Positions 1 through 64,000 of a stretch of 64,000 nt of DNA are shown here, one piece after another; the stretch's first letter is position 1, and the number at the start of each line of letters is the position of its first letter. The translations under genes and the position numbers were made by a program. A model generated the notes under the pieces. The model saw only the letters and a list, made by a program, of their open reading frames with translations. It made no database searches and had not been told where the DNA came from. The stretch covers positions 472,207 to 536,206 of the forward strand of contig DAOPQC010000002.1 in assembly GCA_035358815.1 (NCBI GenBank). The letters run 5' to 3'. The DNA comes from Thermoanaerobaculales bacterium (GTDB taxonomy: Bacteria; Acidobacteriota; Thermoanaerobaculia; Thermoanaerobaculales; Sulfomarinibacteraceae).

Positions 1-527
1 GCCGGTGCGGTGGCGTAGCCGCAAATCGGCACCAGCGCCGCCCACCGGCCCGGGTGACGCGCGCCGAGCACCCAGGTGCCGTGGCCGCCCTGCGACAGGC
101 CGGTCAGCAGCACCCGGCCCGGGTCGACCTGATAGCGGGCGGCGACCTCGTCGAGCATCGCCAGCAGCACGGCCTCGTGCTGCTCCCACTCGTCATCCGG
201 TTCCGGCTTCTGGGGAAGGAGCACCAGGAACGGCCACCGCTCGGGCCTGGCCAGCAGCTCCGGGCCGAGGCCGACGCTGATCTGCCGGGAGCCGTCGCGG
301 CCGCACTCGCCCTTGCCGTGCAGGAAGAGGACCACCGGCCACGTGCGGGAGGCGTCGTAGCTGCGCGGCACGTAGAGCGCGTAGGGGTAGCTGCGTTCGC
401 CGAGCTCGAGCGAGCCAAAGACGAAGCCGGTGCACGACGGCGCGGCAAGGTCCCCCGGAGATGACGCGCACGCCGCCGCCAGCACCGCGACGGCGAGGAC
501 TGCAGACCACCCGCCCCCGACATCCAT
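1..527 (-). CDS. alpha/beta-hydrolase lipoprotein (esterase / PHB-depolymerase-like); C-terminus runs off the window start
   Basis: Absent from the ORF track because the frame is open to position 1. Hand translation from the ATG at 527 gives MDVGGGWSAVLAVAVLAAAC (lipobox), YVPRSYDASRTWPVVLFLHGKGE, and LLTGLSQGGHGTW (GxSxG nucleophile elbow). Confidence 0.7.
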   Translation of the reverse strand, partial: MDVGGGWSAVLAVAVLAAACASSPGDLAAPSCTGFVFGSLELGERSYPYALYVPRSYDASRTWPVVLFLHGKGECGRDGSRQISVGLGPELLARPERWPFLVLLPQKPEPDDEWEQHEAVLLAMLDEVAARYQVDPGRVLLTGLSQGGHGTWVLGARHPGRWAALVPICGYATAP

Positions 528-611
528 TGCGACCTCCCTCACCAATCGATCACCACCACCGGGAACTGGCATGTGTCCACCTCGGCGCGCATTGCAGGCC
601 CCGATCGCCGG

Positions 612-1628
612 CTAGAGCTCCACCAGCCCCGTCGCTGCGGCGACGATGCGCTCGACGTTCGGCAGCGCCCGCCCCTCGCGGCGGCGGTCGTACGGGATCG
701 TGTCCTCGACGCAGACTCTGGCAAAGCGCGCGGCGATGCCGGCCTCGAGCACGGTGGCGGCGAGCTCGCCGGACAGCCCGAAGTCGCGGTAGTCCTCGTC
801 GACCACCAGTAGCCGCCCGGAGCGCCGCACCGCCTCGACCACGGCCGCCCGGTCGAGGGGCTGGACGCTGCGCAGGTCGATGACCGCGGCCTCGGCGCCC
901 CGCTCAGCCGAAAGCCGCTCGGCGGCCGCGAGGGCACGGTGGACCGCGACCCCGACCCCGGCGATCGTCAGGTCGCTCCCCTCCCGCCTCGTCCTCGACA
1001 CGCCGAGCGGGATCGGCTCCCAACGGTCGGGCACGGGCCCCCGCGCGCCGGCCGGCGGCACGTCGTACACCTGGTTGGTGCGACCGCCAGCCCCCAAGAA
1101 GTCGAGCCAGTCCTCGGCCAGCAGCTTGTGCTCGAGGAAGACCACCGGCCCGCCGTGGGCGAGCGCGCCGAGCAGCAGCCCGCCGGCGTCGTCCGGGCTC
1201 GAGGGCACCAACACGGCGAGCCCCGGGATGTGGGCGAGCCAGGCCCACAGCGCCTGCTCGTGCTGGCCGCCGTCGCCGTAGCCGCCGCCGCAGGTCGCGC
1301 GGACCACCACCGGCGCCTGCCAGCGGCCGCCCGAGAAGGCCTCCAGCTTGGCCGCCTCATTCACCAGGGCGTCGACCGCGACCGGGATGAAGTCGACCAA
1401 CATGATCTCGACCACTGGCCGCAGCCCGGCCATGGCGGCGCCGACCGCGGCACCGAGGAAGGCCGACTCGCTGATCGGCGCCGGCCGCACCCGCGCCTCG
1501 CCGAAGCGGGCATAGAGGTTCATCCGCAGGCCGGCCACGTCCTCGCCGAGCACCACCACCCGCTCGTCGGCGGCCATCACCTGGGCAAGCGCGTCCTCGA
1601 TCGCCGCTGCGAAGGTCAGGCTTTTCAT
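612..1628 (-). CDS. 2-oxoacid (pyruvate/acetoin/branched-chain) dehydrogenase E1 component, beta subunit
   Basis: 338 aa. Transketolase-like pyrimidine-binding pattern: VVVLGEDV, RVRPAPISESAFLGAAVGAAMAGLRPVVE, GGQHEQ. Its ATGA overlap with the upstream alpha subunit indicates translational coupling. Confidence 0.9.
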   Translation of the reverse strand: MKSLTFAAAIEDALAQVMAADERVVVLGEDVAGLRMNLYARFGEARVRPAPISESAFLGAAVGAAMAGLRPVVEIMLVDFIPVAVDALVNEAAKLEAFSGGRWQAPVVVRATCGGGYGDGGQHEQALWAWLAHIPGLAVLVPSSPDDAGGLLLGALAHGGPVVFLEHKLLAEDWLDFLGAGGRTNQVYDVPPAGARGPVPDRWEPIPLGVSRTRREGSDLTIAGVGVAVHRALAAAERLSAERGAEAAVIDLRSVQPLDRAAVVEAVRRSGRLLVVDEDYRDFGLSGELAATVLEAGIAARFARVCVEDTIPYDRRREGRALPNVERIVAAATGLVEL

Positions 1629-2650
1629 GCCGGCACCTCCTCGAGGCTCTCGAGCGCAGCTCGGACCGCGGCCTTGACCGCCGCTTCGACCTCGCGCTCG
1701 ATGGCCTCGAGCTCTCCGGCAGCAACGCGCAGCCGGCCACGCAAGCGCTCCACCGGGTCGCGTCCCCGCTCGGCGGCAGCCCGCCCGACCATGCCGGTGA
1801 TGCAGGTAAGGCTCGAGACGCGATCGGCGACGCCGGCGCCAGCGGCAGCAGTCACCGCCCTCGCCAGCGGGCCGACCTTGTCCTTCAGCTCATCCACCGG
1901 GTGGCGCACGAGCCGCCGCAGCGGGTCGCCCAGGAAGTGTCCCTCGGGGTGCACGCAGGCAGCGTGAAGGTAGCCCGGACCGCCGCCGCGACGGGCGCGC
2001 AGGACCGCCTCGCCGGCCGCCTGCCACACCGCCTCGACGTCGGCGCCGTCGACCTCGACGGCCGGCAGGCCAAAGCCGTGCACCCGGTCCGGCAGATTCC
2101 CCGAGGTGACGCGAGCCGACCGCGTGGTGATCGCCATGCCGTTGTCCTTGCACACGAAGAGCACCGGCAGCCGCCAGGAGCCGGCGAGGTTGAGACACTC
2201 GAGCAGCATGCCCTGGTTCATCGCGCCCTCGCCGAAGAAGGCGACCGCCACTCGGTCCGGACGCAGCTGCTGGTGGGCCAATGCGAATCCGCAGGCGAGC
2301 GGCCCCGAGCTGCCGACGATCCCCGACGAGGCGGCCAGGTGCTCCTTCGAGAACAGGTGCATGTGGCCGCCGAGGCCTCGCCCGAGCCCGCCGGCCGCAC
2401 CCAGGCACTCGGCGACGATGGCGGCGAGGTCGACGCCGCGCATCACCATCGGCGGGGTCGAGCGGTGATCAGCGGCCACGCCGTCACCCTCGGCGAGGTG
2501 GTCGAGGACGCCGGCGACGATCCCCTCCTCGCCGATGCCGAGGTGCATCTCGCCCGAAATCAGGCCCTCGCGCCAGAGCCGAGCGATCTCCTCCTCGAGC
2601 CGCCGGCTGGTCCGCATCATCCGGTACAGCCTCAGCAGATCGGGTTTCAT
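1625..2650 (-). CDS. 2-oxoacid dehydrogenase E1 component, alpha subunit (TPP-dependent)
   Basis: The ORF track extends to 2761. I place the start at ATG 2650 (MKPDLLRLYRMMRTSRRLEEE), which follows GGAGG by 7 nt. TPP-binding region: FFGEGAMNQGMLLECLNLA. Confidence 0.85.
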   Translation of the reverse strand: MKPDLLRLYRMMRTSRRLEEEIARLWREGLISGEMHLGIGEEGIVAGVLDHLAEGDGVAADHRSTPPMVMRGVDLAAIVAECLGAAGGLGRGLGGHMHLFSKEHLAASSGIVGSSGPLACGFALAHQQLRPDRVAVAFFGEGAMNQGMLLECLNLAGSWRLPVLFVCKDNGMAITTRSARVTSGNLPDRVHGFGLPAVEVDGADVEAVWQAAGEAVLRARRGGGPGYLHAACVHPEGHFLGDPLRRLVRHPVDELKDKVGPLARAVTAAAGAGVADRVSSLTCITGMVGRAAAERGRDPVERLRGRLRVAAGELEAIEREVEAAVKAAVRAALESLEEVPA

Positions 2651-2802
2651 GGCGTCGCCTCCACCGTTCGAGTGGTCGTTCGAGCCGGCGTCGCTCCGAT
2701 GGACGTGGACCGATTGTAGCGGAGGGTGGGGGTGGCCGGGGTGTCCTGCGGCCTCCCTCACCTGGCGTCAAACTCGCGGCGGGCAGTCCGATGGGCGCTC
2801 CC

Positions 2803-3558
2803 TTACGAGCCCACCCGGCCGGTTGAGAGCGCGCGCGCCCAGTCGTCTCGGCCGTTCGCTCTCGCGCAGCGGGCCGCCGTCTCCCAGTCATAGGGGACGC
2901 GATGGAGCTCCGCACTCCAGCCGTCCGCCATGCGCTCGAGGATCGCGTACGAGGCGTGCGGCGAGCCTGCCTCCATCCGATGAATGACCGGAGAATCGTC
3001 CTCGTAGGCAGGCAACCCGACGCTCCCCGGACTGACGATGAGCGGTCCCCCGGGAAGGCGGACCAGCCGAGGCAGGTGGCTGTGCCCGCAGAGCACCAGC
3101 GGATGGGTTACTCCGTCCAGCAGGTGCCGCGCCTCCGCATCGCTGCGAACGACCGCGTGACCTGAGGACACATCCTCCAGCAGGTACACGGTGTCGTCGC
3201 CCGGCGTGCCGTGAAATAGCAGCACATCGCCATCGAGCACAGCGGTGGCCGGCAGCTGCCGCAGCCAGGACACAGCTCCGGTGCTGAGTGCCTCGACGAC
3301 GAACCTGAGCGTCGAGCTCCGAGCGAGCGCGCCGGCGCGGGCGTCGACGACGAGGCGGTCCTCGTTGCCGGCGACCGTGGCCAACACCGCCTCCTGCTGG
3401 AGCCTGAGGAAGGTCTCCTGAGGCTGGAGCGGGCCGTAGAGGACATCGCCCAGGTTGACGAGCTGCGTCACGCCCCGTCGTCTGGCGTGGTCGAGCACCG
3501 CCGCGAGCGCCCAGATGTTGCCGTGGATGTCCGCGAGTGCACCAACGCGGCCGGTCAT
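2803..3558 (-). CDS. metallophosphoesterase (calcineurin-like phosphoesterase family)
   Basis: 251 aa. Motifs: ALADIHGN, LVNLGDVLYGP, CGHSHLP. These are the classic DxH / GD / GNH(D/E)-type / GH metal-ligand motifs. Confidence 0.8.
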   Translation of the reverse strand: MTGRVGALADIHGNIWALAAVLDHARRRGVTQLVNLGDVLYGPLQPQETFLRLQQEAVLATVAGNEDRLVVDARAGALARSSTLRFVVEALSTGAVSWLRQLPATAVLDGDVLLFHGTPGDDTVYLLEDVSSGHAVVRSDAEARHLLDGVTHPLVLCGHSHLPRLVRLPGGPLIVSPGSVGLPAYEDDSPVIHRMEAGSPHASYAILERMADGWSAELHRVPYDWETAARCARANGRDDWARALSTGRVGS

Positions 3559-3725
3559 GCCGTCATCGTACGGATGAGCTCACGCGGAGTTCTTGAGCAG
3601 TGCCGGGGCGAGTGCGTCCGAGGCTCTGCTGCCGGCGCCGTCGCTACGCGACCAAGATCCGGACGGATGCGGCGCGCGCGTCACGAGGGTCGGCCAACGA
3701 TGGCCTCGTTTCCACTCCCCCTTGC

Positions 3726-3827
3726 GATGCGCGCAGCGCATCCTTCTCGGCGCGCGTGGGGCGCAGGCCAGCCAGCGACCGCGACGCCTCACGAGCACCA
3801 TGCGGCCCGCGACCCGCGTGCGCCGAG
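3726..3827 (-). repeat. 3'-end element family, copy A (GC hairpin GATGCGC-GCA-GCGCATC plus conserved flank)
   Basis: Aligns by eye with 11907-12008 and, reverse-complemented, with 31478-31520. Lies directly downstream, in sense orientation, of the CDS 3848-4342. Confidence 0.7.
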
Positions 3828-3847
3828 GGGCCTATGCCCTCACGCTC

Positions 3848-4342
3848 CTAGCCCTTGGCGAGGCGGACCGAGACGCCGGTCAGCGCCTGCTGCTCGATGC
3901 CGAGGTAGAACACCGGGGCTTTCTTGTCCTTGAGCGACACGTTGACCTTGTTGTCGTTGGCCTTGACCTTGTACTTGGACCCCGTGGTGAACGCGAGCTG
4001 GTTCGCGAGGTCCTTGGCGATCTGCTTGGCCTTGGCCTTGGCGACGACGTTAACCCGGACCAGCTTGGCCTCGCCGCCGGTGGGCTCGAAGACGAGCTCG
4101 AGCACGCCGTTGACCTCGGCCTTGCCCTCGATGATGACGTCCCACGACCCGCGGAAGACCCGCTGCGCCTGTGCCTGCTGCGGCGCGGGCGGCGTTTCCG
4201 GCTGCGGAGCGGCCTGGGCTGCCGCCGGTGGCTCGGCCGGCGGCGGGGTCTCCTGGGCATATGCCGACGCGCCCAGGACGCAGAGCGCGGCGATGGTCAG
4301 CACAATCACGGACTGCAGCGACGGACGACCGCTATTTGTCAT
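3848..4342 (-). CDS. secreted hypothetical protein (Pro/Ala/Gln-rich linker plus Lys-rich beta-rich C-terminal domain)
   Basis: The ORF track starts at TTG 4363. ATG 4342 (MTNSGRPSLQSVIVLTIAALCVLGASAYAQ, a signal peptide) follows GGAGGAG by 4 nt. I recognise no family. Confidence 0.6.
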   Translation of the reverse strand: MTNSGRPSLQSVIVLTIAALCVLGASAYAQETPPPAEPPAAAQAAPQPETPPAPQQAQAQRVFRGSWDVIIEGKAEVNGVLELVFEPTGGEAKLVRVNVVAKAKAKQIAKDLANQLAFTTGSKYKVKANDNKVNVSLKDKKAPVFYLGIEQQALTGVSVRLAKG

Positions 4343-4440
4343 GTTTCTCCTCCTCGTGAGCAAACGTATACCTCAGGGGCCGCGATCAGGCTACCACGCA
4401 AGATTGCGGACCGCACCGTCGCTGTAGCCCCTTCCGCACT

Positions 4441-4471
4441 CCCTCTCCCCTATCCCCTGACCCCTATTCCC
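4441..4471 (-). repeat. G-tract array on the minus strand (GGGAATA GGGGTCA GGGGATA GGGGAGA GGG)
   Basis: Plus strand reads CCCTCTCCCCTATCCCCTGACCCCTATTCCC. It has five G3-4 runs with 3-4 nt spacers, 10 nt downstream of the valS stop. Confidence 0.8.
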
Positions 4472-4481
4472 TTCCACTCCT

Positions 4482-7121
4482 TCACCCGCCCATCTCGGCC
4501 GCGAGCTCGACCTCGACCGTGAAGCGCTCGCCCGCCGGGCTCTCGCCGTCGGCCTGCGACACGCCGCCGGCGACCACGTTGCCGGCGCGCAGCACGTCGT
4601 CGAGCACCGGCGCGAGGGCGGCGCGCTGCGCCGCTGGACCGGTGATGGTCAGGCGCGCCACCGGCCAGCGCAGGCTCTTCTGGGCCGTGGTCTTGGTGCC
4701 GCGGATCTTGGTCAGCACCTCCACCGCCGCGTCGAAGGTGCCGTGGACCTCGGGCACCGCAACCGCCGCCACCTCGTCGAGCGCCGGCCACGCCGTGGTG
4801 TGGACGCTGCGGTCACGGCCGGCGCCGGAGAACCGCCACGACCAGACCTCCTCGGTCACGTAGGGCAGGAACGGGGCGAGCAGCCGCAGGAAGGTGCGCA
4901 GCCCCCATGCCAGGGTCGCGATCGCCGAGCGCCGGGCAGGGCTGTCCTCCTCGGCGTAGGATCGAAGCTTGACCAGCTCCAGGTAGTGGTCGCAGAAGTT
5001 CCAGAACGACTCCTCGGTGACCTGCAGCGCCGCCGCGTAGTCGAAGGCGTCGAAGGCCCGGGTGGCCTGCTCGATGACCCCGCGCATCCGGTCGACCAGC
5101 GCGACGTCGAGCGGCTCGCGGATCGCACCCGGCCCCGGCGCCTCACCCGCGCCGACCGCCCGGTCGAGCTGCATCAGCACGAACCGGCTGGCGTTGAAGA
5201 CCTTGGTGACCAGCCGCTTGCCGACCTTGAACACGCTCGGGTCGTAGGCGGTGTCGGTGCCGAGCCGGGCGCGGGCTGCCCAGTAGCGCACCCCGTCCGC
5301 CGAGAACTCGTCGATGATGTCCTCGGGCGTCACCACGTTGCCCTTGGACTTCGACATCTTCTTGCGGTCCGGGTCGAGGATCCACCCGGAGAGCACGATG
5401 TGGTGCCACGGCACGTCGCCGGAGTGCATCCACGCCTTGACGATGGTGTAGAAGGCCCAGGTCCGGATGATGTCGTGGGCCTGCGGCCGGATGTCCATCG
5501 GGAACAGCCGCCGGTGGCGCTCGTCGTCGATCGCCCAGTGGGACTGGATCTGCGGGGTGAGCGACGACGTCGCCCATGTGTCCATGACGTCGGGGTCGGC
5601 GGTGAACCCGCCCGGCAGGTCGCGCTGCGACTCGCTGAACCCGGGTGGCGTGTCGGTCAGCGGGTCGACCGGGAGCGCTTCAGCGCGGGCGAAGATCGGG
5701 CTCGAGAACTCCGGCTCGCCTCCCTCCCCGACCGGGTACCAGACCGGAAAGGGGATGCCGAAGTAGCGCTGCCGGGAGATGCACCAGTCCTGGTTGAGCC
5801 CCTCCACCCAGTTGAGGTAGCGGCCCTTCATGTGCGCCGGGTGCCACTCGATCTTGTGGCCCTGCTCGAGCAGCTCGGCGCGGCAGTCGAGGACGCGGAT
5901 GAACCACTGCCGGGTCGGCACGAACTCCAGCGGCCGCTCGCCCTTCTCGTAGAACTTGACGATCTGCTCGACCGGCTGCGGCTCGCCGACCAGCGACGGG
6001 CCGTCGAGGCCGTGCAGGCTCCCGTCCTCGGCCAGCAGCTCGGCAACCCTTCGCTTGGCCTGCTTGGTGTTGAGGCCGGCGAGCTGGTCGTAGGCGCGCT
6101 GCGCCGCCTGGGGGTCGACGCTCTCGAACGGCGGCTCGCCGAAGGTCACCGGCAGCAGCCGGCCGTCGCGGCCGAGCACCTGGCGGACCGGCAGGCCGGA
6201 CTGCTTCCACCACTCGACGTCCATGAGGTCGCCGAAGGTGCAGACCATCAGGATGCCGGTGCCCTTCTCGGGGTCGGCGTGGCCGGCGGCGACGATCGGC
6301 ACCCGCGCGCCGAACAGCGGCGTGATCGCGTGCTTGCCAAAGAGCGGCCGGTAGCGCTCGTCGTCGGGGTGGGCCACCACCGCGATGCAGGCCGGCAGCA
6401 GCTCCGGCCGGGTGGTCGCGATCTTGAGCTCGCCGCCGCCCTCGACCGCGAAGCGCAGGTCGTAGAACAGGCCGTGCTGGGTGCGGTCCTCGACCTCGGC
6501 CTGGGCGACGGCGGTCGAGAAGTCGACGTCCCACATCGTGGGCGACTCGAGCTGGTAGACGCGGCCCCGCGCCACCAGGTCGAGGAACGACAGCTGGGAG
6601 GTCCGCCGGCAGTGGTCGTCGATGGTCGCGTAGGGCTCGCTCCAGTCGATCGACAGGCCGAGCCGCCGCCACAGGTGCTCGAAGGCCTTCTCGTCCTCAG
6701 CGGTGACCAGGCTGCACGCCTCGATGAAGTTGCGGCGCGAGACCTCCTCGATCACCCCCTTGCCCTTGCCGCCGATCGTCGGCTTCCATCCCGGGTCGTA
6801 GGGCAGGTGCGGGTTGCAGCGGATGCCGAGGTAGTTCTGGACCCGGCGTTCGGTGGGAAGGCCGTTGTCGTCCCAGCCCATCGGGTAGGCGATGTTCTTG
6901 CCGATCATCCGCTGGTAGCGAACCAGCAGGTCCTGGTGGGTGTAGCTGAAGACGTGGCCAACGTGGAGAGAGCCCGAGACCGTCGGCGGCGGCGTGTCGA
7001 CGACGAAGGTCGCCTCGCGCGGCGCGGTCCGGTCCCAGAGGTAGATTCCCCACTCGTCCCAGCGCCGCCGCCAGGACTCCTCGGTCGCGAGGTGGTCGTA
7101 GCTGCTCGGAATGTCCGCCAT
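4482..7121 (-). CDS. valS: valine--tRNA ligase
   Basis: 879 aa. Class-I signatures: PPTVSGSLHVGHV (HIGH) and KMSKSKGN (KMSKS). Editing-domain and anticodon-binding regions are typical of the short actinobacterial-type ValRS. Confidence 0.95.
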   Translation of the reverse strand: MADIPSSYDHLATEESWRRRWDEWGIYLWDRTAPREATFVVDTPPPTVSGSLHVGHVFSYTHQDLLVRYQRMIGKNIAYPMGWDDNGLPTERRVQNYLGIRCNPHLPYDPGWKPTIGGKGKGVIEEVSRRNFIEACSLVTAEDEKAFEHLWRRLGLSIDWSEPYATIDDHCRRTSQLSFLDLVARGRVYQLESPTMWDVDFSTAVAQAEVEDRTQHGLFYDLRFAVEGGGELKIATTRPELLPACIAVVAHPDDERYRPLFGKHAITPLFGARVPIVAAGHADPEKGTGILMVCTFGDLMDVEWWKQSGLPVRQVLGRDGRLLPVTFGEPPFESVDPQAAQRAYDQLAGLNTKQAKRRVAELLAEDGSLHGLDGPSLVGEPQPVEQIVKFYEKGERPLEFVPTRQWFIRVLDCRAELLEQGHKIEWHPAHMKGRYLNWVEGLNQDWCISRQRYFGIPFPVWYPVGEGGEPEFSSPIFARAEALPVDPLTDTPPGFSESQRDLPGGFTADPDVMDTWATSSLTPQIQSHWAIDDERHRRLFPMDIRPQAHDIIRTWAFYTIVKAWMHSGDVPWHHIVLSGWILDPDRKKMSKSKGNVVTPEDIIDEFSADGVRYWAARARLGTDTAYDPSVFKVGKRLVTKVFNASRFVLMQLDRAVGAGEAPGPGAIREPLDVALVDRMRGVIEQATRAFDAFDYAAALQVTEESFWNFCDHYLELVKLRSYAEEDSPARRSAIATLAWGLRTFLRLLAPFLPYVTEEVWSWRFSGAGRDRSVHTTAWPALDEVAAVAVPEVHGTFDAAVEVLTKIRGTKTTAQKSLRWPVARLTITGPAAQRAALAPVLDDVLRAGNVVAGGVSQADGESPAGERFTVEVELAAEMGG

Positions 7122-7139
7122 GGCGCCCTCCGTCCCGCG

Positions 7140-7493
7140 TCAGCCGCGGGCGGTGGAGAACGCGAAGTCGGCGTCCACGACTTGCAGGCGGTCGGCGTGG
7201 ACCCATGTCGCCACCGCCCCGCCGTCGTCGAGCACCGCGGCGACGATGGTGTCGTCGTCGCCAAACAGATCGTGCCGCTCCTTCTCCTTGATCAGCGACT
7301 CCTCCTTGACCCACAGCACGAGCCGCCGGTCATCGAGCTTGGCCGCGTCGAGGGCGTTGGGGAGGAACTCGCGGATCACCGCGGAGTCGCCTCGCACCAC
7401 CATCAGCACCGGCCGGTACGTCGACGGCGGGTTCGACGAGAGCCACCGCTCCAACTCGTCACGCGTCTGGACATCGACCAGCCAGGGCCCCAT
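7140..7493 (-). CDS. hypothetical protein (117 aa)
   Basis: Ends 19 nt upstream of valS on the same strand. Its composition is not the Arg/Pro-rich type seen in the antisense artefacts. No motif recognised. Confidence 0.5.
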   Translation of the reverse strand: MGPWLVDVQTRDELERWLSSNPPSTYRPVLMVVRGDSAVIREFLPNALDAAKLDDRRLVLWVKEESLIKEKERHDLFGDDDTIVAAVLDDGGAVATWVHADRLQVVDADFAFSTARG

Positions 7494-7586
7494 TTCACCA
7501 TCCTCCTCGCGACATCGGCAGATGATAACAAACAGGGCCGCCGGGCGGGCCCGAGCTTGACAATCCGGCAGCGATCCTGCTTCCCT

Positions 7587-10262
7587 ATGGCCCCGATGGC
7601 GAAGGCACTGATCATCGTCGAGTCGCCGGCCAAGGCGCGGACCATCTCCAACTTCCTGGGGCCGGGTTACGAGGTGGAGTCGTCAATCGGCCACATCCGC
7701 GACCTCCCGTCGTCCGCTGCCGAGATCCCGGCCAAGCTCAAGAAGGAGCCGTGGTCCCGGCTCGGCGTCGACGTCGCGAACAACTTCACTCCCCTCTACG
7801 TCATCCCCCATGGCAAGAAGGCCCAGGTCGACAAGCTGAAGCGCCGGGTCAAGGAGGCCAGCGAGCTGCTGCTCGCGACCGACGAGGATCGCGAGGGCGA
7901 GGCGATTGCCTGGCACCTGGTCGAGGTCCTCGACCCGAAGTGCCCGGTCCGGCGGCTCGTCTTTCACGAGATCACCAGGCCGGCCATCGAGCGCGCGCTC
8001 GCCGAGCCTCGAGACGTCGACCAGGACCTGGTCGCCGCCCAGGAGGCCCGCCGCATCCTCGACCGGCTGGTCGGCTACGAGGTCTCGCCGGTGCTGTGGC
8101 GCAAGCTGCGGCCGAAGCTCTCGGCGGGCCGGGTGCAGTCGGTGGCGACGCGGCTGGTGGTCGCGCGCGAGGAGGCGCGGATGCGCTTCGTCGCCGCCGG
8201 CTTTGCAGGGCTCGAGGCCCTGCTTGAGACCGGCCGCCCGGGCGAGCGGCCGTTCCGCGCCCGCCTTTCCGAGCTCGCGGAAAGGAAGGTTGCCGGGGGC
8301 AAGGACTTCGACGCCGAGACCGGGCAGCTCAAGGACTCCACCCTGCTGGTGCTCGACGAGGCCGCCGCCGCCGCGCTGCGATCCGCCCTCGAGGGCGCCC
8401 GGTTCCGGGTCGCGGACGTCACCGAGAAGCCCTTCGTCAATCGGCCCTACCCGCCGTTCATGACCTCGACCCTGCAGCAGGAGGCCGGCCGCAAGCTGCG
8501 GTTCAACGCCCAGCGGACGATGCGGGTCGCCCAGCGGCTCTACGAGAACGGCTACATCACCTACATGCGGACCGACTCGCTCACCCTGTCGCGGGAGGCG
8601 ATCCACGCCGCGCGGACGCAGGTCGCCGAGCTCTACGGCGCCGAGTACCTTCCCGACCAGCCGCGGGTGTACCGCTCGAAGTCGAAGAGCGCCCAGGAGG
8701 CTCACGAGGCGATCCGGCCGGCGGGCGACCGCTTCCGGACACCGGAGAGCCTGCGCGGCCGGCTCGACGGCGACGAGCACCGGCTCTACGAGCTGATCTG
8801 GAAGCGGACCCTGGCCTCGCAGATGAAGGACGCGACCGGGCTTCGGTCGAATGTCCGGGTGTCGGCCGACGCTCCCGGCCACGGCCACGCGGTCTTCGCC
8901 GCCACCGGCAAGGTGATCACCTTCGCCGGCTTCCTGCGCGCCTACGTCGAGGGAACGGACGACCCCGAGGCCGAGCTGGCCGATCAGGAACGACCGCTGC
9001 CCAGGCTCTCGACCGGCCAGCCGCTCGAGGCCCGCGCGATCGAGGTCACGGTCCACACCACCCAGCCCCCACCGCGCTACACCGAGGCCAGCCTGGTCAA
9101 GGAGCTGGAGAGCCGCGGCATCGGCCGGCCCTCCACCTACGCGACCATCATCGAGACCATCCAGGACCGCGACTACGTGTGGCGCAAGGGCCAGGCGCTG
9201 GTGCCGACCTTCACCGCGTTTGCGGTCACCCGGCTGCTCGAGCGCCAGCTTCCCGACCTGGTGGACTACGACTTCACCGCCCGCATGGAGGACGAGCTCG
9301 ATGCCATCGCCCGCGGCGACCGCGAGGCCGCGCCGTGGCTGCACGACTTCTACTTCGGGACCGAGCAGGGCGGCGGCAGCCGCACCATGCGCGAGGGCCT
9401 CCACCGCCTGGTCAGCGACGCGAACGCGGAGGTCGACCCTCGCGAAGCGTCGCGGATCACCGACCTCGGTGTGACCCCCGACGGCAAGCAGGTGGTGGTG
9501 CGGATCGGCCGCTACGGGCCCTACCTCGAGATCGATGGGCAGCGGGCCTCGGTGCCCGACCGCTTGCCGCCGGACGAGCTGACCGTGGAGAAGGCGGTCG
9601 AGCTGATCGATCGTGGTGCAGGCGGCGGCCGCCGCCTCGGCGATGACACCGCCACCGGCCAGCCGGTGATGCTGCGTCATGGACGCTTCGGACACTACGT
9701 CCAGCTCGGCGAGAACGGCGGTGAAGAGAAGGCCCGGATGGCGAGCCTGTGGCCGTCGATGGACCCGGAGGCGGTGACGCTCGAGGACGCGCTCATGCTG
9801 CTGTCGTTCCCGCGCGCGGTCGGCGCCCACCCGGAGTCCGGCAAGCCGATCATGGCCGCGTTCGGCCGCTATGGGCCATACATCGGCTGCGACGGCGACA
9901 ACCGCACCCTGCCCGACTACGAGTCGCTCCTGACCATGACGGTCGACGGCGCGGTCGAGCTCCTGAAGCAGCCCAAAGGCCGCAGCCGGCGCTCCGGGTC
10001 TCCGTCCGCCCTCGCCGAGCTCGGGCCCCACCCCTCCTCCGGAGCTTCCATCAAGGTCATGAAAGGCCGCTTCGGCCCCTACGTCAGCGACGGCACCGTC
10101 CACGCCTCGCTGCCCAAAGGCGCGGACCCGGCAGCGGTCACGATCGAGGCCGCAGTCGACCTGCTCGCCGCCCGCGAGGACAAGCTGAGGAGCCAGGGCA
10201 AGGACCCCCGCGCCCCAAAGAAGCGCGGAGCCCGCCGCCGCCCCCGCGCATCCAGGGGTTAG
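7587..10262 (+). CDS. topA: DNA topoisomerase I (type IA) with Zn-finger-less C-terminal repeats and a basic tail
   Basis: This is the real part of the 1839-aa run-on ORF. It starts MAPMAKALIIVESPAKARTI (TOPRIM), with an alternative ATG at 7596. It contains the active-site region YITYMRTDS, repeated GRFGPYV/GRYGPY modules and a KKRGARRRPRASRG tail. Confidence 0.95.
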   Translation: MAPMAKALIIVESPAKARTISNFLGPGYEVESSIGHIRDLPSSAAEIPAKLKKEPWSRLGVDVANNFTPLYVIPHGKKAQVDKLKRRVKEASELLLATDEDREGEAIAWHLVEVLDPKCPVRRLVFHEITRPAIERALAEPRDVDQDLVAAQEARRILDRLVGYEVSPVLWRKLRPKLSAGRVQSVATRLVVAREEARMRFVAAGFAGLEALLETGRPGERPFRARLSELAERKVAGGKDFDAETGQLKDSTLLVLDEAAAAALRSALEGARFRVADVTEKPFVNRPYPPFMTSTLQQEAGRKLRFNAQRTMRVAQRLYENGYITYMRTDSLTLSREAIHAARTQVAELYGAEYLPDQPRVYRSKSKSAQEAHEAIRPAGDRFRTPESLRGRLDGDEHRLYELIWKRTLASQMKDATGLRSNVRVSADAPGHGHAVFAATGKVITFAGFLRAYVEGTDDPEAELADQERPLPRLSTGQPLEARAIEVTVHTTQPPPRYTEASLVKELESRGIGRPSTYATIIETIQDRDYVWRKGQALVPTFTAFAVTRLLERQLPDLVDYDFTARMEDELDAIARGDREAAPWLHDFYFGTEQGGGSRTMREGLHRLVSDANAEVDPREASRITDLGVTPDGKQVVVRIGRYGPYLEIDGQRASVPDRLPPDELTVEKAVELIDRGAGGGRRLGDDTATGQPVMLRHGRFGHYVQLGENGGEEKARMASLWPSMDPEAVTLEDALMLLSFPRAVGAHPESGKPIMAAFGRYGPYIGCDGDNRTLPDYESLLTMTVDGAVELLKQPKGRSRRSGSPSALAELGPHPSSGASIKVMKGRFGPYVSDGTVHASLPKGADPAAVTIEAAVDLLAAREDKLRSQGKDPRAPKKRGARRRPRASRG

Positions 10263-10325
10263 GATCTGGGATCTGGGGGATGGGGCCCTTCTCCCGTTCC
10301 CGCTCCCGTTCCCGTCCCCGTTCCC
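10261..10325. repeat. G-rich arm (AGGATCTGGGATCTGGGGGATGGGG) abutting a C-rich hexamer arm (CTCCCG TTCCCG CTCCCG TTCCCG TCCCCG TTCCC)
   Basis: Begins inside the topA stop codon TAG (10260-10262). The first 21 nt are identical to 62467-62487. Confidence 0.85.
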
Positions 10326-10331
10326 GAGACG

Positions 10332-10361
10332 CAAAACGGCCCGGGCGTCACGCCCGGGCCG
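10332..10361 (-). terminator. intrinsic terminator of rpmG (possibly also stops topA from the other side)
   Basis: Perfect 11-bp stem CGGCCCGGGCG / CGCCCGGGCCG with loop TCA (10337-10361). On the minus strand it is followed by TTTT (10333-10336). It lies 29 nt after the rpmG stop. Confidence 0.8.
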
Positions 10362-10389
10362 CGGAAAGTGCGGATTCCGAGCCGTGCAG

Positions 10390-10551
10390 CTAGCGCGCTT
10401 CCTTGTACATCACGTGCTTGCGCACGACGGGGTCGTACTTCTTGAGCTCGAGCCGGTCGGGGGTGTTCTGCTTGTTCTTTTTCAGGTAGTAGGTGTGCGG
10501 GCTCTCGCTGCTCTTCATCTTGATCTGCACCCGGTGTCCCTTGCCAGCCAT
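10390..10551 (-). CDS. rpmG: 50S ribosomal protein L33
   Basis: 53 aa: [53 protein letters not shown]. This is the 3' part of a 226-aa run-on ORF. A GAGGAGG SD precedes the ATG at 10551. Confidence 0.9.
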
Positions 10552-10578
10552 GGTCGTCGTCCTCCTCGCAGCCGGCGG

Positions 10579-10607
10579 ATCATACACGGGGTGAGATTTC
10601 ATGTCAA
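10579..10607 (-). promoter_or_regulatory. sigma70-type promoter for rpmG
   Basis: Minus strand reads TTGACA (10607-10602), a 17-nt spacer, then TATGAT (10584-10579). It lies about 30 nt upstream of the rpmG ATG. Confidence 0.7.
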
Positions 10608-10764
10608 TGTCGGGCGCCCGAACAGGCGTGAGGGGTTGGGGAATAGGGGTTCGCTCCCGACTCCGCCTCCGTGCCCCACCCGCTTCCGCTTCCGATGTGA
10701 TGGCTTTCAACGCAGCGGCGTTACCCTGGGTTCGAAGGTGGGGGTGGTGTGCACGATCCCACTC

Positions 10765-10788
10765 GGGAACGGGAACGGGAACGGGAAC
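10765..10788 (+). repeat. (GGGAAC)4 G-tract microsatellite
   Basis: Perfect hexamer repeat about 105 nt upstream of the YdjC-family gene start. Further G-tract (10632-10649) and CTTCCG (10681-10693) fragments occur in the same gap. Confidence 0.9.
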
Positions 10789-10894
10789 GACGGAACGCCC
10801 GAGGCGTCCGCCCTCCGGAACTCGGGGATTGACGAAAAGGAAATTAAGATACGCAGGTAGGACGGATCGTGCCAGGTCCGCGGCGGAGGTGGAG

Positions 10895-11830
10895 ATGTCA
10901 CGAGATTCCCGAACCCGTGTCGCGTTCGCGGTCGCGTCGTTGATTCTCCTCGTCGTGGTCTCGGCGCCGCAGGCCGCCGAGACGGCCGAGCCGACGCAGC
11001 TGATGATCCGCTGCGACGACGTCGGGATGTGCCACGGCGTCAACACGGCTGTGCGCGAGCTGCTCGCCACCGGCCTGCCGTTCTCGGCCTCGGTGATGTT
11101 CGCCTGCCCGTGGCACCTCGAGGCGGTCGAGATCCTCAGGGACCACCCCGAGGTCGGCGTCGGCGTTCACCTCACGCTCAACTCCGAGTGGGAGCACTAC
11201 AAGTGGGGGCCGGTGGTTGGCGCGGCCAAGGTGCCGTCACTGGTCGACGCGAACGGACACTTCCATCCCACCGAGACCGCGTTCGCCGCTGCCGGGCCCA
11301 ATCTCGACGAGGTGCGAGTAGAGCTCGAGGCCCAGATCCAGCGGGCGCTCGCCACCGGGCTGCGCATCGACTACATCGACTTCCACATGCTGACCGCGGT
11401 CTCGACGCCCGATCTGCAGGCGATCGTGGAGCAGCTCGCGGCCAAGCACGGGCTCGGGATCTCGCGCTACTTCGGCGAGCGGTCGGTGTCGCTGTGGGAT
11501 GTCGCGCCCGGGCGCAAGCTGCCGCGGCTGCTCGAGTCGGTGCGGCAGGCGCGTCCCGGCCTCAACCTGGTCGTGCTCCACGTCGGAACCGACACTCCCG
11601 AAATGGCGGCCCTCATCGACTCCAACTACGCAGCCGACCCCTACCGGGTGGCCATCCACCGGCAGGCCGAGCTCGAAGCCGTCACCTCGCCCGCCTTCTG
11701 GGCGGCGCTCCAGACTTCCGGGATCGAGCTCCTCAACTACCGCGACCTCGTGCAACGCCGCGGCCTCGCCGCGATGAAGGCCCCCGAGGTCATCGGCTCC
11801 TACTCGACGTCCTTCACCGAGACGCCATAG
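10895..11830 (+). CDS. YdjC/ChbG-family carbohydrate deacetylase with an N-terminal signal peptide
   Basis: The start is reset to ATG 10895 after GGAGGTGGAG. It begins [29 protein letters not shown] and then [14 protein letters not shown], the YdjC DD-x-G motif. Confidence 0.8.
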
Positions 11831-11883
11831 TCGACGAGAAGCTCATCCGCACCCGGTTTTTTGAGGTTCGGTGCGCGACGACA

Positions 11884-12008
11884 GTTTTCTTTCAGTTTCT
11901 TCATTCTGACGCGCGCAGCGCGTCACTCTCGGCGCGCGCGGGGCGTAGGCCGACGGGGACGGTCAAACATCACTCACTCCGAGCGGCCTACGACCCGCGT
12001 GCGCCGAG
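11884..12008 (-). repeat. 3'-end element family, copy B (hairpin TGACGCGC-GCA-GCGCGTCA)
   Basis: Holds the same conserved block as copies A and C. Its distal 21 nt overlap the last 6 codons plus the stop of the GH105 gene. Confidence 0.7.
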
Positions 12009-13166
12009 CTTGAGCATCTCGCTGCCCGCCATCAGGAAGGCGCCGGTACCGTACTCCATGCTGTCGTCGGCGCTCACCGAGCGGGGGTCGTAGCCGATCT
12101 GCTGCACCCAGCCGAGCTTTCCGGAGGGCTGCAGCGCCCACATCAGGCCCTGCCAGCCGCGGCGCGCCGCGGGCAGAAACATCGAGGCGTCGAGCAGGCC
12201 GCGATTGACGCCCCACGCGAGGCCATAGGTGAAGAAGCCGGAGCCGCTCGACTCGGGGATCGGGTACTCGCCGGGGTCGAGCAGGCTCGAACGCCACAGC
12301 CCATCCTCACCCTGCACCGCGGCCAGCGCCGCCGCCATGTCGCGAAACAGCTGCTCGTAGCGCGGGCGATCCGGGTAGTCGGCCGGCATGTGCTCCAAAA
12401 CCAGGGCGAGGCCCGCGAAGACCCAGCCGTTGCCGCGCGACCAGAAGACCTTGAGGCCGCTCGGGGTGCGCGGGCCGGAGCCGTCGGCCTGGACGACGTA
12501 GCGGCCGTCGCGGTACCAAAGTCGCTCCTCCTGGTCGTAGAGGTAGGAGTAGGTGTCCCACCACATGCCGTTCATCAGGTCGAGGTAGCGGCGGTCGCCG
12601 GTGGCCTCGGCGATGAGCGCCATGGCCGGCGGCGCCATGAACAGGGCGTCGCACCACGACCAGTTGTCGTTCTCCGACCAGCCGACGACGGGCCCGGGCC
12701 GGGGCTCGGCGATCATCGCCTCGAGGCGAGCCACGGTGGGCGCGATCATCGCCGGATCGCGCTCAACGAGGAAGAGCTGGGCATAGGTCTGGGCGATGCA
12801 GAGGTCGTCGGCGTGACGGGGCCGCGGCCCGGGCTGCCAGCCGTTGCGCTCTGAGATGTCCATCGCCGCCGCCAGGTAGCGCGAGTCGCCGGTCGCGTTG
12901 GCGGCCGCCATCACGCCGGCGAAGAAGGCGCCGCGCACCCACTCGGTGTCGCTCACCGGCTGGGTGCCGCCGTCGGGCAGCGGCGCCTCGTACACGATGT
13001 GGTCGATCTGCCAGTCGAAGGCCCTCGCCATGGCCTCGGCGACGGCGTCGGGAGAGAAGACGTCCGGCTGCTGCGGCGGCTCGGCGGCGCGCTTCGCGCA
13101 GCCCGCGATCAGCGCCGCCACGGTCGCGGTCACGGCGAAGAGATGGCACGCTCGTCGGACGATCAT
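11988..13166 (-). CDS. GH105/GH88-type unsaturated glucuronyl/rhamnogalacturonyl hydrolase, lipoprotein
   Basis: 392 aa. Lipobox LIAGC. Alpha/alpha-toroid family motifs: WSWCDALFMAPPA, FWSRGNGW, GSGFFTYGLAWG. Confidence 0.8.
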   Translation of the reverse strand: MIVRRACHLFAVTATVAALIAGCAKRAAEPPQQPDVFSPDAVAEAMARAFDWQIDHIVYEAPLPDGGTQPVSDTEWVRGAFFAGVMAAANATGDSRYLAAAMDISERNGWQPGPRPRHADDLCIAQTYAQLFLVERDPAMIAPTVARLEAMIAEPRPGPVVGWSENDNWSWCDALFMAPPAMALIAEATGDRRYLDLMNGMWWDTYSYLYDQEERLWYRDGRYVVQADGSGPRTPSGLKVFWSRGNGWVFAGLALVLEHMPADYPDRPRYEQLFRDMAAALAAVQGEDGLWRSSLLDPGEYPIPESSGSGFFTYGLAWGVNRGLLDASMFLPAARRGWQGLMWALQPSGKLGWVQQIGYDPRSVSADDSMEYGTGAFLMAGSEMLKLGARGS

Positions 13167-13207
13167 CAGCGACCTCCGGTTTCATCGACCACGGTAGCAG
13201 CTCGACG

Positions 13208-15754
<2,547 letters not shown>

Positions 15755-15923
15755 CCCTGTCCCCTTCCTCGTGAGCGCCGCCCGTCAGCCCGTGAAGTGC
15801 AGCCAGACCAGCCCGACACAGCAGCCGCAACTATAACCGCAGCACCCCGTTCGGACGCCAACCCGGCCGACGCCGGCGAGCCGGCCCCGGGGGGGTGCCC
15901 GCCGCGAGCACCGAGGACACCCC

Positions 15924-15962
15924 TTGACAAATACTACGAAGCGATATATATCTATTCGTACT
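15924..15962 (+). promoter_or_regulatory. promoter plus palindromic operator upstream of the PadR gene
   Basis: TTGACA lies at 15924-15929 and an AT-rich -10 candidate (TATATATC) at 15945-15952. Inverted repeat TACTACGAA-N15-TTCGTACTA (8 of 9 complementary, 15932-15962) is centred on the palindrome GATATATATC. The ATG at 15963 implies a very short or absent leader. Confidence 0.6.
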
Positions 15963-16535
15963 ATGAACGACGAACTCACCCTCACCCCGCTCCGCCTCGC
16001 CATCCTCGGGCTGGTCGCGATGACCCCGCAGTCCGGCTACGACCTGAAGAAGGTCTTCGACGCGACTCCGATGGGCCACTTCAGCAGCAGCCCCGGCGCC
16101 ATCTACCCGGCGCTCAAGGGCCTCGAGAAGCTCGGCTGGATCCGCGGCCGCCAGGAGAAACCGCGCTCGCGCCGGCCCCGCTTCGTGTACACGATCACTG
16201 AGCGTGGCGACGCGGTGCTCCGCGCCGAGCTCTCCAAGCCGGTCACCCGCGAGGCGCTGATCTGGCACTTCGACCTGGTGATGCTCCGGTTCGCCTTCAT
16301 GGATCGTCTCGGCCGCCCGGCAGCGCTCCAGCTCCTCGCGCAGCTCCGGGCCGAGTCCGAGTCCTACGCCAGGCACCTCGAGCGGCTCCGGCAGGAGCTG
16401 CAGGGGCAGATGTCGCCGTGCGGCCGGCTGGCCCTGGAGCACGGCATTCAGGGTTTCCGGGGCGACGCGCGCTGGGCCGCGCGAGCCATCAACGAGCTCA
16501 CTGAGCCAGTCGACGAAAGGAAGGTGTCCAGATGA
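15963..16535 (+). CDS. PadR-family transcriptional regulator
   Basis: The start is reset to MNDELTLTPLRLAILGLVAMTPQSGYDLKKVF, followed by SPGAIYPALKGLEKLGWI. This is a winged-helix PadR signature with a C-terminal dimerisation helix region. Confidence 0.85.
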   Translation: MNDELTLTPLRLAILGLVAMTPQSGYDLKKVFDATPMGHFSSSPGAIYPALKGLEKLGWIRGRQEKPRSRRPRFVYTITERGDAVLRAELSKPVTREALIWHFDLVMLRFAFMDRLGRPAALQLLAQLRAESESYARHLERLRQELQGQMSPCGRLALEHGIQGFRGDARWAARAINELTEPVDERKVSR

Positions 16536-17419
16536 GCACTGAGAAGTCCACGAGCATCGGGACCTGGATCTGGAAGGTCCTGGCGATCGCCGCGGCGTAC
16601 TTCGTGGGGACGATGATCAGCGGCATGGTGATCACCGCGGCCGGCATGTCATGGCCGGCCTTCCCGAACCCACCCAGCCAGACCACCAACCTCGTCCTGG
16701 GCGCGCTCAGCGCGGTACTGGTGGCCGGCTGCCTCGCACTCCTCGCCTGGGGAGTGCGCGGATCGCAGCCCGTGCGCTGGCTCGTCCTCGCCGCATTCAC
16801 CTACGTCATCTTCGGCCTCAACAACCAGATCGAGGCCGCGGCCTTCACCGCCTTCGGCGGCACCGCCACGATGATCGTGTTCTTCGTCGCGCCGTGCCTG
16901 CTCGGCGCCGCCGCGGCGGCTTGGCTGGTCGGTCCCGGGACGGGGCTGCAGCCTCGGGGCGCCACGGTCTTCGGCCGGCCGGCGTCCGCCTGGTGGTGGC
17001 GAGTCATGGTCGCGTGGCTCGCGTTCCCGGTGATCTACGTGTTCTTCGGGATGCTGGTCTCCCCGATCGTGGTCCCGTTCTACAAGGACCCGAGCTTCGG
17101 GCTGACGCTTCCCGGCTGGAACACCATCTTCCCGGTGGTCCTGTTGCGCAGCGCGCTCGCCCTCGCCGTGACCCTGCCGGTCCTCGTCCTCTGGTCACGC
17201 TCGCGGCGCGCCCTCTTCGTGTCGCTGGCGGTTGCGTTCTTCGCCATGATGGGCCTGATCGGTCTTGCCGCGACGACCTTCTTCCCGCCGACGCTGCGCA
17301 TCGCGCACTCGATCGAGATCCTCGGCGACGCAGTCGTCTACGCGTGGGTGCTGGTCGCCCTTTTCATCCCGAAGGCGCGAACGGGGAGCACCGACCGGCT
17401 GCCTGTCGCCGCCGAGTGA
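16532..17419 (+). CDS. polytopic integral membrane protein of unknown function
   Basis: 295 aa. By eye it has about 8 hydrophobic spans. An ATGA overlap couples it to the PadR gene. Confidence 0.7.
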   Translation: MSTEKSTSIGTWIWKVLAIAAAYFVGTMISGMVITAAGMSWPAFPNPPSQTTNLVLGALSAVLVAGCLALLAWGVRGSQPVRWLVLAAFTYVIFGLNNQIEAAAFTAFGGTATMIVFFVAPCLLGAAAAAWLVGPGTGLQPRGATVFGRPASAWWWRVMVAWLAFPVIYVFFGMLVSPIVVPFYKDPSFGLTLPGWNTIFPVVLLRSALALAVTLPVLVLWSRSRRALFVSLAVAFFAMMGLIGLAATTFFPPTLRIAHSIEILGDAVVYAWVLVALFIPKARTGSTDRLPVAAE

Positions 17420-17465
17420 GCTCGACCCGCTCGGCCCGCTGCGGATCGCGGGTTACGGGGGGCGG

Positions 17466-18323
17466 TCACGCTCCCCGGCTCAACCGCGCGATCCGGTCCG
17501 TGACGTCGTTCCGCATCCGGTCGACGAGCGCGGTCGTGTAGGCGGCCACGTCGAGCGAGGGGTCGGCGACCAGCGGCGTCAGGTCGACCGCAAAGGCGAG
17601 CATGGTGTTGCGGTCGACCTCGTGCGACTCGAAGAAGGTGGCGTTGGCCAGGCGCCGCCCCTGAACCGCGAGGTCGTAGCGCTTGCCGCCCGAGATCTGC
17701 GAGTCGAAGATCCCGGACAGGGCCGCGGCCAGGTTCGGGCGGTCGTCGACCGGCAGCACCTGCTTGTCCGCGTCGGGCAGCCAGTCGAGGCTGCGCCAGA
17801 CCTCGCAGCCGTAGACGCGCAGGGGGCGGACCGCCGGCTCGAGGAGACGCAGCGCGGCGATCGCACGCAGGCAGCTCGCGACGTGGGTGTCGTGCTTGTC
17901 GGCCGGGTTGTGGAGGTAGACGACCTGCGGTTTCGCGCGCGCGAGGATCTCGAGGAGGTCGCCGACCGGGCCCGGGTTCGACGCGTCCTTGAGCTCGGCG
18001 CTCGAGTACATGAGCTGGAGCTGGCAGCCGTAGCCGCCGATCAGGGCGGCGTGGCGCTGCTCGCTCACCCGGATCCGCACCATCTCGTCGTTGGAGCAGC
18101 CGGCGTAGGGGCCGGTGCGGGCGCTGCCGGCGCCGTTGGTCATGGTGACGCCGACGAAGCAGCGGTCGCTGCGGCCGAAGCACTCGAGAATGCCGTGCAG
18201 GGCCATGAACTCGATGTCGTCCTGGTGCGCCCCGACTGCGAGGTGGGTGGTGCGGGCGAGCGCCTCCTCGAGGGGGCCGCCGCCGGGCACGTAGACGTCG
18301 GCTTTTGGCTTTGTCAGCTTCAT
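17466..18323 (-). CDS. PIG-L/LmbE-family N-acetylglucosaminyl deacetylase
   Basis: The start is reset to ATG 18323 (MKLTKPKADVYVP) after GGAGG. HLAVGAHQDDIEF matches the AHPDD(E) zinc motif, followed by HNPADKHDTH. An ATGA overlap links it to the upstream ROK-like gene. Confidence 0.85.
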   Translation of the reverse strand: MKLTKPKADVYVPGGGPLEEALARTTHLAVGAHQDDIEFMALHGILECFGRSDRCFVGVTMTNGAGSARTGPYAGCSNDEMVRIRVSEQRHAALIGGYGCQLQLMYSSAELKDASNPGPVGDLLEILARAKPQVVYLHNPADKHDTHVASCLRAIAALRLLEPAVRPLRVYGCEVWRSLDWLPDADKQVLPVDDRPNLAAALSGIFDSQISGGKRYDLAVQGRRLANATFFESHEVDRNTMLAFAVDLTPLVADPSLDVAAYTTALVDRMRNDVTDRIARLSRGA

Positions 18324-19735
18324 TCCGTGGCCTCCTTCGGCGCGATCCTCGGCAGGCTGGCGGCCGCGATCGCCTGGCCGTGGCGCTTGAACTGCTCGTC
18401 GGGGGTGCTGATCGCGATCGTGCTTGCGAGCTCGGTGAACTCGTCCGCGAGGATCGCCTCGGCCGTCTCGATCATCACTCCTCCGCCCTCGCCCGAGGTG
18501 ACCCGGCCGAGCACCAGCAGGTGCCGGAGGTCGTACCAGCGGGCGTACCAGGCGATCGAGTACCCGAGGTAGGCGCCGATCGTCTCGTAGATCGCTCTTG
18601 CCCGCGGGTCGCCCGCCGCCATCCGGGACTGGACCTCCTTCAGGCGATCGGCGAAGGGCATCTCCTCCGGCAGTTCGATGCCGGCGGTCCGGGCCAGCCG
18701 CGCCACGGCCTGCTGGGAGAAGTACTGGACGCCGCACCCGACGTCGCCCGACCACTCGTCGGCCGGTGCGTCCTCGCGGTAGTCGACCGGCGCGAAGGCG
18801 AGCTCGTTGAGCCGGCTGGTGATGTGCCCGTCGGCGTCGCAGTAGCCGGCGGCCATGCTGGTGCCCATCGAGATGCCGAGCAGGCGGTCCGCGCCGAGGC
18901 TCATCGAGGCCGCGAGCGCCGTCACCTCGCCGTCGTTCACCACCTCGAACGGCACGTCGTTCCATGCGCTCCTCACCCGCTTGAAGAGCGGCCGGATGTG
19001 GGCGTCGAAGTCGGCCTCCGAGATCCCCCGGAACAGCGATGCCACCCGTGGCTCGTTGCCGACGTAGACCCCGGCCGCGCTGCCTCCGATCGCGTCCACC
19101 CGCGGCAGGTGGGCGGCTGCCCGCTCAAGCGAGTCCATGATGCCGGCGAAGTGATAGCCCGGGTCCGACTCGAAGTAGGGGCTCCACTCCACCTCCTCGG
19201 CATGGACCACCCGGCCGTCGATGACCGCCGCGCTCTTGCGGTCGCTGCCGCCGAGGTCGAAGCCGATCCGGCAGCCGTCGAGGTTGCGGCCGAGCGGCAT
19301 GGCGGCCACCCGCGGCGCCGGCGCGTCGTCGATGGCGATGCTGCGGACGGCCATGTCGTCGCCGTAGATCCGGCGGCCGACGACGTCGTAGTCGAACGCC
19401 CGTCTGCCGGAGCGGGCGTAGGCCGCGGCCAGCGACTCGGCGAGCTGCGGGTGGCCGCCGACCAGGATCTCGGAGCCGCCGTTCACCCACAGCAGGGCCT
19501 TGATCAACCGCTCCACGTGCTTGAGGTTGAGTGCGGCGTCCCCGCCCAGGTGCGGCAGGACCGCTGTCTCCTCGCGGAACACCGTGCCGTCGCGCCGCCT
19601 CACGCAGAGCACCACGGGCGCGCTGCGCGGATCGGCCGCGACGCGCTCCGCGAAGGCCCGCTCCCAGAGCACGGCCGGCACGAAGCCGGGGTCCAAGACC
19701 GGCTGGTGCCTGACCTCCACCGTCAGCCCGCTCAT
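18320..19735 (-). CDS. ROK/PPGK-like sugar kinase homolog with an N-terminal extension of about 150 aa of unknown function
   Basis: 471 aa. The kinase-like core runs from RIGFDLGGSDRKSA, with VVNDGEVTALA and GISMGTSMAAGY. There is no CxCGxxGC zinc motif, and I recognise no family for the N-terminal 150 aa. Confidence 0.7.
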   Translation of the reverse strand: MSGLTVEVRHQPVLDPGFVPAVLWERAFAERVAADPRSAPVVLCVRRRDGTVFREETAVLPHLGGDAALNLKHVERLIKALLWVNGGSEILVGGHPQLAESLAAAYARSGRRAFDYDVVGRRIYGDDMAVRSIAIDDAPAPRVAAMPLGRNLDGCRIGFDLGGSDRKSAAVIDGRVVHAEEVEWSPYFESDPGYHFAGIMDSLERAAAHLPRVDAIGGSAAGVYVGNEPRVASLFRGISEADFDAHIRPLFKRVRSAWNDVPFEVVNDGEVTALAASMSLGADRLLGISMGTSMAAGYCDADGHITSRLNELAFAPVDYREDAPADEWSGDVGCGVQYFSQQAVARLARTAGIELPEEMPFADRLKEVQSRMAAGDPRARAIYETIGAYLGYSIAWYARWYDLRHLLVLGRVTSGEGGGVMIETAEAILADEFTELASTIAISTPDEQFKRHGQAIAAASLPRIAPKEATE

Positions 19736-19810
19736 GGCATCAGGCCCTCCCGCTCCGGCATGGCCCTCGCGGCACCGGCCGGATCATATCCCGCGGCGGC
19801 AAGCGAGCCA

Positions 19811-21610
19811 TCAACCGCGGCGGGCGGCGGCGCCTGCCTCGGCGGCGGCCGACGCCCCCCAGATCTTCGGCACCACCACCGCCAGCCCGGTCCCGGCGAT
19901 CGCCGCCGCTCCGAGGCACACCGCCGCCTGCATCCCGTGGCCGTACAGGAGGGCGCCGATCCCGAACAGCGCCGCGTAGACGAAGGTGACGCCGAGCACC
20001 CAGCCGAGCACGGCCAGCGACATGCTGTCGCGCGGACCGACGTCGGGGGCGTCGCCGACGACCTTCCTCCAGCCGGGGCCGGCGGGCCGCACCACCGCGT
20101 AGAAGCGGCGCAGGGTCGCCAAGTCGGCCGGCGGCGTCAGGAAGGTGACCACCACCCAGACGACGGTGGTCAGCGCCACCGACATCACGAGGGCGACGTG
20201 GTCCGACAGCTCGAGGCCGTTCTTCCGCGCCACGAACAGGCCCACCGCGATGGTGAACGACGAGGCCATGGCCGCGATCTCTGACCAGGCGTTGATCCGC
20301 CACCAGAACCAGCGCAGGAGGTACAGCAGGCCGGTCCCGGCGCCGATCGACAGCAGCAGCTGGAAGGCCTCGCCGGCGGTGGTCAGCAGGAACATCCCGG
20401 CGCCCGAGACCGTCATCAGCACCGCCGTCATGACTCGCGACAGCCAGACCATGCGCTTCTCCGTCGCGTCGGGGTTGAGGAATCGCTGGTAGAAGTCGTG
20501 CACGAGGTAGGAGCAGCCCCAGTTGAGGTGGGTCGACATGGTCGACACGTAGGCCGACAGCAGCGCCGCCACCAGCAGCCCGATCAGGCCCGCCGGCAGG
20601 AGGGTCAGCATGGCCGGGTAGGCCAGGTCGTTGCCGATCAGGCTGTCGGAGACGTGGGGCAGCGCGGTCTTGATGTCGGCGAGGGTCGGGAACACCAGCA
20701 TCGAGCTCAGGGCGACGATGATCCAGGGCCACGGCCGCAGCGCGTAGTGGGCGATGTTGAACCACAGCGTGGCGGCCATGGCGTGCCGCTCGTCCTTGGC
20801 GGCGAGCATCCGCTGCGCGATGTAGCTGCCGCCGCCCGGCTCCGCACCCGGGTACCACACCGACCACCACTGGATGGTCAGCGGCACGACCAGCACCGAC
20901 AGGGTGAGGCCCCAGTCCGAGAAGTCGGGCAGCAGGTGCAGCGTCTTGGGATCGATCTGCGCCATCAGGCCGGCCAGGCCCCCGACCTGGGGCTGCGACA
21001 GCGCGACGTAGGCGGCCGCGATGACGCCGGCCATCGCGATGACGAACTGGACCAAGTCCGAGGCCAGCACGCCCCACAGCCCCGAGATCGCCGCGAACCC
21101 GACGCAGATCACGCCGCAGACGAGCACCGTCTGCAGCCGGTCCCAGCCGAGCATGACGTTGGCGATCTTGGCCGCCGCCAGGGTGACCGAGGCCATGATC
21201 GCGCAGTTGAAGAAGAACCCGAGGTAGACCGCGCGGAAGCCGCGGACGAAGGCCGCCGACCGCCCCGAGTAGCGCAGCTCGTAGAACTCGAGGTCGGTGA
21301 GCACCCCGGATCGGCGCCACATCTTGGCGTAGAAGAACACCGTCAGCATGCCGGTGAGCAGGAAGGCCCACCACGCCCAGTTCTGCGACACCCCGTGGGT
21401 GCGCACGAAGTCGGTGACGAGGTTGGGCGTGTCGGTGGAGAAGGTGGTGGCGACCATCGAGGTGCCAATCAGCCACCACGGCGCCGACCGTCCCGAGGCG
21501 AAGAACTCGGAGATGCCGCTCGACGCGCGCCGGGCGTAGTAGATCGCCGGAGCGGCGGAGAGGAGGAGGGAAAGCACGATCACGACCCAGTCGATGGCAA
21601 CGAGCTGCAT
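19811..21610 (-). CDS. sodium:solute symporter family (SSF) transporter
   Basis: The start is reset to ATG 21610 (MQLVAIDWVVIVLSLLL) after GGAGG. It contains FFASGRSAPWW and many TM spans. The ORF-track N-terminal 48 aa are a run-on. Confidence 0.85.
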   Translation of the reverse strand: MQLVAIDWVVIVLSLLLSAAPAIYYARRASSGISEFFASGRSAPWWLIGTSMVATTFSTDTPNLVTDFVRTHGVSQNWAWWAFLLTGMLTVFFYAKMWRRSGVLTDLEFYELRYSGRSAAFVRGFRAVYLGFFFNCAIMASVTLAAAKIANVMLGWDRLQTVLVCGVICVGFAAISGLWGVLASDLVQFVIAMAGVIAAAYVALSQPQVGGLAGLMAQIDPKTLHLLPDFSDWGLTLSVLVVPLTIQWWSVWYPGAEPGGGSYIAQRMLAAKDERHAMAATLWFNIAHYALRPWPWIIVALSSMLVFPTLADIKTALPHVSDSLIGNDLAYPAMLTLLPAGLIGLLVAALLSAYVSTMSTHLNWGCSYLVHDFYQRFLNPDATEKRMVWLSRVMTAVLMTVSGAGMFLLTTAGEAFQLLLSIGAGTGLLYLLRWFWWRINAWSEIAAMASSFTIAVGLFVARKNGLELSDHVALVMSVALTTVVWVVVTFLTPPADLATLRRFYAVVRPAGPGWRKVVGDAPDVGPRDSMSLAVLGWVLGVTFVYAALFGIGALLYGHGMQAAVCLGAAAIAGTGLAVVVPKIWGASAAAEAGAAARRG

Positions 21611-21771
21611 GGTGGACCTACCTCCGTTCCAGGCTTCGGGAAGACCGGGCGCCACGCGGCATCCGGGCCCTGCTCCGGGCTGTCGTGCGAGCCATGATAC
21701 CGGAGCGCGGCCGCCGCGCACTGGCGCGCCGCCCGCGGCTGGGAGAGAATGCACCGCACGCGAGGTGAACC

Positions 21772-23901
21772 ATGAGGAACCCGATGATCGCCACGTTGAT
21801 CACCCTGGCCGCAACCGCCGCGGCCGGAGCCGCGGTCGCGGCAAGCTCGCCGGCGACCCTTGATCTGATGCCGATGCCCCGGCTCGTCGAGCTCGGCTCG
21901 GGTGATCTCACGATCACTGCGGGCTTCACCGTCTCCATCGACGGCGGCGGCGCCACGCCGCGGCTCGCCGACGGTGTGCAGCGGATGCTGCGGCGGCTGT
22001 CCGACCGTTCGGGCCTGTTCTTCCCGCCTTCGACCTTCCTCGAGCTCACGGGGCGACCCGCCGCGGCGCTGACGATCAGTGCGGGCCGCGCCGGCGCGCT
22101 GGTCCTGGGCGAGGACGAGAGCTACACGCTCCGGGTTGCCGGCGACGGCATGCTCCTGACGGCGGCCACCGACATCGGCGCGCTGCGCGGGCTCGAGACC
22201 GTGCTCCAGCTCGTCACCCTCGACGAGCGGGGAGTGACGGTCCCGATGGTCCGGATCGAGGACGCGCCCCGCTTCCCGTGGCGCGGGCTGATGATCGACG
22301 CAAGCCGCCACTTCATGCCGGTCGAGGTCGTCAAGCGCAACCTCGACGCCATGGCCGCGGTCAAGCTCAACGTGCTGCACTGGCACCTCGTCGACGACCA
22401 GGGCTTCCGCGTCGAGTGCCTGGCCTTCCCGCGCCTCCACGAAGCGGCGTCGGACGGCAGCTACTACACCCGCGCCCAGATCCGCGAGGTCCAGATTTTT
22501 GCCGCGGCGCGCGGGATCCGGGTCGTTCCCGAGTTCGACCTGCCCGGCCACGCCACCGCCTGGGCGACCGCCTACCCCGAGCTCGCGAGCCTGCCCGGAC
22601 CCTACCGGATCGAGCGCAGCTGGGGCATCTTCGACCCCACGTTGAACCCGATCCAGGAGGAGACCTACCGCTTCCTCGACGCCTTCTTCGGCGAGATGGC
22701 CGCGCTGTTCGACGATGAGTTCATGCACATCGGCGGCGACGAGAACAACGGCATCCAATGGGCGGCCAACCCGGAGATCGCGGCCCACATGGCGCGCGAG
22801 GGCTACGCCGACACCCTGGCGATGCAGCGCTACTTCAACGAGCGCATGCTCGAGATCTTCACCCGCCACGGCAAGCGCATGATCGGCTGGGACGAGATCT
22901 TCCAGGAGGGCCTGCCGAAGGACATCGTGATCCACTCCTGGCGCGGCCGCGAGGCGCTCGCCGAGGCGGCGAGCCGGGGCTACGCCGGAATTCTCTCCAA
23001 CGGCTACTACATCGACCTCATGCAGCCGACCGACTTCCACTACCTCAACGACCCGCTGCCGGCCGACTCGCCGCTGCCTGAGGAGGCGCGCCGGCTGGTC
23101 CTGGGCGGCGAGGCCACGATGTGGGCCGAGTTCGTCACCCCGGAGACCGTGGACTCCCGGATCTGGCCGCGCACCGCGGCCATCGCCGAGCGGCTGTGGT
23201 CCCCGGGGAGCGTGACCGACGTTGCCGACATGTACCGCCGGCTCGACCGGATCAGCCGGCTGCTCGAGGAGCACGGCCTGCTGCACCTGAAGAACCGGCC
23301 GATGATGCTGCGCCGGCTGTGCCAGTGCCGGGACCTCGCCGGCCTTGAGACCCTGCTCGGCGTGGTCGAGCCGGTCAAGGTCTACCGCCGCAACGCGCTG
23401 CGCAAGGACTCGCCCCACCCCTACACCCAGCTGTCGCCGCTGACCCGGCTGGTCGACATCGCCGGAGCGGACGCGGCCGATGCCCGCGCCTTCCGGTGGA
23501 CCGTGGAGCGGATGGCGGCCGACGGCTTCGCCACTCCGGCCGACATTGACGCAGCGCGGCAGTTGCTGCTGCGCTGGCGGGGAAACCACGCGACCGTCGT
23601 GGAAACGCTGCGGGCGTCACCAGGCTTGGCCGAGATGGAGCCGCTGTCGGCGACGCTGGCCGAGACGGCCGCGATCGGGCTCGAGGCCCTCGAGCTCGCC
23701 TCCTCACGGCTCGCGGCGCCGGCAGGCTGGCTCGAGCCGCGCCTGGCGCGCCTCGAGGCCGCCCGGGCGCCGGTCGGCGAGGCCGAACTGATGGTCGTCG
23801 ATCCCTTGGTGCTGCTTGCCTGCCTCGCGGCCGGGCCGGAGGGCGCGGCGGCGGACGGCTGCCGGCTCCGCGCCGGGACCGGCGCGGCGGGCGACCACTG
23901 A
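21772..23901 (+). CDS. GH20 beta-N-acetylhexosaminidase with a long helical C-terminal extension
   Basis: 709 aa with a signal peptide. Motifs: RFPWRGLMIDASRHF, LHWHLVDDQGFR, HIGGDE (catalytic D-E pair), GGEATMWAE. Confidence 0.9.
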   Translation: MRNPMIATLITLAATAAAGAAVAASSPATLDLMPMPRLVELGSGDLTITAGFTVSIDGGGATPRLADGVQRMLRRLSDRSGLFFPPSTFLELTGRPAAALTISAGRAGALVLGEDESYTLRVAGDGMLLTAATDIGALRGLETVLQLVTLDERGVTVPMVRIEDAPRFPWRGLMIDASRHFMPVEVVKRNLDAMAAVKLNVLHWHLVDDQGFRVECLAFPRLHEAASDGSYYTRAQIREVQIFAAARGIRVVPEFDLPGHATAWATAYPELASLPGPYRIERSWGIFDPTLNPIQEETYRFLDAFFGEMAALFDDEFMHIGGDENNGIQWAANPEIAAHMAREGYADTLAMQRYFNERMLEIFTRHGKRMIGWDEIFQEGLPKDIVIHSWRGREALAEAASRGYAGILSNGYYIDLMQPTDFHYLNDPLPADSPLPEEARRLVLGGEATMWAEFVTPETVDSRIWPRTAAIAERLWSPGSVTDVADMYRRLDRISRLLEEHGLLHLKNRPMMLRRLCQCRDLAGLETLLGVVEPVKVYRRNALRKDSPHPYTQLSPLTRLVDIAGADAADARAFRWTVERMAADGFATPADIDAARQLLLRWRGNHATVVETLRASPGLAEMEPLSATLAETAAIGLEALELASSRLAAPAGWLEPRLARLEAARAPVGEAELMVVDPLVLLACLAAGPEGAAADGCRLRAGTGAAGDH

Positions 23902-24039
23902 GGGCCGAAGCCGACGGCGCCTCGCGACGGCGGGGCCTTCCGAAGGTCGAACCGGCGGCCGGTTTCGTGTAGCCTCGCATCGGCCTGAGGGGGACGTCGC
24001 GCCGCCGGGGATTCCCTGGCGGCCCGTTCGGGGGGAGAC

Positions 24040-25872
24040 ATGGCACAGATCGGACTGACGGGCCTCGACCTCGCCATCATCGCCGTGTACCTGGTGGCGG
24101 TGACCGTCATCGGCCTCGCCGTGCGCCGGCGGGCGGCGAGAAGCGTCGAGTCCTACCTGCTCGGTGACAAGAGCCTGCCCTGGTACATGCTCGGCCTGTC
24201 CAACGCTTCCGGGATGTTCGACATCTCGGGCACGATGTGGCTGGTCACCATCGGCTTCGTCTACGGCCTGAAGAGCATCTGGCTGCCCTGGCTGTGGCCG
24301 ACCTTCAACCAGATCTTCCTGATGGTCTACCTGTCGGCCTGGCTGCGCCGGTCGAACGTGACCACCGGCGCCCAGTGGATCGAGACCCGGTTCGGCACCG
24401 GCATCGGCGCCCGCCTGTCGCACATGGTGGTGGTGATCTTCGCGCTCATCGGCGGCCTCGGCTTCCTCGCCTACGGCTTCGTCGGCCTGGGCAAGTTCGT
24501 CGAGATCTTCATCCCGTGGGAGGTGGTCCAGCCCTGGATCGGGATCACGGTCTCGCCCGAGCACGTGCCCCACCTGTACGGCATCGTCTTCACCCTGGTC
24601 GCGGTGGCCTACACCGTCCTCGGCGGCATGCGGTCGATCGTGCTCGCCGACGTCCTCCAGTACACCATCATGACCGTCTCGGCGGTGGTGGTGGCGGTGA
24701 TCGCCATGACCGCCCTCGCCGCCAACCCGCTGGTGGTGCCCGACGGCTGGATGAGCCCGTGGTTCGGTTGGAACCTCGACCTCGACTGGAGCGGGATCAT
24801 CGCCGAGGTCAACCAGAAGATCGCCTCCGACCAGTTCTCGCTGTTCACCATCTTCTTCATGATGATGGTCTTCAAGGGAATCCTGGTCAGCGCGGCCGGG
24901 CCGGCGCCCAACTACGACATGCAGAAAATCCTGGCCACCCGGTCGCCGCGCGAGGCCGCGAAGATGAGCGGCTTCGTCAGCCTGGTCCTGAGCCCGTCGC
25001 GCTACCTGATGATCGCCGGCTTCATGGTGCTCGGGCTGCTGTTCTACGACCGGCTCGACCTGGTCGTGGGCGGCCAGATCGACTTCGAGCAGATCCTGCC
25101 GTCGGCGATCAACGAGTTCGTGCCCGCCGGCCTGACCGGGCTGCTGCTCGCCGGCCTGGCGGCGGCCTTCGTCTCGACCTTCGCCGGGACCCTCAATGCG
25201 GCCCAGGCCTACGTGGTCAACGACCTCTACCACAAGTACATCGACCCCAAGGCCACCCACCGGCGCACGGTGCTGATCAACTACGCGAGCGGGCTGCTGC
25301 TGGTGGTCGTCAGCATGGTGCTCGGCTTCTATGCCGGCAACGTCAACAACATGCTGCAGTGGATCGTGTCGGCGCTGTGGGGCGCCTACCTGTCGTCCAA
25401 CGTGCTCAAGTGGTACTGGTGGCGGTTCAACGGCTTCGGCTACTTCTGGGGCATGGTGGCCGGCATCGTCCCGGCGCTGGTCGCCCCGGCGATCTGGCCG
25501 CAGATGCTGCCGCTGTACTACTTCCCGCACCTGATGGCGATCTCGCTGGTCGGCTGCCTGCTCGGCACCTTCCTGACCGCGCCCACCGACCAGGAGACCC
25601 TGAAGACCTTCTACCGCACGGTGCGGCCGTGGGGCTTCTGGGGACCGATCCGCCGCCTGGTCGAGGCCGAGGACCCGGCCTTCCGGCGCAACCGCAACTT
25701 CAAGCGCGACATGTTCAACATCGTGGTCGGCACCGCGTGGCAGACCGCCCTGGTGGCGCTGCCGATCTACTTCGTGCTGATGCGGTGGCAGGCGGTGGCG
25801 GTGACGGCGGCGATCGTCGCGGCGACGATGGTCATCCTCAAGAAGACCTGGTACGACCGGCTCGAAGACTGA
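24040..25872 (+). CDS. sodium:solute symporter family (SSF) transporter
   Basis: 610 aa and polytopic. It sits immediately upstream of the epimerase/GH130 genes, with a 4-nt gap. Confidence 0.85.
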   Translation: MAQIGLTGLDLAIIAVYLVAVTVIGLAVRRRAARSVESYLLGDKSLPWYMLGLSNASGMFDISGTMWLVTIGFVYGLKSIWLPWLWPTFNQIFLMVYLSAWLRRSNVTTGAQWIETRFGTGIGARLSHMVVVIFALIGGLGFLAYGFVGLGKFVEIFIPWEVVQPWIGITVSPEHVPHLYGIVFTLVAVAYTVLGGMRSIVLADVLQYTIMTVSAVVVAVIAMTALAANPLVVPDGWMSPWFGWNLDLDWSGIIAEVNQKIASDQFSLFTIFFMMMVFKGILVSAAGPAPNYDMQKILATRSPREAAKMSGFVSLVLSPSRYLMIAGFMVLGLLFYDRLDLVVGGQIDFEQILPSAINEFVPAGLTGLLLAGLAAAFVSTFAGTLNAAQAYVVNDLYHKYIDPKATHRRTVLINYASGLLLVVVSMVLGFYAGNVNNMLQWIVSALWGAYLSSNVLKWYWWRFNGFGYFWGMVAGIVPALVAPAIWPQMLPLYYFPHLMAISLVGCLLGTFLTAPTDQETLKTFYRTVRPWGFWGPIRRLVEAEDPAFRRNRNFKRDMFNIVVGTAWQTALVALPIYFVLMRWQAVAVTAAIVAATMVILKKTWYDRLED

Positions 25873-25876
25873 CGCC

Positions 25877-27091
25877 ATGGACCGACCGGCCCTTCGGGGC
25901 GCTATCGCCCGCGAGCTCGAGACCAACCTGCTGCCGTTCTGGCGCGAGCGCAGCCTCGACCACCGCCGCGGCGGTTTCATCGGCGAGATGGCGAACGACG
26001 GCACCGTTCGCGAGGATGCGCAGCGCGGGCTGATCCTCAACGCCCGCCTGCTGTGGACCTTCTCGGCGCTGTACCGCGAGCTCGGCGACGAGCGCGACCT
26101 GGCCCTGGCGCGGCGCGCGCTCGAGGCGCTCGAGACGGCCTTCCACGACCGCGAGCACGGCGGCTACTTCTGGCGGACCGATGCCGAAGGCCGCCCGCTC
26201 GACACCTCCAAGAAGGTCTACGGCCAGGCCTTCTGCATCTACGCGCTCGCCGAGCTCCACCGCGCGACCGGCGATGCGGCGGCCTTCGACGCCGCGACCG
26301 CGCTCCTCGGGCTGGTCGACCGCCACGCCCGCGACCCGCGTTTCGGCGGCTGGATCGAGGCCCGCGCCCGCGCCTGGTCCGAGGCCGACGACCTGCGGCT
26401 GTCGGACAAGGACATGGACGTCGCCAAGTCGATGAACACCCACCTCCACCTGCTGGAGGCGGTCACCAACCTTCACCGCGCGCGGCCGTCCGCAGCGACC
26501 GCCGAGCGGCTCGCCGAGCTGCTGGCCATCTTCGACCGCCACATCCTCGGCCCGGACCCGCTCGACCGGCACCTGCGCCCCTTCTTCGACGAGCGGTGGG
26601 ACGTGTGCTCGGACAGCTACACATTCGGTCACGACATCGAGGCGGCGTGGCTGCTGTCGGAGGCGGCCGAGGTGCTCGGCGACCCGCCGGCGCTCGAGAA
26701 GGCGACCGGCTGGGCCATCGACCTCGCGCGGACGGCGCTCGCCCAGGGCCTGGGCCCGGATGGCGGGCTCGCCTACGAGGGGCGAGCAGGCGAGGTGACC
26801 AACCGCGACCACGACTGGTGGTGCCAGGCCGAGGCGGTCATCGGCTTCTGGCACGCCTTCTCGCTCACCGGCGAGCCGGCCTTCGCCGAGGCCTCGGCTC
26901 GCAGCTGGAGCTTCATCGACCGCTTCCTCGTCGACCGGGTCCACGGCGACTGGCACTGGCGGGTCAAGGCCGACGGCGAGGTCGACCGCGCCGAGCCCAA
27001 GGTGTCGGAGTGGAAGTGTCCCTACCACAGTGTTCGGATGTGCCTCGAGATGATGCGGCGTCTGGCCGACGCCGGTGGGGCGGCGCCATGA
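25877..27091 (+). CDS. AGE-family 2-epimerase (cellobiose/mannobiose 2-epimerase-like)
   Basis: 404 aa. N-acylglucosamine 2-epimerase superfamily pattern: [56 protein letters not shown]. Confidence 0.85.
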
Positions 27092-28278
27092 GGGTCCAGA
27101 GCTTCGGCGAGCGCAGAGGTGAGATCTTCGACGACTACGAGCGGCTGATCGCGCGGACGAACCAGCCGGAGGAGCGCAGCAATGGGGTGGTCCAGCGCTG
27201 GCGCCACCCGGTGCTGACCGCCGATCACACCCCGCCGTTCTGGCGCTACGACCTCGACGAGGCGACCAACCCGCACCTGCTGGAGCGGCTCGCGATCAAC
27301 GCCGTGTTCAATCCCGGCGCGATCTTCCACGACGGCAAGTTCTGCCTGATGGCGCGGGTCGAGGGCGCGGACCGCAAGAGCTTCTTCGCGGTCGCCGAGA
27401 GTGAAAGCGGCGTCGACGGCTTCCGCTTCCGCGACCGGCCGGTCGTGATGCCCTCAACCGCCGACCCCGACGTCAACGTCTACGACATGCGCCTAGTCCG
27501 GCACGAAGATGGATGGATCTACGGCCTGTTCTGCACCGAGCGCAAGGACCCGGCGGCGCCCCGCGGCGACCTCTCGTCGGCGGTGGCCCAGTGCGGGATC
27601 GCGCGCACCCATGACCTTGAGACCTGGGAGCGCCTGCCCGACCTGCGGACGCCCTCGCCCCAGCAGCGCAACGTGGTCCTCCACCCCGAGCTCGTCGACG
27701 GCAGGTACGCCTTCTACACCCGACCGCAGGACGGCTTCATCGAGGCCGGTTCGGGCGGCGGCATCGGCTGGGGCCTGTCGGAGCGGATCGATCCTGCGGT
27801 CATCGACCGGGAGGTCATCGTCCACGACCGCGCCTACCACACCATCGCCGAGGTCAAGAACGGGCTCGGCCCGGCGCCGATCAGGACCAGCCGCGGCTGG
27901 CTGCAGCTCGCCCATGGGGTGCGCAACACTGCGGCCGGGCTGCGCTACGTGCTGTACGCCTTCATGACCGCCATCGACGAGCCATGGCGCGTCATCCACG
28001 CGCCCGGCGGCCACCTGCTCGCGCCCGAGGGCGAGGAGCGCGTCGGCGACGTCTCGAACGTGGTCTTCTCGTGCGGCTGGATCGACCGGCCGGACGGCGC
28101 CCTCTACATCTACTACGCCTCGTCGGACAGCCGCTGCCACGTCGCGACGACCACCGTCGAGCGGCTCGTCGACTACTGCCGACACACCCCACCCGACCCG
28201 CTGCGGTCGGCGGCCTGTGTCACGCAGCGGCTCGAGCTCATCGAGCACAACCTCAAGCTGATGGGAGGTGAGCGATGA
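27088..28278 (+). CDS. GH130 4-O-beta-D-mannosyl-D-glucose phosphorylase-like
   Basis: The start is reset to ATG 27088 (ATGA overlap with the epimerase). As I recall it, the protein is collinear with Bacteroides fragilis MGP: [69 protein letters not shown]. Confidence 0.9.
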
Positions 28279-29501
28279 CGAGGGCATTGGCTGCGCTCGC
28301 GGTGGCCATCCTCGCCGTGGCACCGGCCGCACAAGCGCAGAAGTTCGAGGGCCTGGCCCTGACGCCGCCGATGGGCTGGAACAGCTGGAACCACTTCGCG
28401 TGCGACATCAGCGAGGAGACGGTGCGGCAGACCGCCGACGCCATGGTCGCCTCGGGGATGAGGGACGCCGGCTACCTCTACGTGAACATCGACGACTGCT
28501 GGCACGGCGAGCGCGACGCCGACGGCTTCATCGGGGCCGATCCCGGGCGCTTCCCCTCGGGGATCAAGGCGCTCGCCGACTACGTCCACTCCAAGGGGCT
28601 CAAGCTCGGCCTCTACTCCGACGCCGGCTGGAAGACCTGCGGCGGCCGGCCCGGCAGCCGCGGCCGCGAGTTCCAGGACGCCCTGACCTACGCCCGCTGG
28701 GGGGTCGACTACCTCAAGTACGACTGGTGCTCGACCGAGGGGCTCAGGGCCGAGGGCGCCTACCAGACCATGGCGGCGGCGCTCACGGCGGCCGGCCGGC
28801 CGATCGTGTTCTCGATCTGCGAGTGGGGCGACAACAAGCCGTGGGAGTGGGCCGGCGACGTCGGCCACCTGTGGCGGACCACCGGTGACATCACAGCCTG
28901 CTTCGACTGCGAGGTCGACCACGGCGACTGGTCGTCGTGGGGGGTGCTGCGGATCCTCGACTTGCAGGAGGGCCTGCGGGCCCACGCCGGCCCCGGCCAC
29001 TGGAACGACCCCGACATGATGGAGGTCGGCAACGGGATGAGCGAGAGCGAGGACCGGGCCCACTTCTCGATGTGGGCGATGCTCGCCGCGCCGCTGATCG
29101 CCGGCAACGACCTGCGGACGATGTCCGAGACGACGCGGTCGATCCTCACCAACCGCGAGGTGATCGCCGTCGACCAGGACCCGCTCGGCATCCAGGGTTT
29201 CCGCCACTCCCGCGACGGCGACCTCGAGGTCTGGTACCGGCCGCTCGCTGACGAGGACTGGGCGGTGTGCGTGCTCAACCGCGGGCCCGCACCGCGGCGG
29301 ATCGAGCTCGACTGGCACGACGAAACGGTGTCCGACGAGCTGTCGGGCCGGCAGACGCTCTTCAACGCCAGGCTGTACCGGGTGCGCGACCTGTGGACCG
29401 GCAAGGACCTCGGCACCACCCGCCGGGTCCTCGACGCAGAGATCGGGGGCCACGACGTGCTCATGGTGCGACTCGCCCGGGTGCTGGACGCGGACGACTG
29501 A
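28275..29501 (+). CDS. GH27 alpha-galactosidase, secreted
   Basis: 408 aa with a signal peptide. Motifs: [29 protein letters not shown] (nucleophile Asp region), PDMMEVGN. Confidence 0.9.
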
Positions 29502-29514
29502 TCGGGAGGGCAGC

Positions 29515-31449
29515 ATGCGCTGGACAGTGACGCTGATCGCGTTGATCGCCATCTCGCAACCCGTTGCCGCCGAGCTTTCGGCGAGCAGCCTGTTCGGCAG
29601 CCACATGGTGCTGCAGCGCGACGCCGTGGTCCCGGTCTGGGGCACGGCGACGCCTGGATCACAGATCACGGTCGCGATCGCCGGCCACAGCGTCACTGCG
29701 GCTGCCGACCCGGCGGGGCGGTGGCGGGCCGAGCTCCCGGCGCTGGCGGTGGGCGGGCCGCACGCCCTGCTGGTCTCCGGCGACGGCGCCCGGATCGAGC
29801 TCGAGGACGTCCTGGTGGGCGACGTCTGGGTCTGCTCCGGCCAGTCCAACATGGAGTGGACGGTGGCCGACTCGATGCATGCAGCGCAGGAGATCGCGGC
29901 CGCCGATGATCCCGGCATCCGCCACTTCAAGGTGCCCAAGTCGTGGGCCGAGGTTCCTTCCGACACCCTCGCCGGCGGCGCCTGGGAGACGGCCGACCCG
30001 GCGCACGCCGGCGGCTTCACTGCGGTCGGCTACTTCTTCGCGCGTGAGCTGCGCCGCCACCACGCGGTGCCGATCGGCCTCCTCCATACCAGCTGGGGCG
30101 GCAGCCGCATCGAGCCCTGGATGAGCGCCGCCGCGCTCGGGCTGCCCGACACGGCGGTCGAGGGCCTGCTGGCCGCCGAGGCCGCGCAGGAGAAGGCAAC
30201 GCTCGAGCGGGTCCGTGCCCGGATCGGCACGCTGCCGGAGAGCGACCACGGTCTGGTTGACGGGCGGGCGGTGTGGGCCGCGCCGGACCTCGACGACTCG
30301 GGATGGCTCGAGCTCGATGCGGCGAGGCTCTGGGAGGAACAGGGCTGGGAGGGGATGGACGGCATCGGTTGGTACCGGTCGAGCTTCGAGCTGTCGGCCG
30401 AGGAGGCGAAGGCTGGTGTCCGGCTCGGCCTCGGCCCCATCGACGACTGCGACACCAGCTGGGTCAACGGTCACCAGGTCGGCCGCACCGAGTGGGCCTG
30501 GAACCGGGCCCGGGTCTACGACGTGCCGCCGGAGACACTGCGCGCCGGCCGCAACGTGATCGCGATCCGGGTCGAGGACGGGGGCGGCGGCGGCGGCCTC
30601 TACGGCGGCGCCGACGCCCGCTTCGTGGAAGCCGGTGGAGTGCGGCGGCCGCTGCCTGACCGCTGGCGCTTCCAGATCGGGTGGGTGAACGTCAACAGCG
30701 AGTCGCGCAAGAACCAGGTGCCCACCGTGCTCTACAACAAGATGGTCCACCCGCTGCTGCCGTTCCCGGTCGCCGGCTTCCTCTGGTACCAGGGCGAGTC
30801 GAACGCCGGGCCGGGCGAGGCCTTCGAGTACCGGAAGCTCTTCGCCAACATGATCCGCCAGTGGCGCGCCGACTGGGGGCGCGGCGACCTGCCCTTCCTG
30901 TGGGTGCAGCTCGCCAACTTCATGGCGCCGGTCGACGAGCCCGGCGACAGCGACTGGGCGATGCTCCGCGAGTCGCAGTCGGCGGCCCTGGCTCTGCCCC
31001 GCACCGGCCAGGCGGTGGCGATCGACATCGGCGACGCCGCCGACATCCACCCTCGCAACAAGCAGGAGGTCGGCCGCCGGCTGGCGCTGGCCGCGCGCAA
31101 GGTGGCGTACGGCGAGAAGCTGGTGTTCTCCGGGCCCACCTACCGCAGCCACGAGGTGAAGGACGGCCGCGTCGTGATTGCCTTCGACCACGTCGGCGGC
31201 GGGCTCGCGGCGAGGGGCCGCAGCGACGGGAAGCTCGCCGAGTTCGCGATCGCCGGCGCGGACGGCCGCTTCGTCCGCGCCGAGGCGCGGATTGACGGCG
31301 ACCGGGTCGTGGTCTGGAGCGAGCAGGTGGCGGAGCCGGCCGCGGTCCGCTACGCCTGGGCCGACAACCCGGCGGGAGCGAACCTGGTCAACGCCGAGGG
31401 CCTGCCGGCGTCGCCGTTCCGCTCGACGCCCGGGGGTAGCGGCCCCTGA
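29515..31449 (+). CDS. SASA-family (sialate O-acetylesterase-like / DUF303) carbohydrate acetylesterase
   Basis: 644 aa with a signal peptide. It contains VWVCSGQSNMEW (GQSN catalytic Ser motif), a central beta-sandwich insert, and FLWYQGESN. Confidence 0.85.
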   Translation: MRWTVTLIALIAISQPVAAELSASSLFGSHMVLQRDAVVPVWGTATPGSQITVAIAGHSVTAAADPAGRWRAELPALAVGGPHALLVSGDGARIELEDVLVGDVWVCSGQSNMEWTVADSMHAAQEIAAADDPGIRHFKVPKSWAEVPSDTLAGGAWETADPAHAGGFTAVGYFFARELRRHHAVPIGLLHTSWGGSRIEPWMSAAALGLPDTAVEGLLAAEAAQEKATLERVRARIGTLPESDHGLVDGRAVWAAPDLDDSGWLELDAARLWEEQGWEGMDGIGWYRSSFELSAEEAKAGVRLGLGPIDDCDTSWVNGHQVGRTEWAWNRARVYDVPPETLRAGRNVIAIRVEDGGGGGGLYGGADARFVEAGGVRRPLPDRWRFQIGWVNVNSESRKNQVPTVLYNKMVHPLLPFPVAGFLWYQGESNAGPGEAFEYRKLFANMIRQWRADWGRGDLPFLWVQLANFMAPVDEPGDSDWAMLRESQSAALALPRTGQAVAIDIGDAADIHPRNKQEVGRRLALAARKVAYGEKLVFSGPTYRSHEVKDGRVVIAFDHVGGGLAARGRSDGKLAEFAIAGADGRFVRAEARIDGDRVVVWSEQVAEPAAVRYAWADNPAGANLVNAEGLPASPFRSTPGGSGP

Positions 31450-31546
31450 GCGCGGCACTGACGCCATGCCATGAGCTGGCCGCTCCCCCCGCGCGTCGAG
31501 AGTGATGCGCTGCGCGCATCTCGAAACAGACGAAAGCTGAATGCAG
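31450..31546 (+). repeat. 3'-end element family, copy C (hairpin GATGCGC-TGC-GCGCATC, then a purine-rich tail)
   Basis: Starts at the first base after the esterase stop. It is the reverse complement of the copy A/B plus-strand sequence, so all three copies share the same orientation relative to the upstream gene. Confidence 0.7.
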
Positions 31547-31770
31547 TCTCAGACCAAGCGGGGCGGTCAGCGGGCTGGCAGAAGAGGTCAGTCGAAGGCC
31601 CTTGCCAGCGGCCGGCCACCGGCTATCTTCTCGACGGAACGACCCGGAGGTGAGCATGCCGCCGCACGCCGCTGTCCGATCGCCGTCCGCTGACGCTGCC
31701 CCTGGTCACTGCCGCTGATCGCTGTGATCTTCGCCGTGGATGCTGCCCCGCGGCTGACGCCCGCGGGTGA

Positions 31771-32613
31771 TCACTCGACGGAGGGATCGGCCGGGAGGCC
31801 GAGCTCGCGGTAGAGCTCGCGGCGGCCGGCCTTGTCGCCGTCGAGGATGCCGCGGGCGTAGCGGGCGACCTCGGCCGCGACGGCGCGCGGCACCACGATC
31901 ACGCCATCCCCGTCGGCCACCACCACGTCGCCCGGGACCACCAGCACGCCGCCGCAGACCACCGGCCGATTGACCGACTCGATCTGGTTGCGGCCGGGCC
32001 GGATCCCGCGGCCGACGCCGCGCAAGTACAGCGGCACGCCCTCGGTCTCGACCTCGTCGGTGTCGCGGGCGGTGCCGTCGGTGACCACCCCGACCATGCC
32101 GCGCTGCTTCCAGGCGAGGATGTTGTACGAGCCGATCGACCCGACGTCGACGTTGTCCGCGTCGTCGAGCACCAGCACCGATCCCGGCCGCAGCAGCACG
32201 TCGAACGGCTCGGGCGAGAGCTCCTCGTACCACTGCCCCACCCAGCGGTCGAAGTCCGCAGCCTCGCGCCTGCCGGCCGGCGGCAGGTTGGTCGGCACGT
32301 AGCGCGCCGTGACCGCGATGCCGACAAAGCGGTGGCGGTAGGTCGTGGTGTCCGTCCACAGCGGCCGGATCGCCCGGTCCACGAGGCCGACGTTCTGCAG
32401 GCCAGCCGCGTCCATGCCGTCGGAGACGTCGGCCACCCGCAGGCCGGCGTAGAGCGCGATCAGGGCTTGGTCCTCCTCGGCGGTGAACACCGGCGTCGCG
32501 ATGAAGCCCTTGCCGGCGCGCAGCTCCTGGAGCGCCGCCTCATCGGGTGGCTGCTGGGCCACCGCCGCAGCCGCTGCGAGCACCATCACGCCTGCAAACA
32601 GGATGCGCATCAT
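31771..32613 (-). CDS. RraA-family protein (RraA / HMG-CHA aldolase fold) carrying a signal peptide
   Basis: 280 aa. It begins MMRILFAGVMVLAAAAAVAQQ. The RraA core reads VGSIGSYNILAWKQRGMVGVVTDGTARDTDE, followed by VVCGGVLVVPGDVVVADGDGVIVVP. Confidence 0.75.
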   Translation of the reverse strand: MMRILFAGVMVLAAAAAVAQQPPDEAALQELRAGKGFIATPVFTAEEDQALIALYAGLRVADVSDGMDAAGLQNVGLVDRAIRPLWTDTTTYRHRFVGIAVTARYVPTNLPPAGRREAADFDRWVGQWYEELSPEPFDVLLRPGSVLVLDDADNVDVGSIGSYNILAWKQRGMVGVVTDGTARDTDEVETEGVPLYLRGVGRGIRPGRNQIESVNRPVVCGGVLVVPGDVVVADGDGVIVVPRAVAAEVARYARGILDGDKAGRRELYRELGLPADPSVE

Positions 32614-32622
32614 GCCTCCCCA

Positions 32623-33810
32623 TCATTTCTTGAGGTTGAGCAGCAGCCGGGGGGCGTTCTCCCCGCGGCAGCGGAACGCGGCGTCGATCGGCCCCAGCGG
32701 CGTGACCGCCAGGCCGAGGCTGCGGCCGTCCACGAGCCGCTGCAGAACCGGCCGCGAGACGACGAACCAGGTCTTCCCGCCGGCGGCCTCGTTCACCGGC
32801 CAGTCGATGATCGGCTGCGGGTTGAAGGCCTCGTCGAGGATCTGGCCCCGCAGCAGGCCGTCGAGCGTCACCGATTCGCGGCGCCACGTCGGATCGCCGC
32901 CGAGGATCTCCACCACCCGCACCAGCCCCATGTCCTTCATGTCCCTCGAGTCGCGCTGCACCGTCGCCGTCGACAGCTCGAGCAGGCCCTGGCCGGCCAC
33001 GCGGCGGCCCTGGAAGGCACCGAGGTCGAACCGGAGGACTGTCCACACGGTTCCGTTGACGGTCAGCACCGGCTGCTTCGCGCCGCCTTCGACAATCGAC
33101 CACTCGCCGAGGTTGACCCCGGGGTTGGCGAGGTCGACCACGGCCGCCTCGACGGCGGCGATCGAGTTCGCGAACAACGCCGGGTCCGGGACCGGCGGAT
33201 GGTACGGCACCGCGTCGCCCAGGTCAGGTCCGGCGGTCGCCGCCTCCACCACGTCGACCCTGAAATAGTCGACGTCGACCCGGTAGCGGTCATGCCCCCA
33301 GTCGATCAGCGCCATCTGTGCGAAAACCGTGTCGCCGGGTTCCACCGGGAACTCCCGGGTGGTCATGCTGATCTCGTGCCAGACGCCGGCGGCCGGCAGA
33401 TCGAACTCCAAGAGGTGACTGTGGAAGTCGGTGGTGCGCTGGGTGTTGCAGTGGAGGTTGACGCGGCGAGGGGCGTGGCTTGAACGGATCCGCGCCGCGA
33501 TCCGCAGCTCCCAGCCGGGCTCGGCGAGCCGCGCCACGTCGATGTCCCCCGACACTCGGTGCTTGACGAGCGCCCACCAGACATTGCGGCGATCGTGCGT
33601 CGCGTCGACCAGGATCGAGGCGAAGCCCTCGCCAGTGGCGGCGAGGTCCATCGTCGCCTCGCCGTCGCCGGTGAAGAACGCCCAGCCGTCGACGCCGCTC
33701 GGATCGAGGCGCAGCTGAGGCTCATCGAAGCTCTCGAGGAACTGGCCGCGCGCCGGGAGGGCGGCCGCCAGGGCGAGGGCTGCTGCGAGCAGCAGCGCCC
33801 GGCCGGCCAT
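32623..33810 (-). CDS. secreted hypothetical protein (two predicted beta-sandwich-like halves; possible carbohydrate-binding role)
   Basis: The start is reset to ATG 33810 (MAGRALLLAAALALAAALPARGQ), which overlaps the mannanase stop as TGATG. No catalytic motif recognised. Confidence 0.65.
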   Translation of the reverse strand: MAGRALLLAAALALAAALPARGQFLESFDEPQLRLDPSGVDGWAFFTGDGEATMDLAATGEGFASILVDATHDRRNVWWALVKHRVSGDIDVARLAEPGWELRIAARIRSSHAPRRVNLHCNTQRTTDFHSHLLEFDLPAAGVWHEISMTTREFPVEPGDTVFAQMALIDWGHDRYRVDVDYFRVDVVEAATAGPDLGDAVPYHPPVPDPALFANSIAAVEAAVVDLANPGVNLGEWSIVEGGAKQPVLTVNGTVWTVLRFDLGAFQGRRVAGQGLLELSTATVQRDSRDMKDMGLVRVVEILGGDPTWRRESVTLDGLLRGQILDEAFNPQPIIDWPVNEAAGGKTWFVVSRPVLQRLVDGRSLGLAVTPLGPIDAAFRCRGENAPRLLLNLKK

Positions 33811-35129
33811 CAACGAACCGCCCTCATCCGCGCGGCCTTGCGCTCGAGCACGGCCAGCGTCGATGCGTCGGCCGCGAACACTGAGTTGCGGCCCTGCGGC
33901 TCCTGCGGCGGGTCGCCGGTGAAGCTGTCGCCGTGGCGCCACACGAACTGATCGGTGTCCGCCGCCGCGCCGTGGCCGCCCCAGGTCCAGAAGTTGCTGC
34001 CGGCGACCGGGCCACCCGCCGCCGCGTTCGCCGCGAGGTGACCGAGCACGGTTCGATAGTAGTGGTCGCGCACCGTGGTCGGCGCCGCCGGCGAGTACGA
34101 GTGGAGGTCGCGCGGGATGCCGAACTCGTCCATGACGAGCGGCTTGGAGAGCTGCTCGGCGAACACAATGTGCTGGTCAATGTAGTCGATCGCCAGCCGC
34201 TCGGCCTCGGGGTAGGTGGCGTCGTGGCGCAGGGGGTCGTACCAGCTCCAGTTGAGGACCCAGAGGTGGACGGTCAGGTAGTCGACGTTCGGAAAGCGGT
34301 GGATGGCGAGGTAGATCTCGGGTCGGCCCAGGCTGCCGCGCAGCCCCTCGCTGCCGACCGAGATCAGGTGGTTCGGGTCGAGCGAGCGGATGAAGTCGGC
34401 GGTCGCGCCGATCCAGCTCACGAAGACCTCGCGGTTGCCCCATCCCGGCCGGCCGCGGCCGGGCCGCGGCTCGTTGGCGAGCTGCCAGGCCATGATCGTC
34501 GGGTCGTCCCGGTAGCGCAGCCCGGTGTAGCGGTTCTTGCGGTGGACCAGCGTCTCGACGTAGCGGCGAAAGGCGGCGTTGGCGCCGGCGTGGCTGTAGA
34601 AGCGGGCCGAGAAGTTCATGAACTGGTCCCACGAGTTCTCGGCGAAGAACGGGTTGGGTACCGGCACGCCCTCGACCCACGACAGGTACTGGGCCATGCC
34701 GCCCGACCACTCCCAGTAGTTGTTGAGGACGACCACCGCCAGCATGTCGCGGCGGGCCATCTCGGCGAGCAGGAAGTCGAGCCCGTCGAGCAGCCGCTCG
34801 TCGCAGCGCCCGAGCTCGGGCTGGATCGGCGGCCACACCGTGTTGGGCTGGCCGACGCCCTCGGAGGCGCCCATCACCCGCAAGTTGTCGATGCCGAGCG
34901 AGTGCAGCAGATCGAGCTCGCGGCGCAGCCGGTCGCGGTCGCCGCCCTCGGCCAGCGCCGCCAGGTTGCAGCCGTACCAGAAGTTGGCGCCGACGAAGGA
35001 GTAGGGCTCACCTTTCCTGATGAGATTCGTCCCCTGAACCGCGACGAACTCGCGCGGCGGCGCTTCGACCCGCCCGGCACAGGCGGCAGCGAAGACCGCG
35101 GCGGCGAGTGCAGCCGCGAGGGCGCGCAT
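33810..35129 (-). CDS. GH5 endo-beta-1,4-mannanase
   Basis: 439 aa with a signal peptide. Clan GH-A motifs: WQLANEPR (acid/base Glu) and MDEFG (nucleophile Glu). The overall pattern resembles fungal/bacterial GH5_7 mannanases. Confidence 0.85.
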   Translation of the reverse strand: MRALAAALAAAVFAAACAGRVEAPPREFVAVQGTNLIRKGEPYSFVGANFWYGCNLAALAEGGDRDRLRRELDLLHSLGIDNLRVMGASEGVGQPNTVWPPIQPELGRCDERLLDGLDFLLAEMARRDMLAVVVLNNYWEWSGGMAQYLSWVEGVPVPNPFFAENSWDQFMNFSARFYSHAGANAAFRRYVETLVHRKNRYTGLRYRDDPTIMAWQLANEPRPGRGRPGWGNREVFVSWIGATADFIRSLDPNHLISVGSEGLRGSLGRPEIYLAIHRFPNVDYLTVHLWVLNWSWYDPLRHDATYPEAERLAIDYIDQHIVFAEQLSKPLVMDEFGIPRDLHSYSPAAPTTVRDHYYRTVLGHLAANAAAGGPVAGSNFWTWGGHGAAADTDQFVWRHGDSFTGDPPQEPQGRNSVFAADASTLAVLERKAARMRAVR

Positions 35130-35147
35130 CGACCGCTCCTCGGCCCG

Positions 35148-37502
35148 CTAACCGGCCGGCCGCTCGAGCCGGGCGCGGTGGACCTGCGCCTGTCGCAGCG
35201 CGCGCTCGAGCTCGGCCTGCCGGCCCTGGCGGGAGTAGACGTCGGCCAGGATGTAGTAGCCGAGGACCTTGAGGTCGTCGGCTTCGGCCCGCGCGAGCCC
35301 GTCCCTCGCGAGCCGCTCGACCTCGGCCAGCTCCCGCCCCTGCTGCAGCAGAACCCGGGCGAGCAGCAGGTAGGGCTTGGCCGATTCGGGCGTCTTCTCG
35401 ATCAAGGTCTGCAGCTCCCGCTCCGCTCCCGCCGCGTCGCCGAGCGCAAGGAGCACGTTGCCGAGGTTGAAGCGGGCCGGCATGTTGTTCGGGAACAGCT
35501 CGACCTCCTCGGCGTAGGCCGCGCGGGCCTCCGGCAGCCGCCCCCCCTCCTCGTACACCAGCCCGAGATGGAAGTGCGCGAGCGGGAACTTCGGTCGCTC
35601 GTCGACGATGACGTCGAGCTGGTTCTCGGCCTCGGAGAGGTGGCCGAGGTTGATGTTGGCAACCGCGAGGTTGAGGCGGTTGCGGGTCAGCTTGGGCTGT
35701 ATCTCGACCGCCTTCTCGAGCAGCGGCAGCGCCGCCGCGTGGTCGCCTTCGTCCATGTGGGCCGCTGCCATCAGCGCGTAGGCCTCGGCGTTCTTCGGGT
35801 CGACCGCCAGGATCCGCTTGGCGAGCGCCACCACCTCCTCGTGCTTGCCCTCCTCGGAGAGGATGCCGGCCATCGTGATCAGCGCCGGCGTGCTGTCCGG
35901 ATGCTCCCGTAGGTACTCATCGAGCAGCGACTTGGCTTCCGCGGTGCGGCCGGTCTTGCGGTAGCAGGTGGCGAGCATGTGCTTGGCCTGGCCGACCCCG
36001 GGATCCTGGCCGAGCACTTTCTCGAGGACCTCCGCGCTCTCCGCCCAATTGTCCTCGAGCATCAGCTGCGAGGCGTACCCCACCGCCTCGAACAGGTGGA
36101 GCTTGTCCTTGGGATCGGCCAGGTTGGCGCCGGTCGGCGCGGCGCTGTCGCCGCCGACATAGCCGAGGGCCGCCAGCATGCCCAGCGTTTCCTGGTCGAG
36201 GTCCGCCGCCTCGGTCGCCGGCGCACCGGCCTCGATCTCTGCGCGCAGTGCCGCAAGCTGCGCCCGCAGCCGCTCCGCGAGCGCGGGTTCGTCCCGCACC
36301 AGGTTCGTCGCCTCGTCGGCGTCCTGCGCGTGGTCATAGAGCTCGGCCCGCGGCGCGTCGATGAACTTGTGGGTCGCGGTACGCAGGCCGTAGAGCGCGC
36401 TCCAGCCGTACTGGAGGTTGACCGCCATTGACTCCGAGTAGGCGGGCCGCGGCTCACCACCCTCTGGATCCAGGATCAGCGGCAGCAGCGACTGGCCATG
36501 CAGCGGCTGCGGCGGGGCGACGCCGACGAGGTCGAGAACGGTCGGCATGACGTCGATGGTGCGCACCTGCTGGGACACCCGGACCCCTTCGGCGCCGGAC
36601 CCGGGGGCCCTGACGATCAGCGGCACCCGGACCGTGGCGTCGTAGATGTAGTAGCCGTGCTCGGTCTCTCCATGGTCGCCGAGGGCCTCGCCGTGATCGC
36701 CGACCACCACCACGACCGTCTCCTCGGCGATTCCTCGCTCGTCGAGCCAGTCGAGGACGCGGCCGACCTCGGAGTCGGTGAAGGCGATCTCGCCGTCGTA
36801 GAGGCCGCTCGCGCCGCGGCCCGAGAAGCGGGTCTTGAAGGGCTCGGGCGGGTCGTAGGGGATGTGCGGGTCGTAGAGGTGGAGCCAGGCGAAAAACGGG
36901 CGGCCGTCGCCCTGGTCGAGCCACTCGAGACCGAGGTCCACCACTTGGTCCGCTGGCCGCTGCACGCCAGCCAGGTCGAGGCGCTGGTCGGGGGCCAGCT
37001 TGAAGCTGTCGTCATAGTGCTCGAACCCCTGGCTCAATCCCCAACGCTGGTCGATCACGAAGGCGCCGATGACCGCGCCGCAGCGATAGCCGGCGCCGGC
37101 GAGCGTCTCGGCGAGGGTGGTCTGGACCTCGGCGAGCGCGGCGCCGCCGTTGAGGCGCACGCCGTGGAACGGCGGGTAGAGCCCGGTCAGGATCGAGGAG
37201 TGCGCGGGCAGTGTGAAGGCGGTGGGGGTGATGGTCTGCTCGAACAACGCCCCCTCGCGGGCGAGCCGGTCAAGCCGCGGGGTCTCGGCGGCAGCCCACC
37301 CGTACGCGCCGATGCGGTCGGCGCGGGTGGTGTCGAGGGTGATCAGGAGGACGTTGGCGCTCTGCAACGCCGACCGCAGGGCCTCGATCCTGCGGCCGGC
37401 GGACGCTCCGGTGCCGCCGGCCCGGCCGAGCCACCACACCACCAGCGCGATGGCGGCGAGGGCCGCAAGGGCTGCGATCGTAGTGACGACCCGGCGACTC
37501 AT
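35148..37502 (-). CDS. membrane-anchored sulfatase-like (alkaline-phosphatase superfamily) domain fused to a C-terminal TPR array
   Basis: 784 aa. An N-terminal TM helix precedes LITLDTTRADR, where Thr replaces the Cys/Ser that forms formylglycine. It also has GDHGE and about 10 TPR-like repeats in the C-terminal half. Confidence 0.8.
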   Translation of the reverse strand: MSRRVVTTIAALAALAAIALVVWWLGRAGGTGASAGRRIEALRSALQSANVLLITLDTTRADRIGAYGWAAAETPRLDRLAREGALFEQTITPTAFTLPAHSSILTGLYPPFHGVRLNGGAALAEVQTTLAETLAGAGYRCGAVIGAFVIDQRWGLSQGFEHYDDSFKLAPDQRLDLAGVQRPADQVVDLGLEWLDQGDGRPFFAWLHLYDPHIPYDPPEPFKTRFSGRGASGLYDGEIAFTDSEVGRVLDWLDERGIAEETVVVVVGDHGEALGDHGETEHGYYIYDATVRVPLIVRAPGSGAEGVRVSQQVRTIDVMPTVLDLVGVAPPQPLHGQSLLPLILDPEGGEPRPAYSESMAVNLQYGWSALYGLRTATHKFIDAPRAELYDHAQDADEATNLVRDEPALAERLRAQLAALRAEIEAGAPATEAADLDQETLGMLAALGYVGGDSAAPTGANLADPKDKLHLFEAVGYASQLMLEDNWAESAEVLEKVLGQDPGVGQAKHMLATCYRKTGRTAEAKSLLDEYLREHPDSTPALITMAGILSEEGKHEEVVALAKRILAVDPKNAEAYALMAAAHMDEGDHAAALPLLEKAVEIQPKLTRNRLNLAVANINLGHLSEAENQLDVIVDERPKFPLAHFHLGLVYEEGGRLPEARAAYAEEVELFPNNMPARFNLGNVLLALGDAAGAERELQTLIEKTPESAKPYLLLARVLLQQGRELAEVERLARDGLARAEADDLKVLGYYILADVYSRQGRQAELERALRQAQVHRARLERPAG

Positions 37503-37590
37503 GGTGCGCTCAGCCCTCCCCCTCCCCGTGCCCGACCCGAGGGCTCCACCGTTGCGTTCGGCCGGACGCGGGGCTCCTCCGCACCCCGTC

Positions 37591-37623
37591 GGGAACGGGA
37601 ACGGGAACGGGAACGGGAACGGG
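37591..37623 (+). repeat. (GGGAAC)5GGG G-tract microsatellite
   Basis: Perfect repeat between the receptor-gene terminator and the sulfatase-TPR gene start. Confidence 0.9.
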
Positions 37624-37627
37624 CATA

Positions 37628-37659
37628 CATAAAACTGGAGGGCCCGGGGGGGCCCTCCA
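37628..37659 (-). terminator. intrinsic terminator of the TonB-dependent receptor gene
   Basis: Perfect 10-bp stem TGGAGGGCCC / GGGCCCTCCA (37636-37659) with a 4-nt loop. On the minus strand it is followed by GTTTTATG. It lies 26 nt after the stop at 37685. Confidence 0.8.
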
Positions 37660-37684
37660 AAGGATAGCAGCGATCGGAGAGAGA

Positions 37685-40600
37685 CTAGAAGTCGAGCTTG
37701 ACGCCGAGCCGGAAGATCTGCGGCATCACGATCGAGCCGACCTGGCCGTAGTCGGAGGCCGCGAAGCCGACCCGGTTCGGGGCGTCCTCGTTGAGGATGT
37801 TGAGGCCGTCCAGGGCGATGGTCAGGCCGCCGCCCCAGTCACCGAGGCCGAAGCGCTTCTGGAGGCTCAGGTCGAGGATCATCGTCGCCGGCATCCAGTC
37901 CGGATCCTCAGGATCGTCGGCGACCATGAAGTTGTGCCACCCGGTCCCCACCAGGACCGCGTTGGGGTCGTAGGCGCCCATCCACGACGCGTAGAAGGGG
38001 CCGTAGCTCTCGATCGGGAAGATCGCCCGGCCCGAGTCGTAGCGCAGCCGGACGCCGAGGTCGGTCTCGATCACCGGGATGGTGTAGCTGCCGGCGACCT
38101 TGGCCATGATCTCCGGGGTCATCAGGGCCGGCCCGCTGAGGTTGTTCTGGAAGTGGTTTGGCGAGCTGCCGAACGGCGTGTCCATGGTCAGCGGCCCGTC
38201 GATGTACCAGTTCTGGTCGACGACCCTCGGGTAGAAGCCATCGGTGTCGGTGTAGTTGATGGCGAAGCTGCCCTGCCAGCGGTTGGAGTAGCGCTTGTTC
38301 AGCACCAGCTGCAGGCCCTGGTAGGTGCGGTCGACGTCCTGACCGTTCCACTCCGACAGGTTGTTCGCCCGCCACCCGCGCGTGTCGTTGTTTGCCGGGT
38401 ACAGGGCGTCGGTGCCGTCGATCACCCCATCGTTGTTGAAGTCCTCGACGACAATCGACCAGACCTCGGTGTCGTAGCCGGTCCAGGTGGTGTAGGGCCT
38501 GGACTCCCACTGGAAGGCCTCGCCGGTCTCCAGGTTGTACGGCTCCAGGATCAGGAAGTCAGTGGTGAGCTTGTAGATGTAGCTGAGCTCGATGGCCACG
38601 TCCTTGCCGAGCTGGTGCTGGAGCGAGACGTTGAACTGGTCGGTGTAGGGGCTCGAGGTGCCGTCCGCCACCGTCAGCCGCCATGAGGCGTCAAGAGTCT
38701 GAGACTGTTGCAGGTAGGCCGGTTCCATGCCGTAGAGCTGGCCGGTCGCCCACACCACCTCGTTGGGGTCGATCCAGTTGTTGCCGTTCTGGTCGACGTC
38801 CTCGTACGGGAACCAGTAATAGTACGTGTCTTGCTGGTACGTGCCCATGTCCGGTCCCATGCGGCGCAAGGCCTCGACGCTGAGCGGCGCGTAGTAGCGC
38901 CCCGCGTGGGCACGCAGCACCGTCCGGTCGTCGCCGGTGATGTCCCAGGCGACGCCGATACGCGGCGACCAGGTGGTGAAGTCGTAAACGTCGTAGGCCG
39001 CGGTCGAGCGCATCTCGACCGGGTTGTCGGCGTCACTCGGGTTGTCGAAGTACTCGTAGATCTTGCCCTCGCCGTAGTCGGCCGTCATGTTGTCGTAGCG
39101 CAGCCCGAGGTTGAGGGTGACGCGATCGGAGACCACCCACTGGTCGTCGACGAAGAAGCCGAGCGAGTCCGACTCGCGCACGTTGAGCCACGGGTGGCGG
39201 GTGTACACGCGGTTGTAAAAGGCCACGGTGTCGTTGGGCGCGATGCACCAGGTGTAGTCGCAGGACCACCAGGCGTTGTTCATGTACTCGCGGGTGTAAC
39301 CCCAGCCGTAGGGGTAGGCGAAGTTGGCCTGGTTCTGGAAGTAGCCGCCATACCAGTCGCCGTTGGCCGTGGTGTACTGGGCGCCGAACTTGATCTCGTG
39401 GGAGCCCGCCCAGTCCTCGGCATAGTGGGTGAAGTCGGCCTGCAGGGTGTCGCGCTTCGACTTCTGGGCCTCGATGTAGGGGAAGTCACCGTTGGTGCCG
39501 ACCGCGCGGCCGCCGATCCACTTCCACCAGTTGATGTAGCCCGGGTGCCCGACGAGCGACGGGGTCGTGGGGCTCTGGTCGGTATCGAAGCCCAGGTACT
39601 TGAGGCCGAGCAGGTTGGTGTCCGAGATCACCCACTGGTAGTCGAACTGCCAGGTCGTGTTCTCGACCGGCGAGTCGTAGTACATGGTGGGGTCCCAGCC
39701 CGGGCTCCAGGTGACGTTGCCGCTGAAGTTGTCCTCGTAGTGCAGGCCGAGCCAGGCGCGGTGGTTGCCGCCGAACTCGCCGGTCAGCTTGAGGTCGTAG
39801 AGGTCCGACTCGTAGACCGCGAGCGGGATCCACAGCGGGGTGTCGGTCTCCGAGTCGCGGTGGCTGTAGCCGGCGTAGAACCACAGCTTGTCCTTGAGGA
39901 TCGGGCCGCCGAGAGTGGCGGTGGCCTCCCAGTTGCTGTCCGGCTGGGTGGTCAGGTCTTCCTCCGGGTCGGCCCACAGCCAGTCCTCACCGAAGAACAG
40001 GGTCGAGTTGTCCGCGGCGTCGCCGAGCTGGGTGTAGTAGGCGGCGCTGCCGTGGAAGTCGTTGCTGCCGGACTTGGTCAGCACGTCGACCGCGGCGCCG
40101 GAGAACGAGCCGTACTCGGCCTGCGAGCCGAGCGACAGGACCTTGACCTGCTCGACGGTGTCGTAGTTCACCTGGACCAGCGAGCCCCACGGGGCGCCGC
40201 GCGGGTTGGTGGTGTTGACGCCGTTGACGAGGAAGATGTTCTCGTTCGCCGCGCTGCCGTAGGCCGAGGGGCTGGGCAGCCACGACTCGTCGGAGCCCAC
40301 CGACGCCATGCCGGGGGCGGTCAGGGTCAGGTCGTAGAACGACTCACGGCCCGTGGGCAGGACGTCGAGCAGCTCGCCGCTGAAGGTCGTCGAGATGGTC
40401 GACGACCGGGTGTCCACGATCGGTGCCTCGGAGGTGACGATGATCTCGCCGGTCGAGGCTGCGATCGCAAGGTCGATTGTGAGAGCGATCGACGAGCCGG
40501 CGTTGACCACGACGTTCTCGACCTTGTTGGTGTTGAAGCCCGCCAGGCTGGTGGTCACCGTGTAGGCGCCCGTCGGCACGCTCAGGAAGGCGAACCTGCC

Positions 40601-40816
40601 GGTGTTGTCCGACACCATGGTCCGCTGACCGGTCACCAGGGCCGGGCCCTCGAGCACGACCGTCGCACCCGCGGTGGCGGTGCCGTCCGGCAGCAGGACC
40701 ACGCCGCTGACCGTTCCGGTCGTGACCGACTGCGCCCAGGCCATCGGCGCAATCATCACCAGGATCGCGCTCAACACGAGGTACACACGCGGTCTGTAGA
40801 TCATGCTTCGGTCCAT
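37685..40816 (-). CDS. Oar-type TonB-dependent outer-membrane receptor with an N-terminal carboxypeptidase-regulatory-like domain
   Basis: The start is set at ATG 40816 (MDRSMIYRPRVYLVLSAILVMIAPMAWAQ) after GGGAGGAG. It contains TGTVSGVVLLPDG...TVTTSLAGF (CarboxypepD_reg-like), a plug region and a long Tyr/Trp/Asp-rich barrel. The terminal residues are LGVKLDF. Confidence 0.85.
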   Translation of the reverse strand: MDRSMIYRPRVYLVLSAILVMIAPMAWAQSVTTGTVSGVVLLPDGTATAGATVVLEGPALVTGQRTMVSDNTGRFAFLSVPTGAYTVTTSLAGFNTNKVENVVVNAGSSIALTIDLAIAASTGEIIVTSEAPIVDTRSSTISTTFSGELLDVLPTGRESFYDLTLTAPGMASVGSDESWLPSPSAYGSAANENIFLVNGVNTTNPRGAPWGSLVQVNYDTVEQVKVLSLGSQAEYGSFSGAAVDVLTKSGSNDFHGSAAYYTQLGDAADNSTLFFGEDWLWADPEEDLTTQPDSNWEATATLGGPILKDKLWFYAGYSHRDSETDTPLWIPLAVYESDLYDLKLTGEFGGNHRAWLGLHYEDNFSGNVTWSPGWDPTMYYDSPVENTTWQFDYQWVISDTNLLGLKYLGFDTDQSPTTPSLVGHPGYINWWKWIGGRAVGTNGDFPYIEAQKSKRDTLQADFTHYAEDWAGSHEIKFGAQYTTANGDWYGGYFQNQANFAYPYGWGYTREYMNNAWWSCDYTWCIAPNDTVAFYNRVYTRHPWLNVRESDSLGFFVDDQWVVSDRVTLNLGLRYDNMTADYGEGKIYEYFDNPSDADNPVEMRSTAAYDVYDFTTWSPRIGVAWDITGDDRTVLRAHAGRYYAPLSVEALRRMGPDMGTYQQDTYYYWFPYEDVDQNGNNWIDPNEVVWATGQLYGMEPAYLQQSQTLDASWRLTVADGTSSPYTDQFNVSLQHQLGKDVAIELSYIYKLTTDFLILEPYNLETGEAFQWESRPYTTWTGYDTEVWSIVVEDFNNDGVIDGTDALYPANNDTRGWRANNLSEWNGQDVDRTYQGLQLVLNKRYSNRWQGSFAINYTDTDGFYPRVVDQNWYIDGPLTMDTPFGSSPNHFQNNLSGPALMTPEIMAKVAGSYTIPVIETDLGVRLRYDSGRAIFPIESYGPFYASWMGAYDPNAVLVGTGWHNFMVADDPEDPDWMPATMILDLSLQKRFGLGDWGGGLTIALDGLNILNEDAPNRVGFAASDYGQVGSIVMPQIFRLGVKLDF

Positions 40817-41123
40817 GGACTCCTCCCTTCCTTCCTCAGATCGGGGATGGTTGCTGGTGGTGCACCCCGGCACGACCGTGGGCGCGACCGGGAAAGGCCG
40901 ACAGGCCGGGCCCGGCGGCTCGGCTCAACCGTTGACTCCCATGTGAGCACTGACTGCGGAGCGGGCGACGGCGAGGGGAGGAGGCCGAGCAGGCCCGGAA
41001 CGCGGCTCCAGCGCGATGGCCACACCGAGCCTTTCCCGCTGACCCTCACCCCGGCGAGCTCGCCCATGACGACCGGCACCGCTCCCTCCCACCCGCACCG
41101 ACGGACGCGGCGGCGTTGCACCA

Positions 41124-41131
41124 GATTATAC
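41124..41131 (-). promoter_or_regulatory. extended -10 promoter candidate (TGTATAAT) for the receptor gene
   Basis: Minus strand reads TGTATAAT. The -35 is poor (CTTTCT). It would give a leader of about 300 nt before ATG 40816. Confidence 0.45.
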
Positions 41132-41379
41132 ACCGGTCTCCAGACGCAGAAAGCCCTGGTCGCCAAGCGGTTTCCGGGCCATGGCTGCGGCCCCGCGGCG
41201 TACCCGACCAGGGATCTTCACCACCTGTCCATGGGCTGGACAACCCGGCGAGGCGTGCCGGCCCCCCCGACCAGCGGCGGCCGCCCCGTCACTGTCGTTG
41301 AACACCCCGGATTTCGGACGCTATCATGGGGCCCGCGACGGGTCCGGTCGCGGGCCACGTCGGGTTGGGGGGGGTTGTC

Positions 41380-42648
41380 ATGCATCGACAGGGTCTCGTG
41401 CTGGCCGGCATCGGCGTGTTTCTCTTTCTCGCGCTGGCGGCGGGACACGCCGAGGCGCAGGCCGCGCGCGTGGTGGTCACGGTGAAGGACGCCGCCGGTC
41501 ACCCGATCGAGGGCGTGACGGTGACCGTGACTTGCGCCGCCAGGTCTGACTACCGCGAGCTGAGAACCACGAGCAAGAAGGGCACCGCCGCCGTAACCCA
41601 CATGGACTGGCTCGAGGCCTACACCTACCTGTTCGAGAAGGAAGGCTACGAGGCCCAGACCCGGGAGGTCCGGCCGGACTACACCGAGACCACCAAGCTG
41701 GAGGTCGTCCTGCCGGCCCGGGTGGCGGTCGCCGCCCCTGCCGCCGAGCCGGCCGCGCCGTCCGGCCGCGGCCGGGCGCTGGCCGCGTTTACCGAGGGCA
41801 CCGAAGCGCACCAGGCGGGGGACCTCGAGCTGGCGGAGAGGAAGTTCCGGCAGGCGGCGGAGCTCAGCCCGGACGCCGCCGAGCCCCACATCGCGCTGTC
41901 GGTGGTGGCCCACGAACGCGGAGACCTCGCCGGGGCGGCGACCGAGGCCGAGGCGGCGCTCAGGATCAGCCCGACCAACGCCCAGGCCCTGTTCCTGCGC
42001 TACGACGCCTACCGGCTGCAGGGCGACGCCGAGAGGACGGCCGCGGCGCTCGAGGCCCTGCGCCAGTCCGGCACCGCGCCGGCGGCGGCCCAGGAGGTCT
42101 TCCGCAAGGGGCTCGACGCACACCGCAGCGGCGACGCCGAGCTCGCGGTGGCGAAGTTCCGGCAGTCGATCGAGCTCGACCCGAGGCTCGCCAACGGCTA
42201 CGTCATGCTCGCGAGCATTGCCCTCAGGAAGGGCGACGTGGCGCAGGCCGCCGAGTTGGTCGGCAAGGCGCTCGAGATCGAGCCGGGCAACGCCAACGCG
42301 CTCAAGGTCCGCTACGACGCGCTGCGCCAGGCCGGCGACGAGGCCGGCGCCAAGCAGGCCCTGGACGCGCTGATCGCGGGCGACCCGGAGTGGGCTGCCA
42401 CCGAGCTCTACAACCACGCGGTCGAGCTCTACAACGCCGACGAGATGGCGAGCGCCGCCGACGCCTTCGAGCGGGTGATCGCGGCCAAGCCGGAGGACGC
42501 GCGGGCCCACTTCCTGCTCGGCATGGCCAAGTACAACATCGGCCAAACCGAGGATGCCAAGACCCACCTGACCAGGTTCCTGGAGCTCGCGCCAGACGAC
42601 CCCGACGCCGCGCTCGCGCGGGAGATGCTGCGCTACGGCTCGAAGTGA
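41380..42648 (+). CDS. secreted protein with an N-terminal carboxypeptidase-regulatory-like Ig domain plus TPR repeats
   Basis: The start is reset to ATG 41380 (MHRQGLVLAGIGVFLFLALAAGHAEAQ). It contains VVVTVKDAAGHPIEGVTVTV, then 7-8 TPR-like 34-mers. Confidence 0.8.
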   Translation: MHRQGLVLAGIGVFLFLALAAGHAEAQAARVVVTVKDAAGHPIEGVTVTVTCAARSDYRELRTTSKKGTAAVTHMDWLEAYTYLFEKEGYEAQTREVRPDYTETTKLEVVLPARVAVAAPAAEPAAPSGRGRALAAFTEGTEAHQAGDLELAERKFRQAAELSPDAAEPHIALSVVAHERGDLAGAATEAEAALRISPTNAQALFLRYDAYRLQGDAERTAAALEALRQSGTAPAAAQEVFRKGLDAHRSGDAELAVAKFRQSIELDPRLANGYVMLASIALRKGDVAQAAELVGKALEIEPGNANALKVRYDALRQAGDEAGAKQALDALIAGDPEWAATELYNHAVELYNADEMASAADAFERVIAAKPEDARAHFLLGMAKYNIGQTEDAKTHLTRFLELAPDDPDAALAREMLRYGSK

Positions 42649-42695
42649 TCCGAGCATCGGCTCGACGGTGCGATCTGCAAGCTGAGGAGGTGACC

Positions 42696-43787
42696 GTGAC
42701 CAGCACGATCCATCGCCGTTTCCTGAGTGTCCTCTTCGCCGCTTTCGCGCTGTCGGCTCCGCTCGTGGCCGGCGCCGCCGGAGGGGACGGAGTCGACTGG
42801 TGGAACGTACCCTACCCCGAGCCCTTCGACGCCTCGGGCATTCAGACAACGCTCGAGCGCATCCACGTCGAGGGCAACCGCTTCGTCGATCCGGCCGGCA
42901 ACCCGGTGGTGCTCTACGGGGTCAACATCTCCGACCCGGACAAGCTCGCCAAGCAGGGTCACTGGAGCAAGGCCCACTTCCAGGTGATCAAGGACTGGGG
43001 CGCCACCCTGGTCCGGGTCACGGTCCACCCGGTGGCCTGGAAGGAGCGCGGCAAGGACGAGTACTTCAAGCTGCTCGACCAGGCCGTGACCTGGGCCTCG
43101 GAGCTCGGCCTGTACCTCAACATCGAGTGGCACGGCATCGGCAACTTGCAGACCGAGGTCTTCCAGCACCCGATGCACTTCACGAGCCGGCAGGAAACCT
43201 ACAACTTCTGGCGGGACGTCTCCTTCCGCTATGCCGGCGTCCCGGCGGTCGCCTTTTACGAGCTGTTCAACGAGCCGACGACCTACCGCGAGCAGCTCGG
43301 GCGGATCAGCTGGGCCGAGTGGAAGGTCATCGTCGAGCAGATGATCACCATCATCCGCGCCCACGACCCCGAGGTGATCCCGCTGGTCGGCGGCTTCGAC
43401 TGGGCCTACGAGCTGAGGAGCGTCGGCGCCGACCCGATCGGGTTTGCGGGCATCGGCTACGTCACCCACCCCTACCCGATGAAGGCGGCCCAGCCCTGGG
43501 AGGAGAACTGGGAGAAGGACTGGGGCTACGTCGCCGACAAGTACCCGGTGATGGCGGCCGAGATCGGGTTCATGGCCGCAGGCGAGCCCGGCGCGCACAC
43601 CCCGGTGATCGCGGACGAGGACTATGGCCGGCGGATCACGGCCTACTTCGAAAAGAAGGGGATCTCGTGGACGGTCTGGTGCTTCGACGTGGACTGGGCG
43701 CCGCAGATGATCTCGGACTGGGACTACACCCCGACGAAGCAGGGCGCGTTCTTCAAGGCGTACATGTTGGAGAGGGCTTCACGCTGA
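42696..43787 (+). CDS. GH5 endoglucanase (cellulase-family), secreted
   Basis: GTG start at 42696, 6 nt after GAGGAG. It has a signal peptide. Motifs: YELFNEP (acid/base Glu) and MAAEIGF (nucleophile Glu). Confidence 0.85.
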   Translation: MTSTIHRRFLSVLFAAFALSAPLVAGAAGGDGVDWWNVPYPEPFDASGIQTTLERIHVEGNRFVDPAGNPVVLYGVNISDPDKLAKQGHWSKAHFQVIKDWGATLVRVTVHPVAWKERGKDEYFKLLDQAVTWASELGLYLNIEWHGIGNLQTEVFQHPMHFTSRQETYNFWRDVSFRYAGVPAVAFYELFNEPTTYREQLGRISWAEWKVIVEQMITIIRAHDPEVIPLVGGFDWAYELRSVGADPIGFAGIGYVTHPYPMKAAQPWEENWEKDWGYVADKYPVMAAEIGFMAAGEPGAHTPVIADEDYGRRITAYFEKKGISWTVWCFDVDWAPQMISDWDYTPTKQGAFFKAYMLERASR

Positions 43788-43792
43788 GCTTC

Positions 43793-43960
43793 GTTCCCGC
43801 CCCGCTCCCGTTCCCGCTCCCGTTCCCGGACGTGCGGTCACGCGCTGTGGGGCTGCGCCGCCTGCACTGCCTCGGACCAACGCCGCGCAGCGATGGAGCA
43901 GAGAGTGCCCACTTCAACGCCACATTCGGGAAGGGGTACGGGAACGGGTACGGGAACGGG
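43793..43960. repeat. intergenic element with a C-rich hexamer arm (43796-43827), a 100-nt core and a G-rich hexamer arm (43928-43960)
   Basis: The arms are imperfect inverted repeats ((C/T)TCCCG versus GGGAAC/GGGTAC). The core shares TCGGACCAACGCCG with the 272-bp tandem unit. The element fills the gap between two convergent GH5 genes. Confidence 0.8.
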
Positions 43961-43970
43961 CCGAGCTCCG

Positions 43971-45077
43971 CTAGGGCACCCACCTCCCCCCCGGCCTCCT
44001 GATCTCGGGTGACGCGCACCTCCCCGTGACCATCGAGTAGGGCCGCACCGCGGTGTTGGCGATGCTGTGCTCGTCGGTCACCGACGCCTCGAGCCCCCAG
44101 CCGAAGAGCGTGTCGTAGGTGCTGTCGCTGGTCATGTCGAGCCAGGTCTGGGGGTTGTTGCCGGGGCCCCACTCCCAGGGGAACATGCCGATGTCGTCAA
44201 GGTCGGTCTGCTCGAGGATGGTCAGGTAGGGAATCTCACCCGAGGGCGTCATGTCCCAGCGGTTGCCGAACTCGCCGACCATCAGCGGCAGCTCCAGCGC
44301 CACCGACTCGGCGAGCTCGTCGATCACCGTCTGCGCGGTGTAGCCCCACCTCCGCGGCCACCACATGTGGATCGAGAAGATGAGGTTGTGGTCCGGGTCG
44401 GCGGCGATCAGCGCCGGGCCTTCCGACTGCAGCACGTCGATGTTCTTGCCCCAGTCCGTGCCGTCGATGACCAGCGGCACGTGGATCCCGGCGGCGCGCA
44501 TCCGCCCCACCGCCTCCCGGTAGCCCTCGCGGAACTCGTCGTCGGTCACGCTCGCATCACCGACCTCGTTGCCGATGTTGATCAGCAGGTGGCGCCGGTG
44601 CCTGGCGACGACAGCGAGGACCTCGGACGAGGTCCACCAGTCGACCAGCGCGGGGAGCATCGACCAGTCGCCAATACCGTCGTGCAGCTCGATCAGCGGA
44701 ATCAGGCCTTCCTTGACGCAGTTGGTGATCGCCGTGTCGAGCTCCGCCGGGGTGCCGCTCATCAGCCAGACCATGCGCACCGAGTTGGCGCCGGTCTTCG
44801 CGATCTCGCGGCACGAGGGCACGCCGTCGATGTCCATCCAGATGATCATCTTGTTGATGCCGCGCAGCACGACCTTCTCGCCGCAGCGGTCGTAGAGGTG
44901 GCGGCCAACGACCCGGAAGCCGTCGCTCGTCGCTTCGGCTGCCTGCCCCACGCTGACAGCCGACGGCGCGGCCGCGACCGAGGCGGTCGATGCCGCCTCG
45001 GCGGTGAGCACCGAGAGAAGCAGCGCGACGACGAGGCCGGCGATGGCGCGCACCAGACCCTCCGACGACTCCAGCAT
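43971..45077 (-). CDS. GH5 (clan GH-A) endo-beta-mannanase-like, secreted
   Basis: 368 aa with an N-terminal hydrophobic signal. Motifs: INIGNEVG (acid/base Glu) and MVGEFG (nucleophile Glu). The start-codon choice is uncertain because the SD is weak. Confidence 0.8.
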   Translation of the reverse strand: MLESSEGLVRAIAGLVVALLLSVLTAEAASTASVAAAPSAVSVGQAAEATSDGFRVVGRHLYDRCGEKVVLRGINKMIIWMDIDGVPSCREIAKTGANSVRMVWLMSGTPAELDTAITNCVKEGLIPLIELHDGIGDWSMLPALVDWWTSSEVLAVVARHRRHLLINIGNEVGDASVTDDEFREGYREAVGRMRAAGIHVPLVIDGTDWGKNIDVLQSEGPALIAADPDHNLIFSIHMWWPRRWGYTAQTVIDELAESVALELPLMVGEFGNRWDMTPSGEIPYLTILEQTDLDDIGMFPWEWGPGNNPQTWLDMTSDSTYDTLFGWGLEASVTDEHSIANTAVRPYSMVTGRCASPEIRRPGGRWVP

Positions 45078-45121
45078 AGCCGTTCTCGTGCCGCCGGCCG
45101 CGTGCTACGTCGCGACGTGTC

Positions 45122-45193
45122 GGGCACGGGAACGGGGACGGGCACGGGAACGGGGACGGGCACGGGAACGGGGACGGGCACGGGAACGGGCAC
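45122..45193 (+). repeat. 18-mer G-tract array (GGGCAC GGGAAC GGGGAC) x4, giving 12 evenly spaced G3-4 runs
   Basis: Read directly from the sequence. It starts 45 nt upstream of the mannanase ATG (45077, minus strand), and its last 18 nt overlap the first 272-bp unit. Confidence 0.95.
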
Positions 45194-46128
45194 CCGCCCA
45201 CCCGCGAATGAACCGCTACGAGCGCCAAGAGCGCAAAGTCAACGAAACTCAAACCAAGACGACTGCTTCGCGCCCTTCGCGCCTTGGCGGTTCAAATGGC
45301 CAGCCAACATCCGCCGCGTCCTCCGCGTCCTCGGCGGTTCGATCTGTCCGCAATCGCTTCGGACCAACGCCGGCACCTCGCACGCGGAGCGCGTTCCGCG
45401 CCGCCGGCCGCGCCGCCGGTCGCCAACTCCCTCAGCCACCTCCTCTCGGGAACGGGAACGGCCACCCGCCCACCCGCGATTGAACCGCTGAGATCGCCAA
45501 GAGCGCAAAGTCAACGAAACTTAAACCAAGACGACTGCTTCGCGCCCTTCGCGCCTTGGCGGTTCAAATGGCCAGCCAACATCCGCCGCGTCCTCCGCGT
45601 CCTCGGCGGTTCGATCTGTCCGCAATCGCTTCGGACCAACGCCGGCACCTCGCACGCGGAGCGCGTTCCGCGCCGCCGGCCGCGCCGCCGGTCGCCAACT
45701 CCCTCAGCCACCTCCTCTCGGGAACGGGAACGGCCACCCGCCCACCCGCGATTGAACCGCTGAGATCGCCAAGAGCGCAAAGTCAACGAAACTTAAACCA
45801 AGACGACTGCTTCGCGCCCTTCGCGCCTTGGCGGTTCAAATGGCCAGCCAACATCCGCCGCGTCCTCCGCGTCCTCGGCGGTTCGATCTGTCCGCAATCG
45901 CTTCGGACCAACGCCGGCACCTCGCACGCGGAGCGCGTTCCGCGCCGCCGGCCACGTGTCCACTCGGACCCTTCCTCAGCCATCTCCTCTCGGGAACGGG
46001 AACGGGGACGGGAACGGGAACGGCCACCCGCCCACCCGCGATTGAACCGCTGAGAGCGCCAAGAGCGCAAAGTCAACGAAACTTAAACCAAGACGACCGC
46101 TTCGCGCCCTTCGCGCCTTGGCGGTTCA
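45176..46128. repeat. tandem array of 3.4 copies of a 272-bp structured unit
   Basis: Units begin at 45176, 45448, 45720 and 45992, a period of exactly 272 bp. Units 2 and 3 are identical for about 235 nt. Unit 4 has an expanded hexamer tract and is truncated at 46128. The ORF track shows the same 91-aa peptide three times. Confidence 0.95.
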
Positions 46129-46211
46129 GCCTCCGCGTTCGGACGCGGATCCGGCTTCGCCTACGGCTCTGCCGTGACGAGAACGGAAGTGGGCGCGGAA
46201 GCGGGTCGAAC

Positions 46212-46267
46212 ACCGCCTCACCGCCTCACTGCCTCACTGCCCCACTGCCTCACTGCCCCACTGCCTC
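46212..46267. repeat. octamer tandem repeat (CACYGCCY) x7
   Basis: Sequence reads CACCGCCT CACCGCCT CACTGCCT CACTGCCC CACTGCCT CACTGCCC CACTGCCT. It runs into the SDR stop codon (46266-46268). Confidence 0.9.
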
Positions 46268-47033
46268 ATATCGCCGGCATGACGTTGCCGCCGCACACCG
46301 GGATGAAGGCGCCGGTGATGAAGCCGGCGAGGTCAGAGGCCAGAAGCGCGACGGCGTTCGCGACGTCCTGGTCGGTGCCGCGCCGCCGCAGCGGGACGGC
46401 CGCCTCGTACTCCGGCTGACGCTCGGTGCCCGCGCTGCGGTGGCGGTCGGAGACCATCCAGCCCGGCGCCACCTGATTGACCGTGATGCCGTGCGGGCCG
46501 AGCTCGCGCGCCAGCACCCTAAAGAGCCCGTCCATCCCGCGCTTGCCGGCGGCGTAGGCGGATTGGGTCTCGAAGCACTGCATCGCGCACTCGGTGTTGA
46601 TGCCGATCACCCGGCCGCGGCCGCGTGCGATCATGCCGGGCGCGAAAGCCTTCACCAGGTGGACGCTGTGCAGGACGCACGAGGCGAACTGGCTCGCGAA
46701 GTCCTCGACCGGTTGGTCGAGGACCGGCTGCCAGTGGTACTGGATGACCGCATTGGCGACGATGACGTCGGCGGGCCCGAGCTCGGCCGCCACCGCGTCG
46801 CGCATCGCCTCGACCGACTCCAGCGACGTGACGTCCGCCTGGACGGCGATCGCCCGTACCCCGCTCGACCGCAGCTCCTCGAGCAGGGCCGCGGCCCGCC
46901 CCTGCCCGCGGTGGTAGTGCACCGCCACTGCGGCGCCGGCCCTCCCCAGCGTGCGGGCGATCACCCGGCCGAGCTCGCCGCTCGCCCCGGTCACCACGGC
47001 CACCCGTCCTTGCAGATCAATCGCGAGCCTCAT
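46266..47033 (-). CDS. short-chain dehydrogenase/reductase (FabG-like SDR)
   Basis: The start is reset to ATG 47033 ([22 protein letters not shown], the TGxxxGxG motif) after GAGGAGG. It contains a YAAGK catalytic Tyr-x3-Lys. Confidence 0.85.
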
Positions 47034-47167
47034 CGGTTCCTCCTCAGCGAATGACGTCCTGTGGCATCTGCTGCCAATTCTCGCCTGTCCGCAAGACAGC
47101 GCAAGGGCCTTGGCGAACGCGCCTCGACCGCCGACAGGCCGTGCTAGGCTCCGCGCGGGAGGGCGCC

Positions 47168-49594
47168 ATGAGGTTCGGACACTTCGACGATGCATCCCGC
47201 GAGTACGTCATCGAGACGCCGCGCACCCCCTACCCCTGGATCAACTACCTCGGCACCGAGGAGTTCTTCTCGCTGATCTCGCACACCGCGGGCGGCTACT
47301 GCTTCTATCGCGACGCGCGCTTCCGGCGGCTCCTCCGCTACCGCTACAACAACGTGCCCACCGACGTCGGCGGCCGCTACTTCTACATCCGCGACGGCAG
47401 CGACGTCTGGACGCCGTCGTGGGTGCCGGTCAAGGCCGAGCTCGACCGCTTCTCCTGCCGGCACGGCCTCGGCACGACGCGGATCACCGGGGAGCGGAAC
47501 GGGATCGTCGCCGAGCAGCTGGCGCTGGTGCCGCTCGGCGAGACCGCCGAGGTCCACCAGCTGAGCCTCACCAACACCACCGCAAAGCCGAGGTCCCTGT
47601 CGGTGTTCTCGTTCGTCGAGTTCTGCCTGTGGAACGCCTGGGACGACCAGACCAACTTCCAGCGCAACTTCTCGACCGGCGAGGTCGAGATCGAGGGCAG
47701 CGCGATCTACCACACGACCGAGTACCGCGAGCGCCGCAACCACTACGCGGTGTTCGGGGTCAATGCGGCGATCGCCGGCTTCGACACCGACCGCGAGACC
47801 TTCGTCGGCCGCTGCAACGGCCTCCACGAGCCCGAGGTCGTGCTCGCCGACCGGGCGGCCAACTCGGTGGCGAGCGGCTGGGCGCCGGTCGGCTCCCACC
47901 AGGTCGACGTCAAGCTGGCGGCCGGCGAGACGCGCCGGCTCATCTTCGTGCTCGGCTACGTCGAGAACCCGGCCGCCGACAAGTGGGAGCGGCCTGGCGT
48001 CGTCAACAAGGCGCCGGCGCGCGCCCTGCTCGCGCGCTTCAGCACGCCCGAACAGGTCGAGGCCGCGATCGCGAGGCTGCGCGACCACTGGTCGGAGCTC
48101 CTCTCGGCCTACGTGCTCGACTCGCCGGACGAGCGGCTCAACCGGATGGTCAACACCTGGAACCCCTACCAGTGCATGGTGACCTTCAACCTGTCACGCA
48201 GCGCCTCCTACTTCGAGAGCGGCATCGGCCGCGGCATGGGCTTCCGCGACTCCAACCAGGACCTGCTCGGCTTCGTCCACCTGGTGCCGGCGCGGGCGCG
48301 CGAGCGGATCCTCGACATCGCCGCCACCCAGTTCGCCGACGGCAGCGCCTACCACCAGTACCAGCCGCTGACCAAGCGCGGCAACCACGACATCGGCTCC
48401 GGCTTCAACGACGACCCGCTGTGGCTGATCGAGGGCGTCGCCGCCTACGTCCGGGAGACCGGCGACGAGGCGATCCTGACCGAGGACGTGCCCTTCGACA
48501 ACGAACCTGCCAACAGCGCCAGCCTGTTCGAGCACCTGCGGCGCTCCTTCCACTACACGCTCTCGAACCTCGGCCCGCACGGCCTGCCGCTGATCGGCCG
48601 CGCCGACTGGAACGACTGCCTCAACCTCAACTGCTTCTCCGAGACGCCGGACGAGCCCTACCAGACCACCGCCAACCGCGAGGGCCGCACCGCCGAGTCG
48701 GTGTTCATCGCCGGCCTGTTCGTTCACGCCGCGCCCCTCTTCGCCGAGCTCGCCGAGCTAATGGGCTTCGCCGACGAGGCGGCCGCCGCCCGCGACCACG
48801 CCGCCCGGATGGAGCGGGCGGTGCTCGAGCACGGCTGGGACGGCGAGTGGTTCCTGCGCGCGTACGACTACTTCGGCAACAAGGTCGGCAGCCGCGACTG
48901 CGACGAGGGCAAGATCTTCATCGAGCCGCAGGGCTTCTGCGCGATGGCCGGAATCGGCGTCTCCGACGGCCGGGCAGTGCAGGCGCTCGACTCGGTGAAG
49001 CAGCACCTCGACACCCGCTACGGCATCGTCCTCAACCAGCCCGCCTACTCGACCTACCACGTCGAGCTCGGCGAGATCTCCTCCTACCCGCCGGGCTACA
49101 AGGAGAACGCCGGCATCTTCTGCCACAACAATCCCTGGGTGATGATCGCCGAGACCGTGGTCGGCCGCGGCGACCGGGCGTTCGAGTACTACACCAAGAT
49201 CGCCCCTGCCTGGCTCGAGGAGATCTCCGAGATCCACCGCACCGAGCCCTACGTCTACGCGCAGATGGTGGCGGGCTCGGACGCCGTCCGCCACGGCGAG
49301 GCCAAGAACTCCTGGCTGACCGGCACCGCAGCCTGGAACTGGGTGGCGATCGCGAACCACATCCTCGGCATCCGCCCCGAGCTCGGCGGGCTGCGCGTCT
49401 CGCCCTGCATCGCCGCCGAGATCCCGCACTTCACGGTCACCCGCCGCTGCCGCGGCGCGATCTACCGGATCCGGGTGGTCAACCGGCTCGAGCACAAGGT
49501 GCCACGCCTCAGGGTCAACGGCCGGCCGATCGAGGGCACCCTGGTGCCGTGGGCCCCGGCTGGCGCCACGGTCGAGGTTGAATGCCGAACTTGA
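47168..49594 (+). CDS. GH94 cellobiose phosphorylase
   Basis: The start is reset to ATG 47168. From memory it is collinear with Cellvibrio gilvus CBP: [72 protein letters not shown]. Confidence 0.92.
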
Positions 49595-49826
49595 CTCGCT
49601 TCCGCTTCCGCGCCCGCTTCCGAACGACGGCGCGAAGGCTGGACCTGCGCCCCGTCCCGCCTCCGCTTCCGGGCCCGTCAGCAGATGTTCGAACCGCCGA
49701 GACCGCAGAGGGCGCGGAGAGGTGCGGCGCAAGACCACTCCTCCGCGTGCTCAGCGTGCTCAGCGGTTCAACACAGAATCCGGAAGCGGAAGCGGATGCG
49801 GGCGCGGAAGCGGGTGGGGGTGGAGG
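49595..49826. repeat. intergenic element with a CTTCCG-type arm, a central 86-nt hairpin and a GGAAGC-type arm
   Basis: Arms 49602-49622 and 49793-49813 are complementary at 20 of 21 positions. The central imperfect hairpin spans 49687-49772 (GAACCGC...GCGGTTC). The element fills the gap between the convergent GH94 and lipoprotein genes. Confidence 0.85.
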
Positions 49827-49829
49827 CGC

Positions 49830-51794
49830 CTACCGCGGCTCGCGCAGCACCCTCCGGATGACCTCGGCCTTGGCGGGGTCGGCCGCAATGTGATCCCACT
49901 GCCAGAACACGACGCCGGCCGAGGGCGGCTCGAGCGCGGCCCGCAGGCCGGCCTCGAGCTCGTCGACCGACAGCGCCTCGTCCCGGTAGGCCGCCGCGAC
50001 CTGGATGCTCGGCAGCACCGGGCAGCGTCCGGCCTCGGCGACGTCGCGGACCACCGATGCGATCCACTCCGGCGGACGATAGAGCATGTGCGCGTAGCAC
50101 ATCGGTGACAGGTAGTCGGCGAGGTGGCCGAGGGCCGCGCGGTCCTGGCCGGCGATGCGGCCGATCGCGCCCTCGAAGTCGCCGGTCCGCCACGGCACGA
50201 CGTGGAGGTTCACCCGCAGGTTCGACTTGACCGCCTTGGCAGCCTGGATGATCTGCCACGCCAGCGAGGAGATCGTGTCCTCCTTGAAGGCGGTCCACTC
50301 GGCGGCCGCGTTGGTGCGGATCCAGGCCGCGGCGGCGACCGGGTCGTCGACCGGCAGCTGCGACCCCGGAGCGAGGGTCGCGGCGAAGCGCCGCAGGCAC
50401 TTCGGGCAGTAGCAGGCGTCGGGCAGGCGCGCCGGGTCGGCGTCGGGCCGCACCTCTTCCCAGAACACGAAGTCGCGGATGAAGTCGAGGCTGAGGCCGT
50501 CCGGCCGCAGCTTCTGCACGAGCGCGACCGCCTCGTCGACCCGGCGCTGCCGCAGCTCGTCCCGCGACGGGCAGGCGAACTCCACCCAGTCGTCCTTCGC
50601 CGGCTTACCGTCGGCGGTCACCGCAGAGAGGCTGGGGTCCGCCGCGAGCGCCTCCGGCGCGTAAAGCACCGGGAAGATCACGTAGATCTGGATGCCGGCT
50701 TGCCTCGCGAGCTCTCGGAAGCCCTCGCGCGAGGCGAGCTGCTCGCTCGCGAACACGTGCGTGACGCCGAGCTCCCGCCACCCGGCGAACAGCTCGCCGA
50801 GATCACCGTCAAAGTCGTAGATCTTCACCCCGACGATCGGCCGCGGCGTCGGGTCGTAGCCGTTGGCAGGCGACGCCGCACCGGCAGCTACGAAACCGGC
50901 ATCCGGGCCGGGCGGGAAGACGTCGAGGACCGTGAAGTCGACCCAGTAGAGCCCGGCCGCGTTCGGCACCGCGGCCAGGATCGCCCGGCCGATGTCGCCC
51001 GGCGGGTCAGCGAGCTGGCGCCACCACGGCCGGTCTGACGGGTAGCCGAACTGGAAGGCCACTGGCGCCGGCACGAAGCTGCGGCCCCACGCCGCGAACT
51101 CCTCGACCATCGCGTCGAGCGAGGGCAGGATCTGGCTGTCGTCGACGAACAGCAGGCCGTCGCGCAGCGTCGGCGGCAGCTTGGACTGCTCCCAGTGCTT
51201 GAGGAACAGGCGGTAGCGCGGGTCGTGGCTGCGGATCGCCGCCAGCCACGCCGCCGCCTCCTCGTCGGTGACCGGCTTGCCCTCGGGACGCTCGGTCGAC
51301 TGGTACCACTCGACGTCGATGCCGAAGCCGGCCACGCTCGGGTGGCTGCCGTAGCGGCCGAGCACGAGGTGGATGAGCTCCGCGACCGGCGCGTGGCCGG
51401 GCTCGACCTGCAGCCAGACCCGGAAGCCATTGCGGTCGAAGAGGTCGAGGGCCGCCTGGTTGTGGTCCTCCGGCACCGCGGTGATGAGTGGGCTTGACGG
51501 CTCGGCAGGGAAGTTGAGCTCGGTGCCGTCGCCGCGCAACCGGCCGACGATCCAGATCGTCTCGGGCACCGCGCCGTCGAAGCGCGACGCCATCTCCTGT
51601 CCGACCCGCAGCCAGTACTCGGGCCCGGGGTCGCGCTGCGGCCCGTAGGCCGAGAAGCGGAAGCCGGCGCCGAGCGGCCGGCCGGCGCCGGGCTCCGGGC
51701 CGCCGTCACCCGCCGAGCCGCAGCCCATCGGGAGGAGCCCGACGGCCACCGCCACCATCGAGAGCCACCCGAGCCTGAACCGCGCAAACCTCAT
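49830..51794 (-). CDS. lipoprotein with two tandem TIM-barrel-like, glycoside-hydrolase-like domains of unknown specificity
   Basis: 654 aa. Lipobox LLPMGC. The second half (DFIRDFVFWEE, CYCPKCLRRF, NLHVVPW) resembles uncharacterised GH-like (GHL/DUF4015-type) families. An ATGA overlap links it to the upstream ROK kinase gene. Confidence 0.7.
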   Translation of the reverse strand: MRFARFRLGWLSMVAVAVGLLPMGCGSAGDGGPEPGAGRPLGAGFRFSAYGPQRDPGPEYWLRVGQEMASRFDGAVPETIWIVGRLRGDGTELNFPAEPSSPLITAVPEDHNQAALDLFDRNGFRVWLQVEPGHAPVAELIHLVLGRYGSHPSVAGFGIDVEWYQSTERPEGKPVTDEEAAAWLAAIRSHDPRYRLFLKHWEQSKLPPTLRDGLLFVDDSQILPSLDAMVEEFAAWGRSFVPAPVAFQFGYPSDRPWWRQLADPPGDIGRAILAAVPNAAGLYWVDFTVLDVFPPGPDAGFVAAGAASPANGYDPTPRPIVGVKIYDFDGDLGELFAGWRELGVTHVFASEQLASREGFRELARQAGIQIYVIFPVLYAPEALAADPSLSAVTADGKPAKDDWVEFACPSRDELRQRRVDEAVALVQKLRPDGLSLDFIRDFVFWEEVRPDADPARLPDACYCPKCLRRFAATLAPGSQLPVDDPVAAAAWIRTNAAAEWTAFKEDTISSLAWQIIQAAKAVKSNLRVNLHVVPWRTGDFEGAIGRIAGQDRAALGHLADYLSPMCYAHMLYRPPEWIASVVRDVAEAGRCPVLPSIQVAAAYRDEALSVDELEAGLRAALEPPSAGVVFWQWDHIAADPAKAEVIRRVLREPR

Positions 51795-52669
51795 GCTGTT
51801 GCCCCCGTCCCGCCGCCCGCGGTCATCGCGTCGACGTAGAGCGCCGCCGCCCCGAGCACGGCCGCGTCCGCGAGCTCGCTCGCCTCGATGACCAGCCGCT
51901 CGATCACGTGCGGGTAGGCGAAGGCGGCGAGCCCTGCCCGCATCGGCGCTTCGAAGAGGTCGAACGCCGCCGCGATCGATCCGCCCAGGATCACGGCCTC
52001 GGGGTCGTAGGCGCAGCAGACGATCATCACCGCCTCGGCGAGCTCGCGGCCGAAGCGCTCGAAGAGCGCGATCGCCGCCGCGTCACCGGAGCGCGCCCGC
52101 TCGTGGGCCTCGCCCCCCGACACCCCGCCCTCGCGCAGGAAGAAGCGGCCGGCGCACCAGTCCTCGAGCGTGAGGCCCTTGTGCGGCATGGCGCCGATCT
52201 CGCCGGCACAGCAGTTACGGCCGCTGTGCAGGAGGCCGCCGATGATCACGCCGGTCCCGAGGCCGGTGCCGAGCGTCAGCCCGACCAGGTCGCGGTACGC
52301 CCGCCCCTTGCCGAACACGTGCTCGCCGACGGCGAAGGCGTTGGCGTCGTTGTTGACGTACGTCGGCACGGAGAAGCGCCGCTCGAGCACCGCCTTCAGC
52401 GGCACCCGCTTCCAGGACGGGATGTTCTCGACCTCGAACACGGTTCCCGTCGCGACGTCGACCACGCTCGGCACGCCGCAGCCGATGCCGACCACCTGCT
52501 CGTCATGGAGCTCGGCGATCGCGGACGCGATCTCCTCGAGCACCACCTGCTCGGCGGCCTGGCCGGAAATCGGCCGGCTGACGGCGCGGGCGACCCTGCC
52601 ACCCGCGACCGCGCCGACCCTGACCTTGGTGCCGCCGAGGTCGACCCCGATGATGGTTCCCTCGCCCAC
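51791..52669 (-). CDS. ROK-family sugar kinase (glucokinase / GlcN / GlcNAc kinase-like)
   Basis: 292 aa with a GTG start 7 nt after GGGAGG. Motifs: IIGVDLGGTKVRVG, VNNDANAFAVGE, GLTLGTGLGTGVI, CAGEIG. Confidence 0.85.
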   Translation of the reverse strand: MGEGTIIGVDLGGTKVRVGAVAGGRVARAVSRPISGQAAEQVVLEEIASAIAELHDEQVVGIGCGVPSVVDVATGTVFEVENIPSWKRVPLKAVLERRFSVPTYVNNDANAFAVGEHVFGKGRAYRDLVGLTLGTGLGTGVIIGGLLHSGRNCCAGEIGAMPHKGLTLEDWCAGRFFLREGGVSGGEAHERARSGDAAAIALFERFGRELAEAVMIVCCAYDPEAVILGGSIAAAFDLFEAPMRAGLAAFAYPHVIERLVIEASELADAAVLGAAALYVDAMTAGGGTGATA

Positions 52670-52690
52670 GGCCCAACCTCCCTGGTGGCG

Positions 52691-53968
52691 TCATCCCCTG
52701 CCGCGGCCGGTCAGGCTCGCCAGCAGCTCGCGCGGCGTGACGGTGGCGTTGTCGACCAGCGGCTTCGCCCACAGCCCGATCGAGAAGATGTAGCCGAGGG
52801 TCAGAAAGAGCAGCGTCATGGCGGCCCGCAGCCCGATCTGGTCGCCGATCGCGCCGACCAGCCACGGCACCACCGCGCCGCCGAGGATCCCGCTGCACAG
52901 GATCCCGGAGAACGAACCGTGGTGCTCGGCGACCGAGTTCAGCGCGAGCGAGAAGACGATCGACCACATCACCGACAGGAAGAAGCCGAACGCCATGAAG
53001 GCGAGCCGCGAGACCGAGGCTGGGCCCGAGAGCGCCACCACGAGGCTCAGCATGGCCGCGGTCGTGAAGCCGACCAGCACGCGCCGCGCGTCGATCAGCT
53101 TCAGCAGCAGCAGGCCGAGCAGGCAGCCGGCGGTCATCAGGCCCCAGAAGTAGGAGACGGTGCGCGCGCCCTCCACCTGGGGGTCGAGCCCGTGGTAGAC
53201 CTCGAGGAAGCGGGACACCCAGTTGGCGACTCCCTGCTCGGTGCCGACGTAGGCGAAGATCCCGAAGAAAAAGAGCCAGACGTAGCGATTGCGGAGCAGC
53301 TCGCGGTAGGTCGAGGCTCCGCCGGTGCGCTCGTCGGCCTTGAGCTCGACCCTGGGCAGCCGGACCGAGGCCAGCACCAGGACCATGACCGCGGTGACCA
53401 CCGTGAAGACCCAGTAGAGCGACACCCAGGGCAGCGCCGGCGGCACGATCCCGGCGAGCAGCCCGAGCACCCCGTCGGCCGGACGCGGGTCGGCCTGGAG
53501 TCGCGCCACCAGGAACGAGTAGACGTGGGGGCTCAGGAACGAGGCCGAGCCGAACACCAGCTGCGCCATCACCGAGAAGAAGGCGAAGTGCTCCTCGCCA
53601 CCCGCCACCCGCAGCAGCGGGTTGATCGCCACCTGCAGCATGGTCATGCCGATGCCAATCGAAAACAGCGACACCAGCGCCACTGCGAAGGTCGGGAAGC
53701 TCGCGAACAGGAACGAGCCGCCGAAGGCGAGCACGAAGGCGGCGACCAGGATCGGCTTGTGGCCGAAGCGCTCGAGCAGCACCCCGGCCGGGATCGACAT
53801 CACGCCGTAGGCGACGAAGAACGAGAACGGCAGGAAGCCGGCCAGGGTCAGGCTCAGGCTGAAGCCCTTGATGATGTCCGGCACCAGCGGCCCCAGGATG
53901 TTGGTCAGGAAGGAGATCACGAAGAAGATCAGGAACACGAGCAGGACGATCGCCATGCTCCGCTTCAT
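52691..53968 (-). CDS. MFS sugar:H+ symporter (FucP/GluP-type)
   Basis: 425 aa with 12 predicted TM segments. The N-terminal pattern FFVISFLTNILGPLVPDIIKGF is typical of glucose/galactose/fucose permeases. Confidence 0.85.
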   Translation of the reverse strand: MKRSMAIVLLVFLIFFVISFLTNILGPLVPDIIKGFSLSLTLAGFLPFSFFVAYGVMSIPAGVLLERFGHKPILVAAFVLAFGGSFLFASFPTFAVALVSLFSIGIGMTMLQVAINPLLRVAGGEEHFAFFSVMAQLVFGSASFLSPHVYSFLVARLQADPRPADGVLGLLAGIVPPALPWVSLYWVFTVVTAVMVLVLASVRLPRVELKADERTGGASTYRELLRNRYVWLFFFGIFAYVGTEQGVANWVSRFLEVYHGLDPQVEGARTVSYFWGLMTAGCLLGLLLLKLIDARRVLVGFTTAAMLSLVVALSGPASVSRLAFMAFGFFLSVMWSIVFSLALNSVAEHHGSFSGILCSGILGGAVVPWLVGAIGDQIGLRAAMTLLFLTLGYIFSIGLWAKPLVDNATVTPRELLASLTGRGRG

Positions 53969-54015
53969 GCGCTCACCCCTCGTTCTGCGCCGCCGTGCGG
54001 CGCCTCATCCTCGCG

Positions 54016-56694
54016 TCAGCTCGCGCCCGGCCGACCGCCTTCGGCCGCGCCGGCCGCGAGCGTCACCACCATCTCGGGCACATTCCAGCCGGCGGCCTGC
54101 ACGAGCGCGCCGTCGAGCGAGCCGGCACCGGGCACCCGCACCCGCAGCAGCCGCTCCTCGCCCGGCAGCAGCGTCACGTAGTTGTCGTCCCACAGCACCG
54201 GCAGGATAGACTTCCCCGCCGCGTCGACCAGCCGCAGCTCGATGAAGAAGGCGACCGCCTCGCTCGGGTTGCGGAGCCGGACCGTGACCTCGGGGCCGGC
54301 CGCCGGATGCTCGACCGCGGCCTCGAGCTCGAGACCAACCTCGGGCAGCTGGTCGAGCGCCGAGAAGTCGGCGAAGCTCTTGGTCGGGGTCACGAACCAC
54401 AGGCTATTGCCCCAGTCGAGCACGTCCTCGGTGGTCGACAGCCAGTAGAAGTTGCGGGCGATCTCGCTCCCCTCGCGGTCGGCAAGCCGCAGGTCGAGGA
54501 ACCAGACCGGGGTCGGCGGCTTGACATCGGCGAGTGACAGCACGAGAGCCGAGGACGCGCCGTCGATGCTCGCCTCCCGCGTCGCGCTCTCAAACTCGCG
54601 GCCGTGCAGGTCGAGGGCGCGGACGGTCGCGACGCCGTCACGGCGCGCCAGCGTGTCGTTGACCAGGTGGACGGTCCGGTCGTGGTAGTTGTAGGCCAGG
54701 CTCAGCGGCCGGCAGGCGGCGCGCGCGCCGTAGAACGCGCCGTTGGGCATCAGGTCGTGGCCGTAGAGCTGCCAGTACATCTCCGGCCAGGCCGAGTTGA
54801 GCATCCACTGAATCACCCCGGTGGTCAGCGGCCGGTTGACCGCGAACGCCTCGAACATCGGCCGCATCGCCTCGTAGCTCGCCGCCTGCGCCTTGCGCAG
54901 GAACTCCTCGACGCCCGCCGACGGGCCATAGCGCCGGTCAAGAGCCTCGATGAAGCGGTTCATCTGGTTGAACTCGTTGCGGCCGCAGTGGTAGTCCCAG
55001 ACCTCGTCGACCGGCCACAGGTGCTCGGGCGGGATCATCCGCTTGACGCTCTCGAGCGGCGGCGGCTGCGGGCCGGGGCCGGTCTCGGTGTTGAAGCCGT
55101 AGGCACCGCCGCGCTCGCGGTCCTCGTACCAGTAGCGCGGCGGCACCCAGTCGTACGGCCCATTCATCTTGACCCCGCTCGGGCCGCTCACCTCGCTCTC
55201 CAGCCAGCCGCAGGAGACGAGGGACGGGCGGCTGGTGTCGGACATCGCGAGCACCGCCTGGTACTGCCGCTCGAGGTCGGGGTGCGGCAGCAGGTCGCTC
55301 GCCAGCACCCAGGTGAAGATGCTCGGGTGGTTGCGCAGGTAGCGCACCTGGTCGCCGAGCGACGCCGCCACCAGCGCCATCTCCTCAGGCTCGAGCACGC
55401 CTCCATACTGCTCGTCGACCGGCTTGCCGAGGTAGTCCTCCCACTCCCACTGGCAGCTCCAGCCCGGCATGATCAGCACGCCCTCGCGGTCGGCAATGTC
55501 GTACAGCGCCTGGCTCGATCCCCAGAAGCCCTCGAGCCGGATGGTGTTGAGGCCCATGTGCTTGACGTAGGCGATCTGGGCCTCGAGCTTCTCCGGCGTG
55601 TCGGCGAGCAGCGGGTCATCGACCCAGCCGCCGCCGCGCACCAGCACCGGCTTGCCGTTGACGGTGAAGCCGCGGTGGCCCTGCTCGTTGAAGGAGGTGC
55701 CGACCTCACGCACGCCGAAGGTGACGTCGGTCGAGTCGGACAGGCGGTCGCCGGCGAACGCCGTGGCCCGCAGCGAGTAGAGCTCGGGCTTGCCCAGGGT
55801 GTGCGGCCACCAAAGGCGCGGTGCATCGAGCTTGAGGACCGGGTGCTGGTCCGCGGCGAAGCGCACGACCGTCTGCTGCCCCGGCTCGAGCGCGACCTCG
55901 GTCTGGAACGCGGACCCCTCGAGCTCGCCCCTGGCGGTCGCGGTCAGCGCCTCCTCGCCGTGGTTGGTCAGCAGCATCTCCACGGTGAGCTCGGCCGAGG
56001 CCAGGGTGTCGAGGTCGACGTCGGAGCGGACGAAGACCTCGTCCACCGACACCGGGCCGGTCAGACGCAGGGCCACCGGCCGCCAGAGGCCCATGTTGCG
56101 GTCGGGCGGCCGCGGGTTCCAGTCGACGAAGCCGATCGTGAAGTCGCCGGGCTGCGGCGGCAGGACCTCCACTGCCAGAGCGTTGACCCCTGGACGGACG
56201 TGGCCGGCGAGGTCGAGGGAGTGCACCCGGAAGGCGCCGACGATCTCGTCGGCCGAGGCCAGCTGGGCGCCGTTGACCCAGACGTTGGCGCGGTAGTTGA
56301 TCCCCTCGAAGATCAGGCGCGCGGAGCCCCCAGCCTCACGCTTGCTGAGGGTGAACTCGGTCCGGTACCACCATGGCGCGTCGAACTGCTCGGTGGGCAC
56401 CTCCTCGAGGTTGGTGCCGAGGTAAAGGTCGGGGTAGCGGCCGGCGGCGACCAGCGCCGCCATCGGCGTCGCGGGCACCGAGGTCGCGACCCAGGCACCG
56501 GCATCGAAGCCCGGCGTCGACAGCGCGGCGCCGTCGTCGCCCGCATCCGCCGCCGCCGAGATCCGCCACCCGTCGGCGAGCTCGCGCCGGTTGGTCATGG
56601 GCGCCTCCCGCCCTGCGCAGCTCGAGAGAACGAGGAGCGCGCACGAGGCCGCGGCCAGCGACGACACCCTGGAGTGGACCGAGGGAGCTGGCAT
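54016..56694 (-). CDS. GH2 family exo-glycosidase of the beta-mannosidase / exo-beta-D-glucosaminidase (CsxA-like) clade, lipoprotein
   Basis: This is the real part of a 2020-aa run-on ORF; the start is set at ATG 56694 (892 aa). Signal/lipobox LVLSSC. Motifs: WWYRTEF, LIFEGINYRANVWVNG, NTIRLEGFWG, PGWSCQWEWE. Confidence 0.85.
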   Translation of the reverse strand: MPAPSVHSRVSSLAAASCALLVLSSCAGREAPMTNRRELADGWRISAAADAGDDGAALSTPGFDAGAWVATSVPATPMAALVAAGRYPDLYLGTNLEEVPTEQFDAPWWYRTEFTLSKREAGGSARLIFEGINYRANVWVNGAQLASADEIVGAFRVHSLDLAGHVRPGVNALAVEVLPPQPGDFTIGFVDWNPRPPDRNMGLWRPVALRLTGPVSVDEVFVRSDVDLDTLASAELTVEMLLTNHGEEALTATARGELEGSAFQTEVALEPGQQTVVRFAADQHPVLKLDAPRLWWPHTLGKPELYSLRATAFAGDRLSDSTDVTFGVREVGTSFNEQGHRGFTVNGKPVLVRGGGWVDDPLLADTPEKLEAQIAYVKHMGLNTIRLEGFWGSSQALYDIADREGVLIMPGWSCQWEWEDYLGKPVDEQYGGVLEPEEMALVAASLGDQVRYLRNHPSIFTWVLASDLLPHPDLERQYQAVLAMSDTSRPSLVSCGWLESEVSGPSGVKMNGPYDWVPPRYWYEDRERGGAYGFNTETGPGPQPPPLESVKRMIPPEHLWPVDEVWDYHCGRNEFNQMNRFIEALDRRYGPSAGVEEFLRKAQAASYEAMRPMFEAFAVNRPLTTGVIQWMLNSAWPEMYWQLYGHDLMPNGAFYGARAACRPLSLAYNYHDRTVHLVNDTLARRDGVATVRALDLHGREFESATREASIDGASSALVLSLADVKPPTPVWFLDLRLADREGSEIARNFYWLSTTEDVLDWGNSLWFVTPTKSFADFSALDQLPEVGLELEAAVEHPAAGPEVTVRLRNPSEAVAFFIELRLVDAAGKSILPVLWDDNYVTLLPGEERLLRVRVPGAGSLDGALVQAAGWNVPEMVVTLAAGAAEGGRPGAS

Positions 56695-56829
56695 CGAATC
56701 ACCCCCACCATGATGCCGTCGAATTGTGACATGGCCGCGGCGAAAGCGGCGCCCGCCTCGCTTCGTTGCAGCGTATATACTCTCGGCGGCGACGCCGCCG
56801 CACGCACGGGGAGCACACAGGGAGGCGCC

Positions 56830-57867
56830 ATGGGCCTGAGGGACGAGATCCTGGACCAGCCGGCTGCCGTCGCCCGCCTGCTCAACGGCCAGGCCGGGAC
56901 GGTCGCCGAGGTCGCGCGGCGCATCCGCGATCGCGCGCCACGCCTCGTCTACATCGCCGCCCGCGGCAGCTCCGACAACGCTGGCCTCTACGCGAAGTAC
57001 CTGTGGGGGGCGCACAACCGGCTCCCGGTGGCGCTCGCCACGCCATCCCTGTTCAGCGTCTACTCCTCGCCGCCGGCCCTCGGCGAGGCGCTGGTCGTGG
57101 GCATCTCGCAGTCCGGGCAGTCGCCCGACATCGTCAGCGTCGTCGAGGAGGGCCGGCGCCAGGGCGCGCTGACCCTGGCCATCACCAACGACCCCACATC
57201 GCCGCTCGCCGGCGCGGCCGAGCTGGTCATCGACACCATGGCCGGCCCGGAGCTCGCGGTCGCAGCGACCAAGACCTACACCACCCAGCTCGCCGCGATC
57301 GCCATGATCTCGACCGCCCTCTCCGGCGACGCCGGGCAGCAGGCCCGGCTCGCGCGCGCCCCGGCCCTGATTGGCGAGGCGCTGGCGCTCGAGGACACGA
57401 TCGCCGCAGCCTCGGCGCGCTACCGCTACATGTCGCAGGGCGTGGTGCTCGGCCGTGGCTTCAACTACGCCACCGCGTTCGAGTGGGCGCTCAAGCTCAA
57501 GGAGCTCGCCTACGTCGCCGCCGAGCCCTACTCGTCGGCCGACTTCCAGCATGGCCCGGTGGCGCTGGCGAGCCGCGGCTTCCCGGTGTTCGCGGTGGTC
57601 GCCGGCGGACGCATGGCCGACAACATCCGCGCGCTGCTCGCGCGGCTGGTCGCCGAGCAGGGTGTAGAGCTGCTGGCGATCGCCAACGACGCCGAGTCTC
57701 TCGCGCTCGCGCACACGCCGCTGCCGCTGCCCGCCGACCTGCCGGAGTGGCTGTCGCCGATCCCGGCGATCGTGCCGGCGCAGCTCCTGTGCTACCACCT
57801 GACCCGGGCCCGAGGCTTCGACACCGAGGGCCCGCGCGGACTGACCAAGGTCACCCTCACCTGGTGA
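56830..57867 (+). CDS. SIS-domain sugar-phosphate isomerase/deaminase (GlmS-C-terminal-like; GlmD / NagB-II type glucosamine-6-P deaminase candidate)
   Basis: The start is reset to ATG 56830 after GGGAGG. It has two SIS repeats: IAARGSSDNAGLYAKY, VGISQSGQSPD, VAATKTYTTQL, EWALKLKELAYV. Confidence 0.85.
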   Translation: MGLRDEILDQPAAVARLLNGQAGTVAEVARRIRDRAPRLVYIAARGSSDNAGLYAKYLWGAHNRLPVALATPSLFSVYSSPPALGEALVVGISQSGQSPDIVSVVEEGRRQGALTLAITNDPTSPLAGAAELVIDTMAGPELAVAATKTYTTQLAAIAMISTALSGDAGQQARLARAPALIGEALALEDTIAAASARYRYMSQGVVLGRGFNYATAFEWALKLKELAYVAAEPYSSADFQHGPVALASRGFPVFAVVAGGRMADNIRALLARLVAEQGVELLAIANDAESLALAHTPLPLPADLPEWLSPIPAIVPAQLLCYHLTRARGFDTEGPRGLTKVTLTW

Positions 57868-57885
57868 GCCAAGGAACCGGAGGTC

Positions 57886-59079
57886 ATGATGCGCCGTTCG
57901 ATCCCATCGTCCACCGCCGCCTCGCACCGGCTCCTCGTGCCGGCCCTGCTGCTCCTCGGCGCAGGCCTCGCCGCCGGCCTCGCCTGGACGCAGCAGCCTG
58001 CCGAACCCGACGGCCCGCTCCCTGTGCGCGGCTTCTGCATCGCGGCGCCGCTGCCGGACGGCGTCGACGCCTTCATCGACTTCATCGAGCAGGAGCTTGC
58101 TCCGGCCTCGATCAACACCCTGGTGCTGCGCGTCGACTACAACTTCGAGTACGAGTCCCAGCCCGAGCTGCGCGACGAGGTGGCGCTGAGCGGCAAGCAG
58201 GTCAAGAAGATCGTCAAGGCCTGCCGCCGGTCCGGGATCCGCGTCATCCCCCAGATCAACCTGCTCGGCCACCAGTCGTGGGAGGACGAGCTCATTGGCC
58301 TGCTCCGCGTCCACCCGGAGTTCGATGAGACGCCCCACATCCCGCTGCCCGAGGTCTATGTGTGGCCGAACCCGGACGGGCTCTACTGCAAGAGCTACTG
58401 CCCGCTCCACCCGCAGCTGCACTCGGTGGTGTTCCCGTTGATCGACGAGCTGCTCGAGGCCTTCGAGGCCGACGCCTTCCACGCCGGCATGGACGAGGTC
58501 TTCTACATCGCCGACCCCAAGTGCCCGCGCTGCGGCGGCCGCGATCCGGCGGAGCTGTTCGCGGGCGAGGTGACGGCGATCCGCAACCACCTGGCGTCGC
58601 GGGGCGCCGAGCTGTGGATCTGGGGCGACCGCCTGATCGACGGCAAGACCACCGGGATCGGGATGTGGGAAGCGAGCATGAACAACACCCACCGCGCGGT
58701 CGACCTCATCCCCAAGGACGTCGTGATCGCCGACTGGCACTACGAGCGCGCCGACCCGACTGCCCCCTACTTCGCGGTCAAGGGCTTCAAGGTCGTCAGC
58801 TGCCCGTGGCAGTTCGCGGAGGTCGCCTCCGCCCACATCCGCGCGACCCTCGAGTCGCGACGGACGTCGACCCCCGAGATGCGGGAGCGCTTTGCCGGCG
58901 TCATGCAGACGGTGTGGGCCCCTGCCGAGTCCTTCCTCGACCAGTTCTACGGCCGGGTCCCGCCCGACCGCGAGCGGGGCGACCCGATCGACTGCTGCAA
59001 GCGCTACCTTGCCGAGATGAAGGAGCTCGCGGGCCAGCCACAGCCGGCGGCCGCCGGCGGCGGCGGTCACTCGCCGTAG
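57886..59079 (+). CDS. secreted GH20-like catalytic-domain-only protein (distant hexosaminidase homolog)
   Basis: 397 aa with a signal peptide. It is TIM-barrel-like, and FHAGMDEV resembles the GH20 H-x-G-x-D-E catalytic motif. The assignment is tentative. Confidence 0.65.
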   Translation: MMRRSIPSSTAASHRLLVPALLLLGAGLAAGLAWTQQPAEPDGPLPVRGFCIAAPLPDGVDAFIDFIEQELAPASINTLVLRVDYNFEYESQPELRDEVALSGKQVKKIVKACRRSGIRVIPQINLLGHQSWEDELIGLLRVHPEFDETPHIPLPEVYVWPNPDGLYCKSYCPLHPQLHSVVFPLIDELLEAFEADAFHAGMDEVFYIADPKCPRCGGRDPAELFAGEVTAIRNHLASRGAELWIWGDRLIDGKTTGIGMWEASMNNTHRAVDLIPKDVVIADWHYERADPTAPYFAVKGFKVVSCPWQFAEVASAHIRATLESRRTSTPEMRERFAGVMQTVWAPAESFLDQFYGRVPPDRERGDPIDCCKRYLAEMKELAGQPQPAAAGGGGHSP

Positions 59080-60038
59080 AAGTTCTTGTCCCAGGCGTGG
59101 CGGCGCAGGATCGCGAGCGTCGCCTCGTCGAGCGTCCCCTGTTCGGACACCGCCAGGTTGGCATCGACGTGGCGGACAGTCCTCATGCCGGGGATCACGG
59201 TGCTGACCGCTGGATGCGAGAGGCAGAAGCGCAGCGCGATCTCGGGCAGCGTGCCCGCGACGCCCGCGAGGTCCCGGCGCAGGGCCGCCACCCGCTCCTC
59301 GACCTGCCGCGGCCGGTCGCCCGCGAAGTACTCGGCGCGGAAGTCGCCCGGGTCGAAGACCGTCGTCGCGGTGATCGCCCCGGTCAGGGCGCCCTCGTCG
59401 AACGGCACCCGCGCGATGACGCCGACCCCCACCTCGCGGGCGAGCGGCAGCAGTCGGCGCTCCGGGCTCTGGTCGAAGATGTTGTAGATCACCTGCACCG
59501 CGTCGACCAGGCCGCTGCCCACCAGCTCGAGCGCCGAGTCGGGATCGTGATCGTTGATCGAGACCCCGACCGCCCGCGCCTTGCCCGACGCCTTGAGGTC
59601 GGAGAAGGCCCGGCGCCAGTCGTCGCTTGCGAACCACTCCGGGTTCCACACGTGCAGCTGCTGCAGGTCGAGGGCCTCCAACCGGAGGTTGCGCAGGCTC
59701 TGCTCGGTGCATGCCATCACGTAGTCGTAGGGGAAGACCTCCTCGATCCCGATCCCTCGCCGCGCCGGCCACTGCTCGTTCTTCGGCGGAACCTTGGAGG
59801 CGACGAACACCGGCCTCCCGGCCTCCCGCACCACCTCGCCGACCAGCCGCTCGCTGTGGCCGTCGCCGTACGCGAGCGCGGTGTCGATGAAGTTGAGCCC
59901 GAGCTCGATCGACCGCCGGAGCGCGCGCCGCGCCTCGGCGTCGGTCCGGCCGAGCCACTGCACCCCGCCGACTCCCCATGCGCCGTAGGAGACCTCGCTG
60001 ACCTCGAAGCCGGTCCTGCCGAGCCTGCGGTACCTCAC
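59067..60038 (-). CDS. aldo/keto reductase
   Basis: The start is reset to GTG 60038, giving (M)RYRRLGRTGFEVSEVSYGAWGVGG, the canonical AKR N-terminus. It contains IDTALAYGDGHSE. Its 3' end overlaps the convergent GH20-like gene by 13 nt. Confidence 0.85.
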   Translation of the reverse strand: MRYRRLGRTGFEVSEVSYGAWGVGGVQWLGRTDAEARRALRRSIELGLNFIDTALAYGDGHSERLVGEVVREAGRPVFVASKVPPKNEQWPARRGIGIEEVFPYDYVMACTEQSLRNLRLEALDLQQLHVWNPEWFASDDWRRAFSDLKASGKARAVGVSINDHDPDSALELVGSGLVDAVQVIYNIFDQSPERRLLPLAREVGVGVIARVPFDEGALTGAITATTVFDPGDFRAEYFAGDRPRQVEERVAALRRDLAGVAGTLPEIALRFCLSHPAVSTVIPGMRTVRHVDANLAVSEQGTLDEATLAILRRHAWDKNFYGE

Positions 60039-60086
60039 AGTGTGCGCCTCTCGATCTTCCGTCGCTTCGACAACCCAACCTTCAGA

Positions 60087-60167
60087 AGGATTTCGTGCCG
60101 CAGCGGCCGTCGAACTGCCCTTCGGTCGACCCCGTACGCCGAAACGGCCGATGCGGCACGAAATCCT
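60087..60167 (-). terminator. large stem-loop (23-bp arms, 1 mismatch) at the 3' end of the DUF4388 gene; terminator or regulatory hairpin
   Basis: Arm AGGATTTCGTGCCGCAGCGGCCG (60087-60109) pairs with CGGCCGATGCGGCACGAAATCCT (60145-60167). The 35-nt loop has its own 5-bp stem. The hairpin overlaps the stop codon and lies 49 nt upstream of the AKR start. Confidence 0.6.
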
Positions 60168-61281
60168 AACGGTAGCGGATCTCGACCAGCCCGGCCTTGA
60201 CGAGCTTCCAGAACACCACCAGCGCCTCGAGCTCGGGCAGCGGCGAGATCTTGAGGATCGACCCGAGGTCGCTGCCGCCACCGATCCGCGACAGGATGAA
60301 GCCTTCCTCTGGGGTCAGCGACATGCCGCCCAGGTCGGCGGTCTTGGCGGCGAGCACCGGCACCCCGCCGCGATCCACGCCAGCCTCCTGCAGCTTCGCC
60401 CGGAGCTCGGACTCCACCGTCTTGATCTCGCGGCCAAGGTCCCGGTCGTCGGGCATCAGGCTCCCGGCGGCCCGCAGCCGGCGCAGCGCCTGCTCGAGGT
60501 CGAGCTCCACGATGCGGGCCCGGGCCTCGGCCACCAGGTCGGCGGCGGCGGTGGCGGGCGGCGCTGCCGGGGCGGACACCACCCTCGGCCGCACTGCCTT
60601 CAGGCGCCCGCTCGCCGCCATCTGGAACAGGATCTCGGACACGAAGTACTCGCCCGAGTGGGTCTGCAGGCAGATCTCCTCGACGCTGCGATCGTCGTTG
60701 ACCAGCTCGAGCACCGCCCGCCGGGCCTCGTCGGTCTCGCCCTCGAGCAGATCGCGCACCGCCACCGGCACGCACTGCGCCGAGGGTATGAAGCGCCGGA
60801 TCCGGGCCCACTCGTCGACCCTCCGGATGCCCTCTAGGGTCACCGAGGTGACGTTCAGCGAGATCGGCACCATCTCGTACGCCGGCAGCTCGCCGGCGAG
60901 AAAGCGGAACTGACCGTCCTCCCACAGGAACAGCTCGAAGATCGACTCCTCGGCCTTCAGCGCGAGCATCCGCTGGAGCTCCGCCTCGGCGACGGCCCCC
61001 TGGTCGACCAGGATCTTGCCAATCATCTCGCCGCTGCGGTCCTGCTCGCCGACTGCCGCCGCGAGCTCGGCCTCGCCGATGCAGCCGTGGCTGACCAGAA
61101 AATGCCCGAGGAACTCCCTGGGGTCGGTCGAGTTGCAGGACACGATCGCGCCGTCGCGGAAGTAGATCGACTTCACCACGTCGCCGTTGGAGACCATGAG
61201 CGTGCCGGTGGAGTGGCCGTTGGACAGCCAGCCGAAGATGTCTGACAGGACCATGGTCTTGAGGCTGCCGGCGATGGTCAT
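60166..61281 (-). CDS. DUF4388 (PATAN)-domain protein
   Basis: 371 aa. GSLKTMVLSDIFGWLSNGHSTGTLMV is the DUF4388 signature. It also has a GspE-N-like segment (MIGKILVDQGAVAEAELQRML) and a C-terminal LTPEEGFILSRIGG motif. Confidence 0.7.
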   Translation of the reverse strand: MTIAGSLKTMVLSDIFGWLSNGHSTGTLMVSNGDVVKSIYFRDGAIVSCNSTDPREFLGHFLVSHGCIGEAELAAAVGEQDRSGEMIGKILVDQGAVAEAELQRMLALKAEESIFELFLWEDGQFRFLAGELPAYEMVPISLNVTSVTLEGIRRVDEWARIRRFIPSAQCVPVAVRDLLEGETDEARRAVLELVNDDRSVEEICLQTHSGEYFVSEILFQMAASGRLKAVRPRVVSAPAAPPATAAADLVAEARARIVELDLEQALRRLRAAGSLMPDDRDLGREIKTVESELRAKLQEAGVDRGGVPVLAAKTADLGGMSLTPEEGFILSRIGGGSDLGSILKISPLPELEALVVFWKLVKAGLVEIRYR

Positions 61282-61361
61282 GGTGTCGTCTTCCGCCCTC
61301 CGCGACCGAGCGACGTGGATTGCAGTCTGCGCTGATCAGGTTGCCGCCGAGCGGGCTCGGA

Positions 61362-61841
61362 TCAGCCAGCGGCCTGATAACGGGTCCAGACCTCGGTGCG
61401 GCCGAGCAGCGACACACCGATGAAGCCCCGCACCTTGAGCGTGTCGCTGCCGTCGAGCGCCATCTTGCACTTGTAGGTCTTGCCCTCGTCCGGCGCGTAG
61501 ATGGTGCCGCCCTTCCACTTGCCGTCGCCGGCGTACTCGAAGTCGAACATCATCTCGAGACCGATGATCGGTCGCTGCCGGAGATTTTCCTCCGGGTTCT
61601 CCCGGTCGACCTTCTCCTGGCCCGCCATCCCCTGCTCGTCGTCCGCCGGGTAGACCGGCTTCTCGAGCCAGATGATCTTGCCGAAGTACTTGCCGTCCTT
61701 CTCGTAGACCTGGATCCGGGCCCCTCCGTCCTCGGTGCCGAGCGCGGTCGCCCACACGCCGACAACCGCGTCTCCCTCTCCGGCAATCCCAGGAACGGCG
61801 GCCAGCGCCACGATCGTGACCAGCAGTGCTGCACGTCTCAT
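61362..61841 (-). CDS. DUF2147-family secreted protein
   Basis: 159 aa with a signal peptide. Motifs: GVWAT..GGARIQVYEKDGKYFGKIIWL and GTIYAPDEGKTYKCKM..L.VRG. Confidence 0.75.
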   Translation of the reverse strand: MRRAALLVTIVALAAVPGIAGEGDAVVGVWATALGTEDGGARIQVYEKDGKYFGKIIWLEKPVYPADDEQGMAGQEKVDRENPEENLRQRPIIGLEMMFDFEYAGDGKWKGGTIYAPDEGKTYKCKMALDGSDTLKVRGFIGVSLLGRTEVWTRYQAAG

Positions 61842-61942
61842 GAGACCCTCCTCCGGGAACTCCCTTGCGGGACATCATACCGCGCGCCGGACGGGGCGTG
61901 GTCGACCGGGAGGCTGGTACAGTGCAGGCGACCGTGTGCGGC

Positions 61943-62458
61943 ATGACGTGGACCCTGGCGGCCCGGCTCGCGGTGGTGGCCGCACTCGCCGCGGCAGGGC
62001 CGGCCTGCGACCGCCCGCCCTCGCGGCCGGCGCCGTCGCGGCCGACCGCGGACTTGGTTGCGGCCACGCCGAACGCCGTCGGCATCCCCTACGGCCGCTA
62101 TCTCCTGGTCCGCAGCGGCGAGCGCGTCATCGCCCTGTACGTCAGCGCGCTGACGCCGCTCGGCGATCGGGTGTCGTACCGCTGGTACCTGGCGGACGGC
62201 GACGGCCGCTTCGCCCGGCCGGAGGAGCTCGAGCGCGGCGAGGGCGAGGCAGTGGAGCGCCCTCACACCGGCCGCTTCGCTCTCCCCGGGCCGCTGACCC
62301 TGAGCTGGTCGCGGGGCTCGACCGAGTTCGGTTGGCTGTACTGGCCGGAGGCCGATGGCGGCTTCGCGGTCTACTCGCGGCCGTTCGCCGATCTCGGCGA
62401 CGTCGGCGCCGCCCGGGACGGCGGCAGGTGGATGGTGCGGGAGGACTTCCGCCGCTGA
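61943..62458 (+). CDS. hypothetical lipoprotein
   Basis: The start is reset to ATG 61943 (MTWTLAARLAVVAALAAAGPAC, a lipobox). No family recognised. Confidence 0.55.
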   Translation: MTWTLAARLAVVAALAAAGPACDRPPSRPAPSRPTADLVAATPNAVGIPYGRYLLVRSGERVIALYVSALTPLGDRVSYRWYLADGDGRFARPEELERGEGEAVERPHTGRFALPGPLTLSWSRGSTEFGWLYWPEADGGFAVYSRPFADLGDVGAARDGGRWMVREDFRR

Positions 62459-62466
62459 GGCCACAG

Positions 62467-62585
62467 AGGATCTGGGATCTGGGGGATAGGATCTAGGGCC
62501 GCCGCCCGCCCGCGACCACTGCCGGCTCTCCCGCGGGGCCCGCCTCGCGTCCTCCCTATTCCCCAGATCCTAGATCCCAGATCCT
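62467..62585. repeat. 119-bp element with GGATCT/GGGGATA-type inverted arms
   Basis: The outer 14 bp form a perfect inverted repeat (AGGATCTGGGATCT ... AGATCCCAGATCCT). The inner arm modules are shuffled and the core is a 55-nt GC-rich segment. The left arm is identical for 21 nt to 10261-10281. Confidence 0.85.
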
Positions 62586-62635
62586 ATCGATGGCCTGCTT
62601 TCACGCGTGACCTCGATCCGATAAGCTGTCCGGCC

Positions 62636-64000
62636 ATGATCGCAGTATCGGGCCTCGCCAAGTGGTTCGGTGCACAGTCCCTGTTCGAGGGGGTCGGCTT
62701 CCAGCTCAACCCCGGCTGCCGCTATGGGCTGGTCGGGGCCAACGGCTCGGGCAAGACGACGCTGCTGCGGATCCTCGCCGGACAGGAGGAGCCGAGCGCC
62801 GGCACCGTGTCGCGGCCGCGGCGGCTGCGGCTCGGCACCCTCGAGCAGGACCACTACCGCTTCGAGGAGCTGCCGATCCTCGAGGTGGCGATGATGGGCC
62901 ACCACGAGCTGTGGCAGGCGATCCGCGACAAGGAGTCGCTGCTCGAGCGCGCCGACACCGGGTTCGACGGCGACCGCTATGCCGAGCTCGAGGACGTCAT
63001 CGCGAGCCATGACGGCTATGCCTTCGAGGCGCGCTCCGCAGAGATCCTCGAGGGGCTCGGCATCCCGACTCCGCTCCATCGCGATCCCCTGTCGACCCTG
63101 TCGGGCGGCTTCAAGCTGCGGGTCCTGCTCGCCCAGGCGCTGGCCGCGGACCCCCAGTGCCTGCTCCTCGACGAGCCGACGAATCACCTCGACATCCTGT
63201 CGATCCGCTGGCTCGAGAAGTTCCTGGCCGGGTTCGCCGGCTGCGCGCTGGTGATCTCGCACGACCACCGCTTCCTGGACAACGTCGCCACCCACATCCT
63301 GGACATCGACTACCAGACGGTGACCCTCTACACCGGCAACTACACCGCCTTTTCCGAGGCCAAGCAGGCGGAGCGCGAGCGGCGCGAGGCCGAGATCGCC
63401 AAGCGCGAGAAGGAGATCGCCCAGCACCAGGCGTTCGTGGACCGGTTCCGCGCCAAGAACACCAAGGCCCGCCAGGCGCAGAGCAAGATCAAGCAGATCG
63501 AGCGGATCGTGATCGATCGGCTGCCGCTGTCGTCGCGCCGCTACCCGACCTTCCAGTTCCGGCAGCGGCGTCCCAGCGGCAAGCAGGTGCTGACCTTCGA
63601 GGGTGTCGCGAAGGCGTTCGGGGACAACCAGGTGCTGCGCGACGTCACGCTCCACGTTCGCCGCGGCGACCGGTTGGCGATCATCGGTCCGAACGGCATC
63701 GGCAAGTCGACGCTGCTCAAGGTCGCCATGGGACAGCTGGCGGCCGACGCCGGCACCGTCACCTGGGGGCACGAGACCTACCCCGGCTACTTCGCACAGG
63801 ACCACCGCGAGCGGCTCGAGGGCAGCGACGCCACGGTCGAGGGCTGGCTCGGCGAGGCCTGCAGCGGCGAGGGCATCGGCTTCGTTCGCGGCCAGCTCGG
63901 AAAGGTGCTGTTCTCGCGCGACGAGGTCGACAAGAGGGTGGCCTCGCTGTCAGGCGGCGAGGCGGCCCGCCTGCTGTTCGCCCGGCTCGGCGTCGAGAAG
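62636..64000 (+). CDS. ABC-F family ATPase (YbiT/Uup-like); C-terminus runs off the window end
   Basis: Absent from the ORF track because the frame is open at the edge. Hand translation gives MIAVSGLAKWFG, GLVGANGSGKTTLL (Walker A), LSGGFKLRVLLAQAL, LLLDEPTNHLD, a charged linker (EREREAEIAKREKEI), a second GPNGIGKSTLL and LSGGEAARL. Confidence 0.9.
   Translation, partial: MIAVSGLAKWFGAQSLFEGVGFQLNPGCRYGLVGANGSGKTTLLRILAGQEEPSAGTVSRPRRLRLGTLEQDHYRFEELPILEVAMMGHHELWQAIRDKESLLERADTGFDGDRYAELEDVIASHDGYAFEARSAEILEGLGIPTPLHRDPLSTLSGGFKLRVLLAQALAADPQCLLLDEPTNHLDILSIRWLEKFLAGFAGCALVISHDHRFLDNVATHILDIDYQTVTLYTGNYTAFSEAKQAERERREAEIAKREKEIAQHQAFVDRFRAKNTKARQAQSKIKQIERIVIDRLPLSSRRYPTFQFRQRRPSGKQVLTFEGVAKAFGDNQVLRDVTLHVRRGDRLAIIGPNGIGKSTLLKVAMGQLAADAGTVTWGHETYPGYFAQDHRERLEGSDATVEGWLGEACSGEGIGFVRGQLGKVLFSRDEVDKRVASLSGGEAARLLFARLGVEK

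What the first reader, a model, noticed from the sequence alone, without database searches (positions are those of the whole stretch)
49595..49829. Inverted hexamer-repeat arms plus a central hairpin exactly fill a convergent-gene gap (GH94 versus lipoprotein gene)
The element starts at the first base after the GH94 stop (TGA 49592-49594). It ends 3 nt before the stop of the convergent gene (49830). The left arm is of (CTTCCG)-type. Positions 49602-49622 are complementary to 49793-49813 in the (GGAAGC)-type right arm at 20 of 21 positions. The centre holds an 86-nt imperfect hairpin (49687-49772, GTTCGAACCGCCGAGACCGCAGAGGGCGCGGAGAGG / CCTCCGCGTGCTCAGCGTGCTCAGCGGTTCAAC). That hairpin has the same GAACCGC...GCGGTTC base and the same 6/9-nt internal periodicity as the hairpin of the 272-bp tandem unit at 45.2-46.1 kb. 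Terminal inverted repeats around a structured core suggest a MITE-like architecture, but the arms are themselves microsatellites. The placement suggests a bidirectional transcription stop or insulator.
Basis: seen in the sequence. Interest (0 to 1): 0.6.

Follow-up and report, generated by a model that had tools for sequence, protein, structure and literature searches.

The report
Composite palindromic repeat between convergent genes
The 235-base gap between two converging genes of a Thermoanaerobaculales (Acidobacteriota) genome is filled by a nested palindrome built from two short repeat families of that genome; it is real and lineage-specific, it probably acts as a two-way RNA hairpin stop or protector, and it is a variant of known extragenic palindromic repeats rather than a new kind of system.

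Summary
Positions 49595-49829 exactly fill the gap between the GH94 gene and a convergent lipoprotein gene. The region folds as one rod on both strands (-147 and -150 kcal/mol, z about -7).

It is a composite of two repeat families:
- Arms: copies of a dispersed intergenic hexamer module with core GGGCGCGGAAGCGG. There are 10 hits in about 74 kb against about 0.4 expected.
- Core: one member of a hairpin family with a GAACCGC...GCGGTTC foot and arms of 9-nt period.

I found the hairpin family in Thermoanaerobaculales, on Gemmatirosa plasmids and in Acidiferrobacterales. Covariation supports the stem (17 of 27 pairs changed on both sides). No Rfam family matches.

The core plus right arm is collinear with the end of the 45-46 kb repeat, and the left half mirrors it. 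The element is identical in six samples of the species. Relatives lack it: one has a 16-nt gap and two carry unrelated hairpins.

It fails the MITE tests I could run. There is no second full-length copy, no target duplication and no transposase, and the arm module also occurs alone.

A role as a bidirectional terminator or 3'-end protector, possibly Rho-assisted, is inferred, not shown. Novelty is moderate.

The parts
49592..49594 (+). TGA stop of the GH94 (cellobiose phosphorylase-like) gene, 47168-49594
   Evidence: The stop sits at the same codon position in L007, L008 and L136.
49597..49622 (+). Left arm 1: pyrimidine-rich hexamer array (CTTCCG type). It contains the reverse complement of GGGCGCGGAAGCGG at 49602-49615.
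   Evidence: It is 95% identical to the reverse complement of 46184-46204.
49623..49653 (+). Spacer between the two left-arm copies, with a small local stem. It has no counterpart on the right side.
49654..49677 (+). Left arm 2: a second pyrimidine-rich hexamer array (GTCCCGCCTCCGCTTCCGGGCCCG). The motif copy at 49663-49676 has one mismatch.
   Evidence: D2, I3, I4, I6.
49687..49773 (.). Core hairpin of the GAACCGC...GCGGTTC family (foot at 49691-49697 and 49763-49769). The arms have 9-nt period. The loop motif CAAGACCACT is shared with the 45-46 kb hairpins and a Gemmatirosa copy.
49741..49765 (+). Nonamer repeat (CTCAGCGTG)2.8 that forms the 3' arm of the core hairpin
   Evidence: It is 84% identical to the extra 3' arm of the 272-bp unit, 45310-45340.
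49781..49829 (+). Right arm: purine-rich hexamer array (CGGAAG type) with GGGCGCGGAAGCGG at 49800-49813 and the G-rich tail GGGTGGGGGTGGAGGCGC
   Evidence: It is 91% identical to 46184-46206 and collinear with the flank of the last 45-46 kb hairpin.
49830..49832 (-). Stop codon (TAG on the - strand) of the convergent 654-aa putative lipoprotein gene, 49830-51794
46040..46206 (+). Paralogous compound unit: the last GAACCGC hairpin of the tandem array followed by a CGGAAG-type array. This is the probable source or sister of the core plus right arm of the element.

Best explanation
Shown: the element is a lineage-specific composite of two short repeat families of this genome.
1. Three copies of an intergenic hexamer-array module with core GGGCGCGGAAGCGG. 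Two lie on the left in one orientation and one lies on the right in the other.
2. One member of a hairpin family with a GAACCGC...GCGGTTC foot and arms made of 9-nt units. The same family occurs in other phyla.

Inferred origin: a compound unit 'hairpin + CGGAAG array', like the one 3.4 kb upstream, was copied into a formerly short convergent gap. Its array was then duplicated in inverted orientation (palindromisation, for example by template switching). Slippage in the periodic arms kept them able to pair.

Inferred function: both convergent transcripts run into the element. Each first makes a C-rich arm free of secondary structure, then the symmetric GC-rich hairpin, then the complement of the first arm. 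The nascent RNA can therefore close into a rod with a stem of roughly 100 bp. That should halt or destabilise RNA polymerase and protect the mRNA 3' end from exonucleases, as REP/BIME elements do. The C-rich arm followed by a hairpin also matches the rut-plus-pause layout of Rho-dependent terminators.
For: Composite nature:
- The 14-mer GGGCGCGGAAGCGG (up to one mismatch) occurs 5 times in the window and 5 times in L157, against 0.35 and 0.09 expected. All hits but one are intergenic.
- The arms are 91-95% identical to 46184-46206. The core arms are 84-86% identical to 45310-45340. The core plus right arm is collinear with the end of the 45-46 kb repeat and with its orthologue L129.

Hairpin family:
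- Covariance model R1 finds members in Thermoanaerobaculales (window, L007, L129, L008), on Gemmatirosa plasmids (L139; L145 with 2 copies) and in Acidiferrobacterales contigs (L131, L153; L146 with 2 copies).
- 92.7% of cells are paired, against 39-50% when the partners are slid. 17 of 27 pairs changed on both sides.

Lineage-specific gain:
- The element is identical in 6 samples of the species.
- The orthologous gap is 16 nt in L136. L007 and L008 carry unrelated hairpins there.

Placement:
- Nearly all family members sit 0-60 nt after a stop codon.
- All 13 hexamer arrays found in clade loci are intergenic although genes cover 72-93%.
- The pyrimidine-rich version is on the sense strand at 10 of 12 gene 3' ends.

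Folding and composition:
- z is about -7 on both strands.
- C/G is 1.7-2.1 in the arms, the 95th-99th percentile of the window. This fits the RhoTermPredict layout.

Precedent: REPs act as terminator and stabiliser at 3' UTRs and between convergent genes.
Against: - No transcript data exist for this organism.
- No U-tract follows the hairpin on either strand, and the intrinsic-terminator scan finds nothing.
- A close relative has only 16 nt between the same two genes, so the element is dispensable.
- The orientation tendency of the arrays has exceptions (L157 12147-12410 and the + side of L157 15033-15253).
- In a wider sample of high-GC phyla, crude stop-codon tallies showed no clear orientation bias.
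- Hairpins of the family do not fold consistently better on the sense strand. Pairing could therefore be maintained at the DNA level.
- Once the right arm is transcribed, it would sequester the C-rich arm from Rho.
- Copy number in the whole source genome could not be measured.
Confidence: 0.5

Rival explanations
1. It is a true non-autonomous transposon (MITE or REPIN-like). The inverted arms would be the ends recognised by a transposase encoded elsewhere, and the element would have inserted as a unit into the convergent gap.
For: - The element is absent from the orthologous site in relatives.
- The hairpin family shows presence/absence at one orthologous site in Acidiferrobacterales: 27-nt empty against 83-123-nt filled.
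- The family occurs in several phyla and on megaplasmids.
- A Y1 transposase gene lies in the same neighbourhood in a sister species.
Against: - No second full-length copy was found in 64 kb, in about 9 kb more, or in relatives.
- No target-site duplication is visible.
- The arms are imperfect hexamer arrays that also occur singly and all in one orientation.
- Filled and empty sites differ by replacement of the whole spacer, not by a clean insertion.
- The Y1 transposase in L007 is flanked by unrelated repeats, CCAGGTATCACAA....
- The hairpin has no GTAG or CGTC tag.
Confidence: 0.12
2. It is specifically a two-sided Rho-dependent terminator. Each C-rich hexamer arm is a minimal rut site that emerges right after the stop codon, and the shared hairpin is the pause site.
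For: - C/G is 1.7 in the first 86 nt on the + strand and 2.5 in the first 60 nt on the - strand. C residues are regularly spaced, and a GC-rich hairpin lies within 150 nt.
- The sense-strand pyrimidine version is found at 10 of 12 gene 3' ends.
- At 10263-10391 the strand that lacks a U-tract carries the array, while the other strand has a canonical terminator.
Against: - The arrays are short (24-36 nt against about 78 nt for a rut site).
- The C/G ratio is not extreme for this window.
- Two loci carry the G-rich version on the sense strand.
- At 37590 the array follows a canonical terminator instead of preceding a hairpin.
- Neither Rho nor its specificity in this clade was examined.
Confidence: 0.15
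3. It is functionally neutral repeat DNA. Microsatellite-like arrays and palindromes would simply accumulate and turn over in the few non-coding gaps of a compact genome.
For: - Turnover between close relatives is complete.
- A neighbouring 18-mer array varies in copy number between samples.
- The 272-bp unit is tandemly amplified in this species only.
- Similar hexamer arrays are scattered through the intergenic DNA of many high-GC phyla.
Against: - The hairpin keeps its pairing through many double changes across phyla.
- Members sit immediately after stop codons.
- The element is invariant in six samples.
- An orthologous array after the cellulase gene is kept in three species while the core between the arms diverges.
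Confidence: 0.2
4. It works at the DNA level. It would be a cruciform, a G-rich or pyrimidine-rich non-B structure, or a binding array for a nucleoid protein, acting as a domain boundary or replication/transcription roadblock ('insulator').
For: - The structure is symmetric, and the sense strand shows no consistent folding advantage.
- Related (CGGGAA)n arrays fit the canonical G-quadruplex motif.
- The arrays are strictly intergenic.
Against: - The arms of this element have GG runs only, so G4 potential is weak.
- Arms 160-170 bp apart are poor cruciform formers.
- No binding protein is known.
Confidence: 0.06

Closest known systems
REP / BIME elements and REPINs (enterobacteria, Pseudomonas and others)
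   Same: - Extragenic palindromes that lie downstream of genes and between convergent or tandem genes.
- Units are often paired in inverted orientation and fold into larger structures.
- Presence varies between close relatives.
- The proposed and partly shown role is as a terminator plus mRNA stabiliser.
   Different: - REPs are 20-40 bp and carry an unpaired GTAG or CGTC tag.
- The hairpin here is 70-95 nt, its arms are tandem 9-nt units, and it has no such tag.
- The outer arms are hexamer arrays, not a second REP.
- No RAYT association was found.
MITEs that fold into long RNA hairpins near gene ends (Correia/NEMIS, ERIC, and the modular BOX elements of pneumococcus); recalled from memory
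   Same: - Small, non-coding and palindromic overall.
- Co-transcribed with flanking genes.
- BOX is modular, with a variable number of internal tandem subunits.
   Different: - Those families have many near-identical full-length copies, defined termini and, for Correia and ERIC, target duplications.
- No second full-length copy or duplication was found here.
- The modules of this element occur independently.
Bidirectional terminators at convergent gene pairs (the concept appears in the papers listed; recalled from memory for genome-wide studies)
   Same: One symmetric hairpin region is shared by two convergent genes, and it folds equally well on both strands.
   Different: - Canonical examples have A- and U-tracts on either side of a short stem.
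- This element has no U-tract.
- It is about ten times larger and is built from repeats.
Rho-dependent terminator layout as modelled by RhoTermPredict
   Same: A C>G tract with regularly spaced C is followed within 150 nt by a GC-rich hairpin, on both strands.
   Different: - The model is permissive (C/G > 1).
- The arrays are shorter than 78 nt.
- The model was not validated outside E. coli, Salmonella and Bacillus.

Membership tests
MITE | Several to many dispersed full-length copies of similar sequence | tested here: not met
   BLAST of the element against the rest of the window gives only module-sized matches of 33 nt or less. There are no further copies in L157, L007, L008, L136 or L137. 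The whole genome was not available.
MITE | Terminal inverted repeats flanked by a target-site duplication | tested here: not met
   The inverted arms exist. However, the bases next to them are the two stop codons, with no duplication. The empty site in L136 shares no flank that would define one.
MITE | Ends related to those of an autonomous IS in the same genome | not testable with these tools
   Only 64 kb plus about 9 kb of the genome could be read. The nearest transposase, the Y1_Tnp in sister species L007, has unrelated flanking repeats.
REP (GTAG- or CGTC-tagged palindromes) | A 20-40 bp palindrome with an unpaired GTAG or CGTC tag at one end | tested here: not met
   The hairpin is 87 nt. 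The bases at its foot are GTTC/GAACCGC...GCGGTTC/AACA, with no tag.
REP (GTAG- or CGTC-tagged palindromes) | High copy number, extragenic, mostly downstream of ORFs | tested here: inconclusive
   The extragenic, post-stop location is met. Copy number is unknown: 2 loci in this window, 2 in 6 kb of L146, and 2 in 40 kb plus 1 in 200 kb of the Gemmatirosa plasmids.
Intrinsic (Rho-independent) terminator | A GC-rich stem-loop immediately followed by a U-tract | tested here: not met
   The consensus scan of 49000-50400 finds none. The sequence after the hairpin is AACACAGAAUCC on the + strand and GAACAUCUGCUG on the - strand.
Rho-dependent terminator (RhoTermPredict motif) | A 78-nt window with C/G > 1 and regularly spaced C, then a hairpin within 150 nt | tested here: met
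   The maximum C/G in 78-nt windows is 1.76 on the + side and 2.12 on the - side. The hexamer period gives regular C spacing. The core hairpin lies 10-70 nt downstream. The criterion is weak, and Rho dependence itself was not tested.
GAACCGC nonamer-arm hairpin family (defined here) | GAACCGC...GCGGTTC foot, arms of CGC-anchored 9-nt units, conserved pairing | tested here: met
   The core scores 73.8 bits (E = 5e-18) with model R1, though it was one of the 9 sequences used to build that model. It shares the loop motif CAAGAC(C)ACTCCTCCGCG with a Gemmatirosa copy that was not in the model. Covariation supports the structure.
Any Rfam family | A match at or near the gathering score | tested here: not met
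   The window has no hit at gathering thresholds. At E <= 10, only far sub-threshold matches to hairpin-shaped eukaryotic miRNA, snoRNA and bacterial sRNA models appear.
Integron attC site | R''/R' boxes RYYYAAC / GTTRRRY, cassette array, integrase nearby | tested here: not met
   The foot reads TYGAAC / GTTCRA, so it keeps AAC/GTT but does not fit the boxes. The flanking genes are ordinary chromosomal genes, with no cassette array. No attC model was available; the consensus is recalled from memory.

The most novel reading that the evidence does not exclude
GC-rich bacteria of several phyla would share an undescribed modular terminator toolkit. Its parts would be sense-strand C-rich hexamer microsatellites (minimal Rho loading sites) and a symmetric hairpin with 9-nt-periodic arms (the pause or stop). 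The modules would spread horizontally, grow and shrink by slippage, and be assembled into two-sided versions between convergent genes. This element would be the most complete example.
Probability: 0.12. Interest if true: 0.7.

Novelty: new variant of a known kind. Interest (0 to 1): 0.45.

Why it matters
Transcript ends in GC-rich bacteria are poorly understood, because canonical U-tract terminators are scarce there. If this composite does stop or stabilise both convergent mRNAs, it would show how such genomes build terminators from short periodic repeats. It would also show how quickly those terminators turn over between close relatives.

Independently of function, the core hairpin belongs to a family found in at least three phyla. 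No Rfam family matches it, and it does not fit the GTAG/CGTC REP superfamilies. It therefore deserves a proper census.

Tried and rejected
1. The genome-contig scan with CGGRARCGGRARCGGRARCGG was too permissive. It showed only that such arrays are widespread, mostly intergenic and rarely paired.
2. The metagenome scan with a strict hairpin pattern gave 7 stretches, of which 4 were real. It did not return the source organism's own contigs, so genome-wide copy number stays unknown.
3. A Y1 transposase/RAYT link was rejected. The only Y1_Tnp nearby (L007) has unrelated flanking repeats.
4. A strict rule of 'pyrimidine array on the sense strand after stops' looked perfect in the window. It broke at two loci just outside the window, so I downgraded it to a tendency.
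5. G.U against A.C asymmetry as a test for an RNA-level strand gave mixed results. The sense strand is about 6-10 kcal/mol better for the 45-46 kb hairpins and about 6 kcal/mol better in L129. It is worse or equal in L007, L130 and L131.
6. BLAST reported at least 37 places per Gemmatirosa plasmid. I could not reproduce a high density: 200 kb of plasmid 2 held only one full hairpin, and 40 kb of plasmid 1 held two. Those places are probably clustered or partial.
7. Literature searches for the sequence strings found only primers.
8. attC, riboswitch/sRNA and coding (readthrough) readings were considered and dropped. The sequence does not fit the attC boxes, Rfam gives no relevant hit, and GC3-based gene calling picks out no reading frame across the gap.

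Full report
SOURCE AND SETTING

The window is 70% G+C. The GH94 protein is 100% identical to a protein named as coming from a Thermoanaerobaculales (Acidobacteriota) MAG. The same locus was recovered from six assemblies of the species (L001-L006) and from relatives whose GH94 is 90%, 90%, 86% and 82% identical (L007, L008, L136, L137/L138). The neighbourhood is a glycan-utilisation cluster: GH5 cellulases, a short-chain dehydrogenase, GH94, a 654-aa putative lipoprotein, a ROK kinase, an MFS transporter and a GH2 enzyme.

- GH94 stops at 49592-49594. The convergent gene stops at 49830-49832. The 235 nt between them are the element.
- The left side carries two pyrimidine-rich hexamer arrays, 49597-49622 and 49654-49677. 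The right side carries one purine-rich array, 49781-49829.
- The 20-of-21 complementarity is confirmed.
- The core, 49687-49773, is a hairpin of about -52 kcal/mol on either strand.
- The whole gap folds into one rod: -147 and -150 kcal/mol, z = -7.2, and no shuffle out of 200 folds as well.
- The foot motif with its spacing occurs 5 times in the window against 0.05 expected.
- Rfam has nothing relevant, and the simple terminator and promoter scans find nothing.

IT IS BUILT FROM TWO REPEAT FAMILIES

Arms. The 14-mer GGGCGCGGAAGCGG (up to one mismatch) occurs in all three arm copies. It also occurs at 46191 and at five places in two intergenic regions just beyond the left edge of the window (L157 12222 and 15112-15244). 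That makes 10 hits against about 0.4 expected. One further hit, at 27423, is coding and looks like chance. The arms are 91-95% identical to 46184-46206.

Core. The 3' arm of the core is 84% identical to the 'extra 3' arm' of the 272-bp unit (45310-45340), and the 5' arm is 86% identical to its complement. The stretch 49684-49815 is collinear with 'last hairpin + CGGAAG array' at 46036-46206 and with the orthologous unit in L129.

The right half is therefore a paralogue of a compound unit 3.4 kb away, and the left half mirrors it. The inverted arms are not private transposon ends. In L157 15033-15253 the same module fills another convergent gap in a single orientation.

THE CORE HAIRPIN FAMILY REACHES BEYOND THIS CLADE

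- A pattern scan of metagenome contigs returned L129 plus three hairpins from other organisms, with arms such as GAACCGCCAAGACGCCAAGGACGCCAAGA.
- One of these, L131, lies between lpdA and argG of an Acidiferrobacterales gammaproteobacterium.
- BLAST against plasmids found a strikingly similar hairpin on a Gemmatirosa kalamazoonensis (Gemmatimonadota) megaplasmid. It shares the loop CAAGACACTCCTCCGCG with this element.
- A half-copy sits on a Nostoc plasmid.
- A covariance model built from nine members found further copies: two in 6 kb of L146, two in 40 kb of Gemmatirosa plasmid 1, and a weak one in L008.
- In the model-based alignment, 92.7% of cells pair, against 39-50% when the partners are slid. 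17 of 27 pairs changed on both sides. The alignment is fitted to the model and includes both strands of these near-palindromes, so this is strong but not unbiased support.
- The arms are CGC-anchored 9-nt units, purine-rich on the 5' arm.

TURNOVER

- The element is identical in six samples.
- At the same site, L136 has a 16-nt gap, L007 has 214 nt of unrelated hairpins, and L008 has 786 nt.
- The hairpin family behaves the same way in Acidiferrobacterales. The lpdA-argG gap is 27 nt and empty in L149-L152. It holds a two-unit hairpin in L153, a three-unit hairpin in L131, and a variant with (CAAAGGACG)n arms in L146.
- In the filled versions, the TGA in the hairpin foot serves as the lpdA stop codon.
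- These differences are replacements of the whole spacer. They are not clean insertions with duplications.
- The nearby 18-mer array gains one unit in L002. The 272-bp unit is tandem (3.4 copies) only in this species.

PLACEMENT

- All 13 hexamer arrays detected in the window and clade loci are intergenic, although genes cover 72-93% of the sequence.
- At gene 3' ends, the pyrimidine-rich version lies on the sense strand in 10 of 12 cases. The two exceptions are in L157.
- Hairpin-family members lie 0-60 nt after stop codons in nearly every case.
- Other convergent gaps of this clade also carry inverted hexamer arms around a variable core: window 43788-43970 (z = -3.2) and L007 5710-5868 (z = -3.5). 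The arms are kept between species while the core diverges.

MECHANISM

The composition, the origin from shared modules, the conserved pairing and the turnover are shown. The function is inferred. The best reading is a REP/BIME-like 3'-UTR element that serves both convergent genes. Its hairpin rod would impede polymerase and exonucleases. Its leading C-rich arm (C/G 1.7-2.5) followed by a hairpin fits the rut-plus-pause layout used to predict Rho-dependent terminators.

Against any essential role:
- there is no U-tract;
- L136 has a 16-nt gap at the same site;
- the array orientation has exceptions;
- the sense strand has no consistent folding advantage.

A true MITE, a pure Rho terminator, neutral repeat DNA and a DNA-level structure remain as rivals.

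COMPARISON AND NOVELTY

The element works like REP/BIME or hairpin-forming MITEs, but it fails their membership tests:
- size and tag for REPs;
- copies, termini and duplications for MITEs;
- a U-tract for intrinsic terminators.

It is best filed as a new variant of extragenic palindromic repeat. Two features are unusual: arms that are themselves tandem arrays at two nested levels (6 nt outside, 9 nt inside), and a core family shared across phyla. Interest is moderate.

Noticed in passing
window 45175-46128 (and 45121-45190): The 272-bp unit (hexamers + CCACCCGCCCACCC + hairpin + extra 3' arm) is tandem, at 3.4 copies, only in this species. It is single-copy at the orthologous site in L007 and L129. 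The adjacent 18-mer array (CGGGCACGGGAACGGGGA)n has one extra unit in sample L002.
   Followed up: partly
window 10764-10789, 37590-37623, 43927-43960, 45121-45190, 45991-46023; L157 12328, 15054, 15161: (CGGGAA)n arrays with four or more units fit the canonical G-quadruplex motif G3N3G3N3G3N3G3. They are strictly intergenic here.
   Followed up: no
loci L009-L128 (genome-contig scan): (CGGGAA)n, (CGGGAG)n, (CGGAAG)n and (CGGAAA)n arrays occur in many high-GC phyla, including Streptomyces, Planctomycetota, Myxococcota, Acidobacteriota and Gemmatimonadota. About 60% (72 of 121 arrays) lie outside GC3-supported ORFs, and they rarely form inverted pairs.
   Followed up: partly
L131 1703-1783, L153 2412-2484, L146 2386-2481 and 424-545, L149 2474-2500: In Acidiferrobacterales the same hairpin family follows successive genes of the aceF-lpdA-argG region. 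It is present or absent between near-identical strains. It supplies the lpdA stop codon (TGA in TTGAACC) and adds two codons to the gene.
   Followed up: partly
L139 1495-1569; L145 19995-20079 and 22863-22957 (Gemmatirosa kalamazoonensis plasmids NZ_CP007130.1 and NZ_CP007129.1): Near-perfect hairpins of the family with (CGCAGAGGA)n arms lie just after stop codons. The copy at L145 19995-20079 is itself flanked by outer inverted 9-mer arrays, which is the same nested design as the finding.
   Followed up: partly
L140 1508-1545 (Nostoc sp. UHCC 0926 plasmid pn1): A GC-rich half-hairpin, CGAACCGCCAAGACGCCAAGGACGCCAAGAA, sits inside an AT-rich region between the 14-nt inverted repeats TTAGGACTTACGCA / TGCGTAAGTCCTAA. 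The record has three such places.
   Followed up: no
L007 7987-9900: The sister species carries an insertion between the dehydrogenase gene and GH94. It contains a 324-aa Y1 (IS200-like) transposase gene and an Imm27 immunity-protein gene. It is bounded by repeats of GGTGCCAGGTATCACAACCTCGCAA, including a 104-bp tandem duplication.
   Followed up: partly
window 31503-31521; L007 12507-12526 and 7248-7270; L008 4200-4220 and 450-470: A second small palindrome family, GGATGCGC(N1-3)GCGCATCC, recurs in intergenic regions of this clade.
   Followed up: no
window 46211-46268: The octamer array (CACTGCCT)7 abuts the stop codon of the dehydrogenase gene. A short remnant is present in L129.
   Followed up: no
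window 10262-10277, 62468-62483, 62565-62586; L157 12192-12210; L008 4820-4840: Heptamer repeats GGATCTG / AGATCCT / ATCCCAG recur just after stop codons or in intergenic regions, sometimes next to hexamer arrays.
   Followed up: no
window 10335-10365 and 37640-37672: Canonical hairpin-plus-U-tract terminators do exist in this genome, after the L33 gene and after the TonB-dependent receptor gene. The repeat-built structures are therefore not the only kind of gene end here.
   Followed up: no

Follow-up and report, generated by a model that had tools for sequence, protein, structure and literature searches.

A candidate bacterial route for glucosamine-containing oligosaccharides in a Thermoanaerobaculales genome

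Described pathways and how the locus compares

The chitin pathway of the archaeon Thermococcus kodakarensis comprises the Tk-Dac deacetylase, GlmA, an ADP-dependent glucosamine (GlcN) kinase and GlmD (PMC6566704). The six-gene locus that we describe here, from a Thermoanaerobaculales (Acidobacteriota) MAG, appears to share the lower half of that pathway, in which an exo-glucosaminidase releases GlcN, a kinase converts it to GlcN-6-P and a SIS deaminase yields fructose-6-P. In contrast to T. kodakarensis, the predicted glucosaminidase belongs to GH2 and not GH35, the kinase is of the ROK type and not ADP-dependent, the locus has no Dac-type deacetylase, depolymerisation would be extracytoplasmic, and the SIS enzyme scores 234 bits against bacterial NagB-II as opposed to 49 against the archaeal type, GlmD. 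An earlier note on this DNA had proposed that the locus makes up the downstream half of the archaeal pathway; the logic is the same, but the SIS protein is of the bacterial NagB-II type and a GH2 enzyme takes the place of the GH35 GlmA, and we therefore regard the route as analogous to the archaeal pathway and not as a copy of it. With the Shewanella-type N-acetylglucosamine (GlcNAc) pathway (NagP, NagK, NagB-II, NagA) the locus has in common an FHS-family MFS permease and a SIS-type NagB-II. It differs in that there is no NagA, the permease and deaminase fall below equivalog cut-offs, and the cassette is tied to the GlcN-specific GH2_16.

The predicted glucosaminidase and its neighbours

Within the 64,000-nucleotide stretch of DNA analysed (the window), all six reported open reading frames were recovered with the coordinates and strands previously given, and in every case the reading frame is the one with coding GC3 periodicity; publicly available assemblies of a Thermoanaerobaculales MAG contain identical copies of the locus. 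The reported ATGA overlap between the stop codon of the ROK gene and the start codon of the 654-aa protein is real, and the divergent spacer (56695..56829) is indeed 135 bp long. It carries Shine-Dalgarno-like sequences serving both first genes; a search of it for the sigma-70 consensus gave no match, and no regulator gene lies within the locus. A palindromic intergenic element (49592..49822), its two arms consisting of (CTTCCG)n and (CGGAAG)n in inverted orientation and its predicted fold reaching -145 kcal/mol (z-score -7.4), separates the convergent GH94 and lipoprotein genes and is probably an operon end marker.

The gene at 54016..56694 (minus strand) encodes an 892-aa lipoprotein (LVLSSC lipobox) that sequence comparison assigns to GH2_16 as a CsxA-type exo-beta-D-glucosaminidase rather than a beta-mannosidase. 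CsxA of Amycolatopsis orientalis (GH2_16; PDB 2VZS, 2X09) is a full-length homologue: the alignment with 2VZS runs from end to end (residues 7-878, 570 bits, E 6e-170), 455 bits above the score of the beta-mannosidase BtMan2A (115 bits, E 2e-32), and Pfam recognises the Ig_GlcNase domain that the two share (PF18368, E 1.4e-30). The GH2_16 signature consists of Ser-Asp for Asn-Glu and of Glu for the mannosidase Trp (PMC12243196; PMC6566704). Here E388/S466/D467/E537 align with E394/S468/D469/E541 of CsxA, such that the Ser466-Asp467 acid/base motif replaces the Asn-Glu of other GH2 enzymes, Glu388 stands in place of the mannosidase Trp, and the nucleophile and the amine-binding Glu are both kept. 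The CsxA-like label of the earlier note is borne out by score, domain and signature alike. The signature is also kept in 20 GH2 genes lying no more than 10 kb from relatives of the two-barrel protein discussed below; as an internal control, two unrelated GH2 genes from the same set of loci show the mannosidase signature, W/N/E/E. The window GH2 ends opposite CsxA residue 897, leaving residues 898-1032 unmatched, and hence is without the C-terminal module of CsxA, a CBM35. It also differs from CsxA, a secreted actinobacterial enzyme, in being a lipoprotein of a diderm acidobacterium. We favour the start at 56694 over that of the shorter public MAG annotation (860-aa product from M33), because nearly all orthologues have a lipoprotein signal peptide with an equivalent lipobox Cys.

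Downstream lie an MFS permease and a sugar kinase, both on the minus strand, whose families are clear and whose sugar specificities are not readable from sequence; we presume that they import and phosphorylate glucosamine. The permease (52691..53968; MFS_1) is of the fucose/glucose/galactose/NagP (FHS) type, scoring 134 bits with gluP (TIGR01272) and 69 bits with NagP (NF046060), all below the curated cut-offs. The 292-aa kinase (51791..52669; ROK, E 6e-45) has no HTH domain, and its translation shows no CxCGxxGC zinc motif. Among profiles it scores highest with the ROK glucokinase subfamily, though under the cut-off, and its best PDB match is glucokinase 3VGK; GlcNAc kinases are matched as well.

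Across the divergent spacer, the plus-strand gene at 56830..57867 encodes a protein of the NagB-II/GlmS-isomerase type with two SIS domains and no glutaminase domain. Its top full-length profile is NagB-II (NF046059, 233.8 bits, below the equivalog cut-off of 430), its nearest relative is Shewanella NagB-II SO3506, and its PDB matches include 3FJ1 (2e-49) and the solved GlcN-6-P deaminase 8EOL (2e-42). The GlmS isomerase catalytic set (S347/Q348/S349, K485, E488, H504, K603) is conserved, with T352 changed to Ser. We presume from these matches that the protein is a GlcN-6-P deaminase; of the GlmD/NagB-II designation given to it before, the NagB-II part stands and the archaeal GlmD part does not.

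The adjoining plus-strand gene (57886..59079) encodes a secreted, single-domain protein (PF00728 Glyco_hydro_20, E 7e-11; PDB 8BAL, E 1.3e-95; PDB 9FYM, 2e-65), for which the label "GH20-like" was right as to family and too cautious, the match to 8BAL placing it within GH20 proper, in a subgroup that has been characterised (CUPP group 19.1). With Niako3494 (8BAL) and TrdeGH20 of that group it shares the catalytic Asp-Glu pair, here within HAGMDE, a Trp-x-Tyr following strand beta-6, the Asn/His of subsite -2 and the cysteine cluster (CPRCGG). The -2 subsite of the Niako3494 subgroup is described as open and its active site as strongly negative; in Niako3494 itself Arg77 blocks that subsite, at a position where the group consensus is Asp or Asn (PMC11776370), and the window enzyme differs from Niako3494 in having Asp there. 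The context of the window gene differs as well, being GlcN and not LacNAc or 6-sulfo-GlcNAc.

A two-barrel lipoprotein and a conserved cassette

The last minus-strand gene (49830..51794) encodes a 654-aa protein with an N-terminal signal sequence, whose Cys is the majority residue across the family, and with no sequence match in Pfam, NCBIfam or PDB. Its description as a double TIM-barrel lipoprotein was right, in that both domains model confidently as TIM barrels. Domain A (residues about 40-300; 50895..51677, minus strand) is a compact barrel (pLDDT 95.3) of an undescribed family: structure search found no close solved fold, the best being GH5 (E 1.4e-4), with GH18 members at TM about 0.5. 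Its invariant residues lie at the strand ends (E131, D160-x-E162-W163, K199-H200, D218-D219, Q248, Y251, W284-x-D286), and its homologues comprise 612 cluster representatives, among which 44 multidomain proteins include fusions to CE4 (7/44), CBM5/12 (3/44) and GH18 (2/44). Domain B (residues about 320-654; 49833..50837, minus strand) is a barrel near PgaB GH153, GHL10 and GH42, with a GH42-like Cys4 cluster (C408, C461, C463, C466) and invariant D437, R440 and W445-E446. Its best structural matches are the domains of PgaB and BpsB that hydrolyse deacetylated poly-beta-1,6-GlcNAc (dPNAG); the match to the PgaB C-terminal domain reaches E 1e-13 and TMt 0.67-0.70, with a local match to PgaB residues 502-543. 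Members of the two-barrel family show weak GHL10, GH42, DUF4015 and GHL13 matches, the last in 8 of 36; the window protein itself has no GHL13 match.

In PgaB and BpsB a CE4 deacetylase is joined to the GH153 hydrolase, an architecture resembled by the CE4 deacetylases fused to relatives of the two-barrel protein, in which the closest relatives of the CE4 domain are chitin deacetylases. PgaB cleaves only deacetylated polymer, and the two-barrel protein is likewise expected to act on polymer that is partially deacetylated. There are also differences. GH153 membership of domain B is undetectable by sequence; domain B adds the Cys4 cluster and the lipoprotein a second barrel, domain A; and the gene belongs to a catabolic operon, not to a biosynthetic one. 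We suggest that it may represent a new family of chitin/chitosan-active enzymes, for which any catalytic residues named at present are guesses.

Comparison of 80 related loci showed GH2_16 within 10 kb in about 20, an MFS gene in 19 and a ROK gene in 18, and the conserved core is a cassette of GH2_16, MFS, ROK and two-barrel protein. It is present in about 20 of the 80 loci, from several lineages, with a gene order that varies between them; in one locus (L078) domains A and B are separate tblastn matches, one at either end of the cassette. The SIS and GH20 genes join it only in the closest relatives. In relatives its neighbours are PIG-L, YdjC, CE4, GH35/42 and GH9 genes, and many distant two-barrel relatives have unrelated gene neighbours.

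Competing explanations and the proposed route

The rest of the window bears on what the locus can be taken to do. A PIG-L deacetylase and a GH20 at 17.4-23.9 kb had been put forward as the upstream half of the route, a link that we do not find supported: that GH20 is the first gene of an operon containing SSF, 2-epimerase, GH130, GH27 and esterase genes, a set for mannan or N-glycans, and BLAST detects no similarity between the PIG-L and those adjoining the cassette in relatives. No endo-chitinase, chitosanase, NagA or CE4 is recognisable among the genes of the window, and hence the window alone does not explain where the GlcN-containing substrate comes from or what becomes of GlcNAc. The earlier suggestion that the GH2 is a beta-mannosidase belonging with the mannan genes could draw on the mannan-type GH130, 2-epimerase, GH27 and GH5 in the window and on weak Pfam matches of the GH2 to mannosidase Ig domains, yet the BtMan2A comparison, the Ser-Asp and Glu signature residues and the Ig_GlcNase domain refute it, and we find it scarcely credible. 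The locus could instead be a modified Shewanella/Xanthomonas-type GlcNAc pathway in which NagA lies elsewhere, the kinase acts on GlcNAc and the GH2 is an accessory. This would accommodate the NagP-like permease, the SO3506-like SIS protein, the kinase's matches to GlcNAc kinases and the presence of a GH20; it is very unlikely, given that NagA is absent from locus and window and that MFS and ROK genes travel across lineages with the GlcN-specific GH2_16, and not with GH20 or NagA.

Another GlcN polymer is conceivable as the target in place of beta-1,4 chitosan or chitin, the leading candidate being partially deacetylated poly-beta-1,6-GlcNAc (dPNAG) of biofilm matrices; the two-barrel protein would then have the role of the PgaB GH153 domain, and the small GH20 that of dispersin B. 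The fold of domain B and the PgaB-like CE4 fusions speak for this, as does the GH20 gene, the one other PNAG hydrolase known being of that family (PMC5933820). We consider it improbable, however, since the fusion partners of domain A include chitin-binding CBM5/12 modules and GH18 chitinases, the CE4 domain of the fusions most resembles chitin deacetylases, and the GH153 likeness is at the level of the fold, GHL13 being weak where it occurs in the family. CsxA, the nearest characterised GH2, moreover works on beta-1,4 chitosan. It is also rather unlikely that the two-barrel lipoprotein only binds or serves as a scaffold, or that it acts on an unrelated glycan and happens to be encoded nearby. 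At sequence level it resembles nothing of known function, many of its distant homologues have unrelated neighbours, and the PgaB C-terminal domain was itself long taken for a binding domain (PMC5933820); against this, both barrels have invariant acidic and aromatic residues grouped at their C-terminal strand ends, catalytic and chitin-binding modules are among the fusion partners of domain A, the cassette persists in different lineages despite its shuffled order, and the window gene overlaps the ROK stop codon.

We therefore think it likely, on homology, modelling and gene context, that the locus provides a bacterial route by which glucosamine-containing beta-linked oligosaccharides, that is, chitosan or partially de-N-acetylated chitin, are used; this core of the earlier reading is supported by the GH2_16 assignment and the SIS catalytic residues. 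The extracytoplasmic stage would take place in the periplasm or at the cell surface, where two lipoproteins and one secreted enzyme are expected. There the two-barrel lipoprotein may depolymerise or trim partially deacetylated chains, as its fold, domain fusions and gene neighbours suggest, the GH2_16 enzyme would, on strong homology, take GlcN off non-reducing ends, and the Niako3494-type GH20 would cut after GlcNAc residues; its predicted tolerance of a sugar in the -2 subsite means that it may release either GlcNAc or an X-GlcNAc disaccharide. Free GlcN would then enter through the FHS-type permease, the ROK kinase would presumably convert it to GlcN-6-P, and the SIS enzyme, with its conserved catalytic residues, would yield fructose-6-P and ammonia. 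We posit that the gene cluster would in this way release glucosamine from chitosan-type sugars and channel it into glycolysis.

The GH2_16 locus and its predicted steps

The best reading of the locus, we suggest, is a route for glucosamine (GlcN)-containing beta-glycans that leads from outside the cytoplasm into it. The earlier note had left the choice between such a route and a beta-mannoside route undecided. The six open reading frames concerned were all found where that note had placed them, in frames with coding GC3 periodicity: GH2 (54016-56694), an MFS permease (52691-53968), a ROK protein (51791-52669) and a 654-aa lipoprotein (49830-51794) on the minus strand, which we call the cassette, and a SIS-domain protein (56830-57867) and a GH20 protein (57886-59079) on the plus strand. 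The window, of about 70% G+C, has identical counterparts in contigs of a Thermoanaerobaculales (Acidobacteriota) metagenome-assembled genome (MAG), with the genes in the same order. ROK's stop codon and the lipoprotein gene's start do overlap as ATGA in the sequence, and the divergent spacer does measure 135 bp.

The GH2 protein decides between the two routes. It scores 570 bits against CsxA, an exo-beta-D-glucosaminidase (residues 7-878 of 892 aligned), versus 115 bits against the beta-mannosidase BtMan2A, and contains an Ig_GlcNase domain (E 1.4e-30). In the 2025 subdivision of GH2, the glucosaminidase subfamily GH2_16 has a strictly conserved Ser-Asp in place of the Asn-Glu motif, and a Glu at the position of the mannosidase Trp (PMC12243196). 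The subfamily is recognised by an amine-binding Glu at a position where other GH2 enzymes have His or Trp, with the nucleophile Glu kept (PMC6566704, PMC12243196); in CsxA the residue binding the C2 amine is Glu394 (PMC6566704). In the window enzyme the acid/base motif S466-D467 aligns with CsxA S468-D469, E388 occupies the position of CsxA E394, and the nucleophile E537 that of E541. Bit score, domain and signature residues agree in assigning a predicted GH2_16 exo-beta-D-glucosaminidase, the CsxA-like enzyme that had been proposed. The alternative of a beta-mannosidase of the BtMan2A type (GH2_13) is rejected, as both the Asn-Glu motif and a Trp at the CsxA E394 position are absent and the BtMan2A score is low. 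The same four residues are kept in 20 GH2 genes that lie no more than 10 kb from a relative of the two-barrel lipoprotein in other genomes, and the mannosidase pattern W/N/E/E occurs in two unrelated GH2 genes of the same set of loci (L051 and L073). Homology support for a glucosaminidase step is strong. Since the protein ends at an alignment with CsxA residue 897, it has no counterpart of the CsxA C-terminal module. The start at 56694 gives a lipoprotein signal (LVLSSC); the public MAG annotation begins at Met33 (860 aa) and drops this orthologue-conserved signal peptide. Because the lipobox Cys stands at the equivalent place in nearly all orthologues, the shorter start is probably wrong and the GH2 enzyme is probably exported.

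The protein first described as GH20-like proves to be a genuine GH20 of CUPP group 19.1: it matches Niako3494 (PDB 8BAL) at E 1.3e-95 and TrdeGH20 (9FYM) at 2e-65, and the aligned motifs HAGMDE (catalytic Asp-Glu), DWHYE (Trp-x-Tyr) and CPRCGG (cysteine cluster) are kept. The group is marked by an Asp-Glu pair after beta-4, a stabilising Tyr two residues past a Trp in the loop after beta-6, and a cysteine cluster; its active site is strongly negative and its cleft, which has a -2 subsite, is open, and pNP-LacNAc, LNB or 6-sulfo-GlcNAc substrates are processed by the members that have been tested (PMC11776370). In Niako3494 the -2 subsite is blocked by Arg77 (PMC11776370), whereas the window protein has Asp at that position. 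Given the open cleft and this Asp, the GH20 may release X-GlcNAc units, for example GlcN-GlcNAc, which the GH2 enzyme might then finish; homology support for the predicted GH20 step is moderate. The 3' end of the GH20 gene overlaps by 13 bp a convergent aldo-keto reductase gene (59067-60038, minus strand). In the related locus L006, an orthologue with 49% identity lies between PIG-L and YdjC genes beside the cassette, a position that suggests a possible functional link.

In the cytoplasm, the SIS protein is the putative GlcN-6-P deaminase. It comprises two SIS domains without a glutaminase domain, and its best full-length NCBIfam match is Shewanella NagB-II (NagB_SO3506), at 233.8 bits against an equivalog cut-off of 430, which makes it by sequence a relative of NagB-II below the certified equivalog. 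A GlcN-6-P deaminase of known structure (8EOL) aligns with it at 2e-42, and, compared with E. coli GlmS, it keeps the phosphate loop S347-Q348-S349 together with K485, E488, H504 and K603, T352 being replaced by Ser. The proposed GlmD/NagB-II identity therefore holds for the NagB-II type and the GlmS catalytic residues, but not for archaeal GlmD, against which the score is only 49 bits. Homology support for this step is strong. The ROK protein matches PF00480 over residues 7-278 of 292 (E 6e-45), has the N-terminal ATP-binding motif and is a kinase-type member without HTH or DNA-binding domain. Classical ROK kinases carry a CxCGxxGC zinc-binding motif. The ROK translation lacks it: no CxCG occurs in AMPHKGLTLEDWCAGRFF, the stretch that follows the GEIG motif. 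Among solved structures the nearest to the protein are glucokinases, and it is from gene context that we infer a preference for GlcN. The MFS protein is of the fucose/glucose/NagP type and scores under every curated cut-off; support for the roles of transporter and kinase is contextual.

Neighbouring operons and intergenic elements

The earlier note had also seen the upstream half of the archaeal deacetylation-first chitin pathway in a PIG-L deacetylase and a GH20 at 17.4-23.9 kb. That pathway calls for a Dac-type (PIG-L) chito-oligosaccharide deacetylase with a functional tie to the glucosaminidase. This has not been established, because the PIG-L gene (17466-18326) belongs to a different operon, about 31 kb away, and shows no BLAST-detectable similarity to the cassette-linked PIG-L genes of related loci L001 and L006, as an orthologue of which it was rejected. 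Its operon (17466-21754, minus strand) encodes an SSF transporter, a 471-aa protein and this cytoplasmic PIG-L deacetylase; the 471-aa protein has no family match and a marginal similarity to ROK/sugar kinases (E ~0.5), and the operon may serve to import, phosphorylate and deacetylate an N-acetylated sugar. The GH20 in question, secreted and full-length (21772-23901), opens a plus-strand operon (21772-31449) that continues with SSF, GlcNAc-2-epimerase-family, GH130, GH27 and SASA esterase genes, and has the look of a route for mannan or N-glycans (Man-GlcNAc phosphorylase type), not for chitin. No chitinase, chitosanase, CE4 or NagA gene is recognisable within the window. A gene of the YdjC family (the ChbG-like deacetylase family) lies at 10.6 kb, in a stretch (10601-15754) that also holds GH88 and GH3 (ExoP-like) genes; the long low-complexity N-terminal extension of the YdjC reading frame is probably not translated. 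The GH94 gene convergent with the cassette was considered as a chitobiose phosphorylase and rejected (453 bits versus 1267 bits to cellobiose phosphorylase); by sequence it is a predicted cellobiose phosphorylase, which forms with two GH5 genes a separate cellulose-type set.

Between the end of the minus-strand operon, at the lipoprotein gene, and the GH94 gene lies a palindromic element of 231 nt with a predicted fold of -145 kcal/mol (z -7.4). Several intergenic elements consist of inverted hexamer arrays, (CCCGTT)n/(GGGAAC)n or (CTTCCG)n/(CGGAAG)n, around short cores (10285-10326/10751-10799, 37577-37625, 43799-43828/43926-43962, 45120-45204, 45990-46038 and 49595-49640/49775-49815, the last being the element beside GH94 just described), and these may be bidirectional terminators or a family of mobile palindromic elements. 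At 45157-46128, in a non-coding gap between GH5 and SDR genes, a 272-nt unit without Rfam match is repeated in tandem in three to four copies of 93-98% identity, with (GGGAAC)n hexamer arrays on its flanks. A search of the window against Rfam found no family, and scanning the locus for sigma-70 promoters and terminators gave nothing above chance.

The two-barrel lipoprotein and its relatives

The 654-aa lipoprotein matched nothing in Pfam and NCBIfam scans, and nothing significant among PDB sequences in single-sequence and family-profile searches; one marginal PDB-sequence match (E 0.12), to hyaluronidase GH56, was set aside as untrustworthy. No paralogue of either of its domains was found elsewhere in the window, and our literature search found no description of the cassette or of the two-barrel family. 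The double TIM barrel described from the sequence is borne out by AlphaFold2, which, run with 36 homologues, models two barrels with confidence (pLDDT 87.6 overall, 95.3 when domain A is modelled by itself), domain A at about residues 40-300 and domain B at about 320-654.

A fold search with the whole protein is headed by the dPNAG-hydrolase domains (GH153) of PgaB and BpsB (E 1e-13, TMt 0.67-0.70), followed by Cwp19 (GHL10), beta-amylase, GH42 and GH164. We place the GH153 match on domain B because of the alignment lengths and of a local HMM match of 40 residues (496-534 / PgaB 502-543), the only match to E. coli PgaB in a maximum-sensitivity hmmsearch with the family; hhalign of the family profile against the same protein produced no meaningful alignment. 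GH153 members are recognised by Pfam GHL13 and by an Asp of strand beta-4 that is catalytic (Bordetella PgaB D474). GHL13 finds no match in the window protein and weak ones in 8 of 36 family members, among which weak matches to GHL10, GH42 and DUF4015 also occur, and D437 of domain B is a candidate equivalent of D474. Also invariant in domain B are R440, W445-E446, C408 and C461-x-C463-x-x-C466, the cysteines forming a pattern known as the zinc site of GH42. Domain A has no close solved relative, its best fold match being GH5 at E 1.4e-4; against GH18 members the TM is about 0.5, no better than GH5, PF00704 finds no match, and the GH18 motif DxxDxDxE is reduced to a D-x-E remnant (GIDVEW). Its invariant residues (E131, D160-x-E162-W163, K199-H200, D218-D219, Q248, Y251 and W284-x-D286) are located at C-terminal strand ends, and the D-x-E pair on strand beta-4, without a carboxylate on beta-7, may recall the substrate-assisted N-acetylhexosaminidase families.

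Relatives of the protein occur in 233 species-level genomes, including Acidobacteriota classes, Aminicenantes, Neomarinimicrobiota/Fidelibacterota, KSB1 and one Heimdallarchaeota MAG, while those in Bacteroidota are mostly domain B alone. Architectures include A-B, B-A, A-A-B and CE4-A-B. For domain A alone there are 612 cluster representatives, of which many are stand-alone secreted proteins of about 300 aa, and in the 44 multidomain representatives its partners are CE4 (7, the commonest), CBM5/12 (3), DUF2334 (3) and GH18 chitinases (2) with intact catalytic motif; the fused CE4 domain is nearest, weakly, to chitin deacetylases (E 1e-7). The fusion proteins come mostly from short contigs. 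In L095 (253-4311), a BcrAD_BadFG-family sugar-kinase-like gene and a gene for a membrane protein precede that of a GH18::domain-A fusion (P0126), a further case of domain A paired with a family of amino-sugar kinases.

Among the best 80 loci, GH2_16 lies within 10 kb of the two-barrel gene in about 20, MFS in 19 and ROK in 18. The gene order is GH2-MFS-ROK-AB in the window and AB-GH2-MFS-ROK in Aminicenantes, and in L078 domains B and A appear as separate tblastn matches, one at each end of the cassette. One relative has the cassette amid CE4, PIG-L, YdjC, GH35/42 (GlmA-like) and GH9 genes; another has the order PIG-L-MFS-ROK-CE4::A-B. Only the closest relatives (L009, L010, L015 and L042) have the SIS and GH20 genes alongside the cassette, and the small GH20 adjoins the two-barrel gene in three loci without GH2, one labelled Neomarinimicrobiota and two unclassified. 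A set comprising a CarboxypepD_reg-type TonB-dependent receptor, a "sulfatase"-TPR protein, a CarboxypepD_reg-TPR protein and an RraA-like protein is found in the window (31771-32613 and 35148-42648) and by the cassette elsewhere (L001, L006, L033, L035-L037, L078, L089 and L091), and may be an uptake system for the cassette's substrate. Its "sulfatase"-TPR member, a membrane-anchored protein of the alkaline-phosphatase superfamily, was considered as a sulfatase for sulfated amino sugars and rejected, as it reads TTRADR and not the formylglycine motif C/S-x-P-x-R.

The polymer and the wider meaning of the proposed route

That the lipoprotein is a putative chitin/chitosan-active enzyme of a new family is, we propose, a well-supported hypothesis. 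The main rival differs in the polymer: the PgaB fold of the two-barrel protein favours dPNAG-like beta-1,6 polymers, and the links to CBM5/12, GH18 and CsxA favour chitosan or deacetylated chitin. Our more specific proposal, that the protein represents one or two undescribed GH families specialised in partially de-N-acetylated chitin, is a tentative one to which we give rather less than an even chance. On this proposal, domain A would form a minimal TIM barrel (about 260 aa), whose D-x-E pattern suggests substrate-assisted cleavage after GlcNAc, and domain B a barrel like those of GH153 and GH42, carrying a Cys4 metal site. Together with GH2_16 and the open-cleft GH20, the lipoprotein would allow a chitinase-independent mining of chitosan-like polymers in Acidobacteriota and other uncultured phyla.

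Soils and sediments contain a major pool of carbon and nitrogen in chitin and its deacetylated forms, and Acidobacteriota, most of them uncultured, are abundant there. Good descriptions of routes through free glucosamine, as distinct from GlcNAc, come mainly from Thermococcales archaea and a few actinomycetes. The pathway is known in kind, and the part that could be new is the lipoprotein. The locus offers a concrete, testable bacterial form of the route via free glucosamine, and it nominates an unannotated, widespread family as a missing component of chitin and chitosan processing; if the two-barrel protein is active, it would found new CAZy families and could provide enzymes for defined chitosan oligomers or against GlcN-containing biofilm polymers.
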